Part shown: in pieces, positions 1-64,000 of the stretch
Position numbering within the stretch: the stretch's first letter is position 1
How the letters are laid out: each line of letters opens with the position of its first letter
Translations under genes and position numbers: made by a program
Source: a virus
IMG/VR virus record: IMGVR_UViG_3300008954_000005
Coordinates: 91,723 to 155,722 of that record
Reading direction: 5' to 3' (one strand)
DNA: 64,000 nt
The notes under the pieces: model-generated
The model's database searches: none
Told to the model about the DNA's origin: nothing
The model's input: the letters and a program-made list of their open reading frames with translations, nothing else

Positions 1-783
1 AGCAAGGAAATGACGTGGACCGCCGTTAGACGAAGAGTGAGTAGCATTATGAGTAAGGTGAACTACACCAGACTTAAGAATGCGTCGCTCTCTCGTGCCG
101 AGATATCTCACCTACTGGAGACACAAGAGCAGCTTGCTTCTGATGATTTCCCCGGAGAGCTATTCTTCACTAACTGCGACAGACCAGATGGGTCACCCGG
201 TGGGCCTGCCGAAGTTCGGCGTAAAATCGAAATCTACAGGCCACACTTTGTGTTGCTTGATTCGTCATACATGTTGGAACTTCCCGGTTCTGGGAATTCA
301 AATGCTCTTGATTGGAAGGTCTTGTCCTCAATCAATAGACAGCTAAAGCAAATCGCAAAATCAACCGGAATACCGGTTCTTTCAATTCTGCAAGAAAATG
401 AGCGGTCTGCATATAAATATTCAAAGTCTAGGGGCACAGCGTCATTAGCTATGAATACTGGTGCCGTAATGGACTGTGACGTAGGTATTCGTCTTGTCTA
501 CCATCCACGAAAACAGGAACTAAGTATCCACCTAGCTGCCGCTAGGGAGACTACAGACCCTGGGTTCACGATTCATGCGCTTGCCTCGGAAAACTTCGGG
601 TACGCGCACGATACGTTGTACTCGTTGACGGACACACAAGATGAAGAGGAAAGGATGCACGATCAGGAAGAAGTTCCTGAGGATGCCTTTGAGATCCAAC
701 CCGCTGTTACCAGCCCTTTAATGGATCAGGCTCGAAACCAACAAGAACCTGACGAGATAGATGAGGATACAGCAACGGGGTAA
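1..783 (+). CDS. Replicative DnaB-like (SF4) helicase, C-terminal part; gene starts before the window
   Basis: Frame open from base 1 (SKEMT, like the DnaB SLEM motif); Walker B-like FVLLDSSY; LKQIAKSTGIPVLSILQ matches the DnaB LK.LA.EL..PV..LSQ motif; acidic tail; directly upstream of primase. Confidence 0.85.
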   Translation, partial: SKEMTWTAVRRRVSSIMSKVNYTRLKNASLSRAEISHLLETQEQLASDDFPGELFFTNCDRPDGSPGGPAEVRRKIEIYRPHFVLLDSSYMLELPGSGNSNALDWKVLSSINRQLKQIAKSTGIPVLSILQENERSAYKYSKSRGTASLAMNTGAVMDCDVGIRLVYHPRKQELSIHLAAARETTDPGFTIHALASENFGYAHDTLYSLTDTQDEEERMHDQEEVPEDAFEIQPAVTSPLMDQARNQQEPDEIDEDTATG

Positions 784-785
784 GG

Positions 786-1772
786 ATGTTTTCAAAAGAA
801 GAGGTAGTCGATTTATTATCGAATTATATAACGTTTGATAAACACGATACCCCTGGTGATAACCTCCCAGCTTTTTGCCCCTTCCATAAGGAGGGCAAAG
901 AGAGCCGTCCATCCCTTTATGTTTACATAGGTAATCAGTCCATATCCCGACATGTAGGTATGGCTTTCTGCCACACATGCAACAAGGGGTGGACCCTAAC
1001 GGGATTGCTTAAAGACCTAAAGGTTGGTCCACAGATTGTGGATACCTTCAAAAAGGTTCTTGAGGAGCAGGCACCGAAAGTAAAGGTAGATCCGTTTCGG
1101 ACCCTAGACTTTTCGGTGCCTATTCTTCCCGAAGCCATCTTGGGAGTCTTTGAGTACATGCCCAAAGCACTCATAGCTGAGGGATTCTCCCCTAAACTTC
1201 TTCGGGAGTACGACATAGGTTTCGACCGAGGACGTAAGCGGATAACCTTCGCTCTTAGGGATCATCAGGGAAATTTAGTGGGCATCTCAGGACGAACCGT
1301 CCGTGGAGAGATGCCAAGATACAAAATATACCGCTCAGAGTTCCACGAAGTTTCTCGTAACTATGAGTTTAAGAAGGGCCGCATTCTGTACGGACTAGAC
1401 AAGTTTTATCCAAGGAGAATGTATACAAGTATTGACATGCCGGTTATACTGTGTGAAGGCTTTAAAGCCTGCCTATGGTGTGTTCAGTCTGGGTATACCG
1501 ATTCGGTTGCCATGTTGGGTTCATTTCTCAGCAGGGAACAGAAGACGTTACTCCAAAGAGTCACCAACAAGGTGGTCATTTTTCTAGACAACGATGAAGC
1601 AGGGAGGAGAGCAACGCACCAAGTTATTAAACAATTATGCGGTATTGAGGTGCGGGTCGCCAACTATGGAACCAACGACCCTATATCACCAGACGATCTA
1701 ACAAAAACACAGACACAATTATCAATCGAAACGGCGCTTAAGCCGTATGAATGGAGTAGTCAAAATGGCTAA
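786..1772 (+). CDS. DnaG-like DNA primase (CHC2 zinc finger + TOPRIM)
   Basis: CPFHKE...CHTC zinc finger; GNLVGISGR; ILCEG and FLDNDEAG TOPRIM motifs. Confidence 0.92.
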   Translation: MFSKEEVVDLLSNYITFDKHDTPGDNLPAFCPFHKEGKESRPSLYVYIGNQSISRHVGMAFCHTCNKGWTLTGLLKDLKVGPQIVDTFKKVLEEQAPKVKVDPFRTLDFSVPILPEAILGVFEYMPKALIAEGFSPKLLREYDIGFDRGRKRITFALRDHQGNLVGISGRTVRGEMPRYKIYRSEFHEVSRNYEFKKGRILYGLDKFYPRRMYTSIDMPVILCEGFKACLWCVQSGYTDSVAMLGSFLSREQKTLLQRVTNKVVIFLDNDEAGRRATHQVIKQLCGIEVRVANYGTNDPISPDDLTKTQTQLSIETALKPYEWSSQNG

Positions 1773-2943
1773 AGAAGAAGAAGCAGTAAACTGGAAATCC
1801 TTTCGCGACCAACAGCGAGGAGACTTCAGAAAGAAAATGCTTGCCGGTAAAAAGGGCAAGTTCTCGGCGGGTAGGAAACCCCCCGCCAGCAACTCTTTTG
1901 CAGAAAAGAAGATGCCCCCTGCGTGGAAGCTTCGTCACCGGGACAGTAAGTTTAAGCCCGACGAGACCCCAACGCGGATTCGCATCATCCCGACTACAGA
2001 AGAGAAGCCCTTCTATAAGTTCTATACGAAGTGGATTAAGACCCCAGAAGGACAAAACCGAAACCTCATTTCAAATGCTTGGAATGGTGAACGGGATGTC
2101 CCCTGTGTTCTTTACTACTACTGCGAGAAAGAAGAGAGCGAAAACTATTGGGCAGATGAAAAGCTCGCTGTGACCGTTCTCGTTCTTGAGGACTTCTATA
2201 AGATTCCCCATACCTCAAAGAATGGTTTTGAGTATTTCACTTACGAGCGGGTTCCCGCTGCCGACCGTCACGGTCGGATTGTCCACCCATCTTCTGCTCA
2301 CGAGGAATACGACATCGTATTCGGTCGCAAGCTTTGGTGGGAAATGTGGGACTCTCAGAAGAGAGACTTTGAGTCAAAGCTAGACGGAATCGGTGAAAGC
2401 TGTTCCAGTTGCGGTGAGGGCGAAATCAGTACTTATGCGTATGCGTGCGCTAAGTGTGACAATGAGTTCGCAAACCATAGAGAAGACGCTATCGACGTTG
2501 ACACCGAAGAGCAGCTTCGGACTATGGAAGTTGAGTGCGAAGAGTGCAAGCACTACGCTAAAGCTAAGCAGCTTATCGACTGCGTGCACGTTAAAGGCGT
2601 CGGAAGCCGAAAGCAATACGTTGAGGGGTGCGGTAATCCTGCCCAGCTTGACTGGTCTGCCTGTGACGTAACCGTCTCAGCCATTTCAGTCGGCAACAGG
2701 ACCGCTGTAAACATCGACGAGTTTTCCGTATCCGAGGAACTGGATGTTCCTAGCTGGATGACTGAACCCATGGACTTCGATTATTTTCTTGGTCGTCAGG
2801 ACCTTGATGACCAAGCGAAGGCGATGGGCCGACGAAATCCGTTTGACGCGAGTGCCCAGCGAGCACTAGACAAGTACTTCGAAACTCCCCGCAACAGGGA
2901 AGACAACGATAGTACGCCTGTCTCCGACAACGACGTATTCTAA
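1765..2943 (+). CDS. Putative single-stranded DNA-binding protein (T4 gp32-like) with inserted CxxC motifs
   Basis: TRIRIIP resembles gp32 IRFLP; acidic C-terminus ending DNDVF like SSB tails; sits between primase and polymerase; ATG 1765 has GGAG 8 nt upstream (track start 1747). Confidence 0.65.
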   Translation: MAKEEEAVNWKSFRDQQRGDFRKKMLAGKKGKFSAGRKPPASNSFAEKKMPPAWKLRHRDSKFKPDETPTRIRIIPTTEEKPFYKFYTKWIKTPEGQNRNLISNAWNGERDVPCVLYYYCEKEESENYWADEKLAVTVLVLEDFYKIPHTSKNGFEYFTYERVPAADRHGRIVHPSSAHEEYDIVFGRKLWWEMWDSQKRDFESKLDGIGESCSSCGEGEISTYAYACAKCDNEFANHREDAIDVDTEEQLRTMEVECEECKHYAKAKQLIDCVHVKGVGSRKQYVEGCGNPAQLDWSACDVTVSAISVGNRTAVNIDEFSVSEELDVPSWMTEPMDFDYFLGRQDLDDQAKAMGRRNPFDASAQRALDKYFETPRNREDNDSTPVSDNDVF

Positions 2944-2966
2944 TAAATTCAACGTCATTTGGTACG

Positions 2967-3002
2967 GGGTGGGCCAGGGGAAATAACTCCTCTGGTCCAC
3001 CC
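2967..3002 (+). promoter_or_regulatory. 15-bp RNA hairpin without U-tract, just upstream of the polymerase RBS
   Basis: GGGTGGGCCAGGGGA-AATAAC-TCCTCTGGTCCACCC (two G-U pairs); GGAGG at 3015-3019; ATG at 3026. Confidence 0.7.
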
Positions 3003-3025
3003 AACCTAGCTAACGGAGGTCAGCT

Positions 3026-4933
3026 ATGGGTATGTTTACCCTATTGCCGGATGCTATCCGGATTCAAGAGCCTGAACAGGCTATTGCCCTAGCAGAAACC
3101 CTGCAGGACAAAAAGATATTAGCCGTTGATACAGAGACTACAGGACTCTCCAGAATCCGTGACCGGACTATCATCCTCGCAATCAGCGATGGTGAAGAAA
3201 GGTTTGCTATCTGGCCTGAGGTGCTCCCGTACTTCAAAGGGCTGCTAGAAAATCCAGAGTTGAAGCTCATCATGCATAACGCGAACTTTGACACTTGGAT
3301 GCTTCGTAATGTGGGAATAGACATCTACAAGTATTGCAACCGAGACCACTACCGTGTCTATGACACGATGGTCATGCACGCTCTCGTAGATGACACCCTT
3401 CCCCATGACCTAAAGTTCTTAACAAAGCACTACACGGGAATCGAAATGGTCCCGTTCAAATCCGTGTTTGGTACTCAGCTTCGAAAGCGCCCCCTGCACG
3501 AAGTTCTTCTAGACCCAGACAATGAAGACATCGTATCGAACTACGCCTCCCTGGATGCGTATGCAACATACAAGCTTTTCTTCAAAGTAAGGGACGAGAT
3601 GCGAGATATCTGGGTCTTCCCAGAGAGGGCCAAAGCAGATGCTCCCTACCCAACCATGTGGGACTACTACCTGAAAACAGAACTCCCCTTCACAAAGATT
3701 CTGTACATGCTTGAACGAGAGGGGATCACAATTGACAAAATTGCCCTTCTTGAACAGGCCCCTGTTATCGAAGAGCAGCTTCTGGCTATTCAGAAATGGT
3801 TTGGCCGAGAAACCGGTCGAATGTACATCAATCTGAAGTCGAACAAAGAGATGGGTGGGCTGTTCTTCGAAGGGTTGGACAGAAAAGCAGTTAGCTACAC
3901 GGACAAGGGACAACCACAACTAAACAAGGATGTTCTTACCATGTGGGCTCGTGCGGGGTGTGAGTTTGCAACGAAGCTTCTTCTCTACCGAGACTTAGAT
4001 AAAAAGCTTGGAACCTACATCAGTAACCTTCTTGAGAAGATCCACATCGATGAAAAAATCCATGCGTCGTTCAACCAAACCGGTGCCCGCACTGGTCGGT
4101 TGAGTTCTTCGGACCCAAACCTACAGAACCAGCCCCCATACATTCGCTCAGCGTATGTCCCATCACAGGGTAATAAGCTAATGGCGGCTGACTATGCTCA
4201 ACTAGAGATGCGTATCTTGGCGCACTTCTCCAATGACGAAACACTCATTGACGCCATCCAAGCAGGCATGGACGTTCACTCGTCTACGGCTGCTGAAATG
4301 TTTCGTGTTCCTTACGAAGACATTATGGCCGCTCGTACCAAAGACGATAACGGGGAGAGCCTAGACAAGTACGAGAGTAGTCTTCTCAAGTACAGAAAGA
4401 GCGCGAAGGCGATTAACTTTGGCCTCATGTACGGGCAGGGTGCTGGTAAGTTAGCGGGCACCTTGGACTGTACAATCGATGAGGCACGCGGTCTTATCCG
4501 TCAGTACTTCAGTGCGTTCCCTAACGTCACAAAGTACTTCAGAAACGCAATCATTAAAGCTAAAGAAGATGGCTTCTGCTCTACCCTTCTGGGTAGGCGT
4601 CGGCAGGTTCCGGGCCTTAGGTCTAATGTTGGTGCTGACATTGCTCAAGCGGAACGAAAGGTAAAGAACTCTCCCATTCAAGGTACGGCTGCGGACATCA
4701 CTAAGATGGCTATGGTGCGTATATGGGAAGATGATTTCATTGCCAACTCTGGTGCCAGAATGGTCATTCAGGTCCACGATGAAATCGTGTTCGAAGTGCC
4801 TGAAGAATTTGTAAACGATAAAGAATTTAACGACCGCATCGAAGAACTAATGATGCATCCCTTTGACTTCGACTTGGCTGTTCCTTTGGAAACGTCAAGC
4901 AAGTACGGGGACAACTGGCTGGAGTGTAAGTGA
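3026..4933 (+). CDS. polA: DNA polymerase family A (3'-5' exonuclease + polymerase; no 5'-3' exonuclease domain)
   Basis: Exo motifs DTETTG, HNANFD, YASLDA; TGRLSSSDPNLQN; motif A ADYAQLEMR; motif B RKSAKAINFGLMYG; motif C QVHDEIVFE. Confidence 0.97.
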   Translation: MGMFTLLPDAIRIQEPEQAIALAETLQDKKILAVDTETTGLSRIRDRTIILAISDGEERFAIWPEVLPYFKGLLENPELKLIMHNANFDTWMLRNVGIDIYKYCNRDHYRVYDTMVMHALVDDTLPHDLKFLTKHYTGIEMVPFKSVFGTQLRKRPLHEVLLDPDNEDIVSNYASLDAYATYKLFFKVRDEMRDIWVFPERAKADAPYPTMWDYYLKTELPFTKILYMLEREGITIDKIALLEQAPVIEEQLLAIQKWFGRETGRMYINLKSNKEMGGLFFEGLDRKAVSYTDKGQPQLNKDVLTMWARAGCEFATKLLLYRDLDKKLGTYISNLLEKIHIDEKIHASFNQTGARTGRLSSSDPNLQNQPPYIRSAYVPSQGNKLMAADYAQLEMRILAHFSNDETLIDAIQAGMDVHSSTAAEMFRVPYEDIMAARTKDDNGESLDKYESSLLKYRKSAKAINFGLMYGQGAGKLAGTLDCTIDEARGLIRQYFSAFPNVTKYFRNAIIKAKEDGFCSTLLGRRRQVPGLRSNVGADIAQAERKVKNSPIQGTAADITKMAMVRIWEDDFIANSGARMVIQVHDEIVFEVPEEFVNDKEFNDRIEELMMHPFDFDLAVPLETSSKYGDNWLECK

Positions 4934-5178
4934 TGCAACTAACACAAGACGTAGATCGAGAAGAACAATACTTAAACGGCGGGGGGCTGCGATGCCCCTA
5001 CTGCCGCACTAAAAATATCAGTGCAAGGCCTCCGAGCACAGACGCCATGGAAGCCTGGGCACAAGTGTCCTGCGAAGAGTGTTTTGCCGAGTGGAACGAC
5101 GTGTACAAACTCGTCGGGATAGAAATAACCTTAGGACCTTCCCTGGAACAGGCAGCGGAGAAGAAACAAAATGACTGA
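4933..5178 (+). CDS. Small zinc-ribbon protein
   Basis: CPYC...CEEC; TGATG stop/start overlap with polymerase. Confidence 0.7.
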   Translation: MQLTQDVDREEQYLNGGGLRCPYCRTKNISARPPSTDAMEAWAQVSCEECFAEWNDVYKLVGIEITLGPSLEQAAEKKQND

Positions 5179-5419
5179 AGAAGCAAAGCTAAAGGTGACT
5201 AACTACTTCCCGGACTGCGACTCAATTACGCTCGAAGTCGGTGACTACCACATCGCTGTATATAGGGACGGTGAGGGAGAGTACGACAGGAAGACCCACG
5301 TAGACATCCACAATAAGAAAACAAGCTCAACAACGTATCTGGTTGTGGGAGCACCGTCAGAATTGAAGGAGTTACTGAATGACGAGGAAGAGGAAGAAGA
5401 ACCACCAATGTTCGTCTGA
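5171..5419 (+). CDS. Hypothetical acidic protein (82 aa)
   Basis: Coupled to upstream ORF; GGAG upstream; poly-Glu tail. Confidence 0.6.
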   Translation: MTEEAKLKVTNYFPDCDSITLEVGDYHIAVYRDGEGEYDRKTHVDIHNKKTSSTTYLVVGAPSELKELLNDEEEEEEPPMFV

Positions 5420-5666
5420 CCATCCGTACATAGAAAAAGCACTCGTCCTTTCAACAGCGCATATGCCCGGAGAGTCCCCAGAGTTTGGGGGCCTTCGGGC
5501 TTTGTCTTTTGAGTATGGCTACGTCGTATGGGTTTCAGAGCCTGGATACGGCGTTCCTGATTGGATCACTCCGATCATGGAGATCGCGTACCGAGATGAG
5601 TGCACGCTTGTAGTCTTAGATAGAGATGGAAACACAGACAAAAACTTTCAAACATGGGATTGGTAA
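5379..5666 (+). CDS. Hypothetical protein, resembles the DUF5983-type small mobile-element/phage family
   Basis: LSTAH...YGYVVWV...LVLDRDG...WDW pattern recalled from that family; AAGGAG 7 nt before ATG. Confidence 0.55.
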   Translation: MTRKRKKNHQCSSDHPYIEKALVLSTAHMPGESPEFGGLRALSFEYGYVVWVSEPGYGVPDWITPIMEIAYRDECTLVVLDRDGNTDKNFQTWDW

Positions 5667-6337
5667 TGAACCAAAAAGACTACAAGCCTGCTCCCGATAA
5701 TTATTGGGAACCTCTTTGGCCTGGGAAGCCACTAAACCACCCAATGGCAAAAACCGGGGAAACCTGGGTCAACGATAAGTGTCAAGTATTCGTATATGAC
5801 TACCCTGTAATGTCCTACTTCCCCAAGGAAGTTTCGAGAGAAGAAGTTATCGCTGGGCTCGGATTGACGGGTTGGCCACAAATCGTGGAGCTTTCATTAA
5901 AGCTTAATACGCGAGAGCCGTGGCAAGATTGGCGCGACTTCTACAGAATCAAGTCAGAGCTTTGCGGCACGGCTTGCTGGGGGATGCAGATGTACCCTCC
6001 CCAGGAGGAGCTTCTAGATACAGCGAACCAGTATCACATGTACGTACTGGACCCAAGCTGCGACGCTTTCCCTATCCGGCAATTGCAGCCCCCGTTCACT
6101 GATTACTCAGAGGGCTGGGAGAAGGTTGTGGAGGAGGGAAAGAAGCATTTTGGGATCGGAAATGACCAGCTTAGAAATGCGAAGCAGCGGCCCTGGCAAG
6201 AGCACCATAAGTGTGACGACTTGCCACTCATAGGACCAGTGTGGCGCAGCCGAGGCTGGTCTCTTGATGAAGAAGGAAAACCTCTCTTTACGCCCTCTGG
6301 GGCAGGGACGCACGGTAATGGAACAAAAACATTATAG
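5666..6337 (+). CDS. Conserved phage hypothetical protein
   Basis: WRDFYRIKSELCG...YPPQEELLDTANQYHMY matches a common phage pattern W..LQ.IK....G....E.YP....L.D.AN..H; TAATG overlap. Confidence 0.65.
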   Translation: MNQKDYKPAPDNYWEPLWPGKPLNHPMAKTGETWVNDKCQVFVYDYPVMSYFPKEVSREEVIAGLGLTGWPQIVELSLKLNTREPWQDWRDFYRIKSELCGTACWGMQMYPPQEELLDTANQYHMYVLDPSCDAFPIRQLQPPFTDYSEGWEKVVEEGKKHFGIGNDQLRNAKQRPWQEHHKCDDLPLIGPVWRSRGWSLDEEGKPLFTPSGAGTHGNGTKTL

Positions 6338-6506
6338 AGTAATAATCGAGGATGAGCTTAAAGCCGACAGCTTCGAAAGGGCGCTCGTAGTAACCCTAGA
6401 TCGTATTGAGACCGAAGAAACCGTAGCCTCCGTGGAGTGTCTCTCTACGGGGGAAGTACGGCACTACGAAATACAAACAGGAGAAAGGTTAGATGACGAA
6501 TCATGA
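6318..6506 (+). CDS. Hypothetical protein (62 aa)
   Basis: Fills the operon gap and overlaps both neighbours; ATG 6318. Confidence 0.55.
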   Translation: MEQKHYRVIIEDELKADSFERALVVTLDRIETEETVASVECLSTGEVRHYEIQTGERLDDES

Positions 6507-6741
6507 CCACGAATTAGAACTATTCCAAGTAGACGATACGGTCTGGATTACGGTGAACAACATCTTGGTCCGAGTAATGATGACCGATGAGGGTGCGCTG
6601 TGCGACATGTACAGCCAAGCCCTAATAAAAGACGACCATGATGAAGCCCATCTAGCTGCTTGCTACGCCTTCTTTAATGAGGCCGGTACAGAAGACACAG
6701 ATGACGCTGACGAAGACATGGATTACTTCAATGACGACTGA
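6493..6741 (+). CDS. Hypothetical acidic protein (82 aa)
   Basis: Purine-rich upstream sequence; coupled in the operon. Confidence 0.6.
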   Translation: MTNHDHELELFQVDDTVWITVNNILVRVMMTDEGALCDMYSQALIKDDHDEAHLAACYAFFNEAGTEDTDDADEDMDYFNDD

Positions 6742-7015
6742 GTATTCCGAGTGGTTGGATGTAGCTACCTGCTACTTCTGCGAACAAAAGTACACAGCGG
6801 ATGAGTGGGAAGACCACCATAGCCCAGTAGAAAACCCACTATCTCATTGTCACGCTAGGTGTTGCGATCACCCAGACTGCAACGAAGAAGATGTGCCTGA
6901 CCTTGAGCCCACACATTACAACTGCTGCCATGCGCCCAAAGACATGGGCCACATGTTCGGCTGTCCCAATAGCCCTGAAAATGAAGGAGGTGAGAGCCAT
7001 GGGGTACAGGAGTAG
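6731..7015 (+). CDS. Cys/His-rich small protein, probable metal binder
   Basis: CYFC, HH, HCHARCCDHPDC, HYNCCH, HMFGC within 94 aa. Confidence 0.55.
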   Translation: MTTEYSEWLDVATCYFCEQKYTADEWEDHHSPVENPLSHCHARCCDHPDCNEEDVPDLEPTHYNCCHAPKDMGHMFGCPNSPENEGGESHGVQE

Positions 7016-7424
7016 TTACCAAATACTTGTTGAGGCACCTAAGGATAAGATGGATGCCTTCTTCAAATGGCTGAAGACCCAAGAAGAGATGTGCAAAGAA
7101 CTAGAGAAAAAAGCACCCATCCCAAGTAGCTATGGGTTCACCGTTGGGGAAACCTACGAGAACATCCAAATGTCCCAAATTGACCTAGACATTGTGAACG
7201 CAGACAATGGACTTGCCAGGGCTGCATTCGAACATGACTACTGGAAGTGCTACGATCCCTGGGATCTTGTGATAAACCAGATCGATGAATACTGCACAGA
7301 TAATGATATCGCCTTCGCCTACGGAAGATTAGGCGAATCAATGGAAGATGCAGAATTCCAAGATAATGACTTAGGTCTTTACGTAGGCTTTGTCCGTAAG
7401 TTTGTTTCCCCGTTTGAGGGCTAG
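6999..7424 (+). CDS. Hypothetical protein (141 aa)
   Basis: GGAGG at 6986-6990 before ATG 6999 (MGYRSSY...). Confidence 0.7.
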   Translation: MGYRSSYQILVEAPKDKMDAFFKWLKTQEEMCKELEKKAPIPSSYGFTVGETYENIQMSQIDLDIVNADNGLARAAFEHDYWKCYDPWDLVINQIDEYCTDNDIAFAYGRLGESMEDAEFQDNDLGLYVGFVRKFVSPFEG

Positions 7425-7426
7425 TT

Positions 7427-7696
7427 GTGCCAAAAAAGAAGCTATGGTTTGTATACGTTGTTAGGTGTTCAGACGGTTCTCTCTACACAGGGATTACTAC
7501 GGACCTGAAACGACGCGTGCACGAACATAACAGCACCAGGAGAGGGGCTAAGTATACGAGGTCTAGAAGACCCGTCTACTTAGCCTACTCCCATAGGTGC
7601 CGGGACAAGGCGGAAGCCTTAGTCTCTGAGCATGGCTTCAAGCGTATGAGTAAGAAAGAAAAAGAAGAATTTATCACGGAGTTTGGCTATGGCTAA
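7427..7696 (+). CDS. Stand-alone GIY-YIG nuclease (UPF0213/YhbQ-like)
   Basis: WFVYVVRCSDGSLYTGITTDLKRRVHEHN...GAKYTRSRRPV...E..FKR. Confidence 0.92.
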   Translation: MPKKKLWFVYVVRCSDGSLYTGITTDLKRRVHEHNSTRRGAKYTRSRRPVYLAYSHRCRDKAEALVSEHGFKRMSKKEKEEFITEFGYG

Positions 7697-8174
7697 TTAC
7701 CTGCCCGCAGTTAGATCATCCTATTTTAGGGTGAAGGACAAAGAGAAGTTTCAAGATTGGTTCGATACCCTCATCTCTAGCGATGATGGTTTAGAGCTTT
7801 GGACAAAGGCGGTAGATACCGCAGAGGTCCACCAAAAGTACGCGAGTGACCCGGAAGAAGAGCCGTTTGAACTCGTAGCCTTCGGGGGGTACACCAGTTG
7901 GCCCTGTGAGCGCATAATTGTAAAAAATGATGGTGACGGGGGCGAGGGGGACGACTTTGAAGACTGTGAAGAAATCGACTTCACAACGGAACTACAGGAG
8001 CACGTCCACGAGGACTGGTCTGTAATCTTACAAGAAATCGGATATGAGAAGCTCCGATACCTTGTGGGCTTCTGCGCCATCGTAGATAGTGAAAATATTG
8101 AATGGATCGATCTGACCAACTGGGCCGTAACAAAGATCCCAGATGGAAGTAAGTTTACATCACCGGAGTACTGA
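7689..8174 (+). CDS. Hypothetical acidic phage protein
   Basis: MANY...RSSYFRVKD...GYEKLRYL; GGAG upstream; coupled to the GIY-YIG ORF. Confidence 0.7.
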   Translation: MANYLPAVRSSYFRVKDKEKFQDWFDTLISSDDGLELWTKAVDTAEVHQKYASDPEEEPFELVAFGGYTSWPCERIIVKNDGDGGEGDDFEDCEEIDFTTELQEHVHEDWSVILQEIGYEKLRYLVGFCAIVDSENIEWIDLTNWAVTKIPDGSKFTSPEY

Positions 8175-8177
8175 TAG

Positions 8178-8726
8178 ATGAACCTGAGCGAGTACCAAAG
8201 GTTAGCAGCGAGAACCATCCCAGTAGAAGAAATAGATAGCCTTCTAACGAACTTTTGTTTAGGTCTTGCTGGGGAGGGTGGGGAGTTGATTGACCACGTT
8301 AAGAAAGCGGTCTTTCATAAGCACGCCCTTGATAAAGATTACTTGGCTAAAGAGCTTGGTGATCTCCTTTGGTACATCGCCGGGATTTCGAGCATATTAA
8401 AACTCGACCTGTCGGACATAGGTGATATAAATATAGACAAGCTGAAGCGCCGTTATCCGAACGGCTTCACAACCCATCACAGTGTTCACCGGGAGGAAGA
8501 ATTGGACATAAATGACATGATCAAGAAGCGGCAAGTAGCCTTACTAGAAATCATCGGATCAGTGAATACCACTGTCACCGAGGGTGATGCCGTCGTTGGG
8601 GCCTTCCTCGACATAGACCAAGGCTACGTTGAGCTAGAAGATGGCTCTGGCTACCGAATGTCTATGGGACCAGTAACCAAGTCTGAGATGCGTTCCGTGA
8701 AGAAACGCCTAAACCTAGAAGAGTAA
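8178..8726 (+). CDS. MazG-like nucleotide pyrophosphohydrolase with C-terminal extension
   Basis: YQRLAART...GLAGEGGELIDHVKK...KELGDLLWYI...NIDKLKRRYPNGF. Confidence 0.9.
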   Translation: MNLSEYQRLAARTIPVEEIDSLLTNFCLGLAGEGGELIDHVKKAVFHKHALDKDYLAKELGDLLWYIAGISSILKLDLSDIGDINIDKLKRRYPNGFTTHHSVHREEELDINDMIKKRQVALLEIIGSVNTTVTEGDAVVGAFLDIDQGYVELEDGSGYRMSMGPVTKSEMRSVKKRLNLEE

Positions 8727-8730
8727 TATT

Positions 8731-8976
8731 ATGGAAAAATACAGCGACGCCTCCCAACTTGTCGCAACACTTCTGAAGATGAAGCTCTGCGATTCTGAAG
8801 AGGCTGCGATGGAAAAAATAGCTTCCGGGAGAGCCCCCCAAATGATTAAGGACTTCAAGATGAAGCTGCTTAACGACATGGTCAGTCTGTACAGAGACCA
8901 GCTTGGGGATGACGGTATGGACCCAGAACTTATCGAAGAATTTGAAAAAATGAGAAAAGAACTAGAGGAGACCTGA
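8731..8976 (+). CDS. Hypothetical helical protein (81 aa)
   Basis: TGATG overlap with the recA-like gene. Confidence 0.65.
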   Translation: MEKYSDASQLVATLLKMKLCDSEEAAMEKIASGRAPQMIKDFKMKLLNDMVSLYRDQLGDDGMDPELIEEFEKMRKELEET

Positions 8977-10058
8977 TGGCCAAAAAAGATCTAAGCCACC
9001 TCATTAAATCGGTACAAAAGCGTCTCGGTGGAGCCGCGACAGTTACCCCCATTACAGAGGTAGAGACCCCGTTTGATACGAGGCTCCCTACCGGAATATT
9101 ATCGCTTGATATCGCGTTAAAAGGCGGGTTGCCCGGTGGCTCAATGATCCAACTTTTCGGGCCAGACGGCGTAGGTAAAGACTACCTTTCGAACCGAGTG
9201 ATTGCTGAGGTACAGCGGACACACGGAGACGCAGCTAACATTGCCTGGATGAGCTTCGGATACAAACCGGACCCAGGGTTCATGGAACTGGCTGGTATTG
9301 ATCTAGATTGCGGAAACCTACTCTTTGTCGATCTCGCTACCACCGACTCCGATGCACCAGCAGAGACAATGCTGGACGCCATGCTAGAGATGGTTAAATC
9401 CCAGGAGTTCCACTTGTTGATCATCAACGAACTCGGCTCCGGAGAAACGCGACACAATCTAGTTAAAGGCCTGGGCGAAGACGCAAAAATCGCTACGTGG
9501 GCTTCTTTACTTAGTTCCTTCTGTCAGAAGTTCTACTCTGCCATGCGCGTTCCTGGCGAGGACGGCAAGCCCAACCAGACTTGTGTAGTCATGATTAACC
9601 CGGTTCGGGCAAACATGAACGCGCACAGCGCGAAGTACGTTCCTTACACCCAGCCTGGGGGATACGCCCTCAAGCACGCAAAAGCTGTAGATATTCACTT
9701 GAAGCCGGGTCAGACCCTAAAGAAGGGAACGACAAAAATCGGAAAAGAGATCAAGTGGAAAATCTCAAAAGGCAAGCACGGGATTAGCGAGGGTGCTGAG
9801 GGGAGCTATAGCTTCATCTTCAACCAAGGCGTAGATTTAGTTCAAGACCTAGCGCGTGCAGCAAAGGCACACGGTGTGGTTAGGAATAGCGGTCCTGTTT
9901 ACTATATCCTCGATTACGAGGATAAAATCAAAGGTGGCCTGGATGGGGTAGTCTCAATGTTGAGATCGTCCCCAGAACTAGCCGCTGAAGTCCGAGCCGC
10001 AGTGCTGGGTAAAACACCCAATGAAGAGGAGCCTTCTGATGATGAAGTACTTACCTGA
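8976..10058 (+). CDS. recA: RecA/UvsX-like recombinase with non-canonical ATPase motifs
   Basis: PTGILSLDIALKGGLPGG, P-loop GPDGVGKD, PGGYALKH and KISKGKHG are colinear with RecA; 360 aa. Confidence 0.88.
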   Translation: MAKKDLSHLIKSVQKRLGGAATVTPITEVETPFDTRLPTGILSLDIALKGGLPGGSMIQLFGPDGVGKDYLSNRVIAEVQRTHGDAANIAWMSFGYKPDPGFMELAGIDLDCGNLLFVDLATTDSDAPAETMLDAMLEMVKSQEFHLLIINELGSGETRHNLVKGLGEDAKIATWASLLSSFCQKFYSAMRVPGEDGKPNQTCVVMINPVRANMNAHSAKYVPYTQPGGYALKHAKAVDIHLKPGQTLKKGTTKIGKEIKWKISKGKHGISEGAEGSYSFIFNQGVDLVQDLARAAKAHGVVRNSGPVYYILDYEDKIKGGLDGVVSMLRSSPELAAEVRAAVLGKTPNEEEPSDDEVLT

Positions 10059-10317
10059 ACCAGCTATTTTCATAGTGTTAATCTCATTCCTCGTCGTCTC
10101 TACCGGTTGGTACCTGTTCTGGATCCAACCAAACGATGCGAAGTTAGCGAAAATACACGCCTGTATGGGCGAAAAATACGCCGACCTACAACAAGCCGAT
10201 GGCGATCTCTGGCGAGTTTACGCTCGCTCTGGAACACTCTCGGCTAGTGCGGCAGGTAATGAGCTAGACCACGCTATTTACACCTCGTGTGTGAGACAGC
10301 TAAATACCGGTAACTAG
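10039..10317 (+). CDS. Small single-pass membrane protein
   Basis: N-terminal hydrophobic AIFIVLISFLVVSTGWYLFWI; two Cys in the soluble part. Confidence 0.6.
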   Translation: MMKYLPEPAIFIVLISFLVVSTGWYLFWIQPNDAKLAKIHACMGEKYADLQQADGDLWRVYARSGTLSASAAGNELDHAIYTSCVRQLNTGN

Positions 10318-10318
10318 C

Positions 10319-11086
10319 ATGGCAAGACTCTGTATTCGGATAGGGCCAAAAGCACAACCGCACTATGTAGATGGGTTCCCCTTCCTTCCTGGGCTGTACT
10401 TTCACAAGCCGCCCAAGAAGGCAAAGGGGGGCACAGAGTATTCCATCACGCATATAAAGAGCGGTCTTGCGGTCCTCCCGAATATAGATGAGCGTCACCT
10501 AGAGCTATGCCGAATGATTCTAGGGCGCGTAGACTGGGACAAGGGCGCGGAACAGATTTACAACGACACAACATATGACATCGTAATAAAGGAGGCATTA
10601 GCTGTGACCACAAACCGCGATGCTAGTAAAAAACAAGAGAAGCGCATCGCGAAAGAACTTGAAGGAAAAACTCAAGCAGGCTCCGGGTCAGTTTGGGGGT
10701 TCAGACGGGATGTGGTGACACCAGAGCTTCTGGTGGAAGCGAAGACAACAACAACGGGGAAATACGCCCTAAGCTTAAAAGACCTAAAGCACTTGAAATT
10801 TCAAGCATATTCAGAAGGTAAAATACCTGCGTACATAATAGAGTTTGCGAGGAAAGGTGAGGTAGCCATAGTCCCATTTCAGGATCTAGGAGAAGATTTC
10901 CTAGAAGAGCTTTCTTCTACTAGGGATATCCCAAGCAAAAAGAAATCTTCAAAGATATTAACTATTTCTCTAGAGATGGCCGCAGACGTTTTCAATGACG
11001 TAGGCGTGCGATTTACCGTTGAGTCGGATGAGTATCTACTGATGAGCTACGAGAATTTCCTCACCTTTGCGAAAAGAGGTATATGA
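10319..11086 (+). CDS. PD-(D/E)XK nuclease, putative Holliday-junction-resolvase-like, with extra N- and C-terminal regions
   Basis: SKKQEKRIAKEL-G-TQAGSGS...RDV...LVEAKTT. Confidence 0.7.
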   Translation: MARLCIRIGPKAQPHYVDGFPFLPGLYFHKPPKKAKGGTEYSITHIKSGLAVLPNIDERHLELCRMILGRVDWDKGAEQIYNDTTYDIVIKEALAVTTNRDASKKQEKRIAKELEGKTQAGSGSVWGFRRDVVTPELLVEAKTTTTGKYALSLKDLKHLKFQAYSEGKIPAYIIEFARKGEVAIVPFQDLGEDFLEELSSTRDIPSKKKSSKILTISLEMAADVFNDVGVRFTVESDEYLLMSYENFLTFAKRGI

Positions 11087-11087
11087 A

Positions 11088-11801
11088 ATGGCAAAGAAAA
11101 AAGGATTTAGGATTCCAGCACGCTGCCTAAACGAAAAGAAGATAAAAGAGGACGGAGAGTTCTCAGTATTAAAAGAAATAGAGCGTATTGACTTCGAATC
11201 AAACCTAGAGCCTTGGTCTAGAAGAACCGGTGGGTATCACCCATCCTCTCTTACGCCAACGGCCTGTAAACGTGCTCTTTGGTACGACCGGACAGGGCAA
11301 GAGCCCGAAAGCCGAATCCCATCAGATCTCCGTATGCTGTTTGACATGGGGCACGCGCTTCACGACATGATCCAAGAGAAGCTTGAGAAGGAGTTCGACG
11401 GATTCAACGCCGAGATCCCAATCAGTAACGAAGACCTCCACATCGTGGGCCACTGCGACGGAATATTCCGTGATAGGGACTGGCTACTTGAGATCAAAAC
11501 AGTGGGCGAGAGTGTGTTTAAATCACTTGTTCGGCCCAAGAAAGAGCATATCTACCAAGTACACTGTTACATGTTCTGCGAGGACGTCCCAAGGACTCAG
11601 CTACTTTACGTGGCTAGGGCGACGGGACAGATGCGACTCTTCAAGATTGAGTTCGACAACGACATCTTCCAGGAAATTGTGAGCATAATAAAGACAGTTG
11701 AAGAATTTGTAGAGGCTGGAGAAGCCCCTCCAAAGGAACCAAACAAATGGGTATGTAGAACATGTAAGTTTCAGCATGTCTGCCAGCCCTTCAGCGAGTA
11801 G
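11088..11801 (+). CDS. Cas4-like/RecB-family exonuclease (stand-alone)
   Basis: HPSSL..ACKR, GHALH, GHCDG, LEIKT, QVHCYM; C-terminal CRTC.....C completes a 1+3 Cys Fe-S ligand pattern. Confidence 0.88.
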   Translation: MAKKKGFRIPARCLNEKKIKEDGEFSVLKEIERIDFESNLEPWSRRTGGYHPSSLTPTACKRALWYDRTGQEPESRIPSDLRMLFDMGHALHDMIQEKLEKEFDGFNAEIPISNEDLHIVGHCDGIFRDRDWLLEIKTVGESVFKSLVRPKKEHIYQVHCYMFCEDVPRTQLLYVARATGQMRLFKIEFDNDIFQEIVSIIKTVEEFVEAGEAPPKEPNKWVCRTCKFQHVCQPFSE

Positions 11802-11810
11802 GAGGTGCCT

Positions 11811-12356
11811 ATGGCTGAGAAGGATTTATTCCTTGAATTACGTGAAACACTAGAAAAAGATCTGCGTGCCACGGGTTTTGCTCCTGATCGGGAGCCACCC
11901 AGTGAAGAACCTAGACTACCTGCTGGGTTGAAGGACTTACCGAACGAAGACCTCAAAGAACTCTACGATGATTTCTTGGCGTTCTTTGAGTATCTTTCTG
12001 ATCAAGTTGCTAAAGCCAGTAGCTACATGTCCGTCAGTAAAGCGAGACTTGAGGCGGTAACCGCGACGGCAACTCTTGCATCTGCCAAAGATAAAAAGTT
12101 AACCAACGCAGACCTCCGAAAGGCGTACGTCGTAACTGCCTGTTTAGGGGCAAAGCGGGACTACGTTTACTTCAAGGCAAAGGTAGATGTCCACGATGCT
12201 AGGCTAAGAAAGATAAGCAAAAGCATGGACAGAATCGGAAGAGAGCTATGGTTTAGAACACAAGATGAGCCCGAGCGTAACTCTGAGTTTTCCTTGAGTA
12301 AATCAAAGCCAGCAAAGAAATTTGCCGGGGGTTATAAGCCGGTGTCTCGTGAATAA
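11811..12356 (+). CDS. Hypothetical helical/coiled-coil protein; possible recombination mediator by context only
   Basis: AGGAGG 5 nt before ATG 11811; helical composition; lies between two nucleases. Confidence 0.6.
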   Translation: MAEKDLFLELRETLEKDLRATGFAPDREPPSEEPRLPAGLKDLPNEDLKELYDDFLAFFEYLSDQVAKASSYMSVSKARLEAVTATATLASAKDKKLTNADLRKAYVVTACLGAKRDYVYFKAKVDVHDARLRKISKSMDRIGRELWFRTQDEPERNSEFSLSKSKPAKKFAGGYKPVSRE

Positions 12357-12783
12357 AAATAAGACGGTGTTCACTGCAGAGTTGACGTTGCTACCACCGT
12401 CAGTTAACAATATGTATATCTATACTGCTCGTGGGCCTAGGCCGTCTAGCAAGATGAAACAGTTTAAAGCGAAAGCGTCTATGGAGATAGCCCAACAACT
12501 GTCCTTTGACGGGAGCCCTCTAAACGGAGACAAGCCCCATCGACTAAGTATTTACTACTACCTACCAGCCTTGTTCAACAAGGGGTGGCCAACAAAGGCC
12601 AAGACCCGATTCAAGCGGCGGGACGTATCAAACTTAGTAAAGGTGTTAGAGGACGTACTGGCCGACTGTTTAGGTATCGACGATTCTTGTTTCACGGAGG
12701 AGTTTATTCAGAAATTAGACGGACCCGCCCATGACTTCGTGGGCATCAAAATAAAAATAGAAGAGCTTAGCGATGAATCCTAA
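12349..12783 (+). CDS. rusA: RusA-family Holliday junction resolvase
   Basis: LPPSVNNMY; RRDVSNLVKVLEDVL...GIDDS catalytic pattern; GTG start overlapping the upstream gene. Confidence 0.85.
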   Translation: MNKNKTVFTAELTLLPPSVNNMYIYTARGPRPSSKMKQFKAKASMEIAQQLSFDGSPLNGDKPHRLSIYYYLPALFNKGWPTKAKTRFKRRDVSNLVKVLEDVLADCLGIDDSCFTEEFIQKLDGPAHDFVGIKIKIEELSDES

Positions 12784-13057
12784 AACAGGTAAGGAGGAAC
12801 TAAGGCACATAGTCCTAGAACAAACAGGAGTCCGTGTGTCTCCATCAACAAAGCTAGAAGACCTACACAGTTTTCTGCAATTCAACCTAGAGGAAATACC
12901 AGAAACGCCTATCAATCAAATGAGAAATAGTCTTATAGCTTTTATTGAAAACAACCGTAGCAGGCTTTCCCTCCCATGTAATGGTAACTGCTACGAGCAT
13001 CATGATGGGGTTGTATTATTCTGCTATAAACAACTCCTGGAGGAAGAAAATGGGTAA
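12773..13057 (+). CDS. Hypothetical protein with Cys/His cluster
   Basis: CNGNCYEHH...C; coupled to neighbours. Confidence 0.6.
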   Translation: MNPKTGKEELRHIVLEQTGVRVSPSTKLEDLHSFLQFNLEEIPETPINQMRNSLIAFIENNRSRLSLPCNGNCYEHHDGVVLFCYKQLLEEENG

Positions 13058-13841
13058 AGTAACAAAGAAAATGTTGACCCCGCTCGACCGAGCGGAAATT
13101 AGAAAAATCGTAATCGTGGGAATGGGGATGGAACCCCTTGAAGCGTACACCAAGAAAGAGGGCGAAACGATCTCTTGGATTCAAGAGCGTGCTGAAGACT
13201 TTGCGTCTCTGGACCTAGAGACCATTGGCGCGGAACAGTTCCGACCAAATGTCGTAGCGTACCTACAGCAGTTGCAGCAATTCATTCTTGGTAACTCCAA
13301 GGCTCCCACCTTCCCTACTGGCGGGGCCACGGAAGAGGCAGTGGAAGCTGAAGAAGGCACTGCTGTCACTGTTGAACCTCCTAAGAAGAGGAAGCGTGGA
13401 CGTCCCCGCAAAAACCCGGTAGTAGAAACTGCTGCTACTGAAGAAACTGTCGAAGCTGCCCCTGCTAAGCGAAAGCGCGGTAGGCCACGCAAGACCACTA
13501 CAGACGCCAAAGCTGCTACTAAGACGGCTACCAAGAAGCAGGAAACCACCGCCAAGAAAAAGAAGGGCGGCTTCCGAGTAAAGAAGACTGCTGCTGAAGC
13601 TGTTGAGGTGGTGAAGGAAGAAATTCCAACCACTACGCCTGAGGTCACCCTTAGTGTGGGTACCGACCTTAATTCCTTCCTGACGGGGATTGATAGCCTC
13701 CGTGGGGAGGTTCAGGCGATGCGTGCTGAGCAAGCGGCGATGTACGCTGATTTGCATGACGCTTTGGTATACATCCTTAATACGGCGATCATTGAAGACG
13801 ATGATGACCTTATTAAGGACTTGTCACAACTAAAGAAGTAG
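13050..13841 (+). CDS. AT-hook DNA-binding protein (HMGA/histone-like)
   Basis: Two KRKRGRPRK AT-hooks, acidic E/T/A spacers, Lys/Thr/Ala-rich tract, C-terminal coiled coil; GGAGG before ATG 13050. Confidence 0.8.
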   Translation: MGKVTKKMLTPLDRAEIRKIVIVGMGMEPLEAYTKKEGETISWIQERAEDFASLDLETIGAEQFRPNVVAYLQQLQQFILGNSKAPTFPTGGATEEAVEAEEGTAVTVEPPKKRKRGRPRKNPVVETAATEETVEAAPAKRKRGRPRKTTTDAKAATKTATKKQETTAKKKKGGFRVKKTAAEAVEVVKEEIPTTTPEVTLSVGTDLNSFLTGIDSLRGEVQAMRAEQAAMYADLHDALVYILNTAIIEDDDDLIKDLSQLKK

Positions 13842-13872
13842 TTCTAGGCCCTACCTGATCAGGGCTTAGGTT

Positions 13873-13913
13873 GAAGGGGGGATCACCATCACGGTGGTCC
13901 CCCCTTCTTTTTT
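13873..13913 (+). terminator. Intrinsic terminator ending the replication arm
   Basis: GAAGGGGGGATCACC-ATCAC-GGTGGTCCCCCCTTC followed by T6; a smaller hairpin (13844-13869) precedes it. Confidence 0.9.
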
Positions 13914-14907
13914 AGCTACTACCAGTATCGGCACCCGCGTCCAGTCCAGTATCCGGCTCATCAATCACATACCCAATCTCAACCAAAGAATTACTCGGGG
14001 GTATCACCGTAAACAAAACTTTGTTCTCTACCGCGTCATACGTCCAGTCTGAGTTCAATGCGCTATCGATAAATACACGAACAGTGTCCACTATTGGGGT
14101 ATGCGAAAGAGGCCATTCGCTGTGAGGCTCTACTTGTACGCCAGCATCAACAGACCCCTGTGACCAATCCTCTGAGCAAATATCCAAAACAACGCCAACG
14201 AAATGGTTCGTCACGTCAATATACTTGTCACCCGCATGCATCGCAGAGCTATTGCACATAGACTCGGCGGGGTCGAGGTTCACGATGCTGGCGGCAAACG
14301 GAGAGATAGACGTCGTTTGATACCAATAGATGAAGTCTTGGGCCGTCGCCATAGTTACGCTCTGGTCATCTTCGTCAGACACAAACACAACTAGAAGCGC
14401 CGCATCATCTCGCATCCATGTGAGCGAGTATGGATTTGACATTACATAGTGGTACACAGCGTCAAGCCCAGCCTCAAGGTGCCCACTAGCCATATTATTC
14501 AGCATGTCTGTCGCATCCTGAACAGTGTCTCCAGGCACCAGAGGGAACTGGTTCTCAATAGAGGCAGCAGTCGGGTCCGCTGGAATTATTGCAAGACGCC
14601 ATCCAGACGGTGGTAAGGCGTTCATCATGGCCCCTATACCCGCGAGTAGATTGGGCTCATCATTCTGCATGGATCCAGACTGGTCAACCACCCACAGGAT
14701 GTCTACGCCGTCAACCGACCCAGGCTGGGTAAAGGAATCTACCCATACATTCCCCCCTGGAACCTCCTCTTCAATATAGACGGGCACCTCCACGGGCACC
14801 TCGACTATATTTTCGTAGGTTAAGTAGTGGTCAGATCCACATCCGATCTGACTCGGTATTAATAGGCCGGTCGCTGTAAGCAATGTAGTAATAACCTGTC
14901 TTCCCAT
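13912..14907 (-). CDS. vWA-domain lipoprotein
   Basis: Signal peptide ending QIG-C23; MIDAS DxSxS in VDILWVVDQSGSM; LLVVFVSDEDDQS; Cys pair; C-terminal beta domain and DTG-rich tail. Confidence 0.85.
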   Translation of the reverse strand: MGRQVITTLLTATGLLIPSQIGCGSDHYLTYENIVEVPVEVPVYIEEEVPGGNVWVDSFTQPGSVDGVDILWVVDQSGSMQNDEPNLLAGIGAMMNALPPSGWRLAIIPADPTAASIENQFPLVPGDTVQDATDMLNNMASGHLEAGLDAVYHYVMSNPYSLTWMRDDAALLVVFVSDEDDQSVTMATAQDFIYWYQTTSISPFAASIVNLDPAESMCNSSAMHAGDKYIDVTNHFVGVVLDICSEDWSQGSVDAGVQVEPHSEWPLSHTPIVDTVRVFIDSALNSDWTYDAVENKVLFTVIPPSNSLVEIGYVIDEPDTGLDAGADTGSS

Positions 14908-15125
14908 ATTTAGATTATATGGAACGCGCTAATACTTGAAGAAGACCATTCCGATAATAATTTTTATTATTTAATAATTACAGCGTAATAAAATACCCAT
15001 TATCACTACGTAATAAATGCCCAAAAAGTGCAAAAATAGGGGTGTTTTTAGGGATAAGAATAGTGAAGGGAAGCAATAGGTGTTTCTCTCGTAAAACCCT
15101 TTTTGTCCTTTAGGAGGAATGTCTC
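14908..15125. promoter_or_regulatory. AT-rich divergent promoter region
   Basis: Markedly AT-rich intergenic stretch; TATAAT on - strand at 14919-14914; TTGAAG-N16-TAATTT on + strand at 14936-14963; inverted repeat ATAATAA-TTT-TTATTAT at 14954-14970; AGGAGG at 15112-15117. Confidence 0.65.
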
Positions 15126-15305
15126 GTGGGTAATACTTTTCGAATCATTGGTCAGGTGTTTTTGACCGTCGTCGCAGTCGACGTAGCTATCAAGGCCTAT
15201 CGCGGTCTGGCTAGCGTCGGTACCGATGCTGCCAACATCATCGAGGCGAAGTATCGCAATCGTGCGAACCGTGCTCTCGAAGCTGTTGGTGCGGACCCCC
15301 GGTAG
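15126..15305 (+). CDS. Unlisted 59-aa small protein with hydrophobic N-terminal half
   Basis: AGGAGG 8 nt before GTG; translates MGNTFRIIGQVFLTVVAVDVAIKAYRGLASVGTDAANIIEAKYRNRANRALEAVGADPR; just below the track's 60-aa cut-off. Confidence 0.75.
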   Translation: MGNTFRIIGQVFLTVVAVDVAIKAYRGLASVGTDAANIIEAKYRNRANRALEAVGADPR

Positions 15306-15363
15306 TCGTTGAATTCTCAACGGCTTTTCTTTCAACGCAACTCAACCCATTAAGGAGGGAAAT

Positions 15364-15774
15364 ATGTTGCAAGCAATCAGGCCTGCTGGTCAGGCCATCA
15401 TTCAGAACCGAACTGTTCAACAGTTCGTCCTTGCCGTAGGATGCGGCGTCACCACGCTCTACACGATCCGTGCACTAGATAATCTAGGCGCACGTCGTCG
15501 TCGGTGGGCGAGCAATCGTCAGGCCCTGAAGGCCCAACGACAGGCTGCGAAGCTGGCAAAGGCTGAAGAAGCGAAGGCTGTTGAAGCCTCCACTGCTACT
15601 CCCGAGCCGGTGACGGAGGCTGTTGTTTCCGACGCTGTTCAGACCGTCATGGAGGGTGCAAGCTTTAACGAGCTTCGCGCTGCTGCCAAGTCGCACGGTC
15701 TGGATGTTGGTCCTCACCCGACCAAGGAAGCGTTGGCTCGCGCCATCGTGGAGTTCCAAACCGCCTCAGCATAA
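15364..15774 (+). CDS. Putative membrane-anchored protein with C-terminal HeH (Rho-N/SAP/LEM-like) motif
   Basis: TAAGGAGG RBS; hydrophobic FVLAVGCGVTTLYTI then RRRR; C-terminal SFNELRAAAKSHGL...TKEALARAI. Confidence 0.7.
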   Translation: MLQAIRPAGQAIIQNRTVQQFVLAVGCGVTTLYTIRALDNLGARRRRWASNRQALKAQRQAAKLAKAEEAKAVEASTATPEPVTEAVVSDAVQTVMEGASFNELRAAAKSHGLDVGPHPTKEALARAIVEFQTASA

Positions 15775-15798
15775 TCTTATTCTGAGGAAGACAGTCAG

Positions 15799-15833
15799 AA
15801 AGAGGAGGGGGGTAACACCCCCTTCTCTTTTTT
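15799..15833 (+). terminator. Intrinsic terminator at the convergence with the structural arm (possibly bidirectional)
   Basis: AAAGAGGAGGGGGGT-AAC-ACCCCCTTCTCTTT with T6 tract. Confidence 0.88.
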
Positions 15834-15838
15834 AGCTA

Positions 15839-18800
15839 TCAGTCTTTATCCCAATAGTTCAGGGTCGGATTTCCGAAGTACTTAGACCCTGTACAACTCG
15901 GGATAGACGCATTTCCATGTTCGCCATTAGCCTGGAATGGTCCAGTGGTTGAGTCCATATTACCCCACCAATGGGTGTTCGACCCAACCCAGTCCTTTAA
16001 TCCCCAATACGGATGCGTAAAGTCCTCAATAGTAAATCCGGCGAAGCTGCCGCCCTCGGTCCAAAGCTCTGTCATTACGGTAAAGATATCATCAGTTAAT
16101 CTATTACCAGTCCAATCACCGAAGGAACCACCAATACATGGGATGACGCGGTCTGACAGGTACCTAAGAGAGTTCCCAGAAGCATACGGACCCTTGTATT
16201 CACCATTATCGAAAAAATCGTCTGTATCATTGGTAAAGTTTTCTGTGTGGTGGTCCGGCTGGCGAACCCAGCCCATAACCCCAGCGGCCTGATTAAAAGT
16301 AACAACCGTACCGTAGTTTTGTTTATGCGCTTGCATGTGGCTGGAGCCGTCATCCGAAGTTGAAATGATTTGCGCAAAAGGGTTTCCAAGACGATTTAGG
16401 TAGATTTCCCCCCATTCGACTCCATCCATCGTGTTATCCCACCACCTGTCCGGGTAGGGACCTCGTGCGGCATTCAAAACGTTATGGTTGGCTGTTACCA
16501 TCGTACAGTTATCGATGAGGATATTACCGCCGCCGCCGAATAGATACTTAGACGTCGCCCACTGCTCCTCCTCAGGTGTTGTGTCGTTGGAAAGGTTTAT
16601 TTGGGAGGAACAGAACGAGGTACGATCAGTATGCCAACCACAGGTGTTCCCATTAACCATCAAGGAGACCTGTACAGAGCCCCAGTTATAGACGGTGTCA
16701 TCCCCATCAGGGCCAGACGATACGTCCCCCCAATTGTAATTATCCGCAATCCAAATAGACCCCGAGCATTTGTTGTCACTCACGACGAATTCTGTCACGT
16801 CGCCGTGAAGTAAGATGCTGTGGTTTTTCAGTGTGTAGTTCGGATTAAACCCGCCCCAGAAACACCGATTTCTCGTGACTGAGCCCTTGGAGCAGTTATC
16901 GACCTCGATATGAGCTACTTTATTATTGTTAATATCGACCCCAAAAGAGTCATAAGCATAGATACGGCGTCCCCACGTTGTGTAGCTATCGGTACTACCC
17001 AGCATTATCTCCATTGAGGGGAACCCATCATCCGACCGACGCCTAGACTGCCAATTAAGGGGGCTGAACGGGCCTACGTTGTTGGTCCCGCCGCTACAAG
17101 AGTACAGCCCGCCTGAGTTGCTGTATACCAAGCCGATGCGATGTTTACTGTGATCTTCCGCTGGGAACCCAGATTCGCCGGGTTCTGGTTGCTGGCACCA
17201 GTAGTTATGGCCGGGACCACCGACGTGGTTGCTATTACCCGCTTCAGCAAAAGCCCTAGTATCCTGGTGTGCCGTTACGTTGCCCTCTGTATCACCTCCC
17301 GCGTCGATGTACTGCATGACATAAACGCCATGATCAAAATCTACTTGGTAGCCGCTTTCTGGTCCGTACAACTCCCAGTTTCGGAAAGGTGCAACGTAAT
17401 CGGCGTAGTACAAATGGTCGTTAGGATCGGTTCTTACCCCGAGAAGGTATTTGGGTCTTGCGGATATTTCTTCATAGCCCATAAGCGAAACATTCCCAGA
17501 AACCACAGCATTGTCAGAACTCTGCAATACGATATTTCCCTGGCCGTGTATATGCCTAGCCGGGTCATCGGTGGGGTTATATCGAACCTTGCCCGAAACC
17601 GTGTCAAGGCTGAGCATCTGGGGCTCTATCACTGATAGGTTATTATTAATAATCTGGAGGGACTTGCCGCTGTAGGTAACAATGTCACGACCCACACTAT
17701 TCTCACTAATTATCCCGTTGTCATTCCAAGCACTATAAATAGTCCCAGGACAAGCGTTTCCAGAAATACGTGTGGCCCTACCGTAAGACTCGATGTTGGG
17801 CTGATAGAACGTTCCGACAAACAGCCAAAGGTCCAAAGCCTGTTGCAGTGGGCGTCCGTCACCTGGGGAATAACGTCGGAGGTCATTATCAACAATAGAG
17901 CCTCCCCACGAATACATATGGATTGAGCCGCCGTTCAGCTTGTTCCTAGAAACTGTAAAATTAGCGCCTGCCCTTTTTTCTGCGATTATCGTGTCTCCTT
18001 CCGCCAGGGCTACCTGACCCGACCCATACCAGTCTCCAAGATCCCAATTGTAGTTGCCAACAAAGATGTCATTATTCAGCAAGACGTTGTCTGCAATTAA
18101 GCCCCCACCGCCGTCCCAATAAACCAGCCCACCGTTATGGATGTCATCTCCATCCAGGTCGTAATCCCACAGGTCGATTTCGCCCAAGTACCCCTGGTTG
18201 TGATCAATATCGGCGGTATAGAACCCACCGTAGTAGGCATAATTACTTTGGGTCTCTGCGCGGACGCCCCACTTGTTACCTCTAATCGAGCAGTCGAAAC
18301 AGTCACCCCCGGCACCGACGAAGATAAACCCATCACCAGGGATGTGGTTGTTGATGATATTTGCTTGGTGACAATCTTCTCGTAAAAAGATGCCTACCGG
18401 CTGGTTCACTGGATCAATAACGTACCTATCTCCATGCGGGTACAGGTTGTTCCCGTCAACCTTTGCGTTCATACAGGAATCAAGAAAGACGTGCCCCATA
18501 TGCATTTGGTTATTGGTGATAGAAATATTTTGCGTGTCATACGCAACGAGCATCGCCGCATTACCCTTATCGTTTGTGTTCATCACCCCGTTACTTTCTG
18601 GCAAGTATCCGCTTGGCGATGCCGCACAATCTCGAAGAGTATTATTCGAAAATATCGAGTTGTTTGTTCCAATACCGAAGTACACGGGTCCAACAAGATT
18701 GTTGTCTACGATCTTCACGGTTTGGTGACCCCAGCCAACGAAAATGCTGAACGGGTAATTTGTTCCCATAAGCTCAAAGCGTGCGTCGGCGGCATCGAAA

Positions 18801-21800
18801 ACATCGTCCACGCCCCCCTCGTTGTTCTCGTAAGAGTAGTACCCTGTAGACCACGAGTATCCGGTGGTAATATCGTTGATGATATTATTACCGTTTATAT
18901 GGATTCCGTGCGTGTGGGAAGCTACGTACTCCCAAAAATCCGTCATTACAGCGTCAGCGAGAACAATCCCCTTAAGGGCCTTACCGACCAGATGGATGCT
19001 GTTCCCAGAAATTTCAGACGGAAGAGCCTTGTAGTAAAACGCCTGAGCCCCGGTGAAATAAATACCCCCACAGAAGTTACTCTGAGATTTATCGAGCCCA
19101 TCTCCGCCATACGCGTCTAGCGCGTAAACGGTGTGTCTAATAGTGTTTCCGGTAACTTGGAAGTTGGCCCCATCGACAACAATGCCCCATGGGTCTTCAC
19201 ACGCGTATTGTGTACTGTAATTTTCCTTCTTCCAGTAGGGCATCCCTGGGTCGCGGATCGTATTGTTGACAATACGGATGTCTGAAAATTCGTGCTGTGA
19301 GCAGGCGAAGATACCTACTTCTAAAGGACCACTAATCGTATTGTTTTCGATTGTTCCGGTGGCCCAATGCTGGCTCTCTGCAGACCCCCCGAAGTCATAC
19401 CATTGCACATCCTCCCCAAAATAGACGCCGTAAGCGAACCCACCGTGGAAAGAGCAGTTAGTGACAGTCACTTCTTTTGAGTGAGTCGCAAACACACCCG
19501 CACGACGCTTACTGAACGCGGTGTGATCCTCTTCCCACATTTCATGCATGTGCCCGTGCTCTGACGGGACACACACAGCCTCGCAAGAATCAATCGTAAT
19601 ACCCTTGTGGTACTTCTTATGGTTACCCGCACCGTACGAGAACGCCGCACCGTATGGGGTCACATTGTCCCAATTCACCATCTCGCCCACGTCACCGTCG
19701 TCCGCCCAAATAGTGCACCCGAAGGCCGCTAAACCGTGGGTAACATTGATAGCCCGACAATTCCGTAGGGTAATGTTGTCCAACGATGCGGTGGTTCTTG
19801 TGTACGTCGTGGGGTTGTAGAAATCACAAAGGATTCCACCATTGTGGAGGGTGACCCCCTCAAATAAGTAGTTCCCTGAGAAAGCGGCGTTGGGCCTCTG
19901 TAACCCGTAAATAGCCGTCCACATGCCTCCCCGATCCTGATCCATGGCTGGGATGGACAGGTCCCCATCCTTGCGGGTGCAGATGAAGGCGGCAACATTC
20001 GGCCGAGTGTTATGGCCGTCCTCGACACCGGTGTCCCAGCCGGTGTCCCAATAGTTCCCAGCAAACGCCTCTTCGTCTAGACCGTGGTCTACACCGATGA
20101 AGCGGAGATTGACATCTCTAACAGTGACACCTTGTCGGCTGTTTAGATCGAACAGCGGCTTACCCTCAGACCAATAAATTACTGGTCCATGTCCTGGGTG
20201 GATTCTGAGCCATCCGTCGTCATTTACTGCGTCATCGGTCGGGGTTGCAGCACCATGCCACCAAGACATCCACACCCCTTCCGCTGATGCTGGTTCTGTC
20301 GGGTGGGTATATGCTGTCCTCATTTCCCGGTTATGCAGCCAGGACTGGTCTGCGCCTTTGTGCCCGATGAGATTGATACCGTGCACAGGGAACCGCATGG
20401 GGAGCGTGATCCCTCTGGCCTCGTGATCGAACTCATGGCAAGAGCCAACTACCTCAATTGTCCACTTACGCCCTTTGTACGCTTGGGTGTTATCCATGTG
20501 CTCGATGTAAACAAGGGCCTCACCTACGTTCTTAAAATGAAGCTGTGCCTGTGTGTGTGCGTCTACACCAAACTGGGAGTGGCCTTCGCCCGGAGCGCTA
20601 TCCACCAACTTCATGTGTGAAGCTAGCTCTTCTGTAGAGGTGGTCCCCACCAATAGGTTGGTTCGTTCATCGACACGCGAAATCGGCTTTCTAAGGTTTA
20701 TTACGGCCTCGATAAAACCGTCGTTATCCGTAACCACCTTTGCAAACGGGACAATATGCGCCTCATCGTACTGACTCCACAACCAGGGGTCAGCAGCGGC
20801 TGGGGATGAGTGCATATCAGCAGCCGAGCCAATTGGCTTAATTAGAACTTTTCGGGCTCGTGCGTCAAACCAAACCATGAACTCCCGGCTATCTAGGTCG
20901 TCCGAGTAATCCTCTAGATTGTACACGTCAGCAGGAATATGCCACTTCGCCCCACCAAGAAGAACGTAAGCTTCGCAAAACACAAGCCCACGCTTAGCGC
21001 CATCCGCGTCATCCGCAGTCCAATCACCAAAATCATGGTAACTTAGCCGGTCAAACAAAGTGTCCGAAGGGAAGATTTCCCCGGCATTCTCATTCACCAA
21101 AGAAAAACAATATCCACCGGTAATAACACCATTAGAAAGAACACCAAATTGGTGCTCTGTCTTCATGTAGGCTTCGCCAATAGTTACTGTCTCATGCCCG
21201 TATAGCTTCCTGGTTGCCTCATTTACAAGGTCGTGGTTGTAGTTACCGAGCACCGTGGCTTCGATAGATCCAAGAATAGACCTGTCTTGGCTCTCTTGCG
21301 GCGTCGTAGAGTGGTCGAAAGCTGCCTGCTTTAAAGATGGGTTTTTATCGCCACCATCATCTCTAGCTGCCGCACTGACCATCCCTTCTAAAGGGATATC
21401 TCTTCGAACGAGGTCTGGGTCTATTCCCCCAACCTCAAGGGTGACGCCCTCGCTATCGTATACATTCCAACCAATATCTTCGTCGTACCATGGGGGTGTA
21501 GCGGTAATGGTTTCACTACCAAAAACAGTGCCATGCGCCCAGGCGTACCAATTATCCAATCCAAAGACGTTGTAGTGATAACCTGTAGAACTAGCCCAGG
21601 TCAGGGAATCGTCCTGGGACTTGATCGTGTCGATCTCGCTATCCCCGTCATCATCCACCTGTTTCCGTGGAGCAATAGCGTTAAGCCTTCCGTACCCTAT
21701 CCGTACCCGAGCCCCCTGTTCGCGCTCGGTGTTGGTAGACCAAACGTCGTCATAGTCATGGTGTTTGCTGTCCAAACGGACCAAGGTGACATGGTCAGCA

Positions 21801-24490
21801 TCGGACCTAAGCCAGATAAAGCGTTCCCAGTCCTGCCAGTTTGGCAAAACAAGTGTGAACGGCCGCATCGGGTTTTCATAGATGGTGTTACCGGTAGCAG
21901 ACTGAACCGCTCGCCCGTCCACGGGGCTCACTAGCCCCGAATACCGCATATTCTCGTTAGCAGAGAAGTTGTTGTGGTAAGCAGCATTCAGTCCGTGTGA
22001 CGGAACGAAACTAACACCCTCAGAATTAGTTACAACGGGGGCCTTGGTGATGTACTTAACCTGCCAAGTATCGCCACCATCTGTGTAAAAAGTACTGCCG
22101 CCAGCGGCATCACCATGCGTACCATTCTGGTCAGTAGCCTGGAATGGGTATCCGCCTGGACCCACTAAAGTTAGGTGATCGTGTTCGGGGCCATCGTCTT
22201 CAGGTTCTGCGTGAACGCTCCCGACAATGATTGTTCCGCATTGATCGTTGTTTGGATCAGCGACGGCTGAAATTATTTTCCCGGCATATCTGCGGAATTT
22301 ATGAGTACCTACATTACTATCTGGGTGCTCAAACCGAACCCAGTCACCCCAGCAGCCCCACGTACTATCCTCCCAAGCTTCTGTGAGCGTAGGCTTACCG
22401 GCAACCGTGCACTCGACGTATAGCTCCCACAAACTACTCCCAAGTATCTGGGCGGTTGGGGAGTCCGTCGTGTTCAACCCATCATTTCTTGGGTGTGGTA
22501 TCCCAGGCCCAACGCCCAAAGGAAGCTCTACGGTAGTTTGCTTATCAATCTCGGCGTCTGTTCCTGTGCGTAGAAACGACTGCCACCCTCGGAGCTTCAT
22601 AGCGTCCGCAAAATCAAGCCCTGCGTCTAAGTTTAGACCCTCAGTAAAGAAGTCAGGCTTAATCGCTGACAGCAGGTTCTCTCGAACGGTGCTTAGGGTT
22701 TTGATGTGCGCTTGGTACGAACCACTATAAAAAGACTTCCCGTCTTGGAAGGTAAGGACAGGGTTCAGAATAAACCCAGACGGAGCGCAACCATAGATTA
22801 GGCCGGGAGCAGTTTCCAAAGAGAACAGGACTGGCTCACCAGCAGCAACAACGCCATTATGAACACCATCATCTGGACCTAAAACATCGGAGCCAAACTT
22901 GATATCTCCGATAGCTGCGGCCATGCCCCACTCTCCTGCGGAGTGGTCTTCTGGCCAGATGTGTGCGTGTCCGTGGAATAAGAAGGTGCCGGGAAGGAGG
23001 CCCCAGTTTTGTTCCGCGCCGTCCTCCTTATCGGGGAGGCCGACGCTGTTTCGTGAGCGTTGCCCGCCGTACCTGTTGTACGTCGTTACCCCACCGCTAG
23101 CATGAGCAACACCGCGAGACCAATCGTAAGAACCGTCAGCACCGTCGTAGTTTTTCGTTACGAATCTGGTGGTATCCGTACTTGCGGACAGGTACAGGTC
23201 TCCAGGTCGCTCATCGGGGCGATCATCTCTGAGGAGATCGGGGCGTGGGACGACAAACGCGATGTGCGCAAAGTTCGATCTAAGCGCCGGGTTCAGCGCC
23301 GTACTTTCAGGATCTGTAGGATCACCCGAATCTTGGTGATACGGGGCGGTTCTCCAAGAGACAAACTCCCCCTCCATAAACTGCATGTAATCTCGAACAG
23401 TTACTTTATGGAGGCCCCCGCGTGTAAGGATGACCTTTGACCCGGTTCCGGTAGGCGGTTTCGCGTCAGCCGGTACAATTTCGGCAATCTGAAAAAGTCC
23501 ATTATTACCTGCCTGGGCTCCCTCAGCACCGTCACCGGTGATTTCAACGAAACACCCTGGCTTCAGATACAACTCATCAAAGGAGTAGTCTTTGATGTAC
23601 AAGCCGTCTGTGTCCCATTCGGCAATACGTGCATATCGCTCGTTTCCACTATAGGGCGGAAGGTCTGTTTTAATGCGCTTAACTGGGGGGATATACAGCG
23701 GTATTCCTGACGCAGCTTGGCTGGTCAAAAAGCGCTGTTCTTGATTCTTGTACTTTGGTTGGTGGTACGAATACCCTGTACCGCTGTTGTACTCGGTATC
23801 GTTCTCAAATACGTCGCTAGGACAAACTGTGTGGTGCGTATCTTGGATAGGCTGGAGGCCACCAGTCTCATTGGGGTTCGCAACTACAGATAAGTCCGTG
23901 GCCCCTTCTGGGTGTACGGCACCTCCGCCACCGGGGACTCCCCCACCGTACTGTCCTTCTACCCTATGGAATTTGACGTGCCTTTGAAGTTCGTTGGGGG
24001 TCTGCCCAACGTATACCCACTGAGCGGGGACTCTTCCGCTTGCGTTAGTCCCACCAGAAAGGTGTAAATCCGTCTTACCGGTTCTTACCAAATCATCGCT
24101 GGTGGTAAGTGCCGCATTCATCATGTCGGCTTGATCACCAACATCGTGATTATCGCTAAGTACGACTGAGCCCCGCATCCACAGAATTTCGCCGGTCCAA
24201 CCACCGGACATGAAATCGTCGTCGTTCCAGAGTTGCATGGGAGAGATCACGGCGCTCTTTAGCGTGATCGCATTTAGTACCGAACTAATAGATTCGATAT
24301 TAGTCGCTAATGCTGCAAGAGCCCGGTTAAACGCTAGACTAGTAGCGTCTTCCCCATAGGCCATAAACTTTGTGGCCGGTTGCTGTGGGTCGAACGGGGT
24401 AAGTGTATTTGCTGGGGCAGACTCGGTTAGTGCCTTCTCGCCCGTAGATACCTTCCCAACTAACCGCCCAAAATACTTATAGGACATCAT
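15839..24490 (-). CDS. Giant tailspike/receptor-binding protein with parallel beta-helix repeats (2883 aa)
   Basis: C-terminal half has many I.NN.I / V.GN repeats (TIENNTISG, RIVNNTIRD, QVTGNTIRH, EISGNSIHL, HINGNNIIN); last gene of the tail operon. Confidence 0.75.
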   Translation of the reverse strand: MMSYKYFGRLVGKVSTGEKALTESAPANTLTPFDPQQPATKFMAYGEDATSLAFNRALAALATNIESISSVLNAITLKSAVISPMQLWNDDDFMSGGWTGEILWMRGSVVLSDNHDVGDQADMMNAALTTSDDLVRTGKTDLHLSGGTNASGRVPAQWVYVGQTPNELQRHVKFHRVEGQYGGGVPGGGGAVHPEGATDLSVVANPNETGGLQPIQDTHHTVCPSDVFENDTEYNSGTGYSYHQPKYKNQEQRFLTSQAASGIPLYIPPVKRIKTDLPPYSGNERYARIAEWDTDGLYIKDYSFDELYLKPGCFVEITGDGAEGAQAGNNGLFQIAEIVPADAKPPTGTGSKVILTRGGLHKVTVRDYMQFMEGEFVSWRTAPYHQDSGDPTDPESTALNPALRSNFAHIAFVVPRPDLLRDDRPDERPGDLYLSASTDTTRFVTKNYDGADGSYDWSRGVAHASGGVTTYNRYGGQRSRNSVGLPDKEDGAEQNWGLLPGTFLFHGHAHIWPEDHSAGEWGMAAAIGDIKFGSDVLGPDDGVHNGVVAAGEPVLFSLETAPGLIYGCAPSGFILNPVLTFQDGKSFYSGSYQAHIKTLSTVRENLLSAIKPDFFTEGLNLDAGLDFADAMKLRGWQSFLRTGTDAEIDKQTTVELPLGVGPGIPHPRNDGLNTTDSPTAQILGSSLWELYVECTVAGKPTLTEAWEDSTWGCWGDWVRFEHPDSNVGTHKFRRYAGKIISAVADPNNDQCGTIIVGSVHAEPEDDGPEHDHLTLVGPGGYPFQATDQNGTHGDAAGGSTFYTDGGDTWQVKYITKAPVVTNSEGVSFVPSHGLNAAYHNNFSANENMRYSGLVSPVDGRAVQSATGNTIYENPMRPFTLVLPNWQDWERFIWLRSDADHVTLVRLDSKHHDYDDVWSTNTEREQGARVRIGYGRLNAIAPRKQVDDDGDSEIDTIKSQDDSLTWASSTGYHYNVFGLDNWYAWAHGTVFGSETITATPPWYDEDIGWNVYDSEGVTLEVGGIDPDLVRRDIPLEGMVSAAARDDGGDKNPSLKQAAFDHSTTPQESQDRSILGSIEATVLGNYNHDLVNEATRKLYGHETVTIGEAYMKTEHQFGVLSNGVITGGYCFSLVNENAGEIFPSDTLFDRLSYHDFGDWTADDADGAKRGLVFCEAYVLLGGAKWHIPADVYNLEDYSDDLDSREFMVWFDARARKVLIKPIGSAADMHSSPAAADPWLWSQYDEAHIVPFAKVVTDNDGFIEAVINLRKPISRVDERTNLLVGTTSTEELASHMKLVDSAPGEGHSQFGVDAHTQAQLHFKNVGEALVYIEHMDNTQAYKGRKWTIEVVGSCHEFDHEARGITLPMRFPVHGINLIGHKGADQSWLHNREMRTAYTHPTEPASAEGVWMSWWHGAATPTDDAVNDDGWLRIHPGHGPVIYWSEGKPLFDLNSRQGVTVRDVNLRFIGVDHGLDEEAFAGNYWDTGWDTGVEDGHNTRPNVAAFICTRKDGDLSIPAMDQDRGGMWTAIYGLQRPNAAFSGNYLFEGVTLHNGGILCDFYNPTTYTRTTASLDNITLRNCRAINVTHGLAAFGCTIWADDGDVGEMVNWDNVTPYGAAFSYGAGNHKKYHKGITIDSCEAVCVPSEHGHMHEMWEEDHTAFSKRRAGVFATHSKEVTVTNCSFHGGFAYGVYFGEDVQWYDFGGSAESQHWATGTIENNTISGPLEVGIFACSQHEFSDIRIVNNTIRDPGMPYWKKENYSTQYACEDPWGIVVDGANFQVTGNTIRHTVYALDAYGGDGLDKSQSNFCGGIYFTGAQAFYYKALPSEISGNSIHLVGKALKGIVLADAVMTDFWEYVASHTHGIHINGNNIINDITTGYSWSTGYYSYENNEGGVDDVFDAADARFELMGTNYPFSIFVGWGHQTVKIVDNNLVGPVYFGIGTNNSIFSNNTLRDCAASPSGYLPESNGVMNTNDKGNAAMLVAYDTQNISITNNQMHMGHVFLDSCMNAKVDGNNLYPHGDRYVIDPVNQPVGIFLREDCHQANIINNHIPGDGFIFVGAGGDCFDCSIRGNKWGVRAETQSNYAYYGGFYTADIDHNQGYLGEIDLWDYDLDGDDIHNGGLVYWDGGGGLIADNVLLNNDIFVGNYNWDLGDWYGSGQVALAEGDTIIAEKRAGANFTVSRNKLNGGSIHMYSWGGSIVDNDLRRYSPGDGRPLQQALDLWLFVGTFYQPNIESYGRATRISGNACPGTIYSAWNDNGIISENSVGRDIVTYSGKSLQIINNNLSVIEPQMLSLDTVSGKVRYNPTDDPARHIHGQGNIVLQSSDNAVVSGNVSLMGYEEISARPKYLLGVRTDPNDHLYYADYVAPFRNWELYGPESGYQVDFDHGVYVMQYIDAGGDTEGNVTAHQDTRAFAEAGNSNHVGGPGHNYWCQQPEPGESGFPAEDHSKHRIGLVYSNSGGLYSCSGGTNNVGPFSPLNWQSRRRSDDGFPSMEIMLGSTDSYTTWGRRIYAYDSFGVDINNNKVAHIEVDNCSKGSVTRNRCFWGGFNPNYTLKNHSILLHGDVTEFVVSDNKCSGSIWIADNYNWGDVSSGPDGDDTVYNWGSVQVSLMVNGNTCGWHTDRTSFCSSQINLSNDTTPEEEQWATSKYLFGGGGNILIDNCTMVTANHNVLNAARGPYPDRWWDNTMDGVEWGEIYLNRLGNPFAQIISTSDDGSSHMQAHKQNYGTVVTFNQAAGVMGWVRQPDHHTENFTNDTDDFFDNGEYKGPYASGNSLRYLSDRVIPCIGGSFGDWTGNRLTDDIFTVMTELWTEGGSFAGFTIEDFTHPYWGLKDWVGSNTHWWGNMDSTTGPFQANGEHGNASIPSCTGSKYFGNPTLNYWDKD

Positions 24491-24496
24491 ATGCTC

Positions 24497-25153
24497 CTAG
24501 AAACGAATTTCCCACTCTACGCGAAGAATAACATTTGGCGTCACGTGAATAGGATCAAAGATATTGTACGCGACTAGGTAATTAGACGCTGCAGGATCTG
24601 CCTCTTCTGGGAGAGGCGGGTTGGCTTCATGCGTGTACCTCGGATTTGCGGAACTCAAATACAAGCCAGCCTCTGTGATGGGAACGCTCGTTCCCACTTC
24701 CACATTAGACACCCTCGTAACGTTCCCAGCAAAAGATAGCTCATCCTCAGCAATATCACAGATAAACCTAGTACGAAAATCACCCGGAAAATAGACACTA
24801 TCATTCGATTGATTGTCTACCTGTTTCAGGTATAGCCTCTGGTCGAAATCAACGCTAATCGGGATTGGGTCTTGGATAGCCGTTACTGTAACTAATTCAG
24901 TCTGGCCTGTCGCAAAGTCGGTGTCTGTTTGTAGGGCTCCACCACAACCGAAACCGATGTACTTGATCTTGTCTGTGTTGTGTGGGCTCGGGGGGTCTTG
25001 GCTGTAATTATCGGAACCAATGATCTTGGCCAACCAACTGCGCCCGGTGTTTGTGAAGACGTTGTGCCCAAAACGCTCTTCAATTAGTTTCCCATCCTTA
25101 ATAACAGCGATCGCTACGTTTATTGTCGGGTCGAGTTTATCGGATAACAGCAT
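24497..25153 (-). CDS. Phage tail/baseplate-associated (tail-collar-like) protein
   Basis: GHNVFTNTGRSWL, YIGFGCGG, ITEAGLY, VEWEIRF pattern typical of myovirus fibre-attachment proteins. Confidence 0.7.
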   Translation of the reverse strand: MLLSDKLDPTINVAIAVIKDGKLIEERFGHNVFTNTGRSWLAKIIGSDNYSQDPPSPHNTDKIKYIGFGCGGALQTDTDFATGQTELVTVTAIQDPIPISVDFDQRLYLKQVDNQSNDSVYFPGDFRTRFICDIAEDELSFAGNVTRVSNVEVGTSVPITEAGLYLSSANPRYTHEANPPLPEEADPAASNYLVAYNIFDPIHVTPNVILRVEWEIRF

Positions 25154-25294
25154 AGTTGCGTCCTTGTAAATAACTTAGATACTGCGCGTGAAGTACCTAT
25201 TTCTCTAACAGCTTTTATCATATATCCCAAGACCTGGGTTGAAAAGCAGCAGTATAAAAATGGTCTCAGTCTTTCATTACAAGATAATAAGGTT

Positions 25295-25322
25295 GGGGAG
25301 GGGGGAAAAATCCCCCCTCCCC
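25295..25322 (-). terminator. Perfect 12-bp GC-rich hairpin after the 998-aa gene (terminator or processing site)
   Basis: GGGGAGGGGGGA-AAAA-TCCCCCCTCCCC; followed on the - strand by AACCTTATTAT (weak U-tract). Confidence 0.65.
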
Positions 25323-25346
25323 GGTTTTATTAGATGGCTACATCAC

Positions 25347-28343
25347 TTACGCAATGTTGTCACCACCGCTGTTGGCACCACCCGTACCATCGCAGAACAT
25401 GACGATACGAATATCCTCAAGACCCTGCGGGTTGGTTTGGAAGGTGATGAGTTCACTACCGCCAGCATCCTCATGGAGAATGTGCTCTGACGTAAGGCCG
25501 GTGTACTCTGCCATTCCGTTGATAGCCGTCAGAAGCTCACCATCGGTGTAGCCCTCCGTGTCGACATCAAGGATCCACATCTTCACAACGTCGTCAAACT
25601 GATTTCCAGCCTCAGTCTCATAAGACGCAGCTTCTACGAAATCAATCTCGATACCACTAACGTGCGCAAAGAGATCAACGACATCCGCAACGCCCGCGCT
25701 GACAGCACCGGTGAGATCTGAAACAGCAACATTTACGGGATCGCTGCCGTCACCGACAATCTTGGAAGGTGCTCCTCCAGAAAGACGCATATCAGTGTTT
25801 GCGAGTTCCGCAATCCGCAACACGTTGCCGTGTGCCGGGTAGAGGCCGCGTGCACTGACGATTTGAATGATCTCTTCAAGAGCGGCGCTCTCGTCGACCT
25901 CAAGCAAAGCATCAACCAAATCAGCGCCCTGGATAGCGGACGGGAAGGTGTAGAACGAGCGGTCTCCCGAAAAGAACAAAGCCTCATTGTCAGCGAACTG
26001 GTCGGAGTCGCAAGCACGAGTCATGATACGAACATCGTATCGAGAACCCTCTACCTCTTCACCGGCACCGTCAAGCGAAGACTCAATACCAGTACTGACG
26101 TTGGCCGCGTACTGGCCTACTTCGTGTACCGCTTGCACGGACAGGGTCAGTTGAGTCTTCAGACCCCGCTGCTCCCGACCATCGACTTCCTTGTAGGTTG
26201 AGCCATCACTAGCAAACACCGAATTGATAAGGAAGAGCTTGTCTCCCGTACCGTGCGGTGCAACCAAGTCATCAGCCACAGTACAGGACACCACTTCCGT
26301 GGTCCATCCGCCTGCACCATCGTCGACCTGCTTCGTGATCTCACAACCGACCTGGATAAGTTCAGCAACAGGGTCGTTATCTACACCAGCCTCGTAAGCG
26401 GCTTCCGCCATGTTGACACCAACGTAGACGAAATCATGAGAAGCACCCAGTGCGGAATCAGTTCCCGCCTGAACCCAACGGTCGGCCTCAGCAGTTCGAA
26501 CACCAGCGTACTCTGCTGCAGCGCCACTCATAAGGGTGGTATCAGCAATATTAAGAGGAGCAGGCTTCTCACAAGTGATGAACACCGAATCATACGATCC
26601 CGAAGACAGTGCGGTTGCGCCCTCATCAGGCTCGCCCCACAATTCTTCCGCAGCAGCGTCAGTGTCTTCGTGCTCATACACATCAAGTACCAACGTAAAG
26701 ACACCGGTGTGCTTCAGACGATCTAGGTCCGCGCCATTCAGATGGTTTGCATCGTTAGCGGCACGAAGGTCTACGTCAAAGGTCATGGAGTCATCATCAA
26801 TGATGGCAACATTTTCCAGAGGTAGTGTGAACGTAGCTCCACCCGACTCCTTCTTGAGATAACCCCAAAGAGCGGTTCCCTCTCCAGCGCCGGGAAGGTT
26901 TGCCCCAGCAGCCAGTTCGAGTGCCCACGAAGCCATCTCGCCCCATTCTTGGGCTTGGTTATCAGCAGCGTCAAATGGACCAGGGGCCACCGAAGCGATG
27001 TTGAGAGAAGTGACGTTAACGACAATATCCTGCGCCGACAGCGTTACCTGACCAACCGTTACCCCAATACCAGCACCGTTTTGGTCACCAAAGACCTTAA
27101 CGTTCCAAGTTCCCTGAGGGGAATCGGCTGGGATGCTGTACTCACACGACAGGATCTTACCGGTCGCATCAATAGGGTCCACTGCTTTGTTACTGACGTT
27201 GAACGCCTTACTAGTGAACACATCGTGAGTGATGGTAACACCGTGACCCAATTGAGTCCCCAGACACGCACGGGAACCAGCGGCAGCACATGTGACCGTG
27301 AGGTCTCTAGTTCCACCTACGCCCGCAGTCAGATCAGCCGCCGCAAGGGCAACAGCACTACCAGTCGCGTCAACAATCGTTGCAGTAGCCGAAGCAATCG
27401 GCTCCAGAGCAATCTGAAACGCGAGTGCATCACCGGGATCACCCGCATTCTTCGAAACAGCCGTTCTTAACGCAGTATTACCGTCCCAAGCGCGAAGACG
27501 GACAGAGTAGTCCTTCTTGCCCTCTGGAAGCAGTGAGTTGGCCATCGCGTCGGAAGCAGGGATGCTCAGCGCAGCAGATGCCGCGAGGCGATCAGCCTGA
27601 TCCCTACCAGCTACGGTCACACTAGAAACCTCAATGAGTGTATTTAGGTTACCAGTCGCGTGGTCCATAATATCGACCATAAGCGGGATCTGAGCACCAG
27701 CGGCAAAGTCAAGGCTCCCGGCCGACAAGGCCCCGGATACCCAACCCTGGGCTTGGCCAGAAACCCCTGGCTGATGAATACCCAAGCCAGCGGCAGAAAA
27801 GATGCCGTTGTTGAGGTGGTACATCCCGAAACCACTCAAAGAGAGAGTGGGGCTCCCACCGGGTTGGTATGGAAGAACGCCATCACCACCGGGGGCACCA
27901 TCCCGAGCGCCAGCTTCCGAAGGGAAAAAGGAACGAAGGTCATTGGGAATACAGATCGCTGCATGATCCTTGCTAAACACGCCTGATTGCGTGGTAATAA
28001 CAAGCTTCTTCGTTCCGAGTTTGGTACTCGGATCGATCAAGCAGTGTACGTCTGCCGATTCTAAGCTGACTTCGTCGATTGAGGCTACTGTAATGCCCCC
28101 AACCGCGTCGTCTAGCTGGTCTTTGATTTGGACTGAATAGTCCGCTAAATTAAAAGCCATGAGTTGTATCTCCTGTGTTATTGATTCAAGGCCGTTTACA
28201 AACAAGACAGCAGGAGAAAGACCTACTATCTCAACGAACCCTAATATTAGGGGGGTTTGGGCAACAAAAAACGGTCTCCCGTTCGTATAAAGTGCTCGGT
28301 CGTTACTCGAATAAAATTCTACGCTGTCTAGCTTTGGGGCCAT
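25347..28343 (-). CDS. Large acidic Ala/Gly/Asp-rich virion structural protein, probably multi-Ig-like (998 aa)
   Basis: Composition, beta-rich patterns and position in the tail operon; family not recognised. Confidence 0.55.
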   Translation of the reverse strand: MAPKLDSVEFYSSNDRALYTNGRPFFVAQTPLILGFVEIVGLSPAVLFVNGLESITQEIQLMAFNLADYSVQIKDQLDDAVGGITVASIDEVSLESADVHCLIDPSTKLGTKKLVITTQSGVFSKDHAAICIPNDLRSFFPSEAGARDGAPGGDGVLPYQPGGSPTLSLSGFGMYHLNNGIFSAAGLGIHQPGVSGQAQGWVSGALSAGSLDFAAGAQIPLMVDIMDHATGNLNTLIEVSSVTVAGRDQADRLAASAALSIPASDAMANSLLPEGKKDYSVRLRAWDGNTALRTAVSKNAGDPGDALAFQIALEPIASATATIVDATGSAVALAAADLTAGVGGTRDLTVTCAAAGSRACLGTQLGHGVTITHDVFTSKAFNVSNKAVDPIDATGKILSCEYSIPADSPQGTWNVKVFGDQNGAGIGVTVGQVTLSAQDIVVNVTSLNIASVAPGPFDAADNQAQEWGEMASWALELAAGANLPGAGEGTALWGYLKKESGGATFTLPLENVAIIDDDSMTFDVDLRAANDANHLNGADLDRLKHTGVFTLVLDVYEHEDTDAAAEELWGEPDEGATALSSGSYDSVFITCEKPAPLNIADTTLMSGAAAEYAGVRTAEADRWVQAGTDSALGASHDFVYVGVNMAEAAYEAGVDNDPVAELIQVGCEITKQVDDGAGGWTTEVVSCTVADDLVAPHGTGDKLFLINSVFASDGSTYKEVDGREQRGLKTQLTLSVQAVHEVGQYAANVSTGIESSLDGAGEEVEGSRYDVRIMTRACDSDQFADNEALFFSGDRSFYTFPSAIQGADLVDALLEVDESAALEEIIQIVSARGLYPAHGNVLRIAELANTDMRLSGGAPSKIVGDGSDPVNVAVSDLTGAVSAGVADVVDLFAHVSGIEIDFVEAASYETEAGNQFDDVVKMWILDVDTEGYTDGELLTAINGMAEYTGLTSEHILHEDAGGSELITFQTNPQGLEDIRIVMFCDGTGGANSGGDNIA

Positions 28344-28346
28344 ATA

Positions 28347-30872
28347 TTATTCCCAACCGTTCGTGATTGGATAACGCACCCACGTATTAGGAGCTACGCA
28401 CTCATACATATATGTGCCGTCATAACACCGTTGACCTTTTAACCCCGAACTATTCGGGAGAGGTACCGCATTTGCGAAAAAGGTTGGACTGACCCACTGC
28501 TCTACTGGTTCGATAGGAACGATATTACCGTCGCGATTAAAAACCGCTAAGTCGCCCTCTTCTACATTAGCTAAATGACCCTCCTCAATTCGGAGGTCAG
28601 CTTGTGAAGACCCAAATAGATATGCAGTCCATACGGAGTAGGATATAACCGAGACCCAGCGCCCCGATTGCTCGGAATCTCTGTCGTCTGGTCTTACTAC
28701 TATAAAGCCATAGTCGGGTTCATTGGAATACTCCTCTGAAAAATCTTTTCGGTCTTTGTCGAAATAATAAGTTCCCCAGTTGTCGGGAACCGCCCTCGGA
28801 ACAGGGAGAGTAGTCCCACTGTGTCCCTCAGAGACCACCAATGTTGTCGTATCAACGGTATCTACGCCCAAACCAAACAGATCTAAACCAAAAGAGTCTG
28901 GGCCTTCGATGGTGTTCGGCGTGCCTGGGTACACACTGTTCTCTACACGATTTTCCGGCCCATATACCCCGTTGATACCCAGAGAATCCTGGCCGGTGAA
29001 CTTCCAGTGGCTAAGAAGATTTCCCGGCTCAAACGCTGTATCAGATTCAGAAAACAAAATGTTCGTTCCGTGCTCACTTGGGTCACCGTGCGCAGAAAGA
29101 ATAACCTGATCAAGCTTCCCGTAGAAGGGGCTCTTATAGGTAATTGACCCATTATCCTCGGTAGGTATCGCGCCCAAACAAATACGCTTAAACGTGGGTG
29201 CTGACGTGGTGATTCGCACGGACGTATCTGTAGAAGCGGAGTATCGGACATCCGCCACCTCTTTATTCAGGTACAAAGACACCGCTTCAGGAATATCGTC
29301 CCTAGTAAAATCGAAGCTTAGAACACAGAAGTTCCACGCTAGATTCTCAATTTTATTCAGTGCGCTTAACGACCAAACGGTTCCCCCTGTATCAACCAAC
29401 TCAACATGGAGAGACAACCCACCAGCCGAAGTACCAGAAAGGTACACCCTGATCCCGTTTTCGTCGCTAGAGGTAGTCGCCTCATACCCAAAACTAAACA
29501 AACACGACTTTCCTGTGGGCTGATTACCCACAAGAGTAGAAGCATCCACATAAAAGGGGATAGCTATCGTCCCCTTGGTCCAATCCGTAAAGTTATCCCA
29601 ATCAGATGAGGAACTATTAGAGACTAATACGCCGAACCCGCCATCAGACCCCAACGAAAACTCTGTTCCCTTAAAGCTGGCTGACAACGGGACGTAAGAC
29701 TTGGTCTCCGCAAAACCATCAGCCGGTGTTTCTCCCAAAGTGCGTACAACAATTTGTGTCTCAAACGTCTCTTCCCTGTAAACCTTGGTCTCTTCTTGCG
29801 TTTCTAGAAATACCGATGAAGAGGTTAACCCCTCAAATCTGACCTTGTTCGTCTCTGTTGGTATAGGGAGTGTGTCGCCAATGGACCAATAATGTGCACA
29901 CTGTGATAAATCCACCATGCCGATGGTAGGTGAGCCATTCGCCCAAAAAGACGTAGAGACCTCATCGGCGCTTACGTTTCTATTAAAATAGAAAAACTCA
30001 TCAATGGAGCCAGGAAAAAACCCACCCTTGGTACCCTCCTCGTCTGTATGAGAGCCCAGATATAGATTATGCGTATTTATTAAGTTCTCGCCGTTGAATT
30101 TAATCTGCTCAATATCTACCTGCGGAATTCCCAAAAGCTCATACACTGCCGATAACTCTGCGTCGTACGCTAAGTTATTCGAATACACCTCATTACCATT
30201 AATAAATATGGTCAACGTCTTAGCTGCGTTGTCCATCTTTAGTACAACGTTGTACCATTTATCCGATAATAATTCATATCCGGTCTGCCTGGAAAACTGG
30301 ATGGCTGACGTTTGGTTGTTCGCGACAACCGAAAGACTCGCAGAAACGTAAAGGTTGAATACGTTCGTTGGGTTACCCGGCATGTCATAATTAGGGTTCA
30401 GGTCTACAGGGTTCCCAACATTTAGAGACAGCCCGCGAATACCGTATGGATTACTTGTGTTACCCGTTCCCGCCGATTCAAGGGTGGGTATATGCAACAG
30501 CGTAGAGTCAACCAACTCGTCTAACTTGAACCACACCGAAATTACGTTTCCAGCACCACCAACAAGGGAGACCTCATCCTTTGTCCAAGAGGCCGCTAAA
30601 TCTTGGGAGCCCCCGTCTAAAGAGGCGTACCCAGAACTAGGCCCAGACCATACCGTGCTTTGTTCAGGAAGTGAGACGTAGTTCGTCGCCCCAACCATTG
30701 CTGAATACTCAACAGTGGAAACAATGACAAATTGCCCATCGGTTACGTCTGCGATTCCTTTTGTCGGGAGCTTTTTTAACGCCTCAAGAGAGGCAACTCG
30801 TCGGTTCCCGACTGTCAGCGCTCTCTGTCTGAGTGTCATTCTTGGTGTCTCCCAATAAACAATAGAGTACAA
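28347..30872 (-). CDS. Virion protein with two LamG/concanavalin-A-like domains
   Basis: ISVWFK...DKWYNVV...IFINGNEV...FFPGSIDEF and WNFCVL...SLYLNKE...FYGKLDQV; C-terminal G..GQRCYDGTYMYECVAPNTWVR fibre-type motif; alternative ATG at 30839 with GGAG. Confidence 0.75.
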   Translation of the reverse strand: MYSIVYWETPRMTLRQRALTVGNRRVASLEALKKLPTKGIADVTDGQFVIVSTVEYSAMVGATNYVSLPEQSTVWSGPSSGYASLDGGSQDLAASWTKDEVSLVGGAGNVISVWFKLDELVDSTLLHIPTLESAGTGNTSNPYGIRGLSLNVGNPVDLNPNYDMPGNPTNVFNLYVSASLSVVANNQTSAIQFSRQTGYELLSDKWYNVVLKMDNAAKTLTIFINGNEVYSNNLAYDAELSAVYELLGIPQVDIEQIKFNGENLINTHNLYLGSHTDEEGTKGGFFPGSIDEFFYFNRNVSADEVSTSFWANGSPTIGMVDLSQCAHYWSIGDTLPIPTETNKVRFEGLTSSSVFLETQEETKVYREETFETQIVVRTLGETPADGFAETKSYVPLSASFKGTEFSLGSDGGFGVLVSNSSSSDWDNFTDWTKGTIAIPFYVDASTLVGNQPTGKSCLFSFGYEATTSSDENGIRVYLSGTSAGGLSLHVELVDTGGTVWSLSALNKIENLAWNFCVLSFDFTRDDIPEAVSLYLNKEVADVRYSASTDTSVRITTSAPTFKRICLGAIPTEDNGSITYKSPFYGKLDQVILSAHGDPSEHGTNILFSESDTAFEPGNLLSHWKFTGQDSLGINGVYGPENRVENSVYPGTPNTIEGPDSFGLDLFGLGVDTVDTTTLVVSEGHSGTTLPVPRAVPDNWGTYYFDKDRKDFSEEYSNEPDYGFIVVRPDDRDSEQSGRWVSVISYSVWTAYLFGSSQADLRIEEGHLANVEEGDLAVFNRDGNIVPIEPVEQWVSPTFFANAVPLPNSSGLKGQRCYDGTYMYECVAPNTWVRYPITNGWE

Positions 30873-30878
30873 ATATTA

Positions 30879-33800
30879 TTAGATAATAAGCCATCGTTCC
30901 CCATCACAAACCAACGTCAAAGACGACCAAGGGTCAGGCAATAACGCTGCATCAGGAATATCACCGCTGGTCTGTACAGATCCAATATCATCAATGTACT
31001 CTCCGGTCCCATCATCTCCTACGGACGCTCTCACCACAACCATCGGATAGACCCCATCCTTATTGGAAAATCCTTGGGAATCCTTGATCACGATCTTTCG
31101 GCCGGTGTTCGTAACCGTATCAAAGCTGTCTGCTACTGGCGGAAGAACAAGCACAAGTCTCGCCCCCGAAGCTGGGAAATTCCCCCACTCATCTGTGAAG
31201 GGATCAAAGTCTCCTCCACGTACAGCGTCGTCATTAATGACAGAAACTAGGTCTGCCTTAACAATGTTCTCTGACGCCCCAATATCACGAATGAAATCGA
31301 CCCCAAGTAGATTCCCGTCATTGTCAAAACGGTCTACCTTCTGGTTGTTCGCGGAATCAAAGAAATGCATCGTAAGTGACACCGAGGAGGAGCCACTAGT
31401 GATTACCCCGGTAAGCGTACCATTGGGGTCGGACAAGAATTTGATCTTAGGATCAGCAATTTTTGGGGCTTGAAGCGACCCATCCGACGCTAAGTACGGA
31501 ACCTCGTAATCAACTGCGTCGTCTGGATTATCCACCGTCGAGCCTGACGCGGTGAGCAGGTCGTCACCAAGCATCAAAGCCCCGTCAGGGTCTCGAAGCC
31601 AGACGACCGTATTCAGTAGGTCTGTCCAGTCTGCCGGATCTCCCCCGTTGGCAATAATAGCGGCCTTACCTGGATTATCTGCAGTCTTCGTAAGTTGTAG
31701 GCCCGTTGGGTCTACGATCCCGGTGACTTTGAGGTCACCCTCCACCACCATTTGCGGCATAGTCGCAGCTAGACAGAGGTGAGCGGACTTGTCGAACGAC
31801 ATGGCCCCTACCATCAGGACACCGCGCTTATCCGGGTCTATAGATACCGTTCCTGGGGCTGGGCCAATTAGCTCGGGAGGTCCACCGCCTCCTGGGGCTA
31901 AGTCAACTGGCCACGGGATAGAAACCATCGCCCCAGCGGGGAGGTCCCACTCTTGGGCGTCGGGACCAGTCTGTACCACCTCCGTGTCAGGATTCCCGTC
32001 AGGAGGGTCGCTAGTATCGACCATATGCCGGGGCCAATCAGGCTCACCAGGGATGATAGTGACATGACTGGGGTCTGCTGCTGTCCCTACACCAGCTACA
32101 CCAGATTGGATGGTTACATTACCGCCGACAACCCCTGAGTTTACTCGTGCAATAGAGTCCGCACCTCTAATTAAGATGTCCCCTACGGGGCCATGCCCAG
32201 CAAGAGGATCATGGCCTAACCCGCCGTCATAGTCAGGAGCGCCTGATGCAGCATCCCAGCCCTCATTAGAGTGAAGCGTCTGGATGATGATTGAGCCCGA
32301 GCCGCCTGTATGATCACCAGCACCTCCTGTGATGAATACGCTTCCACCCCTCCCGTGGAACTGATGATTTCCCGCGTTCTTGTATAAGATATGCGACTCG
32401 TCAACAAACGCCCCCAGCGTGTGTTCACGGACAGTGCCGCCAGCCATTCCTCCGCCTGTTCCAACGCCTGCGCTACCACCAGAAATGGTAACGTCACCAC
32501 CACTAGGCCCTTGAACGGTCCAAGTCGGATCTCCAGGGTCGCCGTTGGGAGCTTGGTAAGTACTGCCGCCCGCAAGCGTGATGTCTCCACCACGAACAGC
32601 GATGTCTGTAATTCCCGCCTCTAAAGATGCCTTAGTCCCAGTCGTATCGAGGCCCGCTATACCGCCTGTGATGTCGACGGAGCCGCCGAATCCGTGCCCA
32701 TGCATAGAGCCAGTGAAGTCGTATGAATTTCCCCCACCAATGTAGACAGCGCCACCATCGTTACCGTCTCCACCATGCATATCGGCGTTTCCGCCTCGGC
32801 CACGCCTCTCCCAATCGTTGGGGCTTGGGGTGGTTCCGGAGTGGTTCTGCCCACCAATTGCGTGGACGTACCCACCGGCGTGAGTAAAATCAGCAGCCGT
32901 TTTGCCCACAGCACCACCGACTAAATCAACAAACCCCCCGTTACTGCCATCAACTTCAGACTCGCCCCCAAAAACGTACACATTTCCGGAATGCGCATGA
33001 GATGACGACCCCGGCTGAATTCGAATAGACCCCGCTGTGGTACCAGAAGCCGCAGGGGAAGAGCCTGTTGTAATTAACAACGGAAAGCTTGTTGTAACAG
33101 GAACGCCCTCTATAGTTCGTGTAGTCGCGTCAACAACAGTTGAGAGTGAGGACATATCCGCAAATTCAACCGTAAACGGGCCAGACTCTGCGTCCACGAG
33201 AACCTTAGAATTTTCTAAGGTATCCCCATTAATATCTGCCCACTTAGCGATTGCATGAGCGTACGTGCTGTTAGCAAGAGGCCCTGGAATTGTCAGTCCT
33301 GCGCCCGTCGAGAGGCTTACAATCTTCTCGTCTACCCCATCGTGCCCATGCGCGTACTTGTAATACAACTCGTTGGCCACCAAGGCGTCACCAAGGTGAT
33401 CCTGCCCAGAACCAGAAGAAACAAAGAGGGCACCTTCATCAGCAGCTATTTCCGTCGTAGGTGCCGCCTCCATCATATCCGCTGCGTCAGTGGTCAAGAT
33501 GAGCGCAATCGGGTCAATGACCCCGTCTACCGTTAATTTCTCAGTAATATGGAGATCTCCGATAAACTTGGAATCCCCGGTTACTTGAAAAACCTCATCA
33601 TCCGCATCCAGCGGGGCAGCGCCACCAACACCAACCTTCCCTGTGGTATTGGCCAGCAACACGTCTCCATCCAGGGAGCCTGGGCTTAGCTTCGCACCGC
33701 CGTCTATGAAGACAGTCCCGCCTGGATTCCCTGTTCCTGCGGCGATAGTTACATCGCCTCCCTTTGTCCCAGCACCATCGGCGTCGGCAGAGTTTCCTGC

Positions 33801-35477
33801 TGTAACGGTTAAGTTGCCCGCGTCAGCGCGAGTAGCACCACCAGCCGTAAGATGTATATCTCCGCCAGGAATATCGTCTGACAAGCCTGCGTTGATGTTT
33901 ATATCACCGGCTTGCATACAAGCTTGCGTACCTATGTTTACAGAACCAGAAGCCGTCGCGGGGCTTGTGGGGTCTACTGGCGCACCAGCGGATAGGTGAA
34001 GATCCCCACCAGCGCTTCCCCCAACACCACTAGTGATGTACACCTCCGCAGGGGAGCCTGTGGAGGACTCTCCGGGGAGGATGTGGATCCCACCAGCCTG
34101 TCTACCCTCCGATGGTTGAGTAGTGATTCGTAGGTCGGTGTCCGTGGCTTCGCCAGCGTCTCTGTGATCGACGGTGACAAGCTCAACAGAACCAATATCG
34201 TCGTAGTCGTCAGTTGTTGTGGTGTTTGTTGTCGTTTGGTAGTGCAGAACCTGTACAGCACTATTTTGGATCAATTCCCCAGTGGTGCCATCCCACCGAA
34301 CAAGGGCCTTATCCGTGCTCTCTAATGGGCCAGTAACCACCCCAGGCAACCATGAAGTGTGTCCATGGAAGTAAACGGCTCCAGGGGTCTCAACATCGTC
34401 CGAGGTCTGGCCCCGTAGTACGTGTCCGACATAACGGTCGTAATAGCCAAGGCCCATCGTACTGGGCTGCGTAGCCCCTAGAACAGCCGTAGGCTGAATA
34501 AACAGCCTAGTGTTATTACCTGTAATGGCGTCGATGGTAGGGATACCACTGGTGTCCATTGGGAGGGTTCCCTCTACCAACATGTACACCCGATCCCCAA
34601 TCGAAGTCGTCGTCCCTAAACTAATGAAGATTGGGAGTTCCGCCAACGACGGGCTCTCTAAGTCAGCCGCGACAATGGGCCGAACCTGTACAGCATAGTT
34701 GTAGTAATAAACCTCTTCACCACCATCAACTAAGTCTGTCCCAACCAATGAGTCATGCCATTGCTTATATTCCTCCTCGTTAGTCACCGTAAGCAGGGTC
34801 CCAAAGGACACCGTACTCGTTGTGACCGCCCCGGAAGCAATCTTACGGAAACTCATCCCCTTTGAGAGCGTAGAAAAATAACGCTCCGCGCTGCGAGACC
34901 AACCCTCGTCAGCGTCGTACTCAACCTCTTCGGTTGGGGCAACATACGAGGTTCCAATTGAACCGCTGCTCGTCTCTAGGTGCCCACCATCGATGTTCCC
35001 AATTACATGGGGGTCTTCGATTTCAAGAAGCGCAGTAAACGCCGTTACCTCTTCAGAGGCCACGTTGTACCCAGCGCCTGTATCGGTTTCCTGCTCAATC
35101 AGATGGCCGTGTACTCGAATAAGCCAACGACCGGGGGTGACGGCCTGAAACTGTTTAGGGTTCCACTCAACGCCATCGATATCTGTCGGACCCGCGTCGG
35201 ACAAAACTCTGGCAGGCCCATCTGGGCCGAAGAGCTTCCATGAGTCTGCGTCAAGGACGTATTTACCTAGAGCCGACTCCCCACCTACGTCCTCGTAAAC
35301 CTCAATCGAGCCGATGTCGCCACCCGCATCTATTGTTGTAGAGGACCCTGTCCACTCCGCTTGGTTTCCTTCGTCGTCTTCGAAGGTGACGAGGCATTGG
35401 CTCGAAACGGTCGCGTTAACGTCGTAAAGTACGCGATCTTTCGAGCCCAGGGGGTGTTGGATATAAAGCTTAGCCAT
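30879..35477 (-). CDS. Tail fibre protein with Gly-rich repeats (1532 aa)
   Basis: Many GG(D/N/S)hxhxxG repeats; C-terminal LPP...GRKIVIKD...LTLVCDGERWLII typical of fibre domains. Confidence 0.72.
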   Translation of the reverse strand: MAKLYIQHPLGSKDRVLYDVNATVSSQCLVTFEDDEGNQAEWTGSSTTIDAGGDIGSIEVYEDVGGESALGKYVLDADSWKLFGPDGPARVLSDAGPTDIDGVEWNPKQFQAVTPGRWLIRVHGHLIEQETDTGAGYNVASEEVTAFTALLEIEDPHVIGNIDGGHLETSSGSIGTSYVAPTEEVEYDADEGWSRSAERYFSTLSKGMSFRKIASGAVTTSTVSFGTLLTVTNEEEYKQWHDSLVGTDLVDGGEEVYYYNYAVQVRPIVAADLESPSLAELPIFISLGTTTSIGDRVYMLVEGTLPMDTSGIPTIDAITGNNTRLFIQPTAVLGATQPSTMGLGYYDRYVGHVLRGQTSDDVETPGAVYFHGHTSWLPGVVTGPLESTDKALVRWDGTTGELIQNSAVQVLHYQTTTNTTTTDDYDDIGSVELVTVDHRDAGEATDTDLRITTQPSEGRQAGGIHILPGESSTGSPAEVYITSGVGGSAGGDLHLSAGAPVDPTSPATASGSVNIGTQACMQAGDININAGLSDDIPGGDIHLTAGGATRADAGNLTVTAGNSADADGAGTKGGDVTIAAGTGNPGGTVFIDGGAKLSPGSLDGDVLLANTTGKVGVGGAAPLDADDEVFQVTGDSKFIGDLHITEKLTVDGVIDPIALILTTDAADMMEAAPTTEIAADEGALFVSSGSGQDHLGDALVANELYYKYAHGHDGVDEKIVSLSTGAGLTIPGPLANSTYAHAIAKWADINGDTLENSKVLVDAESGPFTVEFADMSSLSTVVDATTRTIEGVPVTTSFPLLITTGSSPAASGTTAGSIRIQPGSSSHAHSGNVYVFGGESEVDGSNGGFVDLVGGAVGKTAADFTHAGGYVHAIGGQNHSGTTPSPNDWERRGRGGNADMHGGDGNDGGAVYIGGGNSYDFTGSMHGHGFGGSVDITGGIAGLDTTGTKASLEAGITDIAVRGGDITLAGGSTYQAPNGDPGDPTWTVQGPSGGDVTISGGSAGVGTGGGMAGGTVREHTLGAFVDESHILYKNAGNHQFHGRGGSVFITGGAGDHTGGSGSIIIQTLHSNEGWDAASGAPDYDGGLGHDPLAGHGPVGDILIRGADSIARVNSGVVGGNVTIQSGVAGVGTAADPSHVTIIPGEPDWPRHMVDTSDPPDGNPDTEVVQTGPDAQEWDLPAGAMVSIPWPVDLAPGGGGPPELIGPAPGTVSIDPDKRGVLMVGAMSFDKSAHLCLAATMPQMVVEGDLKVTGIVDPTGLQLTKTADNPGKAAIIANGGDPADWTDLLNTVVWLRDPDGALMLGDDLLTASGSTVDNPDDAVDYEVPYLASDGSLQAPKIADPKIKFLSDPNGTLTGVITSGSSSVSLTMHFFDSANNQKVDRFDNDGNLLGVDFIRDIGASENIVKADLVSVINDDAVRGGDFDPFTDEWGNFPASGARLVLVLPPVADSFDTVTNTGRKIVIKDSQGFSNKDGVYPMVVVRASVGDDGTGEYIDDIGSVQTSGDIPDAALLPDPWSSLTLVCDGERWLII

Positions 35478-35491
35478 AGTTAGAAACTCCT

Positions 35492-38400
35492 CTATTCCGT
35501 GCTACCCCAAGGCGAAGTACCCCACGAGGCTCCTCCGAATCCTTCAGTTGAATAGTAATATGCACGTTCTGCAATAACTGTATCGATGTGGACATTACGC
35601 TTTTCCTCGGAAACATCAGACCCCATGTACCAAGGCCTATAATTTCGCACGATGACATCATAATATCCTTCTTCACTCAGTGTTGGAATGTTGAACTCAA
35701 TGATGTGACCATCACTTCTTTGTCCGGGATCGCTCGCATCTGCTGGGTCTGGCTCTCTGCCAAGTACCCACGTCGATAGACCGTCCCGTAAAGGGCCTTT
35801 TGGGACGATATGTCTACCCTCGTGTACACCTGTCTCAAAGCTCCAGTCCGTAACTAAAAATTCATCTTTGGTTACTGAATTACGCATAAATACCCAACTA
35901 CCCCCGATACTGCCATCGTGTGTAGTTTCTGTCGGTAGTTCAACCCTGGTTGGGTCGTCATTGCAGAAATAGAAGCCACAGACACGAAGGTCGTAACCAG
36001 AGGACGCCGGTACAATCATCTTAATCGTTGGGGCAGGGATGTAAAACTCTGTGAACCCGTGCGTAAGGTGCTTTGTTTTACGGGCTTTTACCTTCATCCC
36101 GATATGAACATTCTGCAATGCGGTCGCTTCAGCGGGGGGCTCCCAGCCTGTATGCGCTACAGGATTAGCCGCAGATAGTTTCCCTTGGTCTGCGTACCCC
36201 CAAACTAACAGAGGAAGGACCTCTGAAGCGGGCACAATCCCGGAGCCAACACCATCTACCGTAGTCGGTACAGGAACATTATCCCACCAAGTAAAGTAGC
36301 CGGGGCTAAAGCTTGGTGAGAACTGCTCATTGGAAGAGATGGTTAGGTCGGGTACGTGACACTGCGCCTCAAGGTTGTAGTAGTGCGCTTGTGCCTCGGA
36401 AATTCTTGTCCGAGTATGGTGATCTAAATCTAGTACGCCGTCGTCGTCTTCGTCACCATATGACCAATGAGGATATTCTTTATCCGTAAAAGGAACGACC
36501 GGCACGAACGCAGGAGGGACAGAAGGATCATCTGAAATTCCCCCGCCAGGATTAAAACAAAAACTAGAAGCTTGATAGTCGGCAATGGTCATTCCTCCGA
36601 GAGGGATATATTTTGTGATAATAATGTCTGGGTCGGATACAGGGCCGTACTCAATAAGCTTGTCCTGCTGCCAGATGGTTTCTAGATGGTAGTAACTCTT
36701 TGTTGCATCCTCGTCGGGGCCAAACGTGTCAAACGCTGCAATCCCATCTACAGCCAGTTTTGCTACTGCCCCTGACGTGAGCCCCACAAAAGTGACGTCT
36801 GTCGGGTCAAGCGGATCAGGGGCGACAAGTAGCTCAGCATCAACCAAGCATTGGTAAAGATGGTTGTACCAATCAAGCCTGGACTCGTTCGCATAATTGT
36901 TGGGAAGTAACTCCTCAGACTCGTCTTCTTTAAGGCTCAACGCCTCTTGAGTGAATTCGTACGTAGCCTCAAACCCAAACAATAAATACGTGTGTACGTG
37001 CGCATTCTGTGGGGAGACCACGCCGAACGGAACCTTGGGATGCCCTCCAGAGCCTACATGGTCCACCACGGGCGGGGCAGCATTCCAAATATGTCCCTCC
37101 ACCTCCGCGCCTTGAAACCTAACGGAGAGCTTTTCCCCGAGAACAAATTCAGCATCTTCGTCGCTAGTGATGGTCTTTTCTACAGGAACCCATACCTTGG
37201 ACCGGACCACGTCGAGATCCGAATTCCAAGTGTTGACCATGTCAAGAGTCGTACGCGCCTTGTTCCATGAACCATCCCCAGAGTAATCATCCAAAACGCC
37301 TTCACAGTAACCAGCCTCATACTTCTCAAAGACATCATCCATGTCCCAGTAAGTGACTTCAGGCTTGGGTATATCCTCGATAGTCTTCGCAACACCTGTA
37401 GACACCCCATCCTCGTCCAACACGAAGCGATCATGAATTCCGTCCCCGTTTACGTCGCCCCAAAAGTAGACATCGCAAAGGGCTAAAGCACCTTCACCCT
37501 CCCGATACCACCTAGAAAGGGGGTTTAAAGAAGGAGATTCCCCATCAGCTAATTCGGTGTCTGGGTCCTGATAAAAGTTCCTACCGAGCGGAAGGCCGAA
37601 ACGGTACCCAACGATCTCTATTGTCTGTATATCCCCGTCTGTAATGGCATTATCAAAATCAAGGATAAATGCGCCGCCTTCCGGGGTGACGTACATAAAG
37701 TGCGGGGTGTCTTTTATCCGTAAAGCGAAAATCTGTTGGTGGTTAAAGGTTGTCGTAAACTCGGTGTTGTTACCCACCAAATTCGCAAACATCTCCGAAA
37801 GTACCCAGGAGACCGTCCCCTCAGACGCATCTGTAACTCTATACCCCAGCACGGGTGTTTCTGTTGTGTACTCGTACGGAAGATCATCTTTCATGACCAC
37901 GAAGCACACATCCCAGTGTGAGCTACGCCAAAAGTCTATTGTACGTTCAGAAACGCCAGCCTCCCCTAGCGTTAGGCCTGCCAACGTAGGGTCTTCTGTG
38001 AAAAACCCAGTCGAAGGAGTCCAGGAATTATTCAACTCCTCTTCGGGGGTGCTGTACGTTTCATAGGGCCAGTCCAGCATATCTCCGCGACCAATCCTGC
38101 CTAAAACCTTGTACTCAAACTCGTCAACAAGGGGTGAGTCATCAATAACAGCCACCTTCTCAAGAGTTTTATAGGTGGGCCACAAACTAGCCTGTCGTTC
38201 AGCGGTAACGATTGCCTGTGCAACTGTTTGCTCTGTGTAGGTAGGTAGGCCGGTATCTGCGTCAATAACGGGTGCACCGGTCTCGTCCAATGCTGGAAGG
38301 ATGGTTGTGTACGACAACCCTTCTCCGTCGTATCGAGCCATAAAAGGGGCAGTGTGCGGCGTATCTCGCAGGATAATTGTGGGCATGAGAATGGCTTCTT

Positions 38401-41400
38401 CAAGCACACTCACCTCGTCCACAAAGTTTAATGAGCCAACAAGAATGAAGTTGGTGTACGCAGGCTTGGCCTCATTAAGAAACTGCTGAACCAGCGGAAA
38501 CACAGACGTACTGTGGGTGATTTCCAGAGGGACGTTTACTAAAAAGGTATGATATTTCTCGATAATAGTCGGGGAAATATCCACCTCATGAATAACCCCA
38601 TCGTCGTCTACAAACTGTCGTACGTTCCCGCCGAACTGCTTGTTTATTATGTCCTCATCGGAGATGTAGTCATCAATCTTAACGACGTCTACAAGCTTTA
38701 CGTAAGCGTCTAAAATCGAATCCTCTCTATCTTCTAGCTGCTCGTCTGTAAGCCCCTCAAGATCATCGGTAAACGTAAAGCCCTTAATCGTTCTCCCCGT
38801 CCGTGGGTTTGTCGCTAGCGAGGTCCCAGCAGGGAGCACAAAGACCTGTTGCCGTTCATCCTCGTCTACAAGAATAATTCGCCCCTCAGTCTCAGAAGTC
38901 GCCTCTTGAGCGTACAAAACCCTGCCGGGTTGTTCTGTGTACGGGAGGTTGAATAGAGCTTGTACAGCTAGCTGTAGGTTATCGAAGTGCGGGCCGCTCA
39001 TGAAAGCAAACCACATCGATTTTATTACACTTAAATAATCAAGCGAGGGGTCGTACTCATCAACAAGCTCCTTAGGGAAACCAACGAACAACCCAAAGTT
39101 ATTTTCTACCGTCTGAGAGTTATCGTAGTAGGAAAGTTCCGCCCAAAATCTTTCCGGGCCTGGGTAGTAAGAGCACATTCTAGGCGCGTAAACGCGCAAA
39201 TCAGACACGTTACTCAAATCAGGCGAATTAATAATAAACTCACCGGTATCCTCGTCATACCCAAGAATTTGGTAAACCCCGGCAGGACCGTTCTCTATAA
39301 CTAGACAGGATAACCCCAGCCCCGCTGCTTCTTCAAAATCGAGCACCTTCTTGGTGTCGCAGTACGGGGAAATAAGCGCATGTTGAAGGAAGTTTGGGTC
39401 CAACTTAACCCTGGTCCCATCAGAGATTGAAGCCGTCCCCTCAATCAAATTGTCAAAATAGATCCGGGTGTCTTTGACGTCATAATCCAGAAACTCTCGA
39501 TACACGCCCGCGTTTTTCACCGTGTCTGTGCCGAGGAAGGGGATATTGACTAGGTCCTCAGACGCGTGCGTCCGATTGTGCATAGTTACCTTCCGAAAAA
39601 CCCAGTCCAATTCAGGCAGGTCGGCATGGACCCATACACGCTCATCCCCATTAAGCAACGCAGCCCCATTAAGCGCCACAAGAAGATCGTACCACTCAAC
39701 AAAGATGTCCTGGCCGTCTATCGCGAGGATCGTTAACGTTACATCGATGTCCCCACTGGTATACGGATCGACAACTCGGAGAGTCACGTAATCACCAACT
39801 ACGTAAGTTTCCTTTAACGAACTGGTGTCGGGGAGGGTGATGTAGGAACTCTGGATGACCTTTGTGTATTGGGCGACGCGCAGGTGCTCCCAACTCCTAG
39901 CAACACCATCAACGGCTTCATCTTCTTCCAAATCCAACCGTATGGTGTTCTTCACACCACCCACATCGTACGCGGTCACAGAAACCACAACATCGGACCC
40001 ATCCGTCTTATACAAACGAACCCGGTCTACCTCACTATTGATCTGAACAAAAGGATAAGTGGGGTCGTACAGTACTGAGCTTACAAGGGGCGTGGTCGGC
40101 GTTATGTCCTCCAGGTCTCGAACGAAGTACCCTCCGGTACGGTCATCAATCAGCTTGTACACAGGGAAACTAGCGAGAGAGGTGACAATCTCCCAAGTAG
40201 AATCATCATCCTCTGTGTAGGTAACGCTGGTAATATCGATTACCTCTGGTGGAGAGATGTCGCTGTACAGGAGCGCCTTGCCGGGAACAAGTGGCTGGTA
40301 AATCTCTGCGCTACTAACTGTAGCTAGGGTGTTGTGGGTTCCCTCAATCGGCTCAGTGACCGATAGGTCTAGTAGAATAGACTCGTCGAACTCGCTCAGC
40401 GTGGCTGGCTCATCCGCAGGCCAGTACTCAGAAATTTCGTGCTGTATCCACCTCCGCTGGTACTTTCTGACAGTGTCCTTTAGCGCCTTTGCGTAATCAT
40501 TCTGCCAAAGAGACATCATCTCTGATGAAAGAACCTGCGTAATAGACGACCAAAGCGCGGTTAAATGTTGTTTATCCTTAACCATGTTCCAGAAGTCGGG
40601 GAGGTACTTAAAAATGTACTCCGAATTCGGCCTGTGCCCTAAAAGCTGCTCTGTGAGCGTTACAGAAAAGGCCAGCTTGGTCTTATCGCTGTAGCGAACA
40701 TTGTTATAGACCGTGAGGCTAACAATATATGAGCCAACCACGTCCGGAATAACCAGTGGGGTCGACAACCGAGACCCCGCCCCACCGGAGAAAGAGAACG
40801 TCCCGGCTTGAAGCATCTCCAGCCCAGACGACTCTGGTGCGGTTAAGGATGCCCGAACCTCTCTTGGGTACTGCCTTACGACTATCTTTGCGCCATCTTC
40901 AGAAGACCTATCAACCTCTGAAAGCTCTCCCCCAGAGATAGTTATGTTGAACCCGGCTGCTTTAGAGTTATAGAACCCCTCAACGAGATCAGAACCAGAC
41001 ACATTGACTTCGCCGTCAGAGTCGGCCCCAAGAACTATGTAAAGGGTCTCCGCTTCATGGTCTAAATCCATGGTCAGCAGACTGTTGGGCTCCCCAACTG
41101 TAACAACGGCTTTGTAGGTATTGTACTTTGACGAAGGCTCATCAAAAGTAAGCGTTACCACATCAGTGGTGCTTTCATCCTCCTCTACTCGATACAAAAC
41201 CGTAGAGGCGTACGCCGCCCCCTGCATACGCGCCTTGCTCCCGGTAGGTTTTAGCTCAAACTCCCAATCATAGGTAAGTTGTCGCCCCTCCGAGTCAAAA
41301 CTTCCCAACCCGTCTAGTTGTAGAGCGGAACCGACCACAACCTGTAGATCTCCCGTTGCAACGGCTGTTGGCCTGTCAACCGGAAGAACCTTGGACCCAG

Positions 41401-42169
41401 ACATACGGAAGGAGCCCAAGGCAAAGGATACGTCTTGGCCCTCTGCTTCCACCAAATCAGGCTTGTCGAACAACTGCTGTGCTGCCGACCTACTCGATGC
41501 GTGAAAGATTACCGCATCAGAATATTGGCCCCCCGCAGCCCTGGCCTTCACAGACCACATCAATGAAGCTTCTGTCTGCTCTGGGGAAGCCGTTAGATAG
41601 GCGGAGTCCGAGGACGATGTGTACACATACATCCTGTCATCTTCACCATTCAGGACAGCCCGAAGAAAAACACCATCTCTTACCGTACCGTCATCACTGA
41701 ACAGTAGGTTTTTACTACCAGCTAATATGGAAGGTGCTGGGTCCGTAGGGTGTGTCGCGTACGCAATCCCATCGTATGAAAACAAGAACCCAGCAGAGGA
41801 CCCCTGAACGTTTATCGCCCCCACAAATAAGCGGTTCTCTGTGTCGGTAAAAGACTTAGGTAGCGCGTCATCTGTGAGATAGATGTCGAACTCAATAGTG
41901 AAGTTCTCGGGGATTCCGCCAACAATTTCCGCGCTAGTTACGACCGAGGAAACTTCCTTTACGGCATTAATCCTCTCCGAGGTTAACGCGTTTAGATAAA
42001 CAAAACCCTCTTCGATAAGCACGTTGGGGTACTGGATAAAGGACTCTGCCTCTAGATGATAATCCACATCTGAGAACAGGCGGGAGCCTTCGGTGTACCC
42101 CTCACCACCCGTTTCGGCTCGGAAGGAGTAATCGATCCTATCCCATTTTGTTGAGACCGGTAACGACAT
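35492..42169 (-). CDS. Giant baseplate wedge protein (P2 gpI/T4 gp7-like core) with PKD domain (2225 aa)
   Basis: IFKYLPDFW, GPHFDNLQLAVQALFNLP, FLNEAKPAYT (KPAH-like motif); PKD signature LDGLGSFDSEGRQLTYDW; adjacent to the gpJ-like gene. Confidence 0.7.
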   Translation of the reverse strand: MSLPVSTKWDRIDYSFRAETGGEGYTEGSRLFSDVDYHLEAESFIQYPNVLIEEGFVYLNALTSERINAVKEVSSVVTSAEIVGGIPENFTIEFDIYLTDDALPKSFTDTENRLFVGAINVQGSSAGFLFSYDGIAYATHPTDPAPSILAGSKNLLFSDDGTVRDGVFLRAVLNGEDDRMYVYTSSSDSAYLTASPEQTEASLMWSVKARAAGGQYSDAVIFHASSRSAAQQLFDKPDLVEAEGQDVSFALGSFRMSGSKVLPVDRPTAVATGDLQVVVGSALQLDGLGSFDSEGRQLTYDWEFELKPTGSKARMQGAAYASTVLYRVEEDESTTDVVTLTFDEPSSKYNTYKAVVTVGEPNSLLTMDLDHEAETLYIVLGADSDGEVNVSGSDLVEGFYNSKAAGFNITISGGELSEVDRSSEDGAKIVVRQYPREVRASLTAPESSGLEMLQAGTFSFSGGAGSRLSTPLVIPDVVGSYIVSLTVYNNVRYSDKTKLAFSVTLTEQLLGHRPNSEYIFKYLPDFWNMVKDKQHLTALWSSITQVLSSEMMSLWQNDYAKALKDTVRKYQRRWIQHEISEYWPADEPATLSEFDESILLDLSVTEPIEGTHNTLATVSSAEIYQPLVPGKALLYSDISPPEVIDITSVTYTEDDDSTWEIVTSLASFPVYKLIDDRTGGYFVRDLEDITPTTPLVSSVLYDPTYPFVQINSEVDRVRLYKTDGSDVVVSVTAYDVGGVKNTIRLDLEEDEAVDGVARSWEHLRVAQYTKVIQSSYITLPDTSSLKETYVVGDYVTLRVVDPYTSGDIDVTLTILAIDGQDIFVEWYDLLVALNGAALLNGDERVWVHADLPELDWVFRKVTMHNRTHASEDLVNIPFLGTDTVKNAGVYREFLDYDVKDTRIYFDNLIEGTASISDGTRVKLDPNFLQHALISPYCDTKKVLDFEEAAGLGLSCLVIENGPAGVYQILGYDEDTGEFIINSPDLSNVSDLRVYAPRMCSYYPGPERFWAELSYYDNSQTVENNFGLFVGFPKELVDEYDPSLDYLSVIKSMWFAFMSGPHFDNLQLAVQALFNLPYTEQPGRVLYAQEATSETEGRIILVDEDERQQVFVLPAGTSLATNPRTGRTIKGFTFTDDLEGLTDEQLEDREDSILDAYVKLVDVVKIDDYISDEDIINKQFGGNVRQFVDDDGVIHEVDISPTIIEKYHTFLVNVPLEITHSTSVFPLVQQFLNEAKPAYTNFILVGSLNFVDEVSVLEEAILMPTIILRDTPHTAPFMARYDGEGLSYTTILPALDETGAPVIDADTGLPTYTEQTVAQAIVTAERQASLWPTYKTLEKVAVIDDSPLVDEFEYKVLGRIGRGDMLDWPYETYSTPEEELNNSWTPSTGFFTEDPTLAGLTLGEAGVSERTIDFWRSSHWDVCFVVMKDDLPYEYTTETPVLGYRVTDASEGTVSWVLSEMFANLVGNNTEFTTTFNHQQIFALRIKDTPHFMYVTPEGGAFILDFDNAITDGDIQTIEIVGYRFGLPLGRNFYQDPDTELADGESPSLNPLSRWYREGEGALALCDVYFWGDVNGDGIHDRFVLDEDGVSTGVAKTIEDIPKPEVTYWDMDDVFEKYEAGYCEGVLDDYSGDGSWNKARTTLDMVNTWNSDLDVVRSKVWVPVEKTITSDEDAEFVLGEKLSVRFQGAEVEGHIWNAAPPVVDHVGSGGHPKVPFGVVSPQNAHVHTYLLFGFEATYEFTQEALSLKEDESEELLPNNYANESRLDWYNHLYQCLVDAELLVAPDPLDPTDVTFVGLTSGAVAKLAVDGIAAFDTFGPDEDATKSYYHLETIWQQDKLIEYGPVSDPDIIITKYIPLGGMTIADYQASSFCFNPGGGISDDPSVPPAFVPVVPFTDKEYPHWSYGDEDDDGVLDLDHHTRTRISEAQAHYYNLEAQCHVPDLTISSNEQFSPSFSPGYFTWWDNVPVPTTVDGVGSGIVPASEVLPLLVWGYADQGKLSAANPVAHTGWEPPAEATALQNVHIGMKVKARKTKHLTHGFTEFYIPAPTIKMIVPASSGYDLRVCGFYFCNDDPTRVELPTETTHDGSIGGSWVFMRNSVTKDEFLVTDWSFETGVHEGRHIVPKGPLRDGLSTWVLGREPDPADASDPGQRSDGHIIEFNIPTLSEEGYYDVIVRNYRPWYMGSDVSEEKRNVHIDTVIAERAYYYSTEGFGGASWGTSPWGSTE

Positions 42170-42171
42170 TA

Positions 42172-45100
42172 CTAAACTCCGTTAACCTTAACCAGCGTGA
42201 GGTCTTCCATTATGTGGTACTGGTTTCCCAGAAAGACGATGTCCTTACTACGAGCAACCCTAATCTTCCTATCCGCCCCGTACGTCAAGAAAGACGCCTC
42301 CTGCGGAAACCTCGTGTAAGTCACACCACGCCTTGTCAAAACCGACGATAGATCAAATAGCTCTAAAGGCTTGTTCGGATACAAAGATGACAAAAACTCA
42401 GAGATGTAATCCTTTAGCTCGGTGTTTGTTAACTTCCCACCAGAACAGACGATGGACATCATCGGATACGCCGGAAAAAAGTGACGAGCGAGTGGGTTGT
42501 TACAAACGACCCTCATCGTTTTGTTGAGAAGGTAGTTTTGTACATCATGTACGACCTGTGCTCGGTCGTAATTGATGACTACAGACGACCCAGCCACTTC
42601 GTATACAAACTCAAAAGAGTCATCGGATACATCAAGCACGACCGACGTCACGCGTAGACTGGAGTCCTCGCCCATCGAATACGAGTAGTTATCGTTGCTG
42701 ACTACGATGTCATACCCAAGAGAAGTGTACCCATCCACTGTTAACTGCGTATCGTCTGGAACGATACCGCCAGTGATGTTCGGGTCGTAAGAAGTGAGCC
42801 TAAAAACAGCCGAAAACAAACCAGAATCGTCTGATTCTAATTCGGATGGGAACACACCCTGGTACTTCTCTCGATAAACCTCGATAAACACCTCTTCAAA
42901 GTCCTTGACTCCTGGGCCACCACCTGAGCTTCCCCAGGCTCCACCAGTAACCTCGTTCTGCATGTATTCTTTGATTTTACCGTCCCCGGCATCACCGTAC
43001 GCAGACTCCTTCGTCATCCAGAGTTGGTACTTGGCTGGAACAAGATCGCCCGTGACAAAGTCTGTATAGGGCTCTTCGTACTCAAGCTTAGAAACGGTGA
43101 ACTCCCGAATGAGTCTTGGGTCCGGAGTATTGTCCCGCTGGGTGACGAACCGGATACCGTCCTGTTCTAGAATCCCAATCGTTCCCTGCGTAAGAAGTTT
43201 TAGGTCGTTAGCGGAAGATAGGCGGATTACGTATTGCTCGGGCGTCCCCTCTGGGTCGAACTCGTACACATCCGCCCTCAGCACATCACCTAGTTGTCGG
43301 TTCATATCCGCAACAACGTCATCCAACGTCATTGGGTTTGGTCCACTAAACGTACAAGTACGCATTGACCCGTTGACGTCTACGGCCATGGTCTTTCCAC
43401 CGACCATGAGGCTCTCGTCTTCCTCGTATTCAACGCCCGTTAGGTCCGTATCACCACGAAATACGTCAGACCAGATCACCTTAGAGGAAATCTGGATCTT
43501 ATCTCCGGGCTGAATTCCGTGTTTAAAGAAGTCCACAAGCTCGGATTGGATTACCCGTGTCGTATCATCTGGGTCGGCCAACAAACTGTTGCTGATCGTT
43601 AGGTCTGTGGTGTTGTACAACGACTTAAACACCCCAGCGCTTTCCGCAGGGGAGGGCCGCAAATACGACTTTTTCTGGGTAGCCGGGTTTGTGTACGTGA
43701 ATACAGTGTCTGGTCCCGCCAAAAAGTACGTCTTGTCCCTGAAGTAGACTTTCCCTGTGCCGATAGAGGGGTGGCCTAACGTAAACTCAAGCGCGTCTGT
43801 CGCCCTTGGAAGCTCTTTGTACCGGTCTAGAACCAGCTTATTGTTCTTACCAAGGGCGCGATAGTGGAGAACACGGTGGGTCGCATCCACACCCCAACCA
43901 TTCAAATCATCGGAGTACTCTGGATTGCTCGTGATATCGATGGTTATTAAGGTGAACCCACCAGACACGTCAACGCTCTCAATTAAGAAGGTCCCGTTTT
44001 CGGCGTAATCATCAAGAACAAATAAATCCCCTGCGCCAATTGTCCCACTCCAATCAGCCGCGTCTACTGACCTAACCGTCAAAGCACCAGATACATAAAC
44101 CTCACCTGCGTCTGTCGAGGTTGCGTCCGCTAGGGTAGTGCTCGCATCCAAGTAATCATCTACAGGCCAATGGCCGTCGATAACGCCCTCTACATACCAA
44201 TACCTGTCCTCTTCATCCATGCTGTCGAGACGAAGAACATCATAAAGAGATACGCCGTACTCGGCTAAGTTAATGGTGTTCTCAAGGGTAAAGCACGCCC
44301 GCTTAACCAACTCTGTTTCAGTTTCTGGGTCGGTATCAAGTTCCCCATCCAGATTAAGATCAACAGCCTCTAGAGATAGCTGCCCACCGTCTACACCAAA
44401 GGTAGCTTGGGTCATCGGGTCGTCATTGAGCCCAGTGAAATCACTGGAAACAACATCAACCGGGTGCCGATACGGCACGGATACACCGGAGTTATCTGAG
44501 TCGGAGAGCGACACGGACTTAACTCGAACAAGCGGGTACTGCACTGCGGTCGCTTGCTTTGTGTAAATCCGGTAAGACGCTCCTGTATCTGACTCTTGGA
44601 TTGCCTTCTCAAGAATCAAGGTGTTCAGGTTAATCGCCGTAATCTTGTACTCACCCCTATTCTTCTCGGAGTCGATGTACAAAAACATCTCTACCGAGCC
44701 AGGAACCGCAGCAAAATCGTACCCAGATGGGCTATACGCCGACTGAGAGTTCTCAGTAACGATGAGATCCGTACCCTTTTTCAGTACGATCAGTGGTGTT
44801 GCAAGGTTCGTAGAACACTCAGCGACAACGCGAAAGCGTAGGTGTTCAAAGCCAAGACCGAGGCTTTCGGGGAACGCACCATCGATCTTAACCCCACCAG
44901 CGACAGAGTGAACAATTCTGAAGTGTGTAGGCTGTAGTTCTGCCGAAGGTGGATCAAGGAGTTCAAGAACTAGGTTGTCCAATGGCCTTGGAGATGACCC
45001 AAATTGGTTCGCCAATGCGGCTTCTAGCTCTGCGCTATAGAAATGCGATAGCTGTACAGACGGGTTTACAACACCGTCGCTAGCAGCGACCAAAATCTGT

Positions 45101-48100
45101 CCCCCCTCTTCAAAGAGAGTTGACGGGTCCTCGGGCTGCATGAACACAGGGGCCGTAGTGGTATCTGTCGATGTGCTTGGCTTCAGGTATACATCGGTCA
45201 TTCCGCCGATATGGACTTCATTATTAGCTACTAATAGACCGCCACCAAAGAACCCCGGAAACGGAGTAGATCCAGGAATACCAGACACATTGATAAGCGC
45301 ATCATCTCCAGTTGTTGGGTGCGCGTTGTATAGCTGGACCACTTGGTTCTCTAGCAAATCATTTGCGTCATCACACCAATCTGGTGCAGCAGCAGGGGAA
45401 GAGAAGTGGGTGTCGTAGTCCTTACCCATAGGATGGGGAATGAGGAACCCCCCGTGGCCCTGTAGGTTTGCTAAAGAATTCGTAGCCAAGTCGACGTCTG
45501 GTGTGTCCTCATCGACATCGGACAACCGTGTTGACCCACCAACTAGCGGTAAACTTAGCGGCTGGACAAGTGACGTTTCGTCCGAGTCAGACGGCGTGAT
45601 ATCTACGGTCTTCTCATACAGATACCGCTTGGCCGTATAATTAGTCCTCCGTAACTCTTCATCACCGTCACCAACCGTACCCACCAAATTAGCAACCGAT
45701 GCACTAAGGCACGCCTCTGCGGGTGTTCCCCCGATGCTGGCGTGGTCTAGGTTGAACGGCTTGTTCAGACGAATCCATACTGCCTTAAAATCGTTGCCTG
45801 AGAACGGGGTAAGTGTCCCAATCGGCCTGTTCGCATATGCGTATACGTTTGCACCGCCGCTAAAATCGCTTATCTCTCCTTCCCAAACCCCGCTGGAAGG
45901 ACTGCCTCCTAAACTTAGCTCGCTCATATCACCAAAGTACTGGGCATTTACGGGAGCGTGGATTGGGGCATAAGTGGTCCCCAGGTCTACAGAGGGGTTC
46001 TTAGCCGCTGGTAGGAACTGAAACTCGTCCCACGAGGGCAGAACAACCCCGTCAGGGGACAGCATCTCTGTCATGCCTCGATAGACTGTCCAGAAGAGCC
46101 TATAGGGACTAAATACATAGGTGTACGCGGCATAGAACTTGATGGTACTCCCCGCATGCTCACCGCTGTAAAGGGGCTTTAGGTCACCAATTTCAAGGTC
46201 TTCGGACCCTCCGCCAGTAATGTCCCAACCATCAAGCACGATGCCTGGGTCGGAACCATCGTCCCCTGTAGAGAGGAACGTCAGGCGGCATTGGCCTGTG
46301 GCGTAGTTGATCTCGTTTGTCCCGGTCGTGTCTAGGAACTTACCGGTAAGGTCGTAGACACCTGCAAGAGCACCAGCATTCGTCCAATAAGAGGACTCAA
46401 CCAAATTACCGGAACCGTCGTCCTCGATAACCAATCGAACCCTATGTGGAACAGTCGCGGCGCTGGTCGGGTCAACGTAGTCAGAGTCTCTGTTGGGAAG
46501 GATCATCTCAACAAGGATTCGAACAGTTGGCGACTCCCCCACAAGGAGTGGATATGCAACAGGGGTATTTGCAAGACTGAAAGTGATTACGCTTGTTTCC
46601 GCGTCAATCTGTCCGTCTAGCGCTGTTGCGTCCGAGGCGACCATTGTCACCGCTAACTCATAAGGAGACTCCTCTCCATATACGTCCTCATCATCTAAGA
46701 AAGGGAGGTACGGAGCGGGGACAGAAACGTTGTCGACGTTGTCGGGGTCGGGGTCAACCTGATCGACTCCATCATTATCAAAGGTTGCGTCTGCGTCGTT
46801 TATGTCTAATTCCTCCTTACCAACAACCTGTTTACGTGGCCCAAAACCACCGGAGAACCCACCATTGATGTTCCCGTAGTCGGCGGTATCGGTGTAAGAG
46901 GTGTAACTCCCGTTCCAGAGGGACAGCGAGACGAAACCTTCTTCTTCATCCGAAGGCCCGGTGGATCCCATTGTTTGGGATACCCAAACGTGCCCACCAT
47001 TCCCCTTACCACCAAGATGCGCGGACTTAACAATGAAGCCACACGGGTCTGTCAGATAGGAAGAGTCCGAAGTGAGAGGGACTGGTCTATTTAGTTCTGC
47101 TTCAAAGTACGTATCATGAGGTGCAACGTTTATTTGCGCGATAATATGCTCACACATAGCCGTAGGCGAGGGGGAACCAGCATCAATTAAATCTTGTGCC
47201 GCCACCTTGGAATCGCTGCTGTCGTCTACGCAAGAATACTGGTCATTATGATCAGATGTACTAAAAAAGATGATATCTACAAAGGCATGATCCTTCATAG
47301 CACCGGTGGAGTCAGCGAAGGCTGCGTAAAAGATAGACCTAAGGTCCATTGGTACTGCATCGCTGGCGACGGTGGCGGTGGAGATCAAGTCGGCCAATAC
47401 GTTGGTGTCGTCCTCGTTGAACTCTAAAGTGACGATGTGCTGCCCGTCAGCACCAGCCAGATGACCCGATAATTGAACACGTGCTTGGTCCAAAAGGGAC
47501 ACTACGTCGTCTACCGTAATCGCGGTAACCCCGTCACCTGCTCGCGTGCCTAAGACTATAAACTCATCAGTGTCGTCTTGGTTTACGTAGCCATACTTAC
47601 GTTCCCGATGATCCTCAACAATGATGGCAATACCAATATCCTCCCCAGCACCGGGAATAGCGCCAAAAGGAAGTTGGACTTCAAGCTGTGCCGCGATGTG
47701 GTCCGCGTCTAGGGTGATTCCGAAGGTTTTGCCTTGAGCCCCCTCAGAAGAAATTTGGCTTGTAAGATCCAGCGCGATGTCCGCTTCAGCAGCGTCATGC
47801 ACACCATTGAGAACAGACCGCAATGAAACCTTCGCCCCAACGTCCCAGGGGCTGGCATCATAGCCCCAGTGAGAAAAGGGCTGCTCAATAGTAACTTCGG
47901 CCTCAGCCTGAGGAGAGAAGCTATTGATATGGTATTCCTGAAGGTTGGACCAATCCATCCCCTCGACACGGAGTCTCCAAGGGTCACCGTAACCAACAGC
48001 CTTTACTCGACCCCACGCCTGCCACTGGAGCAAGTCTCCCGCGTCTTCTAGTTCGCCTAAGTAGTCAAAAAAGCTGTTTGGGTCACCAGCTAACGCGTAT

Positions 48101-50013
48101 CTGGAGGGGTACGCGGTGCACGCAACGTAGTGGCCAACGTCAATGTTCATATTGACCCACGTTGGTTGGTTGTAGTGCAAAATGAGATCGCATTCGTATG
48201 CGTCCGCGTTTACGTCAACCACGTCATCAGGGTCAGGGGCTGACCCAGCACCAGTCTCGTTGACCAGCTTACCCTCTAAGGAAACCCCTGGGCGTCTTCC
48301 GTACGTTTCGAAATCTACCCCGCTGTACGCTACCTCCTCGCCCTCGTCTGTAAGAACGGAGAGCTTCGGTCCACCAAACTCATAGATGTGCGTGTACTCC
48401 CGCATTGCGGAGTACTCAAGGTCAGGATCGAAAGCAAAGGCCTCTTCACCCTTGTACAGAATTCTCTCTTTGCTGGTGAGGAACGAGTCCTGCCGAGCGA
48501 TACCTAAATCTTCTGCCCCGTAATGGTCAAGAAGTGGGTAAACGACCAGCTTGTAAGGATGGAGATGTTCAGAGGTTTCTGGTCCGTCTTCCCTACTAAG
48601 AACCAAAAAGTCCCTTCCTGGGATCACAGAGGCGGGGACATCTAAAACATTGAAGTCGGTCGTAACGTGATCCGTAAAGGGTAGGTGTGCGCCAACAACA
48701 TAGTCTACGTCCTCGTTGGAACCGACTAGCTTGAAATCAGACCCCTGCTTAGAGTGCATGTTCAGTCCGTGCTTAGCGGAACTGGTGTAAACCGGCATCG
48801 GGTTCACACTATTAAACGTAAATATTGAGTCGGGCCTGGGGTACATCTCAAAGTCTTTTACACGAACATACAGGTCCCCATTCGTGTGCTCCTCGACAGC
48901 GTCAACCACACGGACTCGGCCAAGAAGCTTGTTCGTGAAGTACTGATTCCCATCCGCGAGCCGTACATATCGCGCAGATTTAATCGCGTTCTTGAGGTCA
49001 CCATCCCACCCGGAAGCAGGGGCCTTCATGAGAAAGGTGTTTGTGAAGGGGAAGGTCAGACTCTCACTCGTAGAACCATGCCCCTCGGCCACCAAAGGCA
49101 CGGTTGCCCAATCCATAGTCATATAGATCAAGTCACCGACAGCCTCACTAAGATCCAGCATGGGTTCACCCGTAAGGATGTCCCGCATCATTTCTGGTTG
49201 TCCGTAACCGATAACTTTAAGAGAAACTAAATCTGCGTACTGGTTGTACAGTTCTGTCTCGATACCCCTTTCGGTATTCAGGGAACGTTCCGACAGCGAG
49301 CGCTCGGCTCTGACTAAAAAGTCTTCGTTGGTCTCTTTAGTTACCCCGCCGCTCATAGCAGCTAGGTTTGTTACCCGAACTACCCCATCAATACCGTTTG
49401 CGAACTTAATCTTATTCTTGTCCACATTGGCAAGAACATCCGGCGCAGAGGATGAAACCGCTACGTCGATATACCAATGCTTCCCAGAGCGAATAAACGT
49501 CTCCTTAAAGTACGTTTTAGGGATATCCGGTTGGAAGTTGATGCCTGATGCTGTGGAAAATACTGTGGACGAGTCTAAAGCCACGGTTCTCGGAGTATTG
49601 AAGAAAAGCCTTACTGTGCCCCTGGCCTCTGCTCCGTAATTTCGAATTGTGAGAACATTGGAGAGTATTGCGTCCATCTCAAACTCGTTGAGACTCGGCG
49701 CGTTTGCTAAGGATTGCTGCTGCTTAAGAAAGTAAATCTCCCTACGCAACGGCTCCATAAGCATGATCAAAGGAGACACCAAAACGTCCCTAAGAACAGA
49801 CCCAGGAGAATTTACGTCTAGGTGAGGAAATTCATCCTCCAACCTAGAGATGATGTACGTCTCAATATTTACGGTAGTGGGGTCTGTAGCTAGACGCCGC
49901 ATTAAAGGATTAATGACCTTCTGGAACATAAGCGAGCCCTCGGACTCACTCAGGTTTGGGTCCAAATCGAGCAACCGCTCGGTCATAAATCTTTTTAGAT
50001 CTTTAATAGCCAT
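42172..50013 (-). CDS. Giant baseplate J-like (P2 gpJ/T4 gp6) protein (2613 aa)
   Basis: N-terminal PGSVLRDVL, ARGTVRLFF, VRVTNLAAMSGGVTKETNEDFLVR are baseplate-J signatures. Confidence 0.8.
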   Translation of the reverse strand: MAIKDLKRFMTERLLDLDPNLSESEGSLMFQKVINPLMRRLATDPTTVNIETYIISRLEDEFPHLDVNSPGSVLRDVLVSPLIMLMEPLRREIYFLKQQQSLANAPSLNEFEMDAILSNVLTIRNYGAEARGTVRLFFNTPRTVALDSSTVFSTASGINFQPDIPKTYFKETFIRSGKHWYIDVAVSSSAPDVLANVDKNKIKFANGIDGVVRVTNLAAMSGGVTKETNEDFLVRAERSLSERSLNTERGIETELYNQYADLVSLKVIGYGQPEMMRDILTGEPMLDLSEAVGDLIYMTMDWATVPLVAEGHGSTSESLTFPFTNTFLMKAPASGWDGDLKNAIKSARYVRLADGNQYFTNKLLGRVRVVDAVEEHTNGDLYVRVKDFEMYPRPDSIFTFNSVNPMPVYTSSAKHGLNMHSKQGSDFKLVGSNEDVDYVVGAHLPFTDHVTTDFNVLDVPASVIPGRDFLVLSREDGPETSEHLHPYKLVVYPLLDHYGAEDLGIARQDSFLTSKERILYKGEEAFAFDPDLEYSAMREYTHIYEFGGPKLSVLTDEGEEVAYSGVDFETYGRRPGVSLEGKLVNETGAGSAPDPDDVVDVNADAYECDLILHYNQPTWVNMNIDVGHYVACTAYPSRYALAGDPNSFFDYLGELEDAGDLLQWQAWGRVKAVGYGDPWRLRVEGMDWSNLQEYHINSFSPQAEAEVTIEQPFSHWGYDASPWDVGAKVSLRSVLNGVHDAAEADIALDLTSQISSEGAQGKTFGITLDADHIAAQLEVQLPFGAIPGAGEDIGIAIIVEDHRERKYGYVNQDDTDEFIVLGTRAGDGVTAITVDDVVSLLDQARVQLSGHLAGADGQHIVTLEFNEDDTNVLADLISTATVASDAVPMDLRSIFYAAFADSTGAMKDHAFVDIIFFSTSDHNDQYSCVDDSSDSKVAAQDLIDAGSPSPTAMCEHIIAQINVAPHDTYFEAELNRPVPLTSDSSYLTDPCGFIVKSAHLGGKGNGGHVWVSQTMGSTGPSDEEEGFVSLSLWNGSYTSYTDTADYGNINGGFSGGFGPRKQVVGKEELDINDADATFDNDGVDQVDPDPDNVDNVSVPAPYLPFLDDEDVYGEESPYELAVTMVASDATALDGQIDAETSVITFSLANTPVAYPLLVGESPTVRILVEMILPNRDSDYVDPTSAATVPHRVRLVIEDDGSGNLVESSYWTNAGALAGVYDLTGKFLDTTGTNEINYATGQCRLTFLSTGDDGSDPGIVLDGWDITGGGSEDLEIGDLKPLYSGEHAGSTIKFYAAYTYVFSPYRLFWTVYRGMTEMLSPDGVVLPSWDEFQFLPAAKNPSVDLGTTYAPIHAPVNAQYFGDMSELSLGGSPSSGVWEGEISDFSGGANVYAYANRPIGTLTPFSGNDFKAVWIRLNKPFNLDHASIGGTPAEACLSASVANLVGTVGDGDEELRRTNYTAKRYLYEKTVDITPSDSDETSLVQPLSLPLVGGSTRLSDVDEDTPDVDLATNSLANLQGHGGFLIPHPMGKDYDTHFSSPAAAPDWCDDANDLLENQVVQLYNAHPTTGDDALINVSGIPGSTPFPGFFGGGLLVANNEVHIGGMTDVYLKPSTSTDTTTAPVFMQPEDPSTLFEEGGQILVAASDGVVNPSVQLSHFYSAELEAALANQFGSSPRPLDNLVLELLDPPSAELQPTHFRIVHSVAGGVKIDGAFPESLGLGFEHLRFRVVAECSTNLATPLIVLKKGTDLIVTENSQSAYSPSGYDFAAVPGSVEMFLYIDSEKNRGEYKITAINLNTLILEKAIQESDTGASYRIYTKQATAVQYPLVRVKSVSLSDSDNSGVSVPYRHPVDVVSSDFTGLNDDPMTQATFGVDGGQLSLEAVDLNLDGELDTDPETETELVKRACFTLENTINLAEYGVSLYDVLRLDSMDEEDRYWYVEGVIDGHWPVDDYLDASTTLADATSTDAGEVYVSGALTVRSVDAADWSGTIGAGDLFVLDDYAENGTFLIESVDVSGGFTLITIDITSNPEYSDDLNGWGVDATHRVLHYRALGKNNKLVLDRYKELPRATDALEFTLGHPSIGTGKVYFRDKTYFLAGPDTVFTYTNPATQKKSYLRPSPAESAGVFKSLYNTTDLTISNSLLADPDDTTRVIQSELVDFFKHGIQPGDKIQISSKVIWSDVFRGDTDLTGVEYEEDESLMVGGKTMAVDVNGSMRTCTFSGPNPMTLDDVVADMNRQLGDVLRADVYEFDPEGTPEQYVIRLSSANDLKLLTQGTIGILEQDGIRFVTQRDNTPDPRLIREFTVSKLEYEEPYTDFVTGDLVPAKYQLWMTKESAYGDAGDGKIKEYMQNEVTGGAWGSSGGGPGVKDFEEVFIEVYREKYQGVFPSELESDDSGLFSAVFRLTSYDPNITGGIVPDDTQLTVDGYTSLGYDIVVSNDNYSYSMGEDSSLRVTSVVLDVSDDSFEFVYEVAGSSVVINYDRAQVVHDVQNYLLNKTMRVVCNNPLARHFFPAYPMMSIVCSGGKLTNTELKDYISEFLSSLYPNKPLELFDLSSVLTRRGVTYTRFPQEASFLTYGADRKIRVARSKDIVFLGNQYHIMEDLTLVKVNGV

Positions 50014-50025
50014 AATTTTTACCCA

Positions 50026-51033
50026 CTAGAAATAGGTCGGTCCTGAAGATTCGTAGTTTTCTGCAAACTCCGCAACTTCGCTTATTATCATACTGAAAAA
50101 AGCGGCCCTACCTGCGTAAGTATTGAGTTTGATGGACAAATTCATCATCGTCGGATCATTTGGATCCAACTGTGCATTAAGAACCTGTACATCACTTAAT
50201 CTCTCATCCGCAGGCGCATTAGACATAATCTGTCTTGTCGACATTTGCTGGCCAACCTGAACAACGTTCATAATCGTTTTAGCTACCAACGTTTGAGGAG
50301 ACTTAGGGTTTACTCGTTGCCCCACCCAATTCTGCATATTACCGCCTAGACTCTTGTTAAATACATCCGACCCCGGTGTCGTAAGTAAACATTTCACGAA
50401 CTGTTGTACCAGCTTAAACGGGCCACGAATAATCCTAAATTCAGCCCCCATCATGTACTCGAAGAAAGTCTCTCGATTTATCCTCTTGGCTGTAGTGATA
50501 ACATCAACAGCGTGGATGTCTTTATCGTTCTCCGGAAGTGTCGTCAGAATCTGTGATGGAGACTTAATCAAGAAGGGCATCTCCTTATTATTCACCCGGA
50601 CCCTCACGGCCTTATCAAGGCTATGTCCATTTACGTAGAGAACCCCTGTGTCCAAAGTGATTCTCCGGGTTCCAGCAGGAGACATCGTAGACACGGTCTC
50701 CCCCTCATCCCAAACAATCGTATTTGTTTGTTGGTACTCTTCCCCTTCTTCAGTTGTGTACGCCCGGATAATTTGAACGTTATTAATGCCGCTAGCCACA
50801 TACCCGTAAGCGGTTCTACTGAAGTCGTGATCTTCTGTTTTCTTCAAAAAAGACGCCGGAATAGCAACCATTAAAGAACTAACTGACAGGGCGAAGAACT
50901 CGGAAGACACCCCATTTAAAAGAACGTCAGTAACACCAGCAACAGCAACGTCCTCGATCCGAACCATCACCCCCAACCGAACTGAGGTTAACTCGGCCAC
51001 CTCTCGCACATAAACTGCTTGCAAATCAATCAT
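50026..51033 (-). CDS. Baseplate wedge gp25-like protein with N-terminal Ig/IPT-like domains
   Basis: GPFKLVQQFVKCLLTTPGSDVF...GG gp25-like motif; immediately upstream of the gpJ-like gene. Confidence 0.65.
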   Translation of the reverse strand: MIDLQAVYVREVAELTSVRLGVMVRIEDVAVAGVTDVLLNGVSSEFFALSVSSLMVAIPASFLKKTEDHDFSRTAYGYVASGINNVQIIRAYTTEEGEEYQQTNTIVWDEGETVSTMSPAGTRRITLDTGVLYVNGHSLDKAVRVRVNNKEMPFLIKSPSQILTTLPENDKDIHAVDVITTAKRINRETFFEYMMGAEFRIIRGPFKLVQQFVKCLLTTPGSDVFNKSLGGNMQNWVGQRVNPKSPQTLVAKTIMNVVQVGQQMSTRQIMSNAPADERLSDVQVLNAQLDPNDPTMMNLSIKLNTYAGRAAFFSMIISEVAEFAENYESSGPTYF

Positions 51034-51452
51034 TAGACTGCGCCCGAATCTTCGTTATCTTCTGTAACGGCGAGGTCACTCACATTCTCAGCATTTGCTG
51101 CTAAACCTATGGCTCCGCCGCTCTCGGCGCTTGCCCCCTCATCAGTTCCCAAGAGAAGGCCCCAAATATAATTCACCTGCGATATCTTTGTCCTTGTGGC
51201 AATGGTTCCTGGGATAAAGGCATCAGAGTCCTCGTCTTTCGAATCATCTGACCCGATAACATTTAGCTTGTCGTCAATCACTTCAGCCAAGGAGTACCCC
51301 ACGAAATAATCGTGTGTCCTCGCGTATGCCCTAATTGACGCGAGCGCGTCTTCAAGCATAGAAGCAATTTTCATCTGAGCTTTGTACTCAGCCGATGCGC
51401 CAGCGAGAATTTCTCGTTGGTTTTCTTCTGGTCGTGTTGCGTCGTCTGACAT
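51033..51452 (-). CDS. Hypothetical acidic protein (139 aa)
   Basis: TAATG coupling within the structural operon. Confidence 0.65.
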   Translation of the reverse strand: MSDDATRPEENQREILAGASAEYKAQMKIASMLEDALASIRAYARTHDYFVGYSLAEVIDDKLNVIGSDDSKDEDSDAFIPGTIATRTKISQVNYIWGLLLGTDEGASAESGGAIGLAANAENVSDLAVTEDNEDSGAV

Positions 51453-51454
51453 AA

Positions 51455-54412
51455 TTACCCCAAATAATCGTCCCTGGGCGGGCCTTTGATCTCTACGTTA
51501 TTGTCCTCACCCCTCTGGACGTAGTCCGTAAGAACATTAAATCCTGCTCTTGTCTCAACGCTAGCCACATTTGATCCAAATAGATTAGCTGCTTGATCTA
51601 GCATAGATTCAACGTCTCCTTGACTGGCAATCTCCTGCGGAGTTAGCTGAGGTACTCTGGAAAAGTTGGCTCCCAGTAGCAGGTCAGACATTACTGTCAG
51701 TTTTTCCTGCTTTAAGTACTCTAACAGCATGTTTACCGTGTTTACCACGTGTGCATCATATTTTAGATAGGTATTCCTTAGCGAGGAAATGGTGTCCAAC
51801 AAGGCGAGTGTTTGGCTTACAAAACGTCCCTGCGCAGAACCGGAAGTGGCGTATGTGTTAGCTAACCCCGCATACTCCTCCGCGCTGATCTGGCTTAAAT
51901 CAGACGTGGTCTGGATCATCCCCAGACGTAGCTCGTTAAAGCTAGCTGCCCCTAAAGCCTCGATACGTAAATTTTGGAAGGGGTACTGGTGGGACACCTC
52001 ATCATTTATTACAATGGTAATATTGGTCCCCTCAACAAACCCAACGCTACCGATTTCCCGGTACTGGCCTGGAGCCACCTCCTCCGATACTACGTCTCTC
52101 GGTTTGATGTTATATGCGGGGAGCGTTGCTACGTCTGTTAAGCTGACAGTACTCCCAAGGGACACCGACAGAGAAAACCCCGTCTCAGACCCAGAGAACC
52201 CCAACGCCTCTGTCTCTACCGTTAACGCACTCTCAGATTCCGAGTTAACGGAAGATAGCCGTATCTTATCTCTGGTAACCCTTACCGTGCACGAAACCTG
52301 TGCAGAGTAATTTACAGCGGTTCCTGAGCTTGAAATAGACAAGGGGGGTTCGGGAGAAAGCTTAGCGTACTTAGTGCTTTCTCCTGTGGTGCTATCTACG
52401 ACCTCCTCTATAGCGGAAACTTTACTGTGCCACCCAACGGAGGTCTCATACACATCATCCCCAACAGCAGTGTCCTCAGGAATCTCTATCAAGTACACCC
52501 CAACACCACTATCAAGCCCCTCCTCCCAAGAATACGCTGTTCCATAAGCCCCAGAACCTACCCTGGCCCGATTAACAGTAAGCCTTGTAAGCTCATCGGC
52601 ATCAACCAGAACTAGTGCAGAAAACGGGGTATCGGACCCAAAGTGGTTGCCAACCAAAGAATGCGAAAGGCCCAAAAAGTCGTTGATAGTTGTGGGAACC
52701 CCCACATACCTTGGGGCCTCTATTCCTGTGTTAACAGCTAACTGGGTAATCTCTGGGAAGGTGACTCGCGCAGCACTCCCCCCATACGCCTGTTTCGCTG
52801 TAACAACCAACTTAGCCCCGTCGACCGAAAACTCTACGGGAGACTCCGTTTCTTCAGAAGTACCGGTAGAGGTTGTCTTAAACCACGTTGTTGCCACCGA
52901 ATCATTTAGCAGCGTCCGTAGTTCTTCTACAGTACTAATCATCACTGGGTACGAGTCAGTGTCTTCCTCCATAGGCTCGTCCATCACTGCGGCGTACCTG
53001 TAGTTACCGACAATAACTTCAAACGTATTGAATCTCGTAGACTTGTTTATGTAGTCCTCCCAAGAGGTAATATTAGCCGCCTCCCAATTCACCATCGACC
53101 CTATCGCTAGGTAGGTATACGTACAATGAACGCTCCCGTGAAAGTAGTAATCGTGTGTGGGGGTGATGTCTTCTAGGGATTGGTAGACGCCGTCACCAGC
53201 GGCGATGGAAAGGCTTACTGCCCCATATTGGTACTGGATGCCACCGATCTTCACGGAAGGATCCGTCATCAAGACTATCTTTCCTTCTGTGTGCACGCCC
53301 GGATAGGTTTCCCCATCAGACTCGTCCATTGCTTCATATGTGAGAATGTCACCAGTACCCTCGTCCTTTACTGAAATGATGATTCTGACAGTCCCCGGCA
53401 CAATGGGGGTCTTTAAATAGACAAGCTGCATATGGAGTAGCTCACCTACTTTATCGACCGCATCGAGACCCTCAATCATCGCACCAGACTCCGAGCGTTC
53501 AAGGGTGGGCGTAAAAGACAAACTACCCGTACCGGCTAGCGCAGCCTCCACACGAACGTTTGGTATTCCGGAGCCATCGGCAGAAATCTGGGCCATGGCG
53601 TCACCGACGTCGAGCACGATAAAGGGGTCGGTCCCCCCATCGAGAACAGCACTGTCCCCAGAAAGCGTAGTAACCACCCCTTCGTACTTCGGTACTGTTA
53701 TGTCTCTCTTTGGTTTAGCGGCGTGCTTAATAAGCGACGAAGAGATCGCTGACTCTAACAAGACCTGCTGTGGGTCTGCTCCCCCATTTACTATATTAGT
53801 ATCCATTTGAGAGAGGGCGGTTCGCGTCTGTAACGACGAACTCACCGACTCATAGTCTGCGTTCATGTAGGAAGAGACGCCCCCAGTAAAGCTCTTTGCC
53901 GCAGCGACAATACTCGGCAGGTTGAGTCGAACTTTGCTCGCCACCTCTTTTATTTTCGCCTTAGCCGTAGAAGCGCTAGTCCCCATAATCAAGGCCCCAG
54001 AGGAAGCCTGATTATTACGAATCATATCAGCAGTTTTAGTCTCAAGCTCTGCAATAAGCAGGTCTCTCCTTTTTGCCCCCGCTGTCGTTATCTCCTCCAT
54101 AAGGGAGGCTATTTCCGCAAGCTTTCTAGGGTCTGTAGTGGCTTCCTCTTGGTGTGCGTACGAAGACAAACGCACCGCTTCCAAAAGCTCTGTAAGCAGC
54201 TTAGAGCAGGCGATTACTTCACGATTTCTGTGTAGCCCCAAAAGAGCGTAAACAGAGTCTACATCTGAATTTACACACCGGTAGATGTAGTCTTTCGCGC
54301 TATCTACGAGGTCATCTGCGTTTTGGACACCTCGTCGATTTAGGATCTCTAGCGACGTAGAGAGTGCTTCCCTTCCCTGATCTAGCTCCTCACTTGAATA
54401 TTTACCAGTCAT
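51455..54412 (-). CDS. Large putative structural protein (about 985 aa): helical ends, beta-rich middle
   Basis: ATG 54412 with GGAG upstream (track start 54454); PIVPGTVRI...GGIQYQYGAVSL module. Confidence 0.6.
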   Translation of the reverse strand: MTGKYSSEELDQGREALSTSLEILNRRGVQNADDLVDSAKDYIYRCVNSDVDSVYALLGLHRNREVIACSKLLTELLEAVRLSSYAHQEEATTDPRKLAEIASLMEEITTAGAKRRDLLIAELETKTADMIRNNQASSGALIMGTSASTAKAKIKEVASKVRLNLPSIVAAAKSFTGGVSSYMNADYESVSSSLQTRTALSQMDTNIVNGGADPQQVLLESAISSSLIKHAAKPKRDITVPKYEGVVTTLSGDSAVLDGGTDPFIVLDVGDAMAQISADGSGIPNVRVEAALAGTGSLSFTPTLERSESGAMIEGLDAVDKVGELLHMQLVYLKTPIVPGTVRIIISVKDEGTGDILTYEAMDESDGETYPGVHTEGKIVLMTDPSVKIGGIQYQYGAVSLSIAAGDGVYQSLEDITPTHDYYFHGSVHCTYTYLAIGSMVNWEAANITSWEDYINKSTRFNTFEVIVGNYRYAAVMDEPMEEDTDSYPVMISTVEELRTLLNDSVATTWFKTTSTGTSEETESPVEFSVDGAKLVVTAKQAYGGSAARVTFPEITQLAVNTGIEAPRYVGVPTTINDFLGLSHSLVGNHFGSDTPFSALVLVDADELTRLTVNRARVGSGAYGTAYSWEEGLDSGVGVYLIEIPEDTAVGDDVYETSVGWHSKVSAIEEVVDSTTGESTKYAKLSPEPPLSISSSGTAVNYSAQVSCTVRVTRDKIRLSSVNSESESALTVETEALGFSGSETGFSLSVSLGSTVSLTDVATLPAYNIKPRDVVSEEVAPGQYREIGSVGFVEGTNITIVINDEVSHQYPFQNLRIEALGAASFNELRLGMIQTTSDLSQISAEEYAGLANTYATSGSAQGRFVSQTLALLDTISSLRNTYLKYDAHVVNTVNMLLEYLKQEKLTVMSDLLLGANFSRVPQLTPQEIASQGDVESMLDQAANLFGSNVASVETRAGFNVLTDYVQRGEDNNVEIKGPPRDDYLG

Positions 54413-54734
54413 CACCAAACTCCATGCCGCGTAGCCTCCGGGCGTCATCCTCACCCAGCTTCATGATCTTACTTCTGACCAAGCTAGAGTCTAGGTCCAG
54501 TATGTCACAAACGGACTCAAAAGAACTTAACGCGTCTGTCTCGTCTGAGAATATCCACTGCTCTGCATCCTTACCTATTTTTCGGAGTTTAGTCGTCTCG
54601 TGTTCTTTGTATAGAACATAATCCACCGCCGCTCTACGCACAACAGCAGCCCATAAACGAATAAACCAAGGAGTTGGTCTTCCCGAATAGGTCTGCGAGT
54701 ATTCTGCGGTTAGATCAGTTACTGACGGTGACAC
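54402..54734 (-). CDS. Conserved small hypothetical protein (about 110 aa)
   Basis: LWAAVVRRAAVDY...AEQWIF...SFESVCDILDLD, a pattern I recall from small phage/bacterial proteins; GTG 54734 preceded by GGAG. Confidence 0.65.
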   Translation of the reverse strand: MSPSVTDLTAEYSQTYSGRPTPWFIRLWAAVVRRAAVDYVLYKEHETTKLRKIGKDAEQWIFSDETDALSSFESVCDILDLDSSLVRSKIMKLGEDDARRLRGMEFGDDW

Positions 54735-55677
54735 CAAGGGCTCCCCGAATCGTAGGCTCAGGGGAGATGGTGATTCCACTTCCTGTTCCTGGCTCGACTC
54801 GGGCAACTTCAACCTCTGCTGTTCCTGCGGACAGACCCTCTACTATAAGAGTAGAGTCTGTCAACGACATGCTAATAACTTCATCATCAGAGTTACTAAG
54901 CAGGACATCTAGAACGCCGTCAAGTTTTAGATTACTTCTATACGTAGTTTTTAGCGTAAGCTCGGCTGTCTGGCCGACACTCAAAGCGATAGTGGGGGTA
55001 TTATAGGTTAATACAGCCCCAACAATTTCACCTGGAGCGTCCACCACCGTATACTCTATTCCGTCCACTACGGGAAATATGACATCTGGTAAATGGGCCG
55101 ACGCGGCATCAGGGACTTGAATCTCTCTCAAGATATTCTCGTACCCCTCCATGTAAACGCTATAAAATTTTTCCCTCAATAAGTCTACAGAAGCAAACCC
55201 GTCCGAGTCTGTTTTCACAATCCGAACACGAGGAATGAGCAGGTGAGACCTACTATTACCCGCATAGTATATTAAATTAGGTAGTGCTGTTTCAGCTTCC
55301 GAAAAGCGTATCGTTAATTCCTGAACAGGAACCCCATACGGGTCGATAAAATAACCTGAACATCTACATAAGTGCTCATCTGTAGCCACGGCCAGCGCGG
55401 TATCATTTATAACAACATCAAATACATGGGGATCTGTATCGACCACCTCAACGGTCTGAAGATTCCCGTCAGATATCGTGGCTCCAGAGGGCGGTGTAAG
55501 ATGAATCTCATACTCATCTACCGCCTGATCTCCTAAAAATACTATGCCGTCTGCATCAGTTAATCCGCCTGTAATGGCGGCAAAGGTGCTAGGTAGGTGG
55601 AGAGATACGTACACATTGGCAAGCGGGTCTCCACCGCCACCAATCTCTGACCTGCAATGTACGTATACGTCTGCCAT
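54715..55677 (-). CDS. Acidic beta-sandwich (Ig/transthyretin-like) virion protein
   Basis: TDADGIV and TDSDGFASVDL motifs; C-terminal Ig-like VEGLSAGTAEVEV. Confidence 0.6.
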   Translation of the reverse strand: MADVYVHCRSEIGGGGDPLANVYVSLHLPSTFAAITGGLTDADGIVFLGDQAVDEYEIHLTPPSGATISDGNLQTVEVVDTDPHVFDVVINDTALAVATDEHLCRCSGYFIDPYGVPVQELTIRFSEAETALPNLIYYAGNSRSHLLIPRVRIVKTDSDGFASVDLLREKFYSVYMEGYENILREIQVPDAASAHLPDVIFPVVDGIEYTVVDAPGEIVGAVLTYNTPTIALSVGQTAELTLKTTYRSNLKLDGVLDVLLSNSDDEVISMSLTDSTLIVEGLSAGTAEVEVARVEPGTGSGITISPEPTIRGALGVTVSN

Positions 55678-55679
55678 CC

Positions 55680-56540
55680 CTATCTCCCCGAAGTAGTCCG
55701 GATTGATCTCATCGCGCCTGTCCCGTACTGATTAGGTCGGTAAGCTCCTCCGCGCTGTTGCGCTTGTGGGATTCCTGGAGCCCGACCACCCAGGGCCTGC
55801 CGCATGACGCCTTGACCCCTCGCTGTGTCTCGGGCTTGTCCCGGAGCCATCGCTAAGTCCAGCCCAGCAAGGCCTATCGCACCGCCTCGTAGTGCCTTGC
55901 GACCTCTGCTCAGGGTGTTCCAGGCCTGCGCTCCTTGACCACCAGCGCCTCTGCCCCACGTCCGTGCACCTGGGGAAGCGATGCGGCCAGTCATAGTAGT
56001 TCCTCTAGACCCAAGCATCCCGATTTGACGGTTAATTGGGTTCACCGGAGCCCGCGCAAATGTGTGTGTACCAGCTTTAGCAGCACGGCCCATTCCACGG
56101 ACACTTGACGACAACGCTCTAACGCCCGTTAGACCCTGTTTTGCGCGACGGGCTGCTTGAACACCCCTTGCTACTCTGTATCCACGATAACCGAGCATTG
56201 CGGCGCGGCCAAGACCAGCGGCCACATTCAAGCCGGGAACAAACATCGCACCGGTGAGAGCAATGTCAGCCCAGTTATTTTTAACGAAATTACCAGCACT
56301 TCTCATCCAACCCGGCGCTCTCCACGCCATCTTCACAAACTCTGGGTCGACGTCGTGTAGCTCTTGGATAAAGGCAACCTTGGTAGTCCAATCCAAAGCC
56401 TTCTCCTGTACGGAAGCAGACTTGGTCATGGCCTTCTTGTTAAAAGCCCTCGCCAATCTAAGGCGCAACTCAGTAGGAATACCATCATTTAGGGCAACGC
56501 CCCAGGTCTCCTCTTGTGCTGTTTTAATCATGTCGCTCAT
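55680..56540 (-). CDS. Basic Gly/Ala/Arg-rich protein with K-x-A motifs (putative internal head protein)
   Basis: MIKTA, MTKSA, TTKVA, FVKMA then Arg/Gly-rich body with hydrophobic IALTGAMFVPGLNVAAGL; ATG 56540 with GGAG (track start 56552). Confidence 0.6.
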   Translation of the reverse strand: MSDMIKTAQEETWGVALNDGIPTELRLRLARAFNKKAMTKSASVQEKALDWTTKVAFIQELHDVDPEFVKMAWRAPGWMRSAGNFVKNNWADIALTGAMFVPGLNVAAGLGRAAMLGYRGYRVARGVQAARRAKQGLTGVRALSSSVRGMGRAAKAGTHTFARAPVNPINRQIGMLGSRGTTMTGRIASPGARTWGRGAGGQGAQAWNTLSRGRKALRGGAIGLAGLDLAMAPGQARDTARGQGVMRQALGGRAPGIPQAQQRGGAYRPNQYGTGAMRSIRTTSGR

Positions 56541-56568
56541 TACTTTCTCCAATAAACCTTAGACATAG

Positions 56569-58392
56569 TTAGCGTGTTAGACGAGTTTGTCTGCCCGCGC
56601 CTATCTGATTTAGATTATCTGCTCGCTGGCGCTGGAGTGCCTCCCAGTTCGCCTGTGCAGCGGTGTTCCCGACGCCCTGTCTCTCTAGCCGATCCGCGTT
56701 ACGGCGGCGGTGTTGGGTACCTTGGTGCCCCCTGAGGGCACGCATCGCACTGGTTCCATATCGCTGTCTGTTGTGTATCTGTTGGCGTTCATAGAGCGGC
56801 CTAGCGTCAGCGAGCCCTTTCCCCCAGGCTGCGTTTCGCGCACGATCACCAAGAAGTCCTTGATCCGCCGCGATATTCAAGCCCGTACCACCTATCGAGG
56901 CCGGGGAAAGAAGCTTACCGCCATGGAAAGTGGTCCCGAGCAGCGCACCGCCCAAGGCCATGTTCATCCGCATTGGATCATTCCAATCAGCCTCTCGATT
57001 AGCCGCATAAGAAGCTCCATACCCGAAAAGGCCTCCACGGGTGCCACCTCTTCCCATGCCCTTAAGCATACGAGGGACAATACCGCCAGTCTCATCCCAA
57101 CGCTTAACCAACTCCACACCACGCTTAGTGTTACCCGGCCTAAGAATGGATCTTCCGAAGGGAACTAGGTTCGCCAGCCCGCCCGTACGAGAGCCTAGGA
57201 ACTCTACGCCGTCCTTGGTTTTATAGACGTTCCTCATTCCGGTCCCGGCACCAAACAGACGGTGTCTAGCGCCCTTTAGGGTCTCTTTCATTCGGTGGCC
57301 TGCTCGACCAAGGCGACCTGCAGTGGCTGCGGGGTTGGTTTTTGCTACTGTAGTTGCGCCTGTCGATGTTCGAACAAGCCCTGGAACTTTAGCTCCTCTA
57401 GTGGTGACGGTACGCGCTGCTGTCGCTGCTGTGGTTATTGGGTTACCGGCAGCATCAAGAAGCCTAGAAGTCCTGGCGGGAACGGCGGGAATATTACGGA
57501 CTACGTCCGGAAGTCTGCCGGTACGTCGTATGTGCGCTAGAGTATTTGCAGAGTGACCTGCCCCACTAAGAGCTTCCGCAGCCTCTCGACCGCGTGGAAG
57601 GTACGAAGCGTCGTGCGCTGACCTTGCCTGCCTTGCCCTCCGAGCCGCACGCGTTGCACGCGTACCGTGCGTTCGTGCTGCACCGCCAGAACTGATAGCC
57701 CGTCTGAGACCGCCACCGCGACGTAGAGCCTTCCACGCAGCCCCTCCGAATCGGATAAGGCCACCAATTGCCACCTTCTCCATGTCGCTATTACCTGCTA
57801 ATGCGGAAGCGGCCTGCTGGTTCATTACTACTAAACTAACAGAAGCCGCCTTCATCTGACCGCCTTGGTCGATTAGCTGCGCGGGGTCTTTCTGTTGTAG
57901 CGCGGCAGACCGGCTTAAAAGCTCACCCTTCGCCGCTGTCGGGTTCTGTCGCTTAACAGACGCCTTGATACTTCCCTGGTTTCGTTTCATGGGGGAGGTA
58001 CTCTTAGCTGCAGCGGTCAATCCAGGCCACGCTGTTCTCAGATTTCGTCCCGCAATCTCTACGGACTGTTGTGCTACCTGTGGCTGTGCCATGAACTGGT
58101 ACGGAGCCATGCCGGTACCCATAGCAGTTATTCCCTGACCAGGACGCCCCCCTGTCTGTGTGGCGATGCCCTCTTTGATGATGTCAGCTTTCTTCCTCTT
58201 CTCTTCCTTCTGCCGTGTCATTTCGGCACTAGTGCCCCGGTTACCAGCATGCTTAACGGTCTTCTCCGCCTTAGAGCGGGAAAGCATTTTAACAAGACGC
58301 TGGATTACGGCCTCTTTGGTGATATCGGCGGTCTTCTTGTGTTCCTTCACCTGCTCTGTCCGAAGGCGTAGCTCTTCTAGTTTACCGATCAT
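56569..58392 (-). CDS. Basic Gly/Ala/Arg-rich protein with K-x-A motifs (putative internal head protein, 607 aa)
   Basis: KKTA, TKEA, VKHA, MKAA, MEKVA then a very Arg/Gly-rich region. Confidence 0.6.
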   Translation of the reverse strand: MIGKLEELRLRTEQVKEHKKTADITKEAVIQRLVKMLSRSKAEKTVKHAGNRGTSAEMTRQKEEKRKKADIIKEGIATQTGGRPGQGITAMGTGMAPYQFMAQPQVAQQSVEIAGRNLRTAWPGLTAAAKSTSPMKRNQGSIKASVKRQNPTAAKGELLSRSAALQQKDPAQLIDQGGQMKAASVSLVVMNQQAASALAGNSDMEKVAIGGLIRFGGAAWKALRRGGGLRRAISSGGAARTHGTRATRAARRARQARSAHDASYLPRGREAAEALSGAGHSANTLAHIRRTGRLPDVVRNIPAVPARTSRLLDAAGNPITTAATAARTVTTRGAKVPGLVRTSTGATTVAKTNPAATAGRLGRAGHRMKETLKGARHRLFGAGTGMRNVYKTKDGVEFLGSRTGGLANLVPFGRSILRPGNTKRGVELVKRWDETGGIVPRMLKGMGRGGTRGGLFGYGASYAANREADWNDPMRMNMALGGALLGTTFHGGKLLSPASIGGTGLNIAADQGLLGDRARNAAWGKGLADARPLYERQQIHNRQRYGTSAMRALRGHQGTQHRRRNADRLERQGVGNTAAQANWEALQRQRADNLNQIGAGRQTRLTR

Positions 58393-59636
58393 GTTAACGA
58401 TCTCCTCGGGGCCGCAGGAACTTCCGGTGCGATAATATCAAATACATCATCTGCCCCCGACAACAAGGTCAGGAGGTTCACATCAGCCACAGCATCATCT
58501 CCTGTGGGGACGTCGATAATACGCCGTAGAGACAGTGGGGCAATAGACACTTCAATTTTTATGCCCTGTACCAAATCAAACTCAACGTGACCGTTAGAAT
58601 CTGTCTTATAGGTTTTATTAGTATCAAATACACCGGCACCGCTAAAAATTTGGGGAGTGTGTATTAGTCGTACATGGATGTTTGCCTTTATCAGGGGCTT
58701 TCCATCCATCATATACAAGTCGGCAAACAGCGTACACATATCTGCCGGTTTCGCTGGGGCCGTGTACGTGGGGGTTACAGAGGCAGTGACTAACTGAAAT
58801 ACCTGTGCCTCTGACTTAGACGCGGAGTAGAAGATAGGCTCGTTAGAGATTTCTCTAGTATTTACGATGTCTACGGCAAAGTTATTATTTGTAAATACGA
58901 CGCCATCTTTAAGGAGGGAGATGATGTAGGAACCTGGGTCGAGGTTTACTACCGCCTCACCATCAACGTCTGTGGTTGTGGCTTCTACATGAACGCCACC
59001 AGAAGTAGCTACAACCACAGTAGTCGCTGTGTGGGGTTGTCCGTTGTTACCCTCTTCGGTAGCAACGGTAAGCGTTACCGTTTCTGCCCCGGATGGGGTG
59101 AGAATCAGTAAAGGAACTACTTGGAACGGTAGCTGGTTTCCACCACCGTCGTCCTTGGTCCAAACGAGGAAGTACTGGCCAGCAACGCTGAAGGTGGCGG
59201 TGGTCGAGTAATCCGACCTGTCAGCATCATACGCAGCCTCTTCAGCGGCTAAAAACTCAGCAGAATCACTATCAATGATAAGTAGTTCTACAGTCTCACT
59301 GTCACCACCCGCTACACGCTGGTCTACAGCAACCGTAACTTCCTCAGCCCTCGGGTAATCAGAAACAGGGTCTTTCCCAACATCGATGGTTTTGGTCAGA
59401 ACGATGGTGTCAGCATCATCACCATAGGTGTACGTTGCGACGTACTGGCCCGCTAAGGAAAACAGAACGGCTTCACTTATGTACAAATCAGGAACGTCAC
59501 CAACCGCTGCAAGGTCCACCGTTGATACGGCATCCCCATTCGGGTCGACGACTGCTACAACAAACGCTTCTGCCCCAATGACACTAGATGAGTCAAAGAA
59601 CGGAAGAACCGCCTGATTTCCTAATTTAACCTTCAT
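58389..59636 (-). CDS. Acidic multi-beta-sandwich virion protein, probable paralogue of 54715-55677
   Basis: Internal repeat F.LAGQY / FSVAGQY; TDVDGEAVVNL and TDSNGHVEFDL. Confidence 0.6.
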   Translation of the reverse strand: MKVKLGNQAVLPFFDSSSVIGAEAFVVAVVDPNGDAVSTVDLAAVGDVPDLYISEAVLFSLAGQYVATYTYGDDADTIVLTKTIDVGKDPVSDYPRAEEVTVAVDQRVAGGDSETVELLIIDSDSAEFLAAEEAAYDADRSDYSTTATFSVAGQYFLVWTKDDGGGNQLPFQVVPLLILTPSGAETVTLTVATEEGNNGQPHTATTVVVATSGGVHVEATTTDVDGEAVVNLDPGSYIISLLKDGVVFTNNNFAVDIVNTREISNEPIFYSASKSEAQVFQLVTASVTPTYTAPAKPADMCTLFADLYMMDGKPLIKANIHVRLIHTPQIFSGAGVFDTNKTYKTDSNGHVEFDLVQGIKIEVSIAPLSLRRIIDVPTGDDAVADVNLLTLLSGADDVFDIIAPEVPAAPRRSLT

Positions 59637-59884
59637 TCTGCCAACTCACCCGTCGTTGTTTCTGGCTTCTCGATGCCTAATAACGTGGCAACGTCCACGT
59701 AAACATCTACTTCTGTTATCTGTTTATACTTCCTATCAGCCTCTTTAATATTCTCTGCTACCTTCTTCAAAAACTCCCGCTCAATTTGAAGTCGCATCTT
59801 CTCAGCAGTTAAGAATCGAATGACCTGTACACGAAGATCCTCTAGGAATTCCGCTTTAGTCTCTGATCGAATCTTAATGCCCAT
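59633..59884 (-). CDS. Hypothetical coiled-coil protein (83 aa)
   Basis: ATGA overlap with the downstream gene; GGAG upstream. Confidence 0.65.
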   Translation of the reverse strand: MGIKIRSETKAEFLEDLRVQVIRFLTAEKMRLQIEREFLKKVAENIKEADRKYKQITEVDVYVDVATLLGIEKPETTTGELAE

Positions 59885-59887
59885 AGA

Positions 59888-61360
59888 TCAATCTCCAGCC
59901 ATTACGAGACCACCAGCAGCAGCACCGCCAGCAAGCGGTCGCCAGTTCTTCTTCGCAGAAGCGAGAGTCTTGGCAAGCTCAGGATTACGCTCAAGCATCG
60001 CAGCCCACTTCTTAGCTGCTTCTGGGAAGTTCCTTGCTGCCGCATCGCTTGTTGCTTTGGCACCGCTCTCAATACCCTCTGCTACCGCTCTACCACCGCT
60101 CTTCACGCCACCCCAGGCCTTACTGATGTGCGGGGTAGCTTTAGCTCCCCAGCCAGCAAATCGCTTACCTAGATTAGCGAGAAATACCGGGCTGGCTGCG
60201 GTCTTGTCCATGTAGTGGGTGTAGAGCGTTCCAGACGCCAAGCTTAGGCCGTTGGTAAACAAGACCTCGTGTCCAGGAACCATGTGTACTACTGCGGAAG
60301 CCTTCTTCTTTTTGCCCTTTCCACGCTCTTGGATGATTTTGTTTAGCAGTGTTTTCTTGTCTCCGTGAAGAGAGCGGGCCTTACCTCTAGCGCTTGATTG
60401 CAGCCCTATCCCAGCAATCATACTAGCAAGACCACCTGCTTCCAACGCTAACTGTGCCTTAGGGTTCTTCGGAACGAAGGAACCCAGCAAAGCCCCTAAA
60501 CCAGCTATGCTTGTGCCGGTGCCAAGACCGCCTCTCCTTTTCATCTGCTTACGCTTTTTATGGATGTCTTTGATCACCTGCTCCTTTGAGCGAGGATCGT
60601 CCGTCCGACCCTGCATCTGGGCTGGAATCAAAGCATCTCTCTCTTCCTGGGTTAACTTAACCCTCTTGGCGATCTTTACGGAGCCCTTTTTCTCTTGTTC
60701 CCGCTGGCGTTGTGCGAGAGCGGAGGATGCAATCGAACCCGCTGCCATCGCGTACTGCCTAGCAGCACGAGATTTTTCTGTGGCCTTAAGACGCTCTGTA
60801 TTCATTTTGTGCGCCTCAATACGATCAGCACGCGCTCTGCTCTGTTTGGCTCCATGAGCCTTACGCAGCTTTAGGTCGCTTCGGAGAAGCTGGCGTAGGA
60901 TCTTCCCTTTGGCTTTCTCGTTCGCCATGTGGGGGGCAATCCCTAACGTCGGGATACCAGTAAGGATTGGGTGGCGCATTGAGAAGCTTTTAGCCCGAGC
61001 TTTCCCAATCAGGTTCCGAACCTTAGCCTCATCCTTATCACCAAAGTACGCACCAATCTCATCCTCGATGTCCGAGACGTTAAGCTTGGCCGTCTTCTTC
61101 ATCTTCTTCTTGAGAATAGCGGCTTGAATGCTGTCAGGGAGCTTGGACTGCTTGCCTTTAAGGGCGGGGCTCTTGTCCATCGCAGGAGAGAAGGTCGCCT
61201 TACTCGCCTGCTTCTCTTCCCCGCCACCCATCTTGGCAGCTAGAGCAGCAACCTGCTCATCAGACCAATCAGGGTATGCGGCCTTAATAGCCTCTTTAGC
61301 TCCCATGCCTTTCGCCATGAGCGCCTTTACTTTCGCTACGTTAGCTAGCTTGCTTGTCAT
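59888..61360 (-). CDS. Lys-rich modular protein with K-x-A motifs (putative internal head protein, 490 aa)
   Basis: SKLA, EKQA, KKTA, VKIA, KKKA, MDKTA delimit modules; several modules contain Gly-rich hydrophobic helices. Confidence 0.6.
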   Translation of the reverse strand: MTSKLANVAKVKALMAKGMGAKEAIKAAYPDWSDEQVAALAAKMGGGEEKQASKATFSPAMDKSPALKGKQSKLPDSIQAAILKKKMKKTAKLNVSDIEDEIGAYFGDKDEAKVRNLIGKARAKSFSMRHPILTGIPTLGIAPHMANEKAKGKILRQLLRSDLKLRKAHGAKQSRARADRIEAHKMNTERLKATEKSRAARQYAMAAGSIASSALAQRQREQEKKGSVKIAKRVKLTQEERDALIPAQMQGRTDDPRSKEQVIKDIHKKRKQMKRRGGLGTGTSIAGLGALLGSFVPKNPKAQLALEAGGLASMIAGIGLQSSARGKARSLHGDKKTLLNKIIQERGKGKKKKASAVVHMVPGHEVLFTNGLSLASGTLYTHYMDKTAASPVFLANLGKRFAGWGAKATPHISKAWGGVKSGGRAVAEGIESGAKATSDAAARNFPEAAKKWAAMLERNPELAKTLASAKKNWRPLAGGAAAGGLVMAGD

Positions 61361-62256
61361 TGTAGGTACCTCTCCAATTTTTTCTTAATGGCATTTTTGA
61401 GGCGACTGACTTGATAATCAGGCATACCTAACGCCTTTGCGATTTCATTAGTGGACGTAAGTTGGGGTCGCCCAAACCCTGTAAGGTGTTCGTACACCGC
61501 ACGCTCATTACCCGTTAATTCGTACTTCGCCAAACGAAGAACTTCCTCTGACTTGGACGGGGTTAAAGCATACGGATCTTCCTCAAATCCTTGCGTAGTA
61601 AGATCATTTCGTAATTCGGCATCCATCCGCTTGGCCTCTGCAAGAGGCCACCCGAGATTTTTAGCCATCTCTGATACTGAGGGGATCTTACCAAGATCCT
61701 CGGTAAGTTCATCTCTACGCGTCGTATAAAGTTTTAGCTTGTAAACGCGGTTCTCTGGGATGCGCCCGATGTTTTGGTTTTCGACAATGAATCGTTTCGA
61801 CTTGTCTAGATACCGGTACACATAGGTCCCAAGTGAACCTTTAGTCGGATCATACGACCGAAGGGCGTCTACAAAGCGAAGTTGAAACTCAGCCTCTATA
61901 GCTGAGTCGGGAATCATCTTTACCTTCCCTTTGTAGACGTTCGACTTGGACCTAATCATGGGTCGGAAGCTCTTAAGAAGCGGTTCAAGATCCTTTGGAT
62001 CCATTCCGCCATCTTTCCACGCCTGCCACATCTCCAACTCTTTTGCCTTTTTAGTATCGAGTTGGAGTTCCGGATGCTCGTGGCCACTAACAGCTTCGGC
62101 GGCTGTTGGTGCCCCCTCGTCATCTGTCGCCCGATCATGCTCTGCGACGGTAACGACCTTCCCACCAGTACGCCGGGTATGCGCACTTACACGGGTCCTG
62201 CGTTCAGCGAACTTCAGGAAATCCATTACAGGGTCGGTACTCAAGGCAAGCTCCAT
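61357..62256 (-). CDS. Phage sigma70-family (FliA/SigB-like) RNA polymerase sigma factor with N-terminal extension
   Basis: Region 2 ALRSYDPTKGSLGTYVY; region 3 GKIPSVSEMAKNLGW; region 4 LTGNERAV...TNEIAKALGMPDYQVSRLKNAIKKKL. Confidence 0.9.
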   Translation of the reverse strand: MELALSTDPVMDFLKFAERRTRVSAHTRRTGGKVVTVAEHDRATDDEGAPTAAEAVSGHEHPELQLDTKKAKELEMWQAWKDGGMDPKDLEPLLKSFRPMIRSKSNVYKGKVKMIPDSAIEAEFQLRFVDALRSYDPTKGSLGTYVYRYLDKSKRFIVENQNIGRIPENRVYKLKLYTTRRDELTEDLGKIPSVSEMAKNLGWPLAEAKRMDAELRNDLTTQGFEEDPYALTPSKSEEVLRLAKYELTGNERAVYEHLTGFGRPQLTSTNEIAKALGMPDYQVSRLKNAIKKKLERYLQ

Positions 62257-62271
62257 AATTATACGCGCTTC

Positions 62272-63114
62272 TTAGTCACTAAGTTTCTTCGCACCGAGAC
62301 CAAGGGCAGCTAATCCAGTCGTACCGACAGCAGTCTGTAGCCGAGCTTTACGCGTCTTAGCCACCTCAGCAGCGAGCGCCTCTTCTCTGGGCGTTACGCT
62401 CCTCTTGTCGTAGCTCGCAAGCCGCTTTTCAGCCTTCGCCAACTCAGCTTTATTCTTTCTGGCTTTGGGTACAGGGCGTTTTGACTTAGCGGTCTCTAGT
62501 GCCTCTCTGGCACCCTTCTGGTTGCTGCCGACAACGCGCTTAGCAAACTGCTCAGCACCTTCTCGCCAAGCAGCCAAACGACCGCTAGCCGCCTTAGCGA
62601 GCGCATTATCTTCTTGGCTGGATTTGCCGCCCTTAGCGGCCAAACCGATGGCACCCAAGCCAGTAACACCTACGCCAGCGCCAGCAACGCGTCTGTACTT
62701 CTTAGTTCGGGCTTTCTCGACGTCAATCTTGTCGCCCTTGGACTTGATCTTACCAATAAGATCCTTAGTTCGCTGCTTGCTCGCCGCCTCGTCAGCTTCT
62801 CGGGCCTTGCTCTTGCCGAAGACCTTTTCCTTCAAAGAGGTCTTCTTGGAATCAGCAACCCGCTTGGTCTCATGAGCCTTAAACTTCTTCTGCGACTTTG
62901 AGAGGTTCTTTTGGGCAGAGCCGACGTTCTTTCCCTTAATAACAGCGACGGTCTTTTTGCCCTCTTTTAGGGCTGCTCTGAAGGTTCCCTTTAGGGCCTC
63001 CACGACAGCATTCGCCGCCTCTTTCTCCAGAGGGCCTCCGTTAATGTCAATAATCCTTGCCCCAAGCGAGGTACTAAGACCCCGTTTAACGGCTGTTTTC
63101 TCTAACTGACGCAT
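62272..63114 (-). CDS. Lys/Ala-rich protein with K-x-A motifs and two tandem units (putative internal head protein)
   Basis: LEKTA, LEKEA, LAKAA; two units each ending in VG.TGL.A.GL.AK; GGAGG RBS. Confidence 0.65.
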   Translation of the reverse strand: MRQLEKTAVKRGLSTSLGARIIDINGGPLEKEAANAVVEALKGTFRAALKEGKKTVAVIKGKNVGSAQKNLSKSQKKFKAHETKRVADSKKTSLKEKVFGKSKAREADEAASKQRTKDLIGKIKSKGDKIDVEKARTKKYRRVAGAGVGVTGLGAIGLAAKGGKSSQEDNALAKAASGRLAAWREGAEQFAKRVVGSNQKGAREALETAKSKRPVPKARKNKAELAKAEKRLASYDKRSVTPREEALAAEVAKTRKARLQTAVGTTGLAALGLGAKKLSD

Positions 63115-63197
63115 CGATGATTCCTCCGAATACTTATGAACAGAAGGCTAACTGTTCGTAGTTTATTATGCCCTAACATATATCAATTAAGAACTCT

Positions 63198-63371
63198 CTA
63201 CTTAGAGATCTCCACAATCTTTTTCAACGTATATCCCTCGGAACAAAGAAGAGTCCGCTTATTCCGGCCCCTGCCAAAAGTAACTTCCATGGCAGCTAGA
63301 CCGGGATCAGGTTTCTCGTCTTTATTATCAGGGATGTCCTCTTTTACCAACTCTTTCTCAATCGTATCCAT
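63198..63371 (-). CDS. Unlisted 57-aa hypothetical protein
   Basis: AGGA upstream; MDTIEKELVKEDIPDNKDEKPDPGLAAMEVTFGRGRNKRTLLCSEGYTLKKIVEISK; fills a gap on the coding strand. Confidence 0.55.
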   Translation of the reverse strand: MDTIEKELVKEDIPDNKDEKPDPGLAAMEVTFGRGRNKRTLLCSEGYTLKKIVEISK

Positions 63372-63390
63372 AATATTTTCCTGTAATAAT

Positions 63391-63999
63391 CTATGCTAGC
63401 TCGGTGTCGCCACCGGTGTCGGCCCAGCCGTCGGGTGGTTGGGGGGTAGCTACACTAGCGGTTTGAACACCACTACCAGCAATACCGGTGCGGTTACCCA
63501 TAAGGTTTCGCATTTCGGCAACATAGGCTGATACCGCCGTGTGCCGCGCAAGCCTAGTATCTGTCTCTGCTCTAACCTCTCGCTGTTCTGTGCCGGGGGC
63601 AACCGTGGTCAACCTCTCGTCAGCCCCGGTCATCGGCACTTCGTTACCGTTAGTGTCTTCTTTCATCAGGCTAGTAAAAGGACCAAACGCCCATGAATGG
63701 AACCCCTCAACAGGACCACCAGCACCAGCCGCTACATCGGTTTCACTAATATTCCCATACCAACGACCCGGACTAGCCATTGTCATATCGGTAGCGGATT
63801 GCCACGTCATACCTTTATTTACTGTCCCAAGGATATCGTAAATATCAGCCATAGACCGTTGCGTGTACGTATCGATAAACCGATTTACGTCAGCGCCAAT
63901 CTCCTTCAACCCCATCCACACCTCTGCCAACGCATCCGCAGCAGCCTGTGTCGTGTTCCCTGGCTGCATCAAGTCTGATGGTACGAGGACGTCTTGAAC
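63391..63999 (-). CDS. C-terminal part of a hypothetical protein, probably truncated by the window edge
   Basis: Frame stays open from the track start (63972) to 63999. Confidence 0.6.
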   Translation of the reverse strand, partial: VQDVLVPSDLMQPGNTTQAAADALAEVWMGLKEIGADVNRFIDTYTQRSMADIYDILGTVNKGMTWQSATDMTMASPGRWYGNISETDVAAGAGGPVEGFHSWAFGPFTSLMKEDTNGNEVPMTGADERLTTVAPGTEQREVRAETDTRLARHTAVSAYVAEMRNLMGNRTGIAGSGVQTASVATPQPPDGWADTGGDTELA

Positions 64000-64000
64000 C

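What the first reader, a model, noticed from the sequence alone, without database searches (positions are those of the whole stretch)
8976..10058. RecA homologue with four coordinated changes in the ATPase site
Seen: Walker A GPDGVGKD (residues 62-69; Asp in place of Thr/Ser), Walker B LLIINE (Asn in place of Asp, cf. IVVDS), WMSFGY where RecA has FIDAEH (catalytic Glu absent), and MINPVR where RecA has FINQIR (sensor Gln to Pro). The ORF is full length and keeps the GG.ALK and KxK motifs. Inference: a pseudo-ATPase or re-wired recombinase, e.g. an ATP-independent annealer, a dominant-negative inhibitor of host RecA/SOS, or a site where T>D and D>N compensate for Mg2+ binding.
Basis: partly seen in the sequence, partly recalled or inferred. 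Interest (0 to 1): 0.72.

Follow-up and report, generated by a model that had tools for sequence, protein, structure and literature searches.

The report
Phage RecA with a rewired ATP site
A large uncultured marine phage encodes a full-length, strongly conserved RecA recombinase whose "essential" ATP-site residues are exchanged in matched pairs, which points to a re-plumbed site rather than a dead one and gives a natural test case for how P-loop ATPases work.

Summary
ORF 8976-10058 (360 aa) is a RecA-family protein. By E. coli numbering it carries T73D, E96G, D144N and Q194P.

About 100 close homologues exist, plus a much wider set of metagenomic, apparently viral, RecA-like proteins. Among 265 aligned sequences the changes come in two matched pairs:
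- Walker A Asp goes with Walker B Asn in 111 sequences. D+D occurs twice and T/S/N+N never. On a tree the two traits change 11 and 10 times, with 6 of 7 independent contrasts concordant and none discordant (p=0.03).
- Loss of Glu96 always goes with Glu or Asp at Walker B+1. No sequence has both acidic residues or neither.

The P-loop, Lys72, Asp100, Arg196 and the trans-acting Lys248/Lys250 are as invariant as in canonical relatives. Selection is strongly purifying.

The gene lies in a replication/recombination operon. A second RecA paralogue with canonical catalytic residues but no N-terminal helix is present in all 7 records that are at least 79% complete.

Best reading: a nucleotide-dependent recombinase with a re-plumbed site. 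ATP binding is likely kept; hydrolysis is plausible but unproven. A pure pseudo-ATPase is the main rival.

The scan's first readers noted the same family in six other genomes, none followed up. I found no paper describing the rewiring.

The parts
8976..10058 (+). RecA-family gene, 360 aa, with a rewired ATP site
   Evidence: Pfam PF00154 E=3.9e-22, 79.4 bits against a cut-off of 27. PHROG 97 UvsX-like, E=2.5e-28. AlphaFold2 model pLDDT 88.8, pTM 0.86. Best PDB matches are RecA filament protomers, 7jy6_A TM 0.77 and rmsd 3.6.
8965..8978 (+). Shine-Dalgarno GAGGAG (8965-8970) and an ATG that overlaps the TGA stop of the upstream 81-aa ORF (TGATG, 8974-8978)
   Evidence: Read directly from the sequence. 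This suggests translational coupling within an operon.
8976..9080 (+). N-terminal segment (residues 1-35) with the helix that forms the subunit-subunit contact in RecA filaments
   Evidence: Helix 7-16 in the model. It aligns to RecA from residue ~6. It is absent from the second paralogue.
9159..9182 (+). Walker A GPDGVGKD: Gly62, Gly67 and Lys68 kept; Asp69 replaces Thr73
   Evidence: In the Gly95/Glu152 class G62 is 124/124, K68 is 124/124, and position 69 is D 97, N 14, T 12.
9246..9263 (+). WMSFGY in place of FIDAEH: Gly95 at the catalytic Glu96 position
   Evidence: The S/T-F-G-Y motif is near-invariant in 126 sequences.
9414..9431 (+). Walker B LLIINE: Asn151 replaces Asp144, and Glu152 replaces Ser145 (candidate relocated catalytic carboxylate)
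   Evidence: Glu152 is present in all 126 sequences that have Gly at position 95, and Ser in all 123 that keep Glu there.
9591..9608 (+). MINPVR: Pro209 replaces the gamma-phosphate sensor Gln194; Arg211 (= Arg196) is kept
   Evidence: Position 209 is P 100, Q 20, E 6 in the Gly95/Glu152 class, against Q 122/123 in the canonical class. R211 is 125/125.
9657..9677 (+). GGYALKH at the end of DNA-binding loop L2 (RecA G211-G212-N-A-L-K-F)
   Evidence: G229, A231 and L232 invariant. L1 and L2 have low pLDDT in the model, as expected for loops that order on DNA.
9759..9776 (+). KISKGK: Lys265 and Lys267 = RecA Lys248/Lys250, which reach the ATP of the neighbouring subunit
   Evidence: Both are invariant in 125/125 rewired sequences.
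9831..10013 (+). RecA-type C-terminal domain (residues ~286-346)
   Evidence: Secondary structure of the model. The alignment to RecA runs to residue ~343.
8178..8976 (+). Upstream operon partners: MazG-like pyrophosphohydrolase (8178-8726) and an 81-aa ORF (8731-8976)
   Evidence: Pfam PF03819, E=1.3e-10. The same order is kept in L033 and L034.
10319..12783 (+). Downstream recombination genes: Holliday-junction-resolvase-like nuclease (10319-11086), Cas4-type exonuclease (11067-11801), unknown 183 aa (11805-12356), RusA resolvase (12322-12783)
   Evidence: phrog_2002 E=5e-18; phrog_1706 E=2.8e-39 and Pfam Cas_Cas4; RusA PF05866 E=8e-9. Synteny is conserved in L033 and L034.

Best explanation
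This is the RecA-type recombinase of a roughly 155-180 kb uncultured phage. It is expressed from the replication/recombination operon. Its nucleotide site has been re-plumbed rather than inactivated.

Three steps are shown:
1. It has the full RecA architecture.
2. The P-loop, Lys72, Asp100, Arg196 and the trans-acting Lys248/Lys250 are all under strict selection.
3. The odd residues come in two co-varying pairs.

The rest is inferred. Asp69 takes over the Mg2+-ligand role of Thr73, and Asn151 takes the hydrogen-bonding role of Asp144. This swaps the position of the single carboxylate in the Walker A/Walker B dyad. The water-activating carboxylate has moved from the end of the neighbouring strand (Glu96, now Gly95) to Walker B+1 (Glu152), the place it occupies in AAA+, ABC and SF1/2 ATPases. 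Pro209 in place of Gln194 probably changes how the gamma-phosphate is coupled to DNA-binding loop L2.

The protein therefore most likely still binds Mg-ATP at filament interfaces and uses it to form an active filament on ssDNA for phage recombination-dependent replication or repair. Hydrolysis is probably retained but altered. A second, canonical-site RecA paralogue without the N-terminal helix, conserved in the same genomes, may modulate or cap these filaments. That last point is speculative.
For: Family and fold.

Selection:
- dN is 0.07-0.08 against the two closest orthologues, while 69-71% of fourfold sites differ, which is saturated.
- Synonymous codons turn over at every odd residue.

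Pair 1, among 265 aligned sequences:
- Walker A+1 = D with Walker B = N occurs 111 times; D+D occurs 2 times; T/S/N + N occurs 0 times.
- On a tree built with the trait columns masked, the two traits change 11 and 10 times. On well-supported branches 6 of 7 independent contrasts go the same way and none the opposite way, p=0.031.
- 15 sequences have the D/N pair together with canonical Glu96, Ser145 and Gln194. The pair is therefore not tied to loss of the other catalytic residues.
- The codons lie one step apart (ACC Thr, AAC Asn, GAC Asp), and the Asn/Asp intermediate is common, in 49 sequences.

Pair 2: Gly at position 95 with Glu152 in 126 sequences, Glu at 95 with Ser in 123, Gly with Asp in 5. 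No sequence has two acidic residues or none.

The nucleotide-contacting and trans-acting residues are as invariant in the rewired class as in the canonical class.

Kozlova et al. 2022 state that in RecA/F1 ATPases the Walker B D+1 residue may help coordinate the catalytic water, and that D+1 Glu is the catalytic residue in AAA+ ATPases.

Context: PolA, primase and helicase lie upstream; a resolvase-like nuclease, a Cas4-type exonuclease and RusA lie downstream. This synteny is conserved.
Against: - There is no biochemistry and no atomic model with nucleotide.
- In other P-loop enzymes Asp(Walker B)->Asn mutants bind NTP but are catalytically poor (Kozlova et al.). Asn at Walker A+1 is known only from very weak ATPases, torsinA and DnaC.
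- Gln194 is required for ATP-driven activation in E. coli RecA (my knowledge of the Kelley and Knight mutant work). Here it is Pro, with no identified substitute.
- The Glu96 -> Walker B+1 swap happened only about 3-4 times on the tree. Its coupling is perfect in state counts but not statistically testable.
- Co-variation proves selection on the pair (charge or geometry of the site), not hydrolysis.
- The tree is a FastTree tree of deep, divergent sequences.
- A canonical-site paralogue in the same genome could supply the catalytic activity.
Confidence: 0.58

Rival explanations
1. Natural pseudo-ATPase. The protein binds ATP and forms filaments but cannot hydrolyse it, like E. coli RecA K72R or E96D. 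It acts as a hydrolysis-independent pairing protein. Turnover is then provided by another factor, for example the canonical paralogue or a helicase.
For: Four residues needed for hydrolysis or allostery in E. coli RecA are changed. Walker B Asn mutants generally keep binding but lose catalysis (Kozlova et al.). Q194P is uncompensated. A canonical-site paralogue co-occurs in all 7 near-complete genomes.
Against: A site that never hydrolyses has no obvious need for an invariant carboxylate at exactly one of two water-activating positions, nor for invariant trans-acting Lys248/Lys250. The D/N pair also occurs in relatives with an otherwise canonical catalytic set.
Confidence: 0.25
2. Accessory paralogue. 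The 290-aa canonical-site RecA is the strand-exchange enzyme, and this ORF is a Rad55/Rad57-like mediator that nucleates, caps or stabilises its filament in a heteromer.
For: Two RecA paralogues only 24% identical to each other are conserved together. Their features are complementary. This ORF has the N-terminal helix and the trans-acting KxK motif. The other keeps Thr/Ser, Glu96, Asp144 and Gln194 but lacks the helix and the Lys248 equivalent.
Against: This ORF, not the other, has the complete RecA architecture and sits among the nucleases and resolvases. The other paralogue lies about 57 kb away and overlaps an AAA+ ATPase gene. The rewired family is much more widespread than the second paralogue, which has 32 homologues. 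No interaction test could be run.
Confidence: 0.12
3. Anti-host factor. A RecA mimic that poisons host RecA filaments or blocks the SOS response or RecA-triggered defences.
For: None directly. Only the general idea that an ATPase-altered RecA could be dominant negative.
Against: It is only 24-29% identical to any cellular RecA, so mixed filaments are unlikely. It lies in a replication/recombination operon rather than among early host-takeover genes. The DNA-binding and ATP-contact residues are conserved.
Confidence: 0.04
4. A decaying gene or an alignment artefact.
For: None.
Against: The reading frame is intact in more than 100 homologues, purifying selection is strong, the fold prediction is confident, and HMMER and MAFFT give the same alignment.
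Confidence: 0.01

Closest known systems
Bacterial RecA (E. coli RecA; Pfam PF00154, TIGR02012)
   Same: Same three-part architecture and fold (TM 0.73-0.77 to filament protomers). P-loop Gly and Lys, Asp100, aromatic 103, Arg196, the GG at the end of L2 and Lys248/Lys250 are all conserved. It passes the Pfam threshold.
   Different: Only 24-29% identity, and it scores 101 bits against a cut-off of 325 for the RecA equivalog model. Thr73, Glu96, Asp144 and Gln194 are all replaced, and a Glu appears at position 145.
Phage UvsX-like / RecA-like recombinases (PHROG 97; e.g. mycobacteriophage Kumao gp88, Microcystis phage Ma-LMM01 RecA, Thermus phage phiLo)
   Same: A phage-encoded RecA-family recombinase inside a replication/recombination module. 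It matches the same PHROG.
   Different: All 8 cultured-phage proteins I sampled have the canonical Thr/Ser, Glu, Asp-Ser and Gln. No cultured phage protein is more than about 27% identical.
AAA+, ABC and SF1/SF2 ATPases (Walker B hhhhDE)
   Same: The acidic residue immediately after the Walker B position, which is the catalytic Glu in those classes.
   Different: Different ASCE classes and folds around the core. The residue before the Glu here is Asn, not Asp. No homology beyond the P-loop core is claimed.
torsinA and DnaC (Asn at Walker A+1); metazoan polynucleotide kinase (Asn at Walker B)
   Same: [quoted passage not shown] 2022. The Asn(K+1)/Asp state is also common among this protein's relatives (49 of 265).
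   Different: Those paragraphs do not describe the inverted dyad Asp(K+1)/Asn(Walker B) seen here. The families are unrelated.
Rad51 paralogues with degenerate sites (Rad55-Rad57, Shu complex, RFS-1/RIP-1) and archaeal RadB
   Same: A second RecA-family protein with a non-canonical site co-encoded with another family member. A possible mediator role.
   Different: This comparison rests on my knowledge. In those proteins the P-loop itself is often degenerate or dispensable. Here the P-loop and the trans-acting lysines are invariant, and the protein keeps bacterial-type N- and C-terminal domains.
Divergent marine metagenomic RecA-like clades (Wu et al. 2011, PMC3060911, 'RecA-like SAR1' and others; PMC12153180, 2025, viral clusters 5 and 19)
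   Same: Ocean-derived, virus-associated, deeply divergent RecA-like sequences. This family is plausibly among them.
   Different: Those papers report phylogenetic novelty only. 'Walker' and 'motif' do not occur in the RecA sections.

Membership tests
RecA family (Pfam PF00154) | Profile match above the gathering threshold over the whole domain | tested here: met
   79.4 bits against 27, profile positions 2-261 of 262.
Bacterial RecA equivalog (TIGR02012) | Score above the curated equivalog cut-off | tested here: not met
   101.3 bits against a cut-off of 325.3.
RecA family | N-terminal helix + ATPase core + C-terminal domain fold | tested here: met
   AlphaFold2 pLDDT 88.8. Foldseek top 50 hits are all RecA, covering about 340-350 columns.
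Canonical RecA active site | Walker A GxxxxGK[ST] | tested here: not met
   GPDGVGKD. Gly and Lys are kept; Asp replaces Thr73.
Canonical RecA active site | Walker B hhhhD (Asp144) | tested here: not met
   LLIIN-E, with Asn151.
Canonical RecA active site | Catalytic Glu96 at the end of the strand next to Walker B | tested here: not met
   Gly95. An invariant Glu152 is found at Walker B+1 instead.
Canonical RecA active site | Gamma-phosphate sensor Gln194 | tested here: not met
   Pro209.
Canonical RecA active site | Trans-acting Lys248/Lys250 | tested here: met
   K265 and K267, 125/125 in the rewired class.
RecA family | ssDNA-dependent ATPase, filament formation and strand exchange | not testable with these tools
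   Needs purified protein.
UvsX-like recombinases (PHROG 97) | Profile match | tested here: met
   E=2.5e-28, 100.6 bits. The PHROG pools RecA-like and UvsX-like phage proteins.
Sak4 / core-only RecA-like phage recombinases | ATPase core only, without RecA N- and C-terminal domains | tested here: not met
   Both terminal domains are present in the model and the alignment.
Pseudo-ATPase RecA/Rad51 paralogues | Relaxed or degenerate conservation of the nucleotide-binding residues | tested here: not met
   P-loop Gly and Lys, Asp100 equivalent, Arg196 equivalent and KxK are as invariant as in canonical relatives. Actual hydrolysis was not tested.

The most novel reading that the evidence does not exclude
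The protein is a working ATPase in which two supposedly universal arrangements of P-loop enzymes have been inverted by evolution. First, the Ser/Thr(Walker A+1)-Asp(Walker B) dyad has become Asp-Asn, repeatedly and in a coupled manner (at least 6 times). Second, the RecA/F1-class catalytic Glu has moved to the Walker B+1 position typical of AAA+ and helicase classes. That would make this phage family a natural experiment on which residue holds Mg2+ and accepts the proton during NTP hydrolysis.
Probability: 0.45. Interest if true: 0.8.

Novelty: new variant of a known kind. Interest (0 to 1): 0.68.

Why it matters
Thr73, Glu96, Asp144 and Gln194 are the residues used to define what RecA needs for ATP hydrolysis and ATP-driven activation. 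The Ser/Thr-Asp dyad is called strictly conserved across all P-loop NTPases (Kozlova et al. 2022).

A large, strongly selected viral clade replaces all four. It does so in matched pairs that recur independently. This suggests the chemistry can be laid out differently.

If the protein is active, it offers ready-made swap and reversion mutants for the debate on the catalytic base and proton acceptor in P-loop enzymes. It would also show that the RecA/F1 and "Walker B-DE" arrangements can interconvert.

If it is inactive, it is the first large family of bacterial-type RecA pseudo-ATPases. Paired with a canonical paralogue, it would be a viral analogue of the Rad51-paralogue systems.

Either way, annotation pipelines that call these proteins "RecA" hide the difference.

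Tried and rejected
No interaction or ATP-Mg co-fold could be obtained.
- Model coordinates were not exposed in the script box. I could not measure distances from Asp69 or Glu152 to the nucleotide site.
- NG86 dS is undefined (saturated) for every pair, even at 90% amino-acid identity. I therefore report dN together with fourfold-site divergence instead of a dN/dS ratio.
- I searched for a cultured or cellular carrier.
  - tblastn of this ORF and of a D/N-type relative against 50,697 phage records gave nothing above about 27% identity.
  - 8 sampled cultured-phage RecAs are all canonical.
  - A scan of 185,579 species genomes gave only ordinary RecAs at 32% identity or less.
  - Cluster look-ups returned only unnamed metagenomic entries.
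  - No host clue emerged.
- Literature searches for the Asp/Asn dyad ('GKD' with Walker A/B) found nothing. Searches on relocation of the catalytic Glu returned only general ASCE papers.
- Rejected readings: pseudogene or artefact, ATP-independent annealer (the nucleotide-site residues are invariant), and Sak4-type core-only recombinase (the terminal domains are present).
Full report
**What is there**

The ORF at 8976-10058 (+) is open and encodes 360 aa. It has a GAGGAG Shine-Dalgarno at 8965-8970. Its ATG overlaps the stop codon of the preceding 81-aa ORF (TGATG).

It is a RecA-family protein:
- Pfam PF00154, E=3.9e-22, covering profile positions 2-261 of 262.
- PHROG 97 'UvsX-like recombinase', E=2.5e-28.
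- It scores far below the bacterial RecA equivalog cut-off, 101 against 325 bits for TIGR02012.

An AlphaFold2 model built on 41 homologues is confident (pLDDT 88.8, pTM 0.86). It is low only in the two DNA-binding loops and the last 10 residues. Its 50 best PDB matches are all RecA. The closest are protomers of active filaments: 7jy6_A (TM 0.77, rmsd 3.6) and 8s70_D (TM 0.76). The N-terminal helix, the core and the C-terminal domain are all present.

**The observation**

HMMER alignment to E. coli RecA and two MAFFT alignments agree on these correspondences. Numbering is the established E. coli numbering.

| E. coli RecA | This ORF | Change |
|---|---|---|
| GPESSGKT | GPDGVGKD | Thr73 -> Asp69 |
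| FIDAEH | WMSFGY | Glu96 -> Gly95 |
| VVDS | IINE | Asp144 -> Asn151, Ser145 -> Glu152 |
| FINQIR | MINPVR | Gln194 -> Pro209 |
| Lys248 / Lys250 | Lys265 / Lys267 | kept |

**Where it lives**

The window is bases 91723-155722 of a 155.7-kb IMG/VR virus record estimated 87% complete. The gene lies in a plus-strand replication/recombination block. In order, the block holds:
- a DnaB-like helicase, a primase and DNA polymerase A;
- a GIY-YIG protein;
- a MazG pyrophosphohydrolase and the 81-aa ORF;
- this RecA;
- a small ORF;
- a Holliday-junction-resolvase-like PD-(D/E)XK nuclease;
- a Cas4-type exonuclease;
- an unknown 183-aa protein;
- RusA.

The same order is kept around the two closest orthologues, at 90% identity, on 120-kb and 177-kb contigs.

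**The family**

A word-indexed search found about 95 homologues at 32-91% identity, many on 130-190 kb contigs. There is then a sharp drop to ordinary bacterial RecAs at 28-29%.

An exhaustive HMMER search of 1.84 billion cluster representatives gave 6,048 hits at E<=1e-3 and 75 at E<=1e-30. These reveal a broad metagenomic radiation of RecA-like proteins. The close family sits on IMG/VR virus records.

No cultured phage has a protein more than about 27% identical. Eight sampled cultured-phage RecA/UvsX-like proteins all have canonical residues. A scan of one genome for each of 185,579 prokaryote species found only ordinary RecAs at 32% identity or less. The family is so far known only from uncultured viruses, and the host is unknown.

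**Selection**

Against the two closest orthologues dN is 0.07-0.08. In the same comparisons 178-179 codons differ only synonymously, 36-37 change the amino acid, and 69-71% of fourfold sites differ, which is saturated. The true dN/dS must therefore be very low.

Each unusual residue is kept while its codon changes:
- D69: GAC/GAT
- G95: all four GGN codons
- N151: AAC/AAT
- E152: GAA/GAG
- P209: all four CCN codons

**The key result: the odd residues come in matched pairs**

I aligned 265 sequences: the close family, 50%-identity representatives and some canonical RecAs.

*Pair 1, Walker A+1 and Walker B*
- D with N: 111 sequences.
- T/S/N with D: about 140.
- D with D: 2.
- T/S/N with N: 0.
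- 15 of the D/N sequences keep canonical Glu96, Ser145 and Gln194. The inverted dyad is therefore not just part of a general collapse of the site.

I built a FastTree tree of 257 sequences with the five trait columns masked. On it, 'Walker A+1 = Asp' changes 11 times and 'Walker B = Asn' changes 10 times. On well-supported branches there are 7 phylogenetically independent contrasts. In 6 of them the second trait goes the same way, in none the opposite way, and in one it does not differ (sign test p=0.031).

Inside the 98%-supported clade of 104 sequences that contains the query, the dyad toggles among D/N (90), N/D (8) and T/D (5). The codons lie one step apart: ACC Thr, AAC Asn, GAC Asp. The Asn/Asp state is common (49 sequences) and D/D is rare. 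This suggests the route T/D -> N/D -> (D/D) -> D/N.

*Pair 2, the Glu96 position and Walker B+1*
- Gly with Glu: 126 sequences.
- Glu with Ser: 123.
- Gly with Asp: 5.
- Glu with Gly: 3.
- One sequence each has Ala with Glu and Asp with Ser.
- No aligned RecA-like sequence has two acidic residues or none. The only exception is P0197, a repetitive row that I excluded as unreliable.
- This swap occurred only about 3-4 times on the tree. Its coupling cannot be tested statistically, but the states are mutually exclusive without exception.

**The rest of the nucleotide site**

Conservation in the rewired class is as strict as in the canonical class:
- Gly62: 124/124
- Lys68: 124/124
- Gln80: 125/125
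- Asp99 (= Asp100): 124/126
- An aromatic residue at position 102 (= Tyr103)
- Arg211 (= Arg196): 125/125
- Lys265 and Lys267: 125/125

The roles of Asp100 and Tyr103 in adenine binding, and of Lys248/Lys250 in contacting the neighbour's ATP, are established knowledge of RecA structures.

**Interpretation**

A dead site would not keep its P-loop, its adenine pocket and its trans-acting lysines invariant. It would not keep exactly one carboxylate in the Walker A/B dyad, nor exactly one at the two positions that can reach the attacking water.

The most economical reading is a re-plumbed Mg-ATP site:
- Asp69 ligates Mg2+ in place of the Thr hydroxyl.
- Asn151 supplies the hydrogen bond that Asp144 normally gives.
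- Glu152 replaces Glu96 as the water-activating residue.
- Gly95 makes room for it.

Kozlova et al. 2022 (10.1101/2022.06.23.497301) support the geometry. In RecA/F1 enzymes the catalytic Glu caps the strand next to Walker B, the Walker B D+1 residue may also coordinate the catalytic water, and D+1 Glu is the catalytic residue in AAA+ ATPases.

[quoted passage not shown] The exceptions it lists are Asn(K+1) in torsinA and DnaC, Asn(Walker B) in metazoan polynucleotide kinase, and Glu(Walker B). Term searches of that paper for 'AspK+1' and 'AsnK+1' returned nothing, so the inverted Asp/Asn dyad does not seem to be described there.

**What remains open**

Co-variation shows selection on the pair. 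It does not show turnover.
- Walker B Asn mutants of other enzymes bind NTP but hydrolyse poorly.
- Asn(K+1) proteins are weak ATPases.
- Gln194, needed for ATP-driven activation of E. coli RecA (my knowledge), is Pro here with no visible substitute. Within the Gly/Glu class it is P in 100 sequences, Q in 20 and E in 6.

A binding-competent, hydrolysis-poor 'switch' RecA is therefore a serious rival.

**A second RecA**

The same phage genome encodes another RecA-like protein at G000:C1 about 43003-43875, outside the window.
- It is 290 aa, with canonical GK[ST], TEG, IDS and NQLR.
- It has no N-terminal helix, and the Lys248 equivalent is lost.
- It folds as a RecA core plus C-terminal domain (pLDDT 81.5; TM about 0.8 to RecA).
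- It is only 24% identical to the ORF studied here.
- Its start overlaps the end of an AAA+ ATPase gene.
- It is present in all 7 related records that are at least 79% complete.
- It has only 32 detectable homologues.

The complementary features invite a heteromer or filament-capping model like that of the Rad51 paralogues.

**Prior knowledge**
- Divergent marine viral RecA-like clades have been reported from metagenomes (Wu et al. 2011, PMC3060911; PMC12153180, 2025). Neither paper analyses the motifs.
- First-stage readers of this scan flagged the same rewiring on this stretch in another window and in six other genomes, none followed up.
- I reached the same reading independently before seeing those notes and then tested it here.

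**Verdict**

The finding is real, conserved and under selection. It is a new variant of a known kind. The 'pseudo-ATPase' label is not the best fit. 'Rewired site' is better supported, with hydrolysis unproven.

Noticed in passing
L002:1483-2355 (= G000:C1 about 43003-43875, outside the window): A second RecA paralogue of 290 aa with canonical catalytic residues but no N-terminal helix. Its TTG start overlaps the stop of a 476-aa AAA+ (FtsH/Cdc48-type) ATPase gene. An anaerobic-RNR-activase-like gene follows. It is conserved in all 7 near-complete relatives.
   Followed up: partly
window 10319-11086 and 12322-12783: Two different Holliday-junction-resolvase-type nucleases lie in one operon: a PD-(D/E)XK type (phrog_2002) and RusA. 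Between them are a Cas4-type exonuclease (11067-11801) and an unknown 183-aa ORF (11805-12356).
   Followed up: partly
related proteins P0121-P0265: Asn at Walker A+1 (GKN), otherwise known from torsinA and DnaC, is common in this metagenomic RecA-like radiation: 49 of 265 sequences, mostly with canonical Glu96, Asp144 and Gln194. A small group has Walker B 'DD' with Gly at the Glu96 position (P0209, P0220, P0235, P0239, P0260).
   Followed up: partly
alignment A1, columns about 145-185 (between query residues 110 and 113): Many family members carry a roughly 25-40 aa insertion (consensus ...D-E-L...G-x-x-P...R-G...) after the strand that follows the SFGY motif. The window's own protein and its closest relatives lack it.
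   Followed up: no
window 10021-10317: A 98-aa ORF with a hydrophobic N-terminal segment overlaps the 3' end of the RecA gene. A gene of similar size (81 aa) is called at the same place in L034, but none in L033.
   Followed up: no
window 15839-50013, minus strand: A run of very large ORFs (2883, 998, 841, 1532, 2225 and 2613 aa). The four medium or large minus-strand ORFs I scanned (331, 998, 335 and 999 aa) have no PHROG match at E<=1e-5.
   Followed up: no
whole genome (literature lead): Wu et al. 2011 reported both novel RecA and novel RpoB subfamilies in ocean metagenomes. According to another first-reader note, this phage carries a fused beta-beta' RNA polymerase in addition to the divergent RecA. 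The same phage group might explain both. Not tested.
   Followed up: no

Follow-up and report, generated by a model that had tools for sequence, protein, structure and literature searches.

An extended Lys-x-Ala motif as the probable protease-cut leader signal for head-internal cargo in an Arash-like marine myophage

The internal proteins IPI-IPIII of phage T4 carry a capsid targeting sequence that is cut by the prohead protease gp21; in adenovirus, pVII, pre-mu, and pVI are matured by adenain. Herpesvirus assemblin sites have the form V/L-x-A followed by S, with the cut between Ala and Ser; to our knowledge, assemblin has no Lys requirement. Phages phiKZ and SPN3US have a prohead protease (gp175 and gp245, respectively) and an ejection-protein bolus with virion RNA polymerase (PMC10052503). 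We describe here a pentapeptide in an Arash-like marine myophage that probably acts as a loading leader, removed by a protease, on cargo that is head-internal or ejected. T4 and phiKZ have analogous systems, but here the specificity would be a new one, with Lys and Ala fixed, unlike the Glu-ending motifs of those phages. We found no description of the motif in the published literature.

The assembly of the source phage (155.7 kb) is truncated; the window, that is, the whole stretch of DNA analyzed, is 64,000 nucleotides long. Four genes for basic proteins (p290, p607, p490, and p280) lie on its minus strand, all at the positions that the first-pass annotation gave. The features are as follows (window positions unless marked as genome positions):

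55680..56552, minus strand: p290, ORF; basic, Gly/Ala-rich
56325..56339, minus strand: FVKMA, last leader site of p290 (coordinates checked)
56569..58392, minus strand: p607, ORF; basic
56893..57300, minus strand: conserved Gly-rich core domain of p607, aa 365-500 (domain alignment A3)
57769..57783, minus strand: MEKVA, central p607 site; the segment IGGLIRFGGAAWKALRR comes next
58389..59884, minus strand: interleaved genes for an acidic 415-aa protein and an 83-aa protein, outside the basic family
59888..61360, minus strand: p490, ORF; basic
61357..62256, minus strand: sigma-70-family factor (Pfam Sigma70_r3, 4e-6; phrog_351, 1e-13)
62206-62220, minus strand: FLKFA, sigma leader site, aa 13-17; kept as FLKFA/FLKYA in relatives G001, G003, and G004
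62272..63114, minus strand: p280, ORF; basic
63391..63999, minus strand: open ORF, hub-like protein of 1201 aa, C-terminal part (alignment to G001)
genome 60333-60986: acidic scaffold-like protein with five motif sites, four of them (T/L)EK(T/I)A
genome 61087-62772: assemblin-fold prohead serine protease (phrog_18299 and fold match)

The probable true start of p290 is the ATG at 56540, which gives 286 aa. The last ORF of the window aligns with residues 1042-1179 of the G001 protein and is open at the contig end, so the gene cluster is truncated by the end of the assembly. The 415-aa acidic protein has weak prealbumin/CarboxypepD_reg-like matches and no motif site in this genome; its gene and the 83-aa gene are both conserved and syntenic in relatives. 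The four basic-protein genes lie away from the head module, next to baseplate and fiber genes, a location that counts against their products being head cargo.

The four proteins are fast-evolving, strongly cationic, Gly/Ala-rich, and mostly disordered. Their net charges are +29 (p290), +64 (p607), +52 (p490), and +39 (p280), with Ala at 15-17% and Gly at 10-15%. With a pLDDT of 37, the AF2 model of p290 predicts no fixed fold; the ESM Atlas model of p607 has a pLDDT of 0.42, and Pfam and PHROG searches with p607 gave no match. The first-pass annotation called the four proteins otherwise dissimilar, and they are: comparison of the genome's ten basic Gly/Ala-rich proteins with one another gave no significant paralogy (best E 0.02).

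That annotation also took bare K-x-A to be the signal that punctuates these proteins. Each instance that it listed is present; however, on its own yardstick of frequency against composition, the tripeptide fails (25 seen versus 25.5 expected from shuffles in the four proteins), and A.K, K..A, and KA are likewise at expectation. The longer form that the annotation gave as well, [LM][ED]K.A, stands out in the same proteins (4 seen versus 0.2 expected); of the 18 sites listed, 13 match the extended motif and the rest do not. The motif requires a hydrophobic residue or Thr two positions ahead of Lys; its consensus reads L-E-K-x-A, with Ser/Ala/Gly or a hydrophobic residue next, and its general form is Phi/T-x-K-x-A. 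With proteins divided into structural and non-structural after an initial look at the motif matches, [LMFT].K.A is seen 67 times in virion-module proteins versus 27-29 expected (z 7-8; 2.4-fold) and 17 times in non-structural proteins versus 19 expected; control patterns (R for K; G or S for A; spacing shifted by one) are all flat. Whole-proteome pattern scans are independent of this division. Among ~72,000 patterns scanned without bias, L.K.A ranks second in G006 (54 versus 21.4, p = 2e-9) and third in the cultured Salmonella phage Arash (50 versus 22.3), and EK.A ranks third in G003, that is, three diverged relatives recover the motif independently; in the virion class of the present genome, EK.A is the top non-repeat pattern. 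The motif codons are diverse, which places the signal at the protein level. Conservation of aligned sites is only modestly above that of control K.A sites (0.48 versus 0.39). Chance, by which K-x-A would be expected and meaningless wherever Lys and Ala are abundant, describes the bare tripeptide only; as an account of the motif it is extremely improbable, and for the extended form it is ruled out by the virion-module-specific enrichment, the unbiased scans, and the invariance of the motif at key alignment columns.

In p290, a neutral leader of ~76 aa (residues 1-76) contains five motif sites; behind it lie a TM-like helix, which is conserved, and a cationic tail (residues 77-290 carry +30). 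A cut is predicted at FVKMA, the last leader site, and would expose a W/F-rich hydrophobic segment. The FVKMA column in the orthologs reads FEKVA, LTKTA, MEKVA, and FEKVA; the ortholog alignment (A4) has only 11 invariant columns, K74 and A76 included. Sites in p607 are located in the leader (aa 24 and 45) and at the central MEKVA; the latter, as (L/M/I)-E/R-K-x-A followed by a hydrophobic/Gly-rich helix, is kept in every distant family member retrieved, and an unrelated protein (genome 65319-65978) has the identical site-plus-helix arrangement. Searched against 1.84 billion proteins, a profile of the p607 core domain recovered just 22 cluster representatives, which restricts the domain to this lineage. 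The p490 sites are at aa 2-6, 87-91, and 384-388; the last (MDKTA) aligns with IQKHA, MEKQA, and LVKTA in G001, G003, and G004 behind a conserved Y-x-x-Y context, and aa 278-322 contain two Gly-zipper-like hydrophobic helices. Finally, p280 (LEKTA, aa 4-8; LEKEA, aa 29-33; LAKAA, aa 172-176) has a two-module build in which a Gly/Ala hydrophobic helix closes each module; its positional orthologs upstream of sigma in the same three relatives are also basic, with leader motifs at the start. The earlier proposal that the motif marks composition boundaries is thus confirmed in part, at residue 76/77 of p290 and at the central site of p607, and the helix said to follow the motif comes ahead of it in p280. 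The idea of polyproteins draws partial support from the conserved internal sites of p607 and p490 and from the repeated modules of p280 and Arash gp97.

Across the proteome, 27 proteins have the motif in their first 50 aa (10.8 expected), including the helicase, the sigma factor, and nine of the ten strongly basic Gly/Ala-rich proteins, p290, p607, p490, and p280 among the nine. In relatives, several unrelated small basic proteins have the leader MNALEKYAAKRKL..L.K.A in common, and common leaders have tandem sites spaced 7-12 residues apart. The helicase has a conserved leader motif within aa 4-11 (aa 4-8 in the present phage); it matches the generic DNA helicase family phrog_62 (8e-52) and the DarB-like phrog_10089 (6.6e-7), and no methylase domain was seen in it. 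The N-terminal site is absent from the marine-clade RNA polymerase.

The four proteins might instead be tail or baseplate parts (tape-measure-like, tail-lumen, or baseplate-associated and membrane-penetrating): their genes sit between the hub-like gene and the baseplate and fiber genes, and they have the Gly/Ala-rich hydrophobic helices that are common in tape-measure proteins (e.g., Arash gp4, 1097 aa and Gly/Ala-rich, is a likely tape measure). We consider this assignment quite unlikely, as complete relatives have a separate, motif-free 1404-aa Gly/Ala-rich candidate tape measure, ortholog lengths vary widely (448 to 607 aa for p607) and copy number differs between genomes, and the four proteins have N-terminal leaders in common with head-internal proteins, whereas the sheath-like 1465-aa protein and the 999-aa and 485-aa virion proteins have none; also, comparable basic leader-bearing genes adjoin the protease and terminase genes.

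The prohead protease, for which the first-pass annotation suggested a search, is encoded in the genome. It matches phrog_18299 (head maturation protease, E 1.5e-12), and its best fold match is T4 gp21 (5jbl_A; Z 6.6, rmsd 3.4, 126 residues); the top Foldseek matches are herpesvirus proteases, although these are weak (E 0.04; Z 5.4 for the VZV protease). In 14 sequences with identities down to 38%, His103/His104 and Ser160 are invariant and the sites K29/A31, K229/A231, and K259/A261 are near-invariant; the motif flanks the catalytic domain on both sides, with two of the near-invariant sites directly behind it. Bacillus phage G gp19, 36% identical to the protease, has seven sites (0.8 expected). 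Arash gp220, gp223, and gp225 have nine, eight, and six sites, respectively. The major capsid protein (MCP) has KEKIA at aa 23-27 here and LVKEA at aa 25-29 in Arash; the fifth position of the marine-clade MCP site is Lys instead of a hydrophobic residue. Judged from sequence, this placement (scaffold-like proteins, protease flanks, MCP N-terminus, and N-terminal leaders) is typical of prohead-protease sites.

In the published virion spectra of Arash, Gp97 (1060), Gp96 (816), Gp100 (471), and Gp95 (406) compare with 1333 for the MCP (PMC10585845, Table 2). All four are strongly basic and Gly/Ala-rich; the motif is present in Gp95, Gp97, and Gp100, and no site was found in Gp96. The RNA polymerase, sigma (Gp10), and helicase (Gp217, abundant) were also detected in Arash virions, of which 116 proteins are listed (PMC10585845), so contamination is possible. 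Homologues of p290, p607, p490, and p280 are not detectable in Arash, and the mass spectrometry therefore supports the protein class only.

The Arash paper mentions no protease. It gives 95-100% coverage for many motif-rich proteins (PMC10585845), as might be seen if the motif were an uncut docking or assembly element, that is, a short helix that binds scaffold, portal, or protease, or else a recurring structural unit of helical virion proteins. The tandem spacing in the common leaders resembles a binding helix, and our tests give enrichment and position. This alternative is nevertheless unlikely. The two sites directly behind the protease domain, kept out to phage G, fit autoprocessing; the MCP site ~25 residues in and the very dense sites in acidic scaffold-like proteins, which must exit the head, fit processing; and the strictness at Lys and Ala, with a small residue next, resembles subsite specificity. 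Cutting and docking can also coexist.

We regard as very improbable that the invariant Lys is an acceptor for covalent modification and the motif no protease site. The genome has a Ubl-E2-JAB-E1 cassette (genome 34930-38165) that could act as the ubiquitin-like conjugation system, and the SUMO consensus, hydrophobic-K-x-E, is similar in style. However, the cassette is conserved in G001-G004, whereas G006 has no BLAST counterpart and Arash one weak match, and both are motif-strong; phage G gp19 carries the motif too, and modification leaves the placement in N-terminal leaders and protease flanks unexplained.

The idea of a non-Glu protease motif that marks capsid-internal cargo thus passed the comparative tests, with the extended motif in place of K-x-A alone. 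Most likely, the capsid protease reads the motif as its signal for cutting and loading; many cationic proteins, and the transcription enzymes of the phage, would then probably travel inside the head. We propose that the phage's own prohead protease recognizes the pentapeptide. The leaders would carry basic proteins, putatively including p290, p607, p490, and p280, into the procapsid alongside scaffold-like proteins; the protease would then strip the leaders, cut some proteins internally, shred the acidic scaffold-like proteins, trim the MCP, and process itself. Cleavage at the motif, in whichever protein, would by analogy with assemblin fall after Ala (Ala as P1, Lys as P3), with a cut after Lys as the alternative. 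The mature cationic products would remain with the DNA inside the head and probably be ejected into the host with the single-chain beta-beta' RNA polymerase, sigma, and the SNF2/DarB-like helicase; candidate roles are charge neutralization/DNA condensation and/or membrane insertion via exposed hydrophobic Gly-rich helices.

Among known systems, adenovirus offers an analogy without homology: cationic DNA-condensing and membrane-lytic proteins are activated inside the capsid when they are cut at a short consensus, and cutting leaves an amphipathic helix exposed at the newly made N-terminus (cf. the W/F/I-rich, Gly-rich segments behind the p290, p607, and p490 sites), but adenain is a cysteine protease with another fold and the motif (M/I/L)-x-G-G, cut before the next residue. 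Herpesvirus assemblin has the same fold class as the protease described here, although the fold matches are weak and the kinship distant and fold-limited; its Ala P1 and Ser P1' behind a hydrophobic residue resemble the A then S/A/G here, where Ala would be P1, but it differs in having no known Lys requirement. Phage P1 carries a large helicase-type enzyme (the DarB helicase/methylase) in its head for injection and antirestriction; the leader-bearing helicase here is similar in its DarB-like match and differs in matching mainly the generic helicase family, with no visible methylase domain.

In phiKZ and SPN3US, as proposed here, a short motif marks where many proteins inside the head are processed, in most cases through loss of an N-terminal propeptide (PMC10052503); propeptides contain several candidate sites, and a multisubunit-type RNA polymerase is in the head. 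SPN3US cuts after A-X-E (PMC10052503), whereas Lys and Ala are fixed here; the present polymerase has one beta-beta' chain and a sigma factor, whereas theirs is five-subunit and sigma-less. The genome size here is 156-180 kb, and no inner-body homologues were found.

The T4 system is similar in that the IPs are small basic proteins with a short N-terminal leader ending in a protease motif, travel with the DNA inside the head, and are then injected, a course that we propose here from sequence. In T4, gp21 also degrades the scaffold, trims the capsid protein, and matures by self-processing, as we propose for the protease of which it is the best fold match. The differences are the motif (L/I-x-E in T4, Phi-x-K-x-A here), the lack of sequence similarity to the T4 IPs (Pfam and PHROG, no match), and the candidate cargo, which is more numerous and larger here (17-18 proteins per complete genome, ~5000 aa) and in many cases has hydrophobic Gly-rich helices.

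The finding spans seven genes of the single long late-gene run that occupies the minus strand of the window from 64000 down to ~15800; the gene order around it is conserved in relatives. Genome coordinates refer to the single 155,722-bp phage contig of which the window is the final 64 kb. The seven genes are the following (window coordinates):

62272-63114, minus strand: p280, net charge +39
61357-62256, minus strand: sigma-70-type factor (Pfam Sigma70_r3, 4e-6; phrog_351, 1e-13)
59888-61360, minus strand: p490, net charge +52
between p490 and p607, minus strand: 83-aa gene
58389-59636, minus strand: acidic 415-aa gene with weak prealbumin-like matches
56569-58392, minus strand: p607, net charge +64
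55680-56552, minus strand: p290, net charge +29

Glycine and alanine together make up 26-30% of p280, p490, p607, and p290, the four basic proteins under study. None of the four has a Pfam, PHROG, or phage-database match; all ten basic proteins of the genome gave nothing usable against Pfam and PHROGs, and megablast and tblastn searches with the region and with p607 found no match in 50,697 phage records. For the basic proteins, Pfam, PHROGs, and the tblastn search of those records revealed no homologue among the known internal and ejection proteins. For p607, no relative emerged from a pattern scan across viral contigs, a word-index search returned only p607 itself and one 70% relative, and an exhaustive profile search of 1.84 billion proteins returned no more than 22 representatives, each of them belonging to this one lineage. 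The basic genes are fast-evolving, that is, p290, p607, and p490 can be aligned in parts only (30-45% identity), and the orthologs of p280 are identified by position only. The ESM Atlas model of p607 has a pLDDT of 0.42 and no informative neighbour, and the AF2 model of p290 (5 sequences) has a pLDDT of 37 and no fold; because the models are of low confidence, the four proteins probably either are disordered or form helices that lack a fixed fold. No significant paralogy emerged when the ten basic proteins were compared all-against-all by BLAST; judged by sequence, what unites the ten-protein ‘family’ is style and leader, and common descent is not detectable. Orthologs of the neighboring acidic 415-aa protein range from 343 to 657 aa, yet retain a constant short tail, A-P/Q-R/K-R-S/T-L.

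Using the gene for the putative prohead protease (vide infra) as the query, we collected 35 IMG/VR loci, some on contigs of 134-187 kb; from separate stretches we assembled marine relatives G001-G004 (63-70% protease identity) and the more diverged G006 (35%). The nearest cultured relatives are Vibrio phages D69, D148, and D181 and Salmonella phage Arash. The contig studied here is truncated: its last ORF (window 63391-63999) is open at the end and corresponds to residues 1042-1179 of a hub-like protein of 1201 aa in the relatives (the N-terminus of that protein is weakly similar to the cell-wall hydrolase gp8 of Arash). Upstream, the complete relatives (173-180 kb) have ~20 kb more, with a candidate tape measure that is Gly/Ala-rich, 1404 aa long, and motif-free, and with some ten additional small, leader-bearing basic genes. 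Several of these upstream genes open with a near-identical leader, MNALEKYAAKRKL..L.K.A, and encode proteins that are otherwise unrelated. Each complete marine genome encodes 17-18 strongly basic leader-bearing proteins, an SNF2-type helicase included; one copy of each amounts to ~5000 residues with a charge of +520 to +650.

The first-pass annotation had proposed K-x-A as a protease motif on capsid-packaged cargo. All of the instances that it listed are present; the bare form is not enriched in the four proteins (25 seen vs 25.5 expected), patterns neighboring K.A are likewise at expectation, and its longer form, [LM][ED]K.A, stands (4 vs 0.2 expected). Genome-wide, the motif [LMFT].K.A (Phi-x-K-x-A, where Phi is hydrophobic; consensus L-E-K-x-A) occurs 67 times in virion-module proteins vs 27-29 expected (z 7-8) and 17 times in other proteins vs 19 expected, with the structural and non-structural classes having been set after a first look at the motif matches. 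The enrichment is lost when Lys is replaced by Arg, when Ala is replaced by Gly or Ser, or when the spacing is shifted by one; [LMF].E.A and similar patterns show no enrichment. Codon usage at the motif sites is normal, so the motif is not a hidden DNA word. In a logo of 135 K.A sites from motif-rich head proteins of three genomes, the preferences are L > F > M > I two positions ahead of Lys, E > V > T immediately ahead of it, T/L/V/E/Q between Lys and Ala, and S/A/E/G past Ala.

Because the class split postdated that first look, we also performed a class-free scan of all ~72,000 three-residue gapped patterns. L.K.A ranks 2nd in G006 (54 vs 21.4, p = 2e-9, Bonferroni ~2e-4) and 3rd in Arash (50 vs 22.3), EK.A ranks 3rd in G003, and in the virion class of this genome EK.A is the top non-repeat pattern. 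Chance holds for the bare tripeptide K.A only; for the longer motif we regard it as the least credible of the explanations. A second alternative, that the motif Lys is the acceptor for a ubiquitin-like cassette encoded by the phage itself, is weakened by G006 and Arash, both of which have the motif without the cassette (one weak match only in the latter), and we judge it very unlikely. In MAFFT ortholog alignments, K and A are kept in 48% of comparisons at motif sites and in 39% at control K.A sites, a difference too weak to use as support; this is probably due to shifts of the sites in poorly alignable regions.

The top match of the unbiased scan is a 195-aa protein encoded just downstream of the major capsid protein (MCP) gene (genome 56659-57246, outside the window), in which a long (Pro-Glu)n run is followed by a Lys/Arg tail; BLAST found no relative of it. 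C-x-x-C-G is strongly over-represented in the non-structural proteins of the proteomes of this genome, G003, and G006 (e.g., 19 vs 1.7 in G006), which suggests many small zinc-ribbon-type proteins.

The motif is located within the first 50 residues of 27 proteins (10.8 expected), and 9/10 of the strongly basic Gly/Ala-rich proteins of the genome have an N-terminal copy. All four proteins have a site in the first 30 residues that is retained in the positional orthologs, and the leader of the sigma factor has a conserved site (FLKFA or FLKYA). In p290, K74 and A76 are among only 11 invariant columns and are followed by a conserved TM-like helix; in the p607 family, every distant member retrieved by the profile search has (L/M/I)-E/R-K-x-A in its central part and, after it, a helix that is hydrophobic and Gly-rich. 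No N-terminal site is present in the 999-aa and 485-aa virion proteins or in the sheath-like protein of 1465 aa. A 1532-aa Gly-rich giant in the fibre/baseplate block (window 30879-35477, minus strand), conserved in relatives only in its N-terminal ~400 residues, has 6 sites vs 0.8 expected; tail proteins are not expected to encounter a prohead protease. Elsewhere in the genome, the motif is found in the following features (genome coordinates):

60333-60986: acidic scaffold-like protein with five motif sites, four of which read (T/L)EK(T/I)A
69070-70857, minus strand, outside the window: SNF2-type helicase, net charge +51, with a leader motif at residues 4-11 that is conserved in four relatives
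45881-46189: 102-aa basic protein with a leader of the MNALEKYAAKRKL..L.K.A type

The helicase matches phrog_62, with a weaker match to an antirestriction PHROG of the DarB type; given the abundance of its Arash homologue, Gp217, in virions, the helicase may be injected as an enzyme, by analogy with P1 DarB.

The predicted prohead protease is encoded at genome 61087-62772. The 561-aa protein, with its predicted catalytic domain at about residues 32-226, matches phrog_18299 (head maturation protease, E 1.5e-12), and its tblastn matches include annotated prohead/capsid maturation proteases of Rhodococcus phage E3 and Gordonia phage Stormageddon; it has no Pfam match, and a search with the protease and MCP sequences against solved structures found nothing. 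The head module, on the minus strand, has the order terminase, basic genes, protease, two acidic scaffold-like genes, a 193-aa gene, and MCP (phrog_2522). In 14 sequences, down to 38% identity, H103, H104, and S160 (in V-S-M-G) are invariant, with the His residues before the Ser as in the catalytic residues of prohead proteases, and so are D108, D168, D212, and D221. The best of 48,161 chains for the AF2 model (pLDDT 61) is T4 gp21 (5jbl_A; Z 6.6, that is, below 8; rmsd 3.4 over 126 residues); the VZV protease scores Z 5.4, and Foldseek places herpesvirus proteases on top with an E of only 0.04. The model is consistent with an assemblin-like fold, for which the evidence is moderate; the evidence from sequence and genomic context for the identity of the protease is good.

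As the first-pass annotation's idea would have it, capsid and scaffold-like proteins carry the motif. The N-terminal MCP site reads KEKIA (23-27) in the marine clade and LVKEA (25-29) in Arash, whose MCP is Gp226, and in the acidic scaffold-like group of Arash gp223, gp225, and gp220 have 8, 6, and 9 sites, respectively. The protease itself has nearly invariant sites (14 sequences) ahead of the catalytic domain (K29/A31) and just past it (K229/A231 and K259/A261); the sites in Arash gp222 and Bacillus phage G gp19 are similarly arranged. The latter (16840-17742), which bears no annotation in its record, is homologous to the protease (36% identity over 168 residues) and has 7 motif copies vs 0.8 expected, and the portal and gp20 of phage G have N-terminal copies; because these three proteins carry the motif, the Phi-x-K-x-A specificity may be much older than the Arash-like lineage.

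Arash provides virion proteomics for this lineage. In its virion mass spectrometry, in which 116 proteins are counted as virion proteins and the coverages are implausibly complete, the RNA polymerase beta subunit (Gp206) has the most spectra (3516), and beta' (Gp216), sigma (Gp10), the helicase (Gp217), and the protease homologue (Gp222) are also found; Gp95, Gp96, Gp97, and Gp100 have 406, 816, 1060, and 471 spectra, respectively, and the MCP has 1333 (PMC10585845). The paper does not discuss the protease or protein termini, and its supplement contains gene tables only (PMC10585845). Gp95, Gp96, Gp97, and Gp100 are strongly basic (+19, +31, +64, and +23) and Gly/Ala-rich, that is, they belong to the same class as the four proteins and are not their homologues; their detection in virions is therefore only indirect evidence that the four proteins are inside the mature capsid. 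The motif is present in Gp95, Gp97, and Gp100; no site was found in Gp96. Gp97 is modular, with each unit consisting of a Gly/Ala hydrophobic helix and then Phi-x-K-x-A; this is the helix-and-motif architecture described from the sequence at first reading, and it occurs twice in p280, although Gp97 has no detectable homology to p490 or p280. The gp95c-gp97c and gp100c block (Arash 54867-58971) has tRNA genes and a homing endonuclease as neighbours, is remote from the structural modules, and contains a 74-aa gene annotated as ‘ribosomal protein L2’.

In the simplest explanation, the prohead protease recognises Phi-x-K-x-A as its site: motif-bearing leaders would load proteins into the procapsid and would then be removed by the protease. 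That it is instead a docking motif that remains uncut we consider improbable. Location of the four proteins in the tail, not the head, appears slightly less probable again; against a role as tail tape measure, G001 encodes the separate 1404-aa candidate. If the protease does cut at the motif, cleavage after Ala is favoured, since P1 is as a rule the invariant residue and a small residue follows; herpesvirus assemblin sites likewise have an Ala-type P1 and a small next residue. Cleavage after Lys is the alternative. By analogy, the mature cationic products could plausibly neutralise DNA charge or insert into membranes via exposed aromatic, Gly-rich segments.

Our broadest proposal, offered tentatively, is a lineage-wide ‘leader and cut’ code, L-E-K-x-A followed by the cut and then S/A/G, read by an assemblin-fold protease with a herpesvirus-like Ala at P1, that would load the capsid with a complete transcription start kit and 15-20 polycationic proteins that are DNA-condensing and/or envelope-breaching. 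The lineage takes in marine phages of 150-190 kb and Salmonella phage Arash and, where the protease is concerned, reaches as far as Bacillus phage G; in this reading, the start kit would comprise the single-chain beta-beta' RNA polymerase, sigma factor, and helicase, and the polycationic proteins would be disordered, some of them polyproteins that yield a protamine-like core and/or fusion-peptide-like helices after cutting. To our knowledge, prohead-protease specificities are known for few phages only (T4, phiKZ/SPN3US, and HK97); our literature search found no description of this motif or protease specificity, which is not proof of absence. A motif that can be read from sequence would make the matured and packaged proteome predictable from genomes alone in a barely studied lineage with a wide marine distribution and some representatives in culture. 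It marks the sigma factor, the helicase, and a large, fast-evolving set of cationic disordered proteins as probable injected cargo, and such cargo bears on how infection starts in a phage that arrives with a bacterial-type RNA polymerase of its own. The shared leader could also serve as a portable tag for capsid targeting, a use for which the T4 targeting sequence is a precedent.

The proposed system would resemble in its working both T4 gp21 with the targeting sequences of the internal proteins (IPs) and phiKZ/SPN3US gp175/gp245 with the ejection proteins, from which it would differ as a distinct specificity class. The T4, phiKZ, and SPN3US motifs end in Glu (L/I-x-E or A-x-E; cuts in SPN3US follow A-X-E (PMC10052503)), whereas the fixed residues here are Lys and Ala. 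A leader that ends in the motif of the cognate protease, as in the T4 IPs and phiKZ-type proteins, is a feature of all four proteins, for which we infer the match between motif and protease. Adenovirus pVII and mu provide an analogy for DNA charge neutralisation, and pVI for membrane insertion. In contrast, a tape measure is a single long protein with a length tied to that of the tail; here there are several proteins with lengths that vary between close relatives (e.g., 448-607 aa for the p607 orthologs), and the number of genes also differs between close relatives.

Follow-up and report, generated by a model that had tools for sequence, protein, structure and literature searches.

Sigma-family proteins of lytic phages, such as T4 gp55, SPO1 gp28 and gp34 and the RpoD-like sigmas of jumbo phages, are made post-infection and change promoter specificity using the host core polymerase. 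The phages phiKZ and AR9 possess host-independent beta/beta'-type RNA polymerases (RNAPs) with a dedicated promoter-specificity subunit (gp68/gp226); these enzymes consist of four to five polypeptides, have no sigma sequence homologue, and one RNAP set is packaged and injected. N4 likewise has a virion-packaged RNAP (vRNAP). We know of no studied phage polymerase that brings a true sigma in the virion to start transcription on arrival. In reviews, RNAP-encoding jumbo phages are described without a sigma and sigma-encoding ones without an RNAP (PMC7824862, PMC13282480). The closest described relatives of the locus presented here are Arash (Salmonella) and the Vibrio phages D69, D148 and D181, which encode sigmas of 229–234 aa. 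In Arash, the sigma is Gp10, the RNAP is split in two genes (Gp206/Gp216), and the SNF2 helicase is Gp217.

The present analysis concerns a sigma-70-family gene at positions 61357..62256 (minus strand) of a 64,000-nucleotide stretch of DNA from a large marine phage, referred to as the window. The gene has an ATG start and a stop codon at 61357–61359 and encodes a protein of 299 aa including an N-terminal extension. The reading favored here, with a probability of roughly 0.5, is that the sigma and a phage-encoded RNAP are carried in the virion and start transcription at TATAAG promoters, a hairpin in the extension serving as a tether.

Results

The assignment of the protein to the sigma-70 family in an earlier note on this DNA was borne out by Pfam, PHROG, a profile search against PDB, and AlphaFold2 (AF2) modeling with Foldseek. 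The Pfam Sigma70_r3 model matched residues 181–209 with 27.2 bits (cut-off 25.3), identifying region 3, and PHROG 351 ("RNA polymerase sigma factor") matched residues 128–298 (E = 1.3e-13). A 44-homologue profile matched regions 2.2–3.1 of RpoS/SigA in PDB at approximately residues 120–205 (E = 1e-8), and the AF2 model (pLDDT 77.5) was matched by sigmaS/sigmaA chains in Foldseek over ∼260–290 columns with a probability of 1.0. NCBIfam yielded only sub-threshold sigma-70/SigBFG matches (residues 125–298). The protein is regarded as divergent, as the Pfam Sigma70_r2 and Sigma70_r4 models did not match it. Region 2, comprising core binding (2.2) and -10 recognition (2.3/2.4), was recognized by profile alignment and Foldseek. 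Among the melting aromatics, the PDB-profile alignment showed the Y430 equivalent alone to be retained, with R and Y at the W433 and W434 positions. For region 4, where Pfam was silent, the PHROG 351 and NCBIfam alignments extended to residue 298, and AF2 predicted four C-terminal helices (235–298). With a canonical region 2 and a probable region 4, the sigma may also be able to bind a host core. The sigma core (residues 67–299; 61360..62058, minus strand), delineated by profile, AF2, Foldseek, and NCBIfam, comprises regions 1.2/2 (helices 62–161), region 3 (168–221), the 3.2 linker (222–234), and a predicted region 4 (235–298). Searches with Pfam sigma models detected no second sigma in the genome. 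The ORF thus encodes a genuine, though divergent, initiation factor of the sigma-70 family.

The phage RNAP is a single-chain beta-beta' protein of 2077 aa encoded beyond the window (G000:C1:76780-83013). Its ORF holds Rpb2_3/6/7 and Rpb1_1/2/3/5 domains and aligns with both E. coli beta (E = 4e-40) and beta' (E = 5e-85); blastn of the gene against phage records gave no match. The fused chain and the sigma occur together in a genome of less than 200 kb. The RNAP retains the clamp helices and the flap-tip helix (EQAMLKGIH vs. EEKLLRAIF in E. coli), and the positions of the E. coli beta' clamp-helix contacts R275 and E295 are aligned with Leu, suggesting a private sigma-RNAP interface. The RNAP was found in 14 of 19 sigma-bearing records, including all six that are at least 90% complete, and the five records lacking it are fragments (19–56%). 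The RNAP is likewise encoded by each of the four cultured phages that have this sigma. These results bear on the proposal of the earlier note, namely that the sigma is packaged, trimmed by the head protease after K15-F16-A17, and then injected, whereupon it reprograms the host core, an explanation that we consider improbable. Redirection of the host core polymerase is not supported, as the phage has its own complete, sigma-compatible beta-beta' RNAP, which co-occurs with the sigma in all complete relatives, and the Leu residues at the R275/E295 positions also argue against it. The partner of the sigma is most likely the phage's own single-chain RNAP and not the host core. Binding of the sigma to a core RNAP and promoter-specific initiation are predicted from the co-occurrence together with the flap-tip and clamp helices of the RNAP.

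A promoter-like motif, TTTTAGGGATAAGAATAGTG, belonging to the class TTTnGG(G)TATAAG and a candidate target of the sigma-RNAP pair, was located at 15046..15065 (plus strand). The genome harbors ∼14 sites of this class, which precede non-structural genes only; none lies within the sigma/tail block or ahead of the blocks that contain the sigma and the RNAP. Intergenic regions of three genomes were enriched in TATAAG (p = 2e-8, 4e-5, and 7e-9), the site positions were conserved between G000 and the complete relative G002, and sites were also found in Arash. The class is extended -10-like without a -35 element, and a T-rich tract lies upstream of the sites. A G at -7 is non-canonical for sigma-70 specificity. 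Owing to this G and to the conservation of the motif, the TATAAG sites are putatively assigned to this sigma.

The sigma gene is flanked by genes for two Lys/Ala-rich proteins. The upstream gene (62272..63114, minus strand), separated from the sigma start by a 15-nt gap, encodes a 280-aa protein with two strict L-E-K-x-A sites at residues 4 and 29. The downstream gene (59888..61360, minus strand) encodes a 490-aa protein with Gly/Ala hydrophobic segments, which had no family match and is weakly conserved among relatives. The previously noted ATGA stop/start overlap of the sigma with this gene (61357..61360, minus strand) was confirmed by direct reading, and suggests co-transcription and translational coupling of the two genes. 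Pfam, PHROGs, and ESM Atlas provided nothing useful on the neighbors, which could be cargo-like, as first described, or equally tape-measure or tail-lumen proteins. The proteins encoded ahead of the sigma in G002, a complete relative, contained Ig, FN3, and ConA-like virion domains alone.

Gene context also supported the location of the sigma within a structural block that is presumably late. The tail/baseplate block around the gene has almost no gaps, and its synteny is kept down to 30% identity; in relatives, homologues of the 415-aa, 320-aa, and baseplate proteins follow the sigma down to 30–42% identity, and the gene order in Arash and D69 is the same as here. Between 63972 and 15839 of the window, gaps of at least 40 nt are few and the terminator signal was not above background. 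A scan for consensus sigma-70 promoters and terminators over 50–64 kb of the window did not exceed shuffles, and visual inspection of the gaps that precede structural genes revealed no common motif. A perfect TATAAT lies only 2 nt ahead of the sigma ATG and was rejected, as this distance is too short for it to serve that start. Late expression of the sigma with the structural genes is predicted from the packed block, the ATGA overlap, and the absence of a TATAAG promoter or terminator nearby.

The sigma homologue of Arash, Gp10, has been identified in sucrose-gradient virions with 24 unique peptides, 467 spectra, and 100% coverage (PMC10585845). In the same LC-MS analysis, unique peptides numbered 128 and 40 for the RNAP, 38 for the SNF2 helicase, 32 for the portal, and 30 for the major capsid protein, and two each for ligase, primase, and helicases (PMC10585845). 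The sigma is thus at the level of the portal and capsid proteins and far above the latter group, an obvious carry-over. The preparation contained 116 of 272 proteins, and carry-over was allowed for by its authors (PMC10585845). If the MS result is right, the Arash sigma is packaged without any N-terminal extension, and the module described below is dispensable for packaging. The earlier note knew of no described example of a virion-delivered sigma; the Arash paper already lists one among virion proteins, in passing (PMC10585845).

A different explanation, which we regard as rather unlikely, is that of an ordinary intracellular sigma, produced during infection and without a function in the virion, that serves one temporal class together with either the host core or the phage enzyme. 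Its position among tail genes would then reflect historical order, and the Arash MS data would represent carry-over of abundant DNA-bound holoenzyme. The long Arash list of 116 proteins, which includes ribonucleotide reductase, kinases, and ligases, and the carry-over raised by its authors favor this explanation, as does the fact that, to our knowledge, every characterized phage sigma is produced after infection. However, the Arash sigma and both RNAP chains were detected at the peptide counts of structural proteins, unlike the two-peptide contaminants, and the sigma and RNAP genes lie without a TATAAG-class promoter in tightly packed structural blocks. The proposal of virion delivery has gained from the presumably late block and from Gp10 in Arash virions; for the present phage, packaging is deduced by analogy with the homologue and from the genes, and its virion probably contains a sigma-RNAP holoenzyme.

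The N-terminal extension of ∼65 aa was confirmed to comprise a helix, a twin V-x-x-H-x-R hairpin, and an acidic linker, with the motifs FLKFA at residues 13–17, VSAHTR at 23–28, and VAEHDR at 37–42. The leader helix (residues 9–18; 62203..62232, minus strand), with the consensus NPVxDFLK[FY]A, was defined by an AF2 helix (H9-18) and by conservation, and is also present in the G008–G010 sigmas as DPVLDFLEFA. The basic beta-hairpin (residues 21–42, VSAHTRR..GKVVTVAEHDR; 62131..62196, minus strand) was delineated by AF2 strands (E26-30/E33-37), hmmsearch, and hhalign. The acidic linker (residues 43–66; 62059..62130, minus strand) is predicted to be disordered (pLDDT <50 at 43–61) and varies in length, with insertions, among homologues. 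A profile of the extension found no match among solved structures. In 44 homologues (54–86% identity), the extension was found to be kept, and hence the lack of conservation that was to count against the earlier proposal was not seen in this clade. P9 and V23 show no variation, and conservation of at least 90% was seen for F13, K15, A17, R28, V37, and R42. The extension is wholly absent from the Arash and D69 sigmas and hence cannot be a general packaging requirement.

The earlier note had further considered FLKFA as a K-x-A motif shared with the neighboring genes and cleaved after A17. The motif is present, but its sharing is at chance level: K-x-A occurred three times in the sigma (2.2 expected) and 252 times genome-wide (225 expected), and the sigma neighbors were at or under expectation. 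Generic K-x-A was rejected as a shared motif, its frequency being explained by composition. The strict form [LM][ED]K.A was enriched genome-wide (12 vs. 3.1 expected, 0/300 shuffles), and since strict L-E-K-x-A is enriched in head-block proteins, a protease site of this kind may exist in the phage. The sigma lacks this strict motif of head-protease substrates; its own type, [FLM]LK.A, was unenriched (3 vs. 2.9 expected), and K15 is replaced by Glu in G008–G010. Cleavage after A17 was thus not borne out, and the extension is not a K-x-A protease tag. The late-block context, the conserved extension, and the detection of the Arash homologue in virions agree with packaging followed by trimming, whereas the unenriched FLKFA, the Glu at position 15, and Gp10, which has no extension at a peptide coverage of 100%, speak against it.

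The sigma hairpin was found to have a homologous 34-aa insert (residues 854–887) in the beta part of the phage RNAP. Within the genome, the two hairpins are reciprocal best non-self matches (E = 0.007 and 0.068), and they were aligned by hhalign with a probability of 96% (P = 4e-9). Both are present in G000–G007 and both absent in G008–G010, G016, Arash, and D69; the G012/G011 lineage, in which the contig end truncates the sigma at its N-terminus, was left out of this comparison. G002, a complete genome, contains the module on the sigma and RNAP only. The paired presence and absence is explicable by one evolutionary event. The RNAP insert occupies a surface hot spot flanked by shared regions, following ILETHLG and preceding the DGRTG segment; the model of this RNAP fragment is moderate (pLDDT 65; insert 54–67) and shows the insert as beta strands, no more.

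Searching a library of 1.84 billion proteins with the N-extension profile revealed P0122 (six copies, E = 5e-16) and P0123 (four copies, E = 2e-11), as well as P0126, P0128, P0130, P0132, and P0133, which places the extension among the modules of polyvalent proteins. The module-bearing multi-domain proteins contain two to six copies (E = 5e-16 to 4e-4) together with ART or InPase domains, and one of them is encoded in a virion block. For polyvalent proteins, packaging and injection have been predicted (Iyer, Burroughs, Anand, de Souza, and Aravind, 2017; PMC5512222), which also argues against an ordinary intracellular sigma. The helix-plus-hairpin module was not found in Pfam or in PMC5512222. 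The sister hairpin copies on sigma and RNAP are new here, and the module is uncatalogued. As the RNAP carries a second copy and the module punctuates polyvalent proteins, it most likely acts as a tether that connects the sigma with the polymerase, with DNA, or with a shared partner in the virion.

The extension could instead be a region-1.1-like regulatory arm unrelated to packaging, which would fit a packaged as well as a non-packaged sigma. The acidic linker would mask DNA binding, and the hairpin would dock at or near its sister on the RNAP or, alternatively, on upstream DNA, replacing the missing alpha C-terminal domain. The disordered acidic segment immediately before region 1.2, the joint presence or absence of the two hairpins, and the T-rich tract upstream of the TATAAG sites are in agreement with such an arm, but repeats of this module also occur in polyvalent proteins that lack a polymerase, and we regard this explanation as possible though doubtful. 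A tentative suggestion is that helix and hairpin form a portable mark, i.e., a virion address or DNA tether, placed on the sigma and RNAP in one Arash-like marine lineage. If so, a complete sigma-dependent holoenzyme would be packaged and injected, and this would be the first instance of a true sigma-70-family protein that serves as an injected subunit of a virus-encoded multisubunit-type RNAP reading its own TATAAG promoters.

Discussion

The favored reading, a virion-carried sigma and phage RNAP starting transcription at TATAAG promoters, draws together the observed sigma identity, the presence of the RNAP and its co-occurrence with the sigma, the homology of the hairpins, and the promoter motif with its conservation. 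The sigma and RNAP genes, both within presumably late structural blocks, would supply the holoenzyme for the virion. The holoenzyme would enter the cell along with the phage DNA and initiate at TTTnGG(G)TATAAG promoters before the non-structural genes, while the hairpin would link the sigma to the polymerase, DNA, or a common virion partner. With Arash and D69 available in culture, this minimal system of sigma-dependent transcription is experimentally tractable and can also serve as a test case for the addressing of proteins into virions.

The sigma shares ∼30% identity over residues 72–297 with Arash Gp10 and with the sigmas of Vibrio phages D69, D148, and D181. As in these phages, it is located upstream of baseplate genes, is accompanied by a homologous RNAP (∼30–32% identity), and has a TTTAGGGTATAAG-type promoter motif in common with them. 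However, the Arash/Vibrio sigmas lack the N-terminal extension and their RNAPs lack the 34-aa hairpin insert, and the RNAP split in two in Arash is here one chain. The helix-plus-hairpin module is the same as that of polyvalent proteins, where a copy stands ahead of every enzymatic domain (ART, InPase, and others), whereas the sigma is a single unit with one module. Many of the polyvalent copies have a beta-clamp-like Q-L-x-L-F peptide before the hairpin, and this peptide is missing from the sigma. Similar to sigma-70 region 1.1, the extension places an acidic N-terminal segment before region 1.2, but it shows no sequence or fold similarity to that helical domain and consists instead of a short helix followed by the basic hairpin and the acidic, disordered linker. 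The RNAP insert occupies the same surface hot spot as E. coli beta-i11 and Thermus beta-i12 (PMC2939025). E. coli beta-i11 is a helical insert of 59 residues with unknown function (Opalka et al., 2010; PMC2939025), unlike the 34-residue basic beta-meander of the phage. The sigma differs from those of T4 and SPO1 in its presumably late structural block, the co-occurring phage RNAP, and a homologue present in virions. With phiKZ and AR9, the phage shares a host-independent beta/beta'-type polymerase with a dedicated specificity subunit; it has a fused chain and a bona fide sigma in place of their four to five polypeptides, and virion carriage, established for one of their RNAP sets, is proposed here by extension. 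The phage group unites both classes described in the reviews, combining a compact single-chain beta-beta' enzyme with a recognizable sigma and a simple conserved promoter.

Identity of the sigma factor and conservation of its N-terminal extension

The phage record is linear, 155.7 kb long and 87% complete by CheckV (IMG/VR), and the window represents its final 64 kb. The sigma gene is located on the minus strand at 61357-62256 as an ORF of 299 aa, whose stop codon shares an ATGA with the start codon of the gene downstream; the ORF, its extension and the overlap were thus as the earlier note had described them. Pfam matched Sigma70_r3 barely over the cut-off, and PHROGs assigned the protein to the 'RNA polymerase sigma factor' family (E 1.3e-13). 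A PDB search with the profile of 44 homologues retrieved regions 2.2-3.1 of RpoS/SigA (E 1e-8), the AlphaFold model (pLDDT 77.5) aligned with sigmaS/sigmaA chains over ∼260-290 columns with a Foldseek probability of 1.0, and NCBIfam gave sub-threshold matches only (sigma-70, SigB/F/G), which extended to residue 298. On the basis of these results, the 299-aa protein is a genuine though divergent sigma factor comprising regions 1.2 to 4. It could be placed in no curated subfamily, and no second sigma was detected in this genome, making it the sole detectable one. A perfect TATAAT is present at 62260-62265 (minus strand), 2 nt 5' of the sigma ATG; this distance is too short for it to act on that start codon, and the match is probably due to chance.

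The AlphaFold model of the extension showed a helix (residues 9-18), a hairpin (26-37) and a disordered acidic stretch (43-61), followed by the first sigma helix from residue 62, in agreement with the architecture read earlier from the sequence. The metagenomic sigma family comprised 170 matches of the same length as the 299-aa protein, with 49-100% identity among the 120 matches listed, and many members were found on contigs of 160-190 kb. Conservation in orthologues, which the earlier note had set as a check, was found in this clade: the alignment of 44 homologues revealed the strongly conserved consensus NPVxDFLK[FY]A..T.V.AHTRR..GK.V.V..H[DE]R with an acidic linker of variable length. Such conservation indicates that the extension is functional in this clade. 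Among more distant relatives, the sigmas of the related phages G008-G010 (38-40% identity) carry only the helix, as DPVLDFLEFA with K15 replaced by Glu, and the acidic linker, and those at 30-35% identity, including G016, Salmonella phage Arash (234 aa) and Vibrio phage D69 (229 aa), begin near residue 66-72. The extension thus appears to have been built up stepwise, from none through helix and linker to the full form.

The K-x-A motif and the proposed cleavage

Generic K-x-A proved uninformative as a shared motif, as its counts were near those expected from composition in sigma (3 copies against 2.2) and genome-wide (252 against 225), and at or below expectation in the Lys/Ala-rich neighbours. 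The strict form [LM][ED]K.A was enriched genome-wide (12 against 3.1 ± 1.7, with 0 of 300 shuffles reaching 12) and in four basic proteins (4 against 0.22). It occurs as LEKIA, LEKLA or LEKTA at residues 4-46, near the N-termini, of several head/structural-block proteins, and at residues 4 and 29 of the 280-aa protein encoded at 62272-63114. Owing to this enrichment and position, the phage may well possess a head-protease site of this kind, and [LM][ED]K.A may be the true one. Sigma contains no strict [LM][ED]K.A, and the type that it does carry, FLKFA, shows no enrichment (3 against 2.9). Hence, neither a link of sigma to the neighbouring genes through this motif nor the maturation of sigma by cleavage after A17 (K15-F16-A17), both proposed in the earlier note, is supported.

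A phage-encoded RNA polymerase as the likely partner

The genome also encodes a single-chain beta-beta' RNA polymerase of 2077 aa (G000:C1:76780-83013 in whole-record coordinates, minus strand), which lies outside the window in the head/structural block. All the beta domains (Rpb2_3, 6, 7) are followed by those of beta' (Rpb1_1, 2, 3, 5), with matches to E. coli beta at E 4e-40 and beta' at E 5e-85. The neighbouring gene (69070-70857) encodes an SNF2 helicase, and the homologue of this helicase in Arash is also abundant in virions. Both sigma-docking elements, the flap-tip helix and the clamp helices, are retained. The flap-tip segment (EQAMLKGIH; EEKLLRAIF in E. coli) is predicted to be helical and keeps three of the four hydrophobic positions that contact sigma in the E. 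coli enzyme. The clamp helices carry Leu at the equivalents of beta' R275 and E295, sigma contact residues in E. coli, which hints at a private sigma-polymerase interface. Among the 19 records that encode a sigma of this family, 14 also contain the polymerase; these comprise every record of at least 90% completeness (six in all), and those lacking it are five fragments of 19-56%. It is likewise encoded by all four cultured phages that have this sigma. The earlier note had envisaged that sigma redirects the host core polymerase; this co-occurrence and the retained docking elements make the phage's own polymerase the likely partner instead.

A search of the six-frame genome translation with the HMM of the extension identified one further match, at residues 854-882 of the polymerase (VRVKEHTRTIQTKEGPKQITIKAHDREV, E 0.007), and the reverse search from this insert returned the sigma extension as its best non-self match (E 0.068). 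Profile-profile comparison of the two gave a probability of 96% (P 4e-9) over 27 columns. In the alignment to the Arash polymerase Gp206, a 30-residue gap falls precisely at the hairpin. The insert, modelled as short beta strands with moderate confidence, occupies the site of E. coli beta-i11/Thermus beta-i12, a hot spot of lineage-specific insertion on the enzyme surface (PMC2939025). The sigma hairpin and the 34-residue polymerase insert were both present in G000 (this phage) through G007, both copies being divergent in G007, and both absent from G008-G010, G016, Arash and D69; G012, whose sigma is truncated at the end of its contig, was omitted. Of the complete relatives G002 and G010, the former carries the module solely on sigma and the polymerase, and the latter on no protein. 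As a single gain or loss could explain the pattern, this pairing carries modest weight, less than the sequence relationship itself.

The hairpin module in polyvalent proteins

The extension profile was searched against 1.84 billion representative proteins, and its non-sigma matches were large multi-domain proteins in which the module is repeated 2-6 times. These proteins included P0122 (1365 aa, ADP-ribosyltransferase domain, E 5e-16), P0123 and P0133 (InPase domain, E 2e-11 and 4e-4, respectively), as well as P0128, P0130, P0132 and P0126. Every domain of P0122 is preceded by the module (...RLLAEAKVRVKAHVRHSEKGKAYRVKQHERE...). The neighbours of P0123, which is located in a virion-like block, are a further giant protein that matches ART-PolyVal weakly and a Peptidase_S74 tail protein. 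Such proteins correspond to the 'polyvalent proteins' described by Iyer et al. (2017), whose phage versions, including InPase ones, are predicted to be packaged and injected (PMC5512222). The helix-hairpin module was not found described in PMC5512222 or Pfam. In many copies (in the metagenomic proteins P0123, P0128, P0130 and P0133), the hairpin is immediately preceded by Q-[LMI]-[GS]-[LMF]-[FL], e.g., QLSLF. QLSLF-type sequences represent the bacterial beta-clamp-binding consensus, and the element thus reads like a beta-clamp-binding peptide, whereas in sigma this position is occupied by DFLK[FY]A, which does not represent a clamp-binding motif. The likeness of the extension to an element on cargo proteins therefore held for the helix-hairpin module, the cargo proteins of other phages and the polymerase, but not for the neighbouring genes.

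Gene neighbourhood and candidate promoters

Minus-strand genes run nearly gap-free from window position 63972 down to 15839, with only two gaps of at least 40 nt besides the 83-nt gap directly upstream of the 280-aa gene. A scan of 50-64 kb of the window yielded neither promoter-like nor terminator-like sites above shuffled sequence. The block includes baseplate wedge, baseplate and giant fibre-like proteins, and relatives whose sigmas are as little as 30-42% identical retain sigma followed by the 415-aa, 320-aa and baseplate homologues in this order, with variable Lys/Ala-rich genes in between. In Arash and D69, sigma is flanked by a ∼760-1170-aa protein (structural in Arash) and baseplate genes. 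This gene context supports packaging of sigma. Successive giant proteins of 2883, 998, 841, 1532, 2225 and 2613 aa, presumably baseplate and fibre proteins, are encoded within 15839-50013 (minus strand); of these, only the 2613-aa protein is identifiable, by its baseplate-wedge N-terminus. The ORF at 63391-64000 (minus strand) is truncated by the contig end and corresponds to the C-terminal part of a ∼1200-aa protein (1201 aa in G002); upstream of sigma, this record lacks ∼25 kb of virion genes on the same strand.

Candidate promoters of one class (consensus TTTnGG(G)TATAAGnnnT(T)TG) were found at ∼14 genome sites, nearly all intergenic, including window 15046-15065 (plus strand). The sites precede left-arm small genes and plus-strand non-structural units; none of the ∼14 lies ahead of sigma or the polymerase block. 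Intergenic TATAAG was enriched in this genome (17/38, p 2e-8), G002 (p 4e-5) and G010 (15/26, p 7e-9). Positions are kept between this phage and G002, e.g., next to the gene of the polymerase and ahead of the replication unit, and the TTTAGGGTATAAG motif is also intergenic in Arash. The motif resembles an extended -10 element; host sigma-70 needs T where it has G. Its conservation across phages with differing hosts and sigmas of only 30-40% identity points to reading by the phage-encoded sigma and polymerase, as opposed to host holoenzymes. The gap ahead of the 218-aa and 2883-aa genes (∼25250-25300, minus strand) contains a strong G/C hairpin, GGGGAGGGGGG-ATTTTT-CCCCCCTCCCC, and, after it, a site resembling a promoter (GGGATATATGATAAAAG); GGGAGGGGG has six genome copies, all intergenic.

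Possible virion packaging and comparison with known systems

The only experimental evidence for packaging comes from Arash, by LC-MS on sucrose-gradient virions (PMC10585845). Its sigma Gp10 was represented by 24 unique peptides with 100% coverage and 467 spectra, alongside the RNA polymerase proteins Gp206 (128 unique peptides) and Gp216 (40), the SNF2 helicase Gp217 (38), the portal (32) and the major capsid protein (30); DNA ligase, primase and two helicases gave 2 each (PMC10585845). The authors counted sigma among the virion enzymes and offered both early transcription and carry-over as explanations, and the length of the virion list (116 proteins) calls for caution (PMC10585845). As the Arash sigma lacks the extension, the latter is not a general packaging signal. 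Most simply, sigma would be packaged as part of the holoenzyme. The holoenzyme would then arrive with the phage DNA and read the TTTnGG(G)TATAAG promoters first; this would be the simplest order of events because the sigma and polymerase genes lack the motif and lie among structural genes. A virion-delivered sigma, as the earlier note had proposed, is plausible in this phage given the Arash homologue and the late-block context; K-x-A maturation is unsupported, and the likely partner is the phage polymerase, not the host core.

The hairpin module common to sigma, polymerase and polyvalent cargo proteins represents the new finding. A virion sigma has a published, little-noticed precedent in the Arash homologue (PMC10585845). 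Reviews of large phages describe polymerase-encoding phages without a sigma and sigma-encoding ones without a polymerase (PMC7824862; PMC13282480), whereas this phage has both, an unusual combination.
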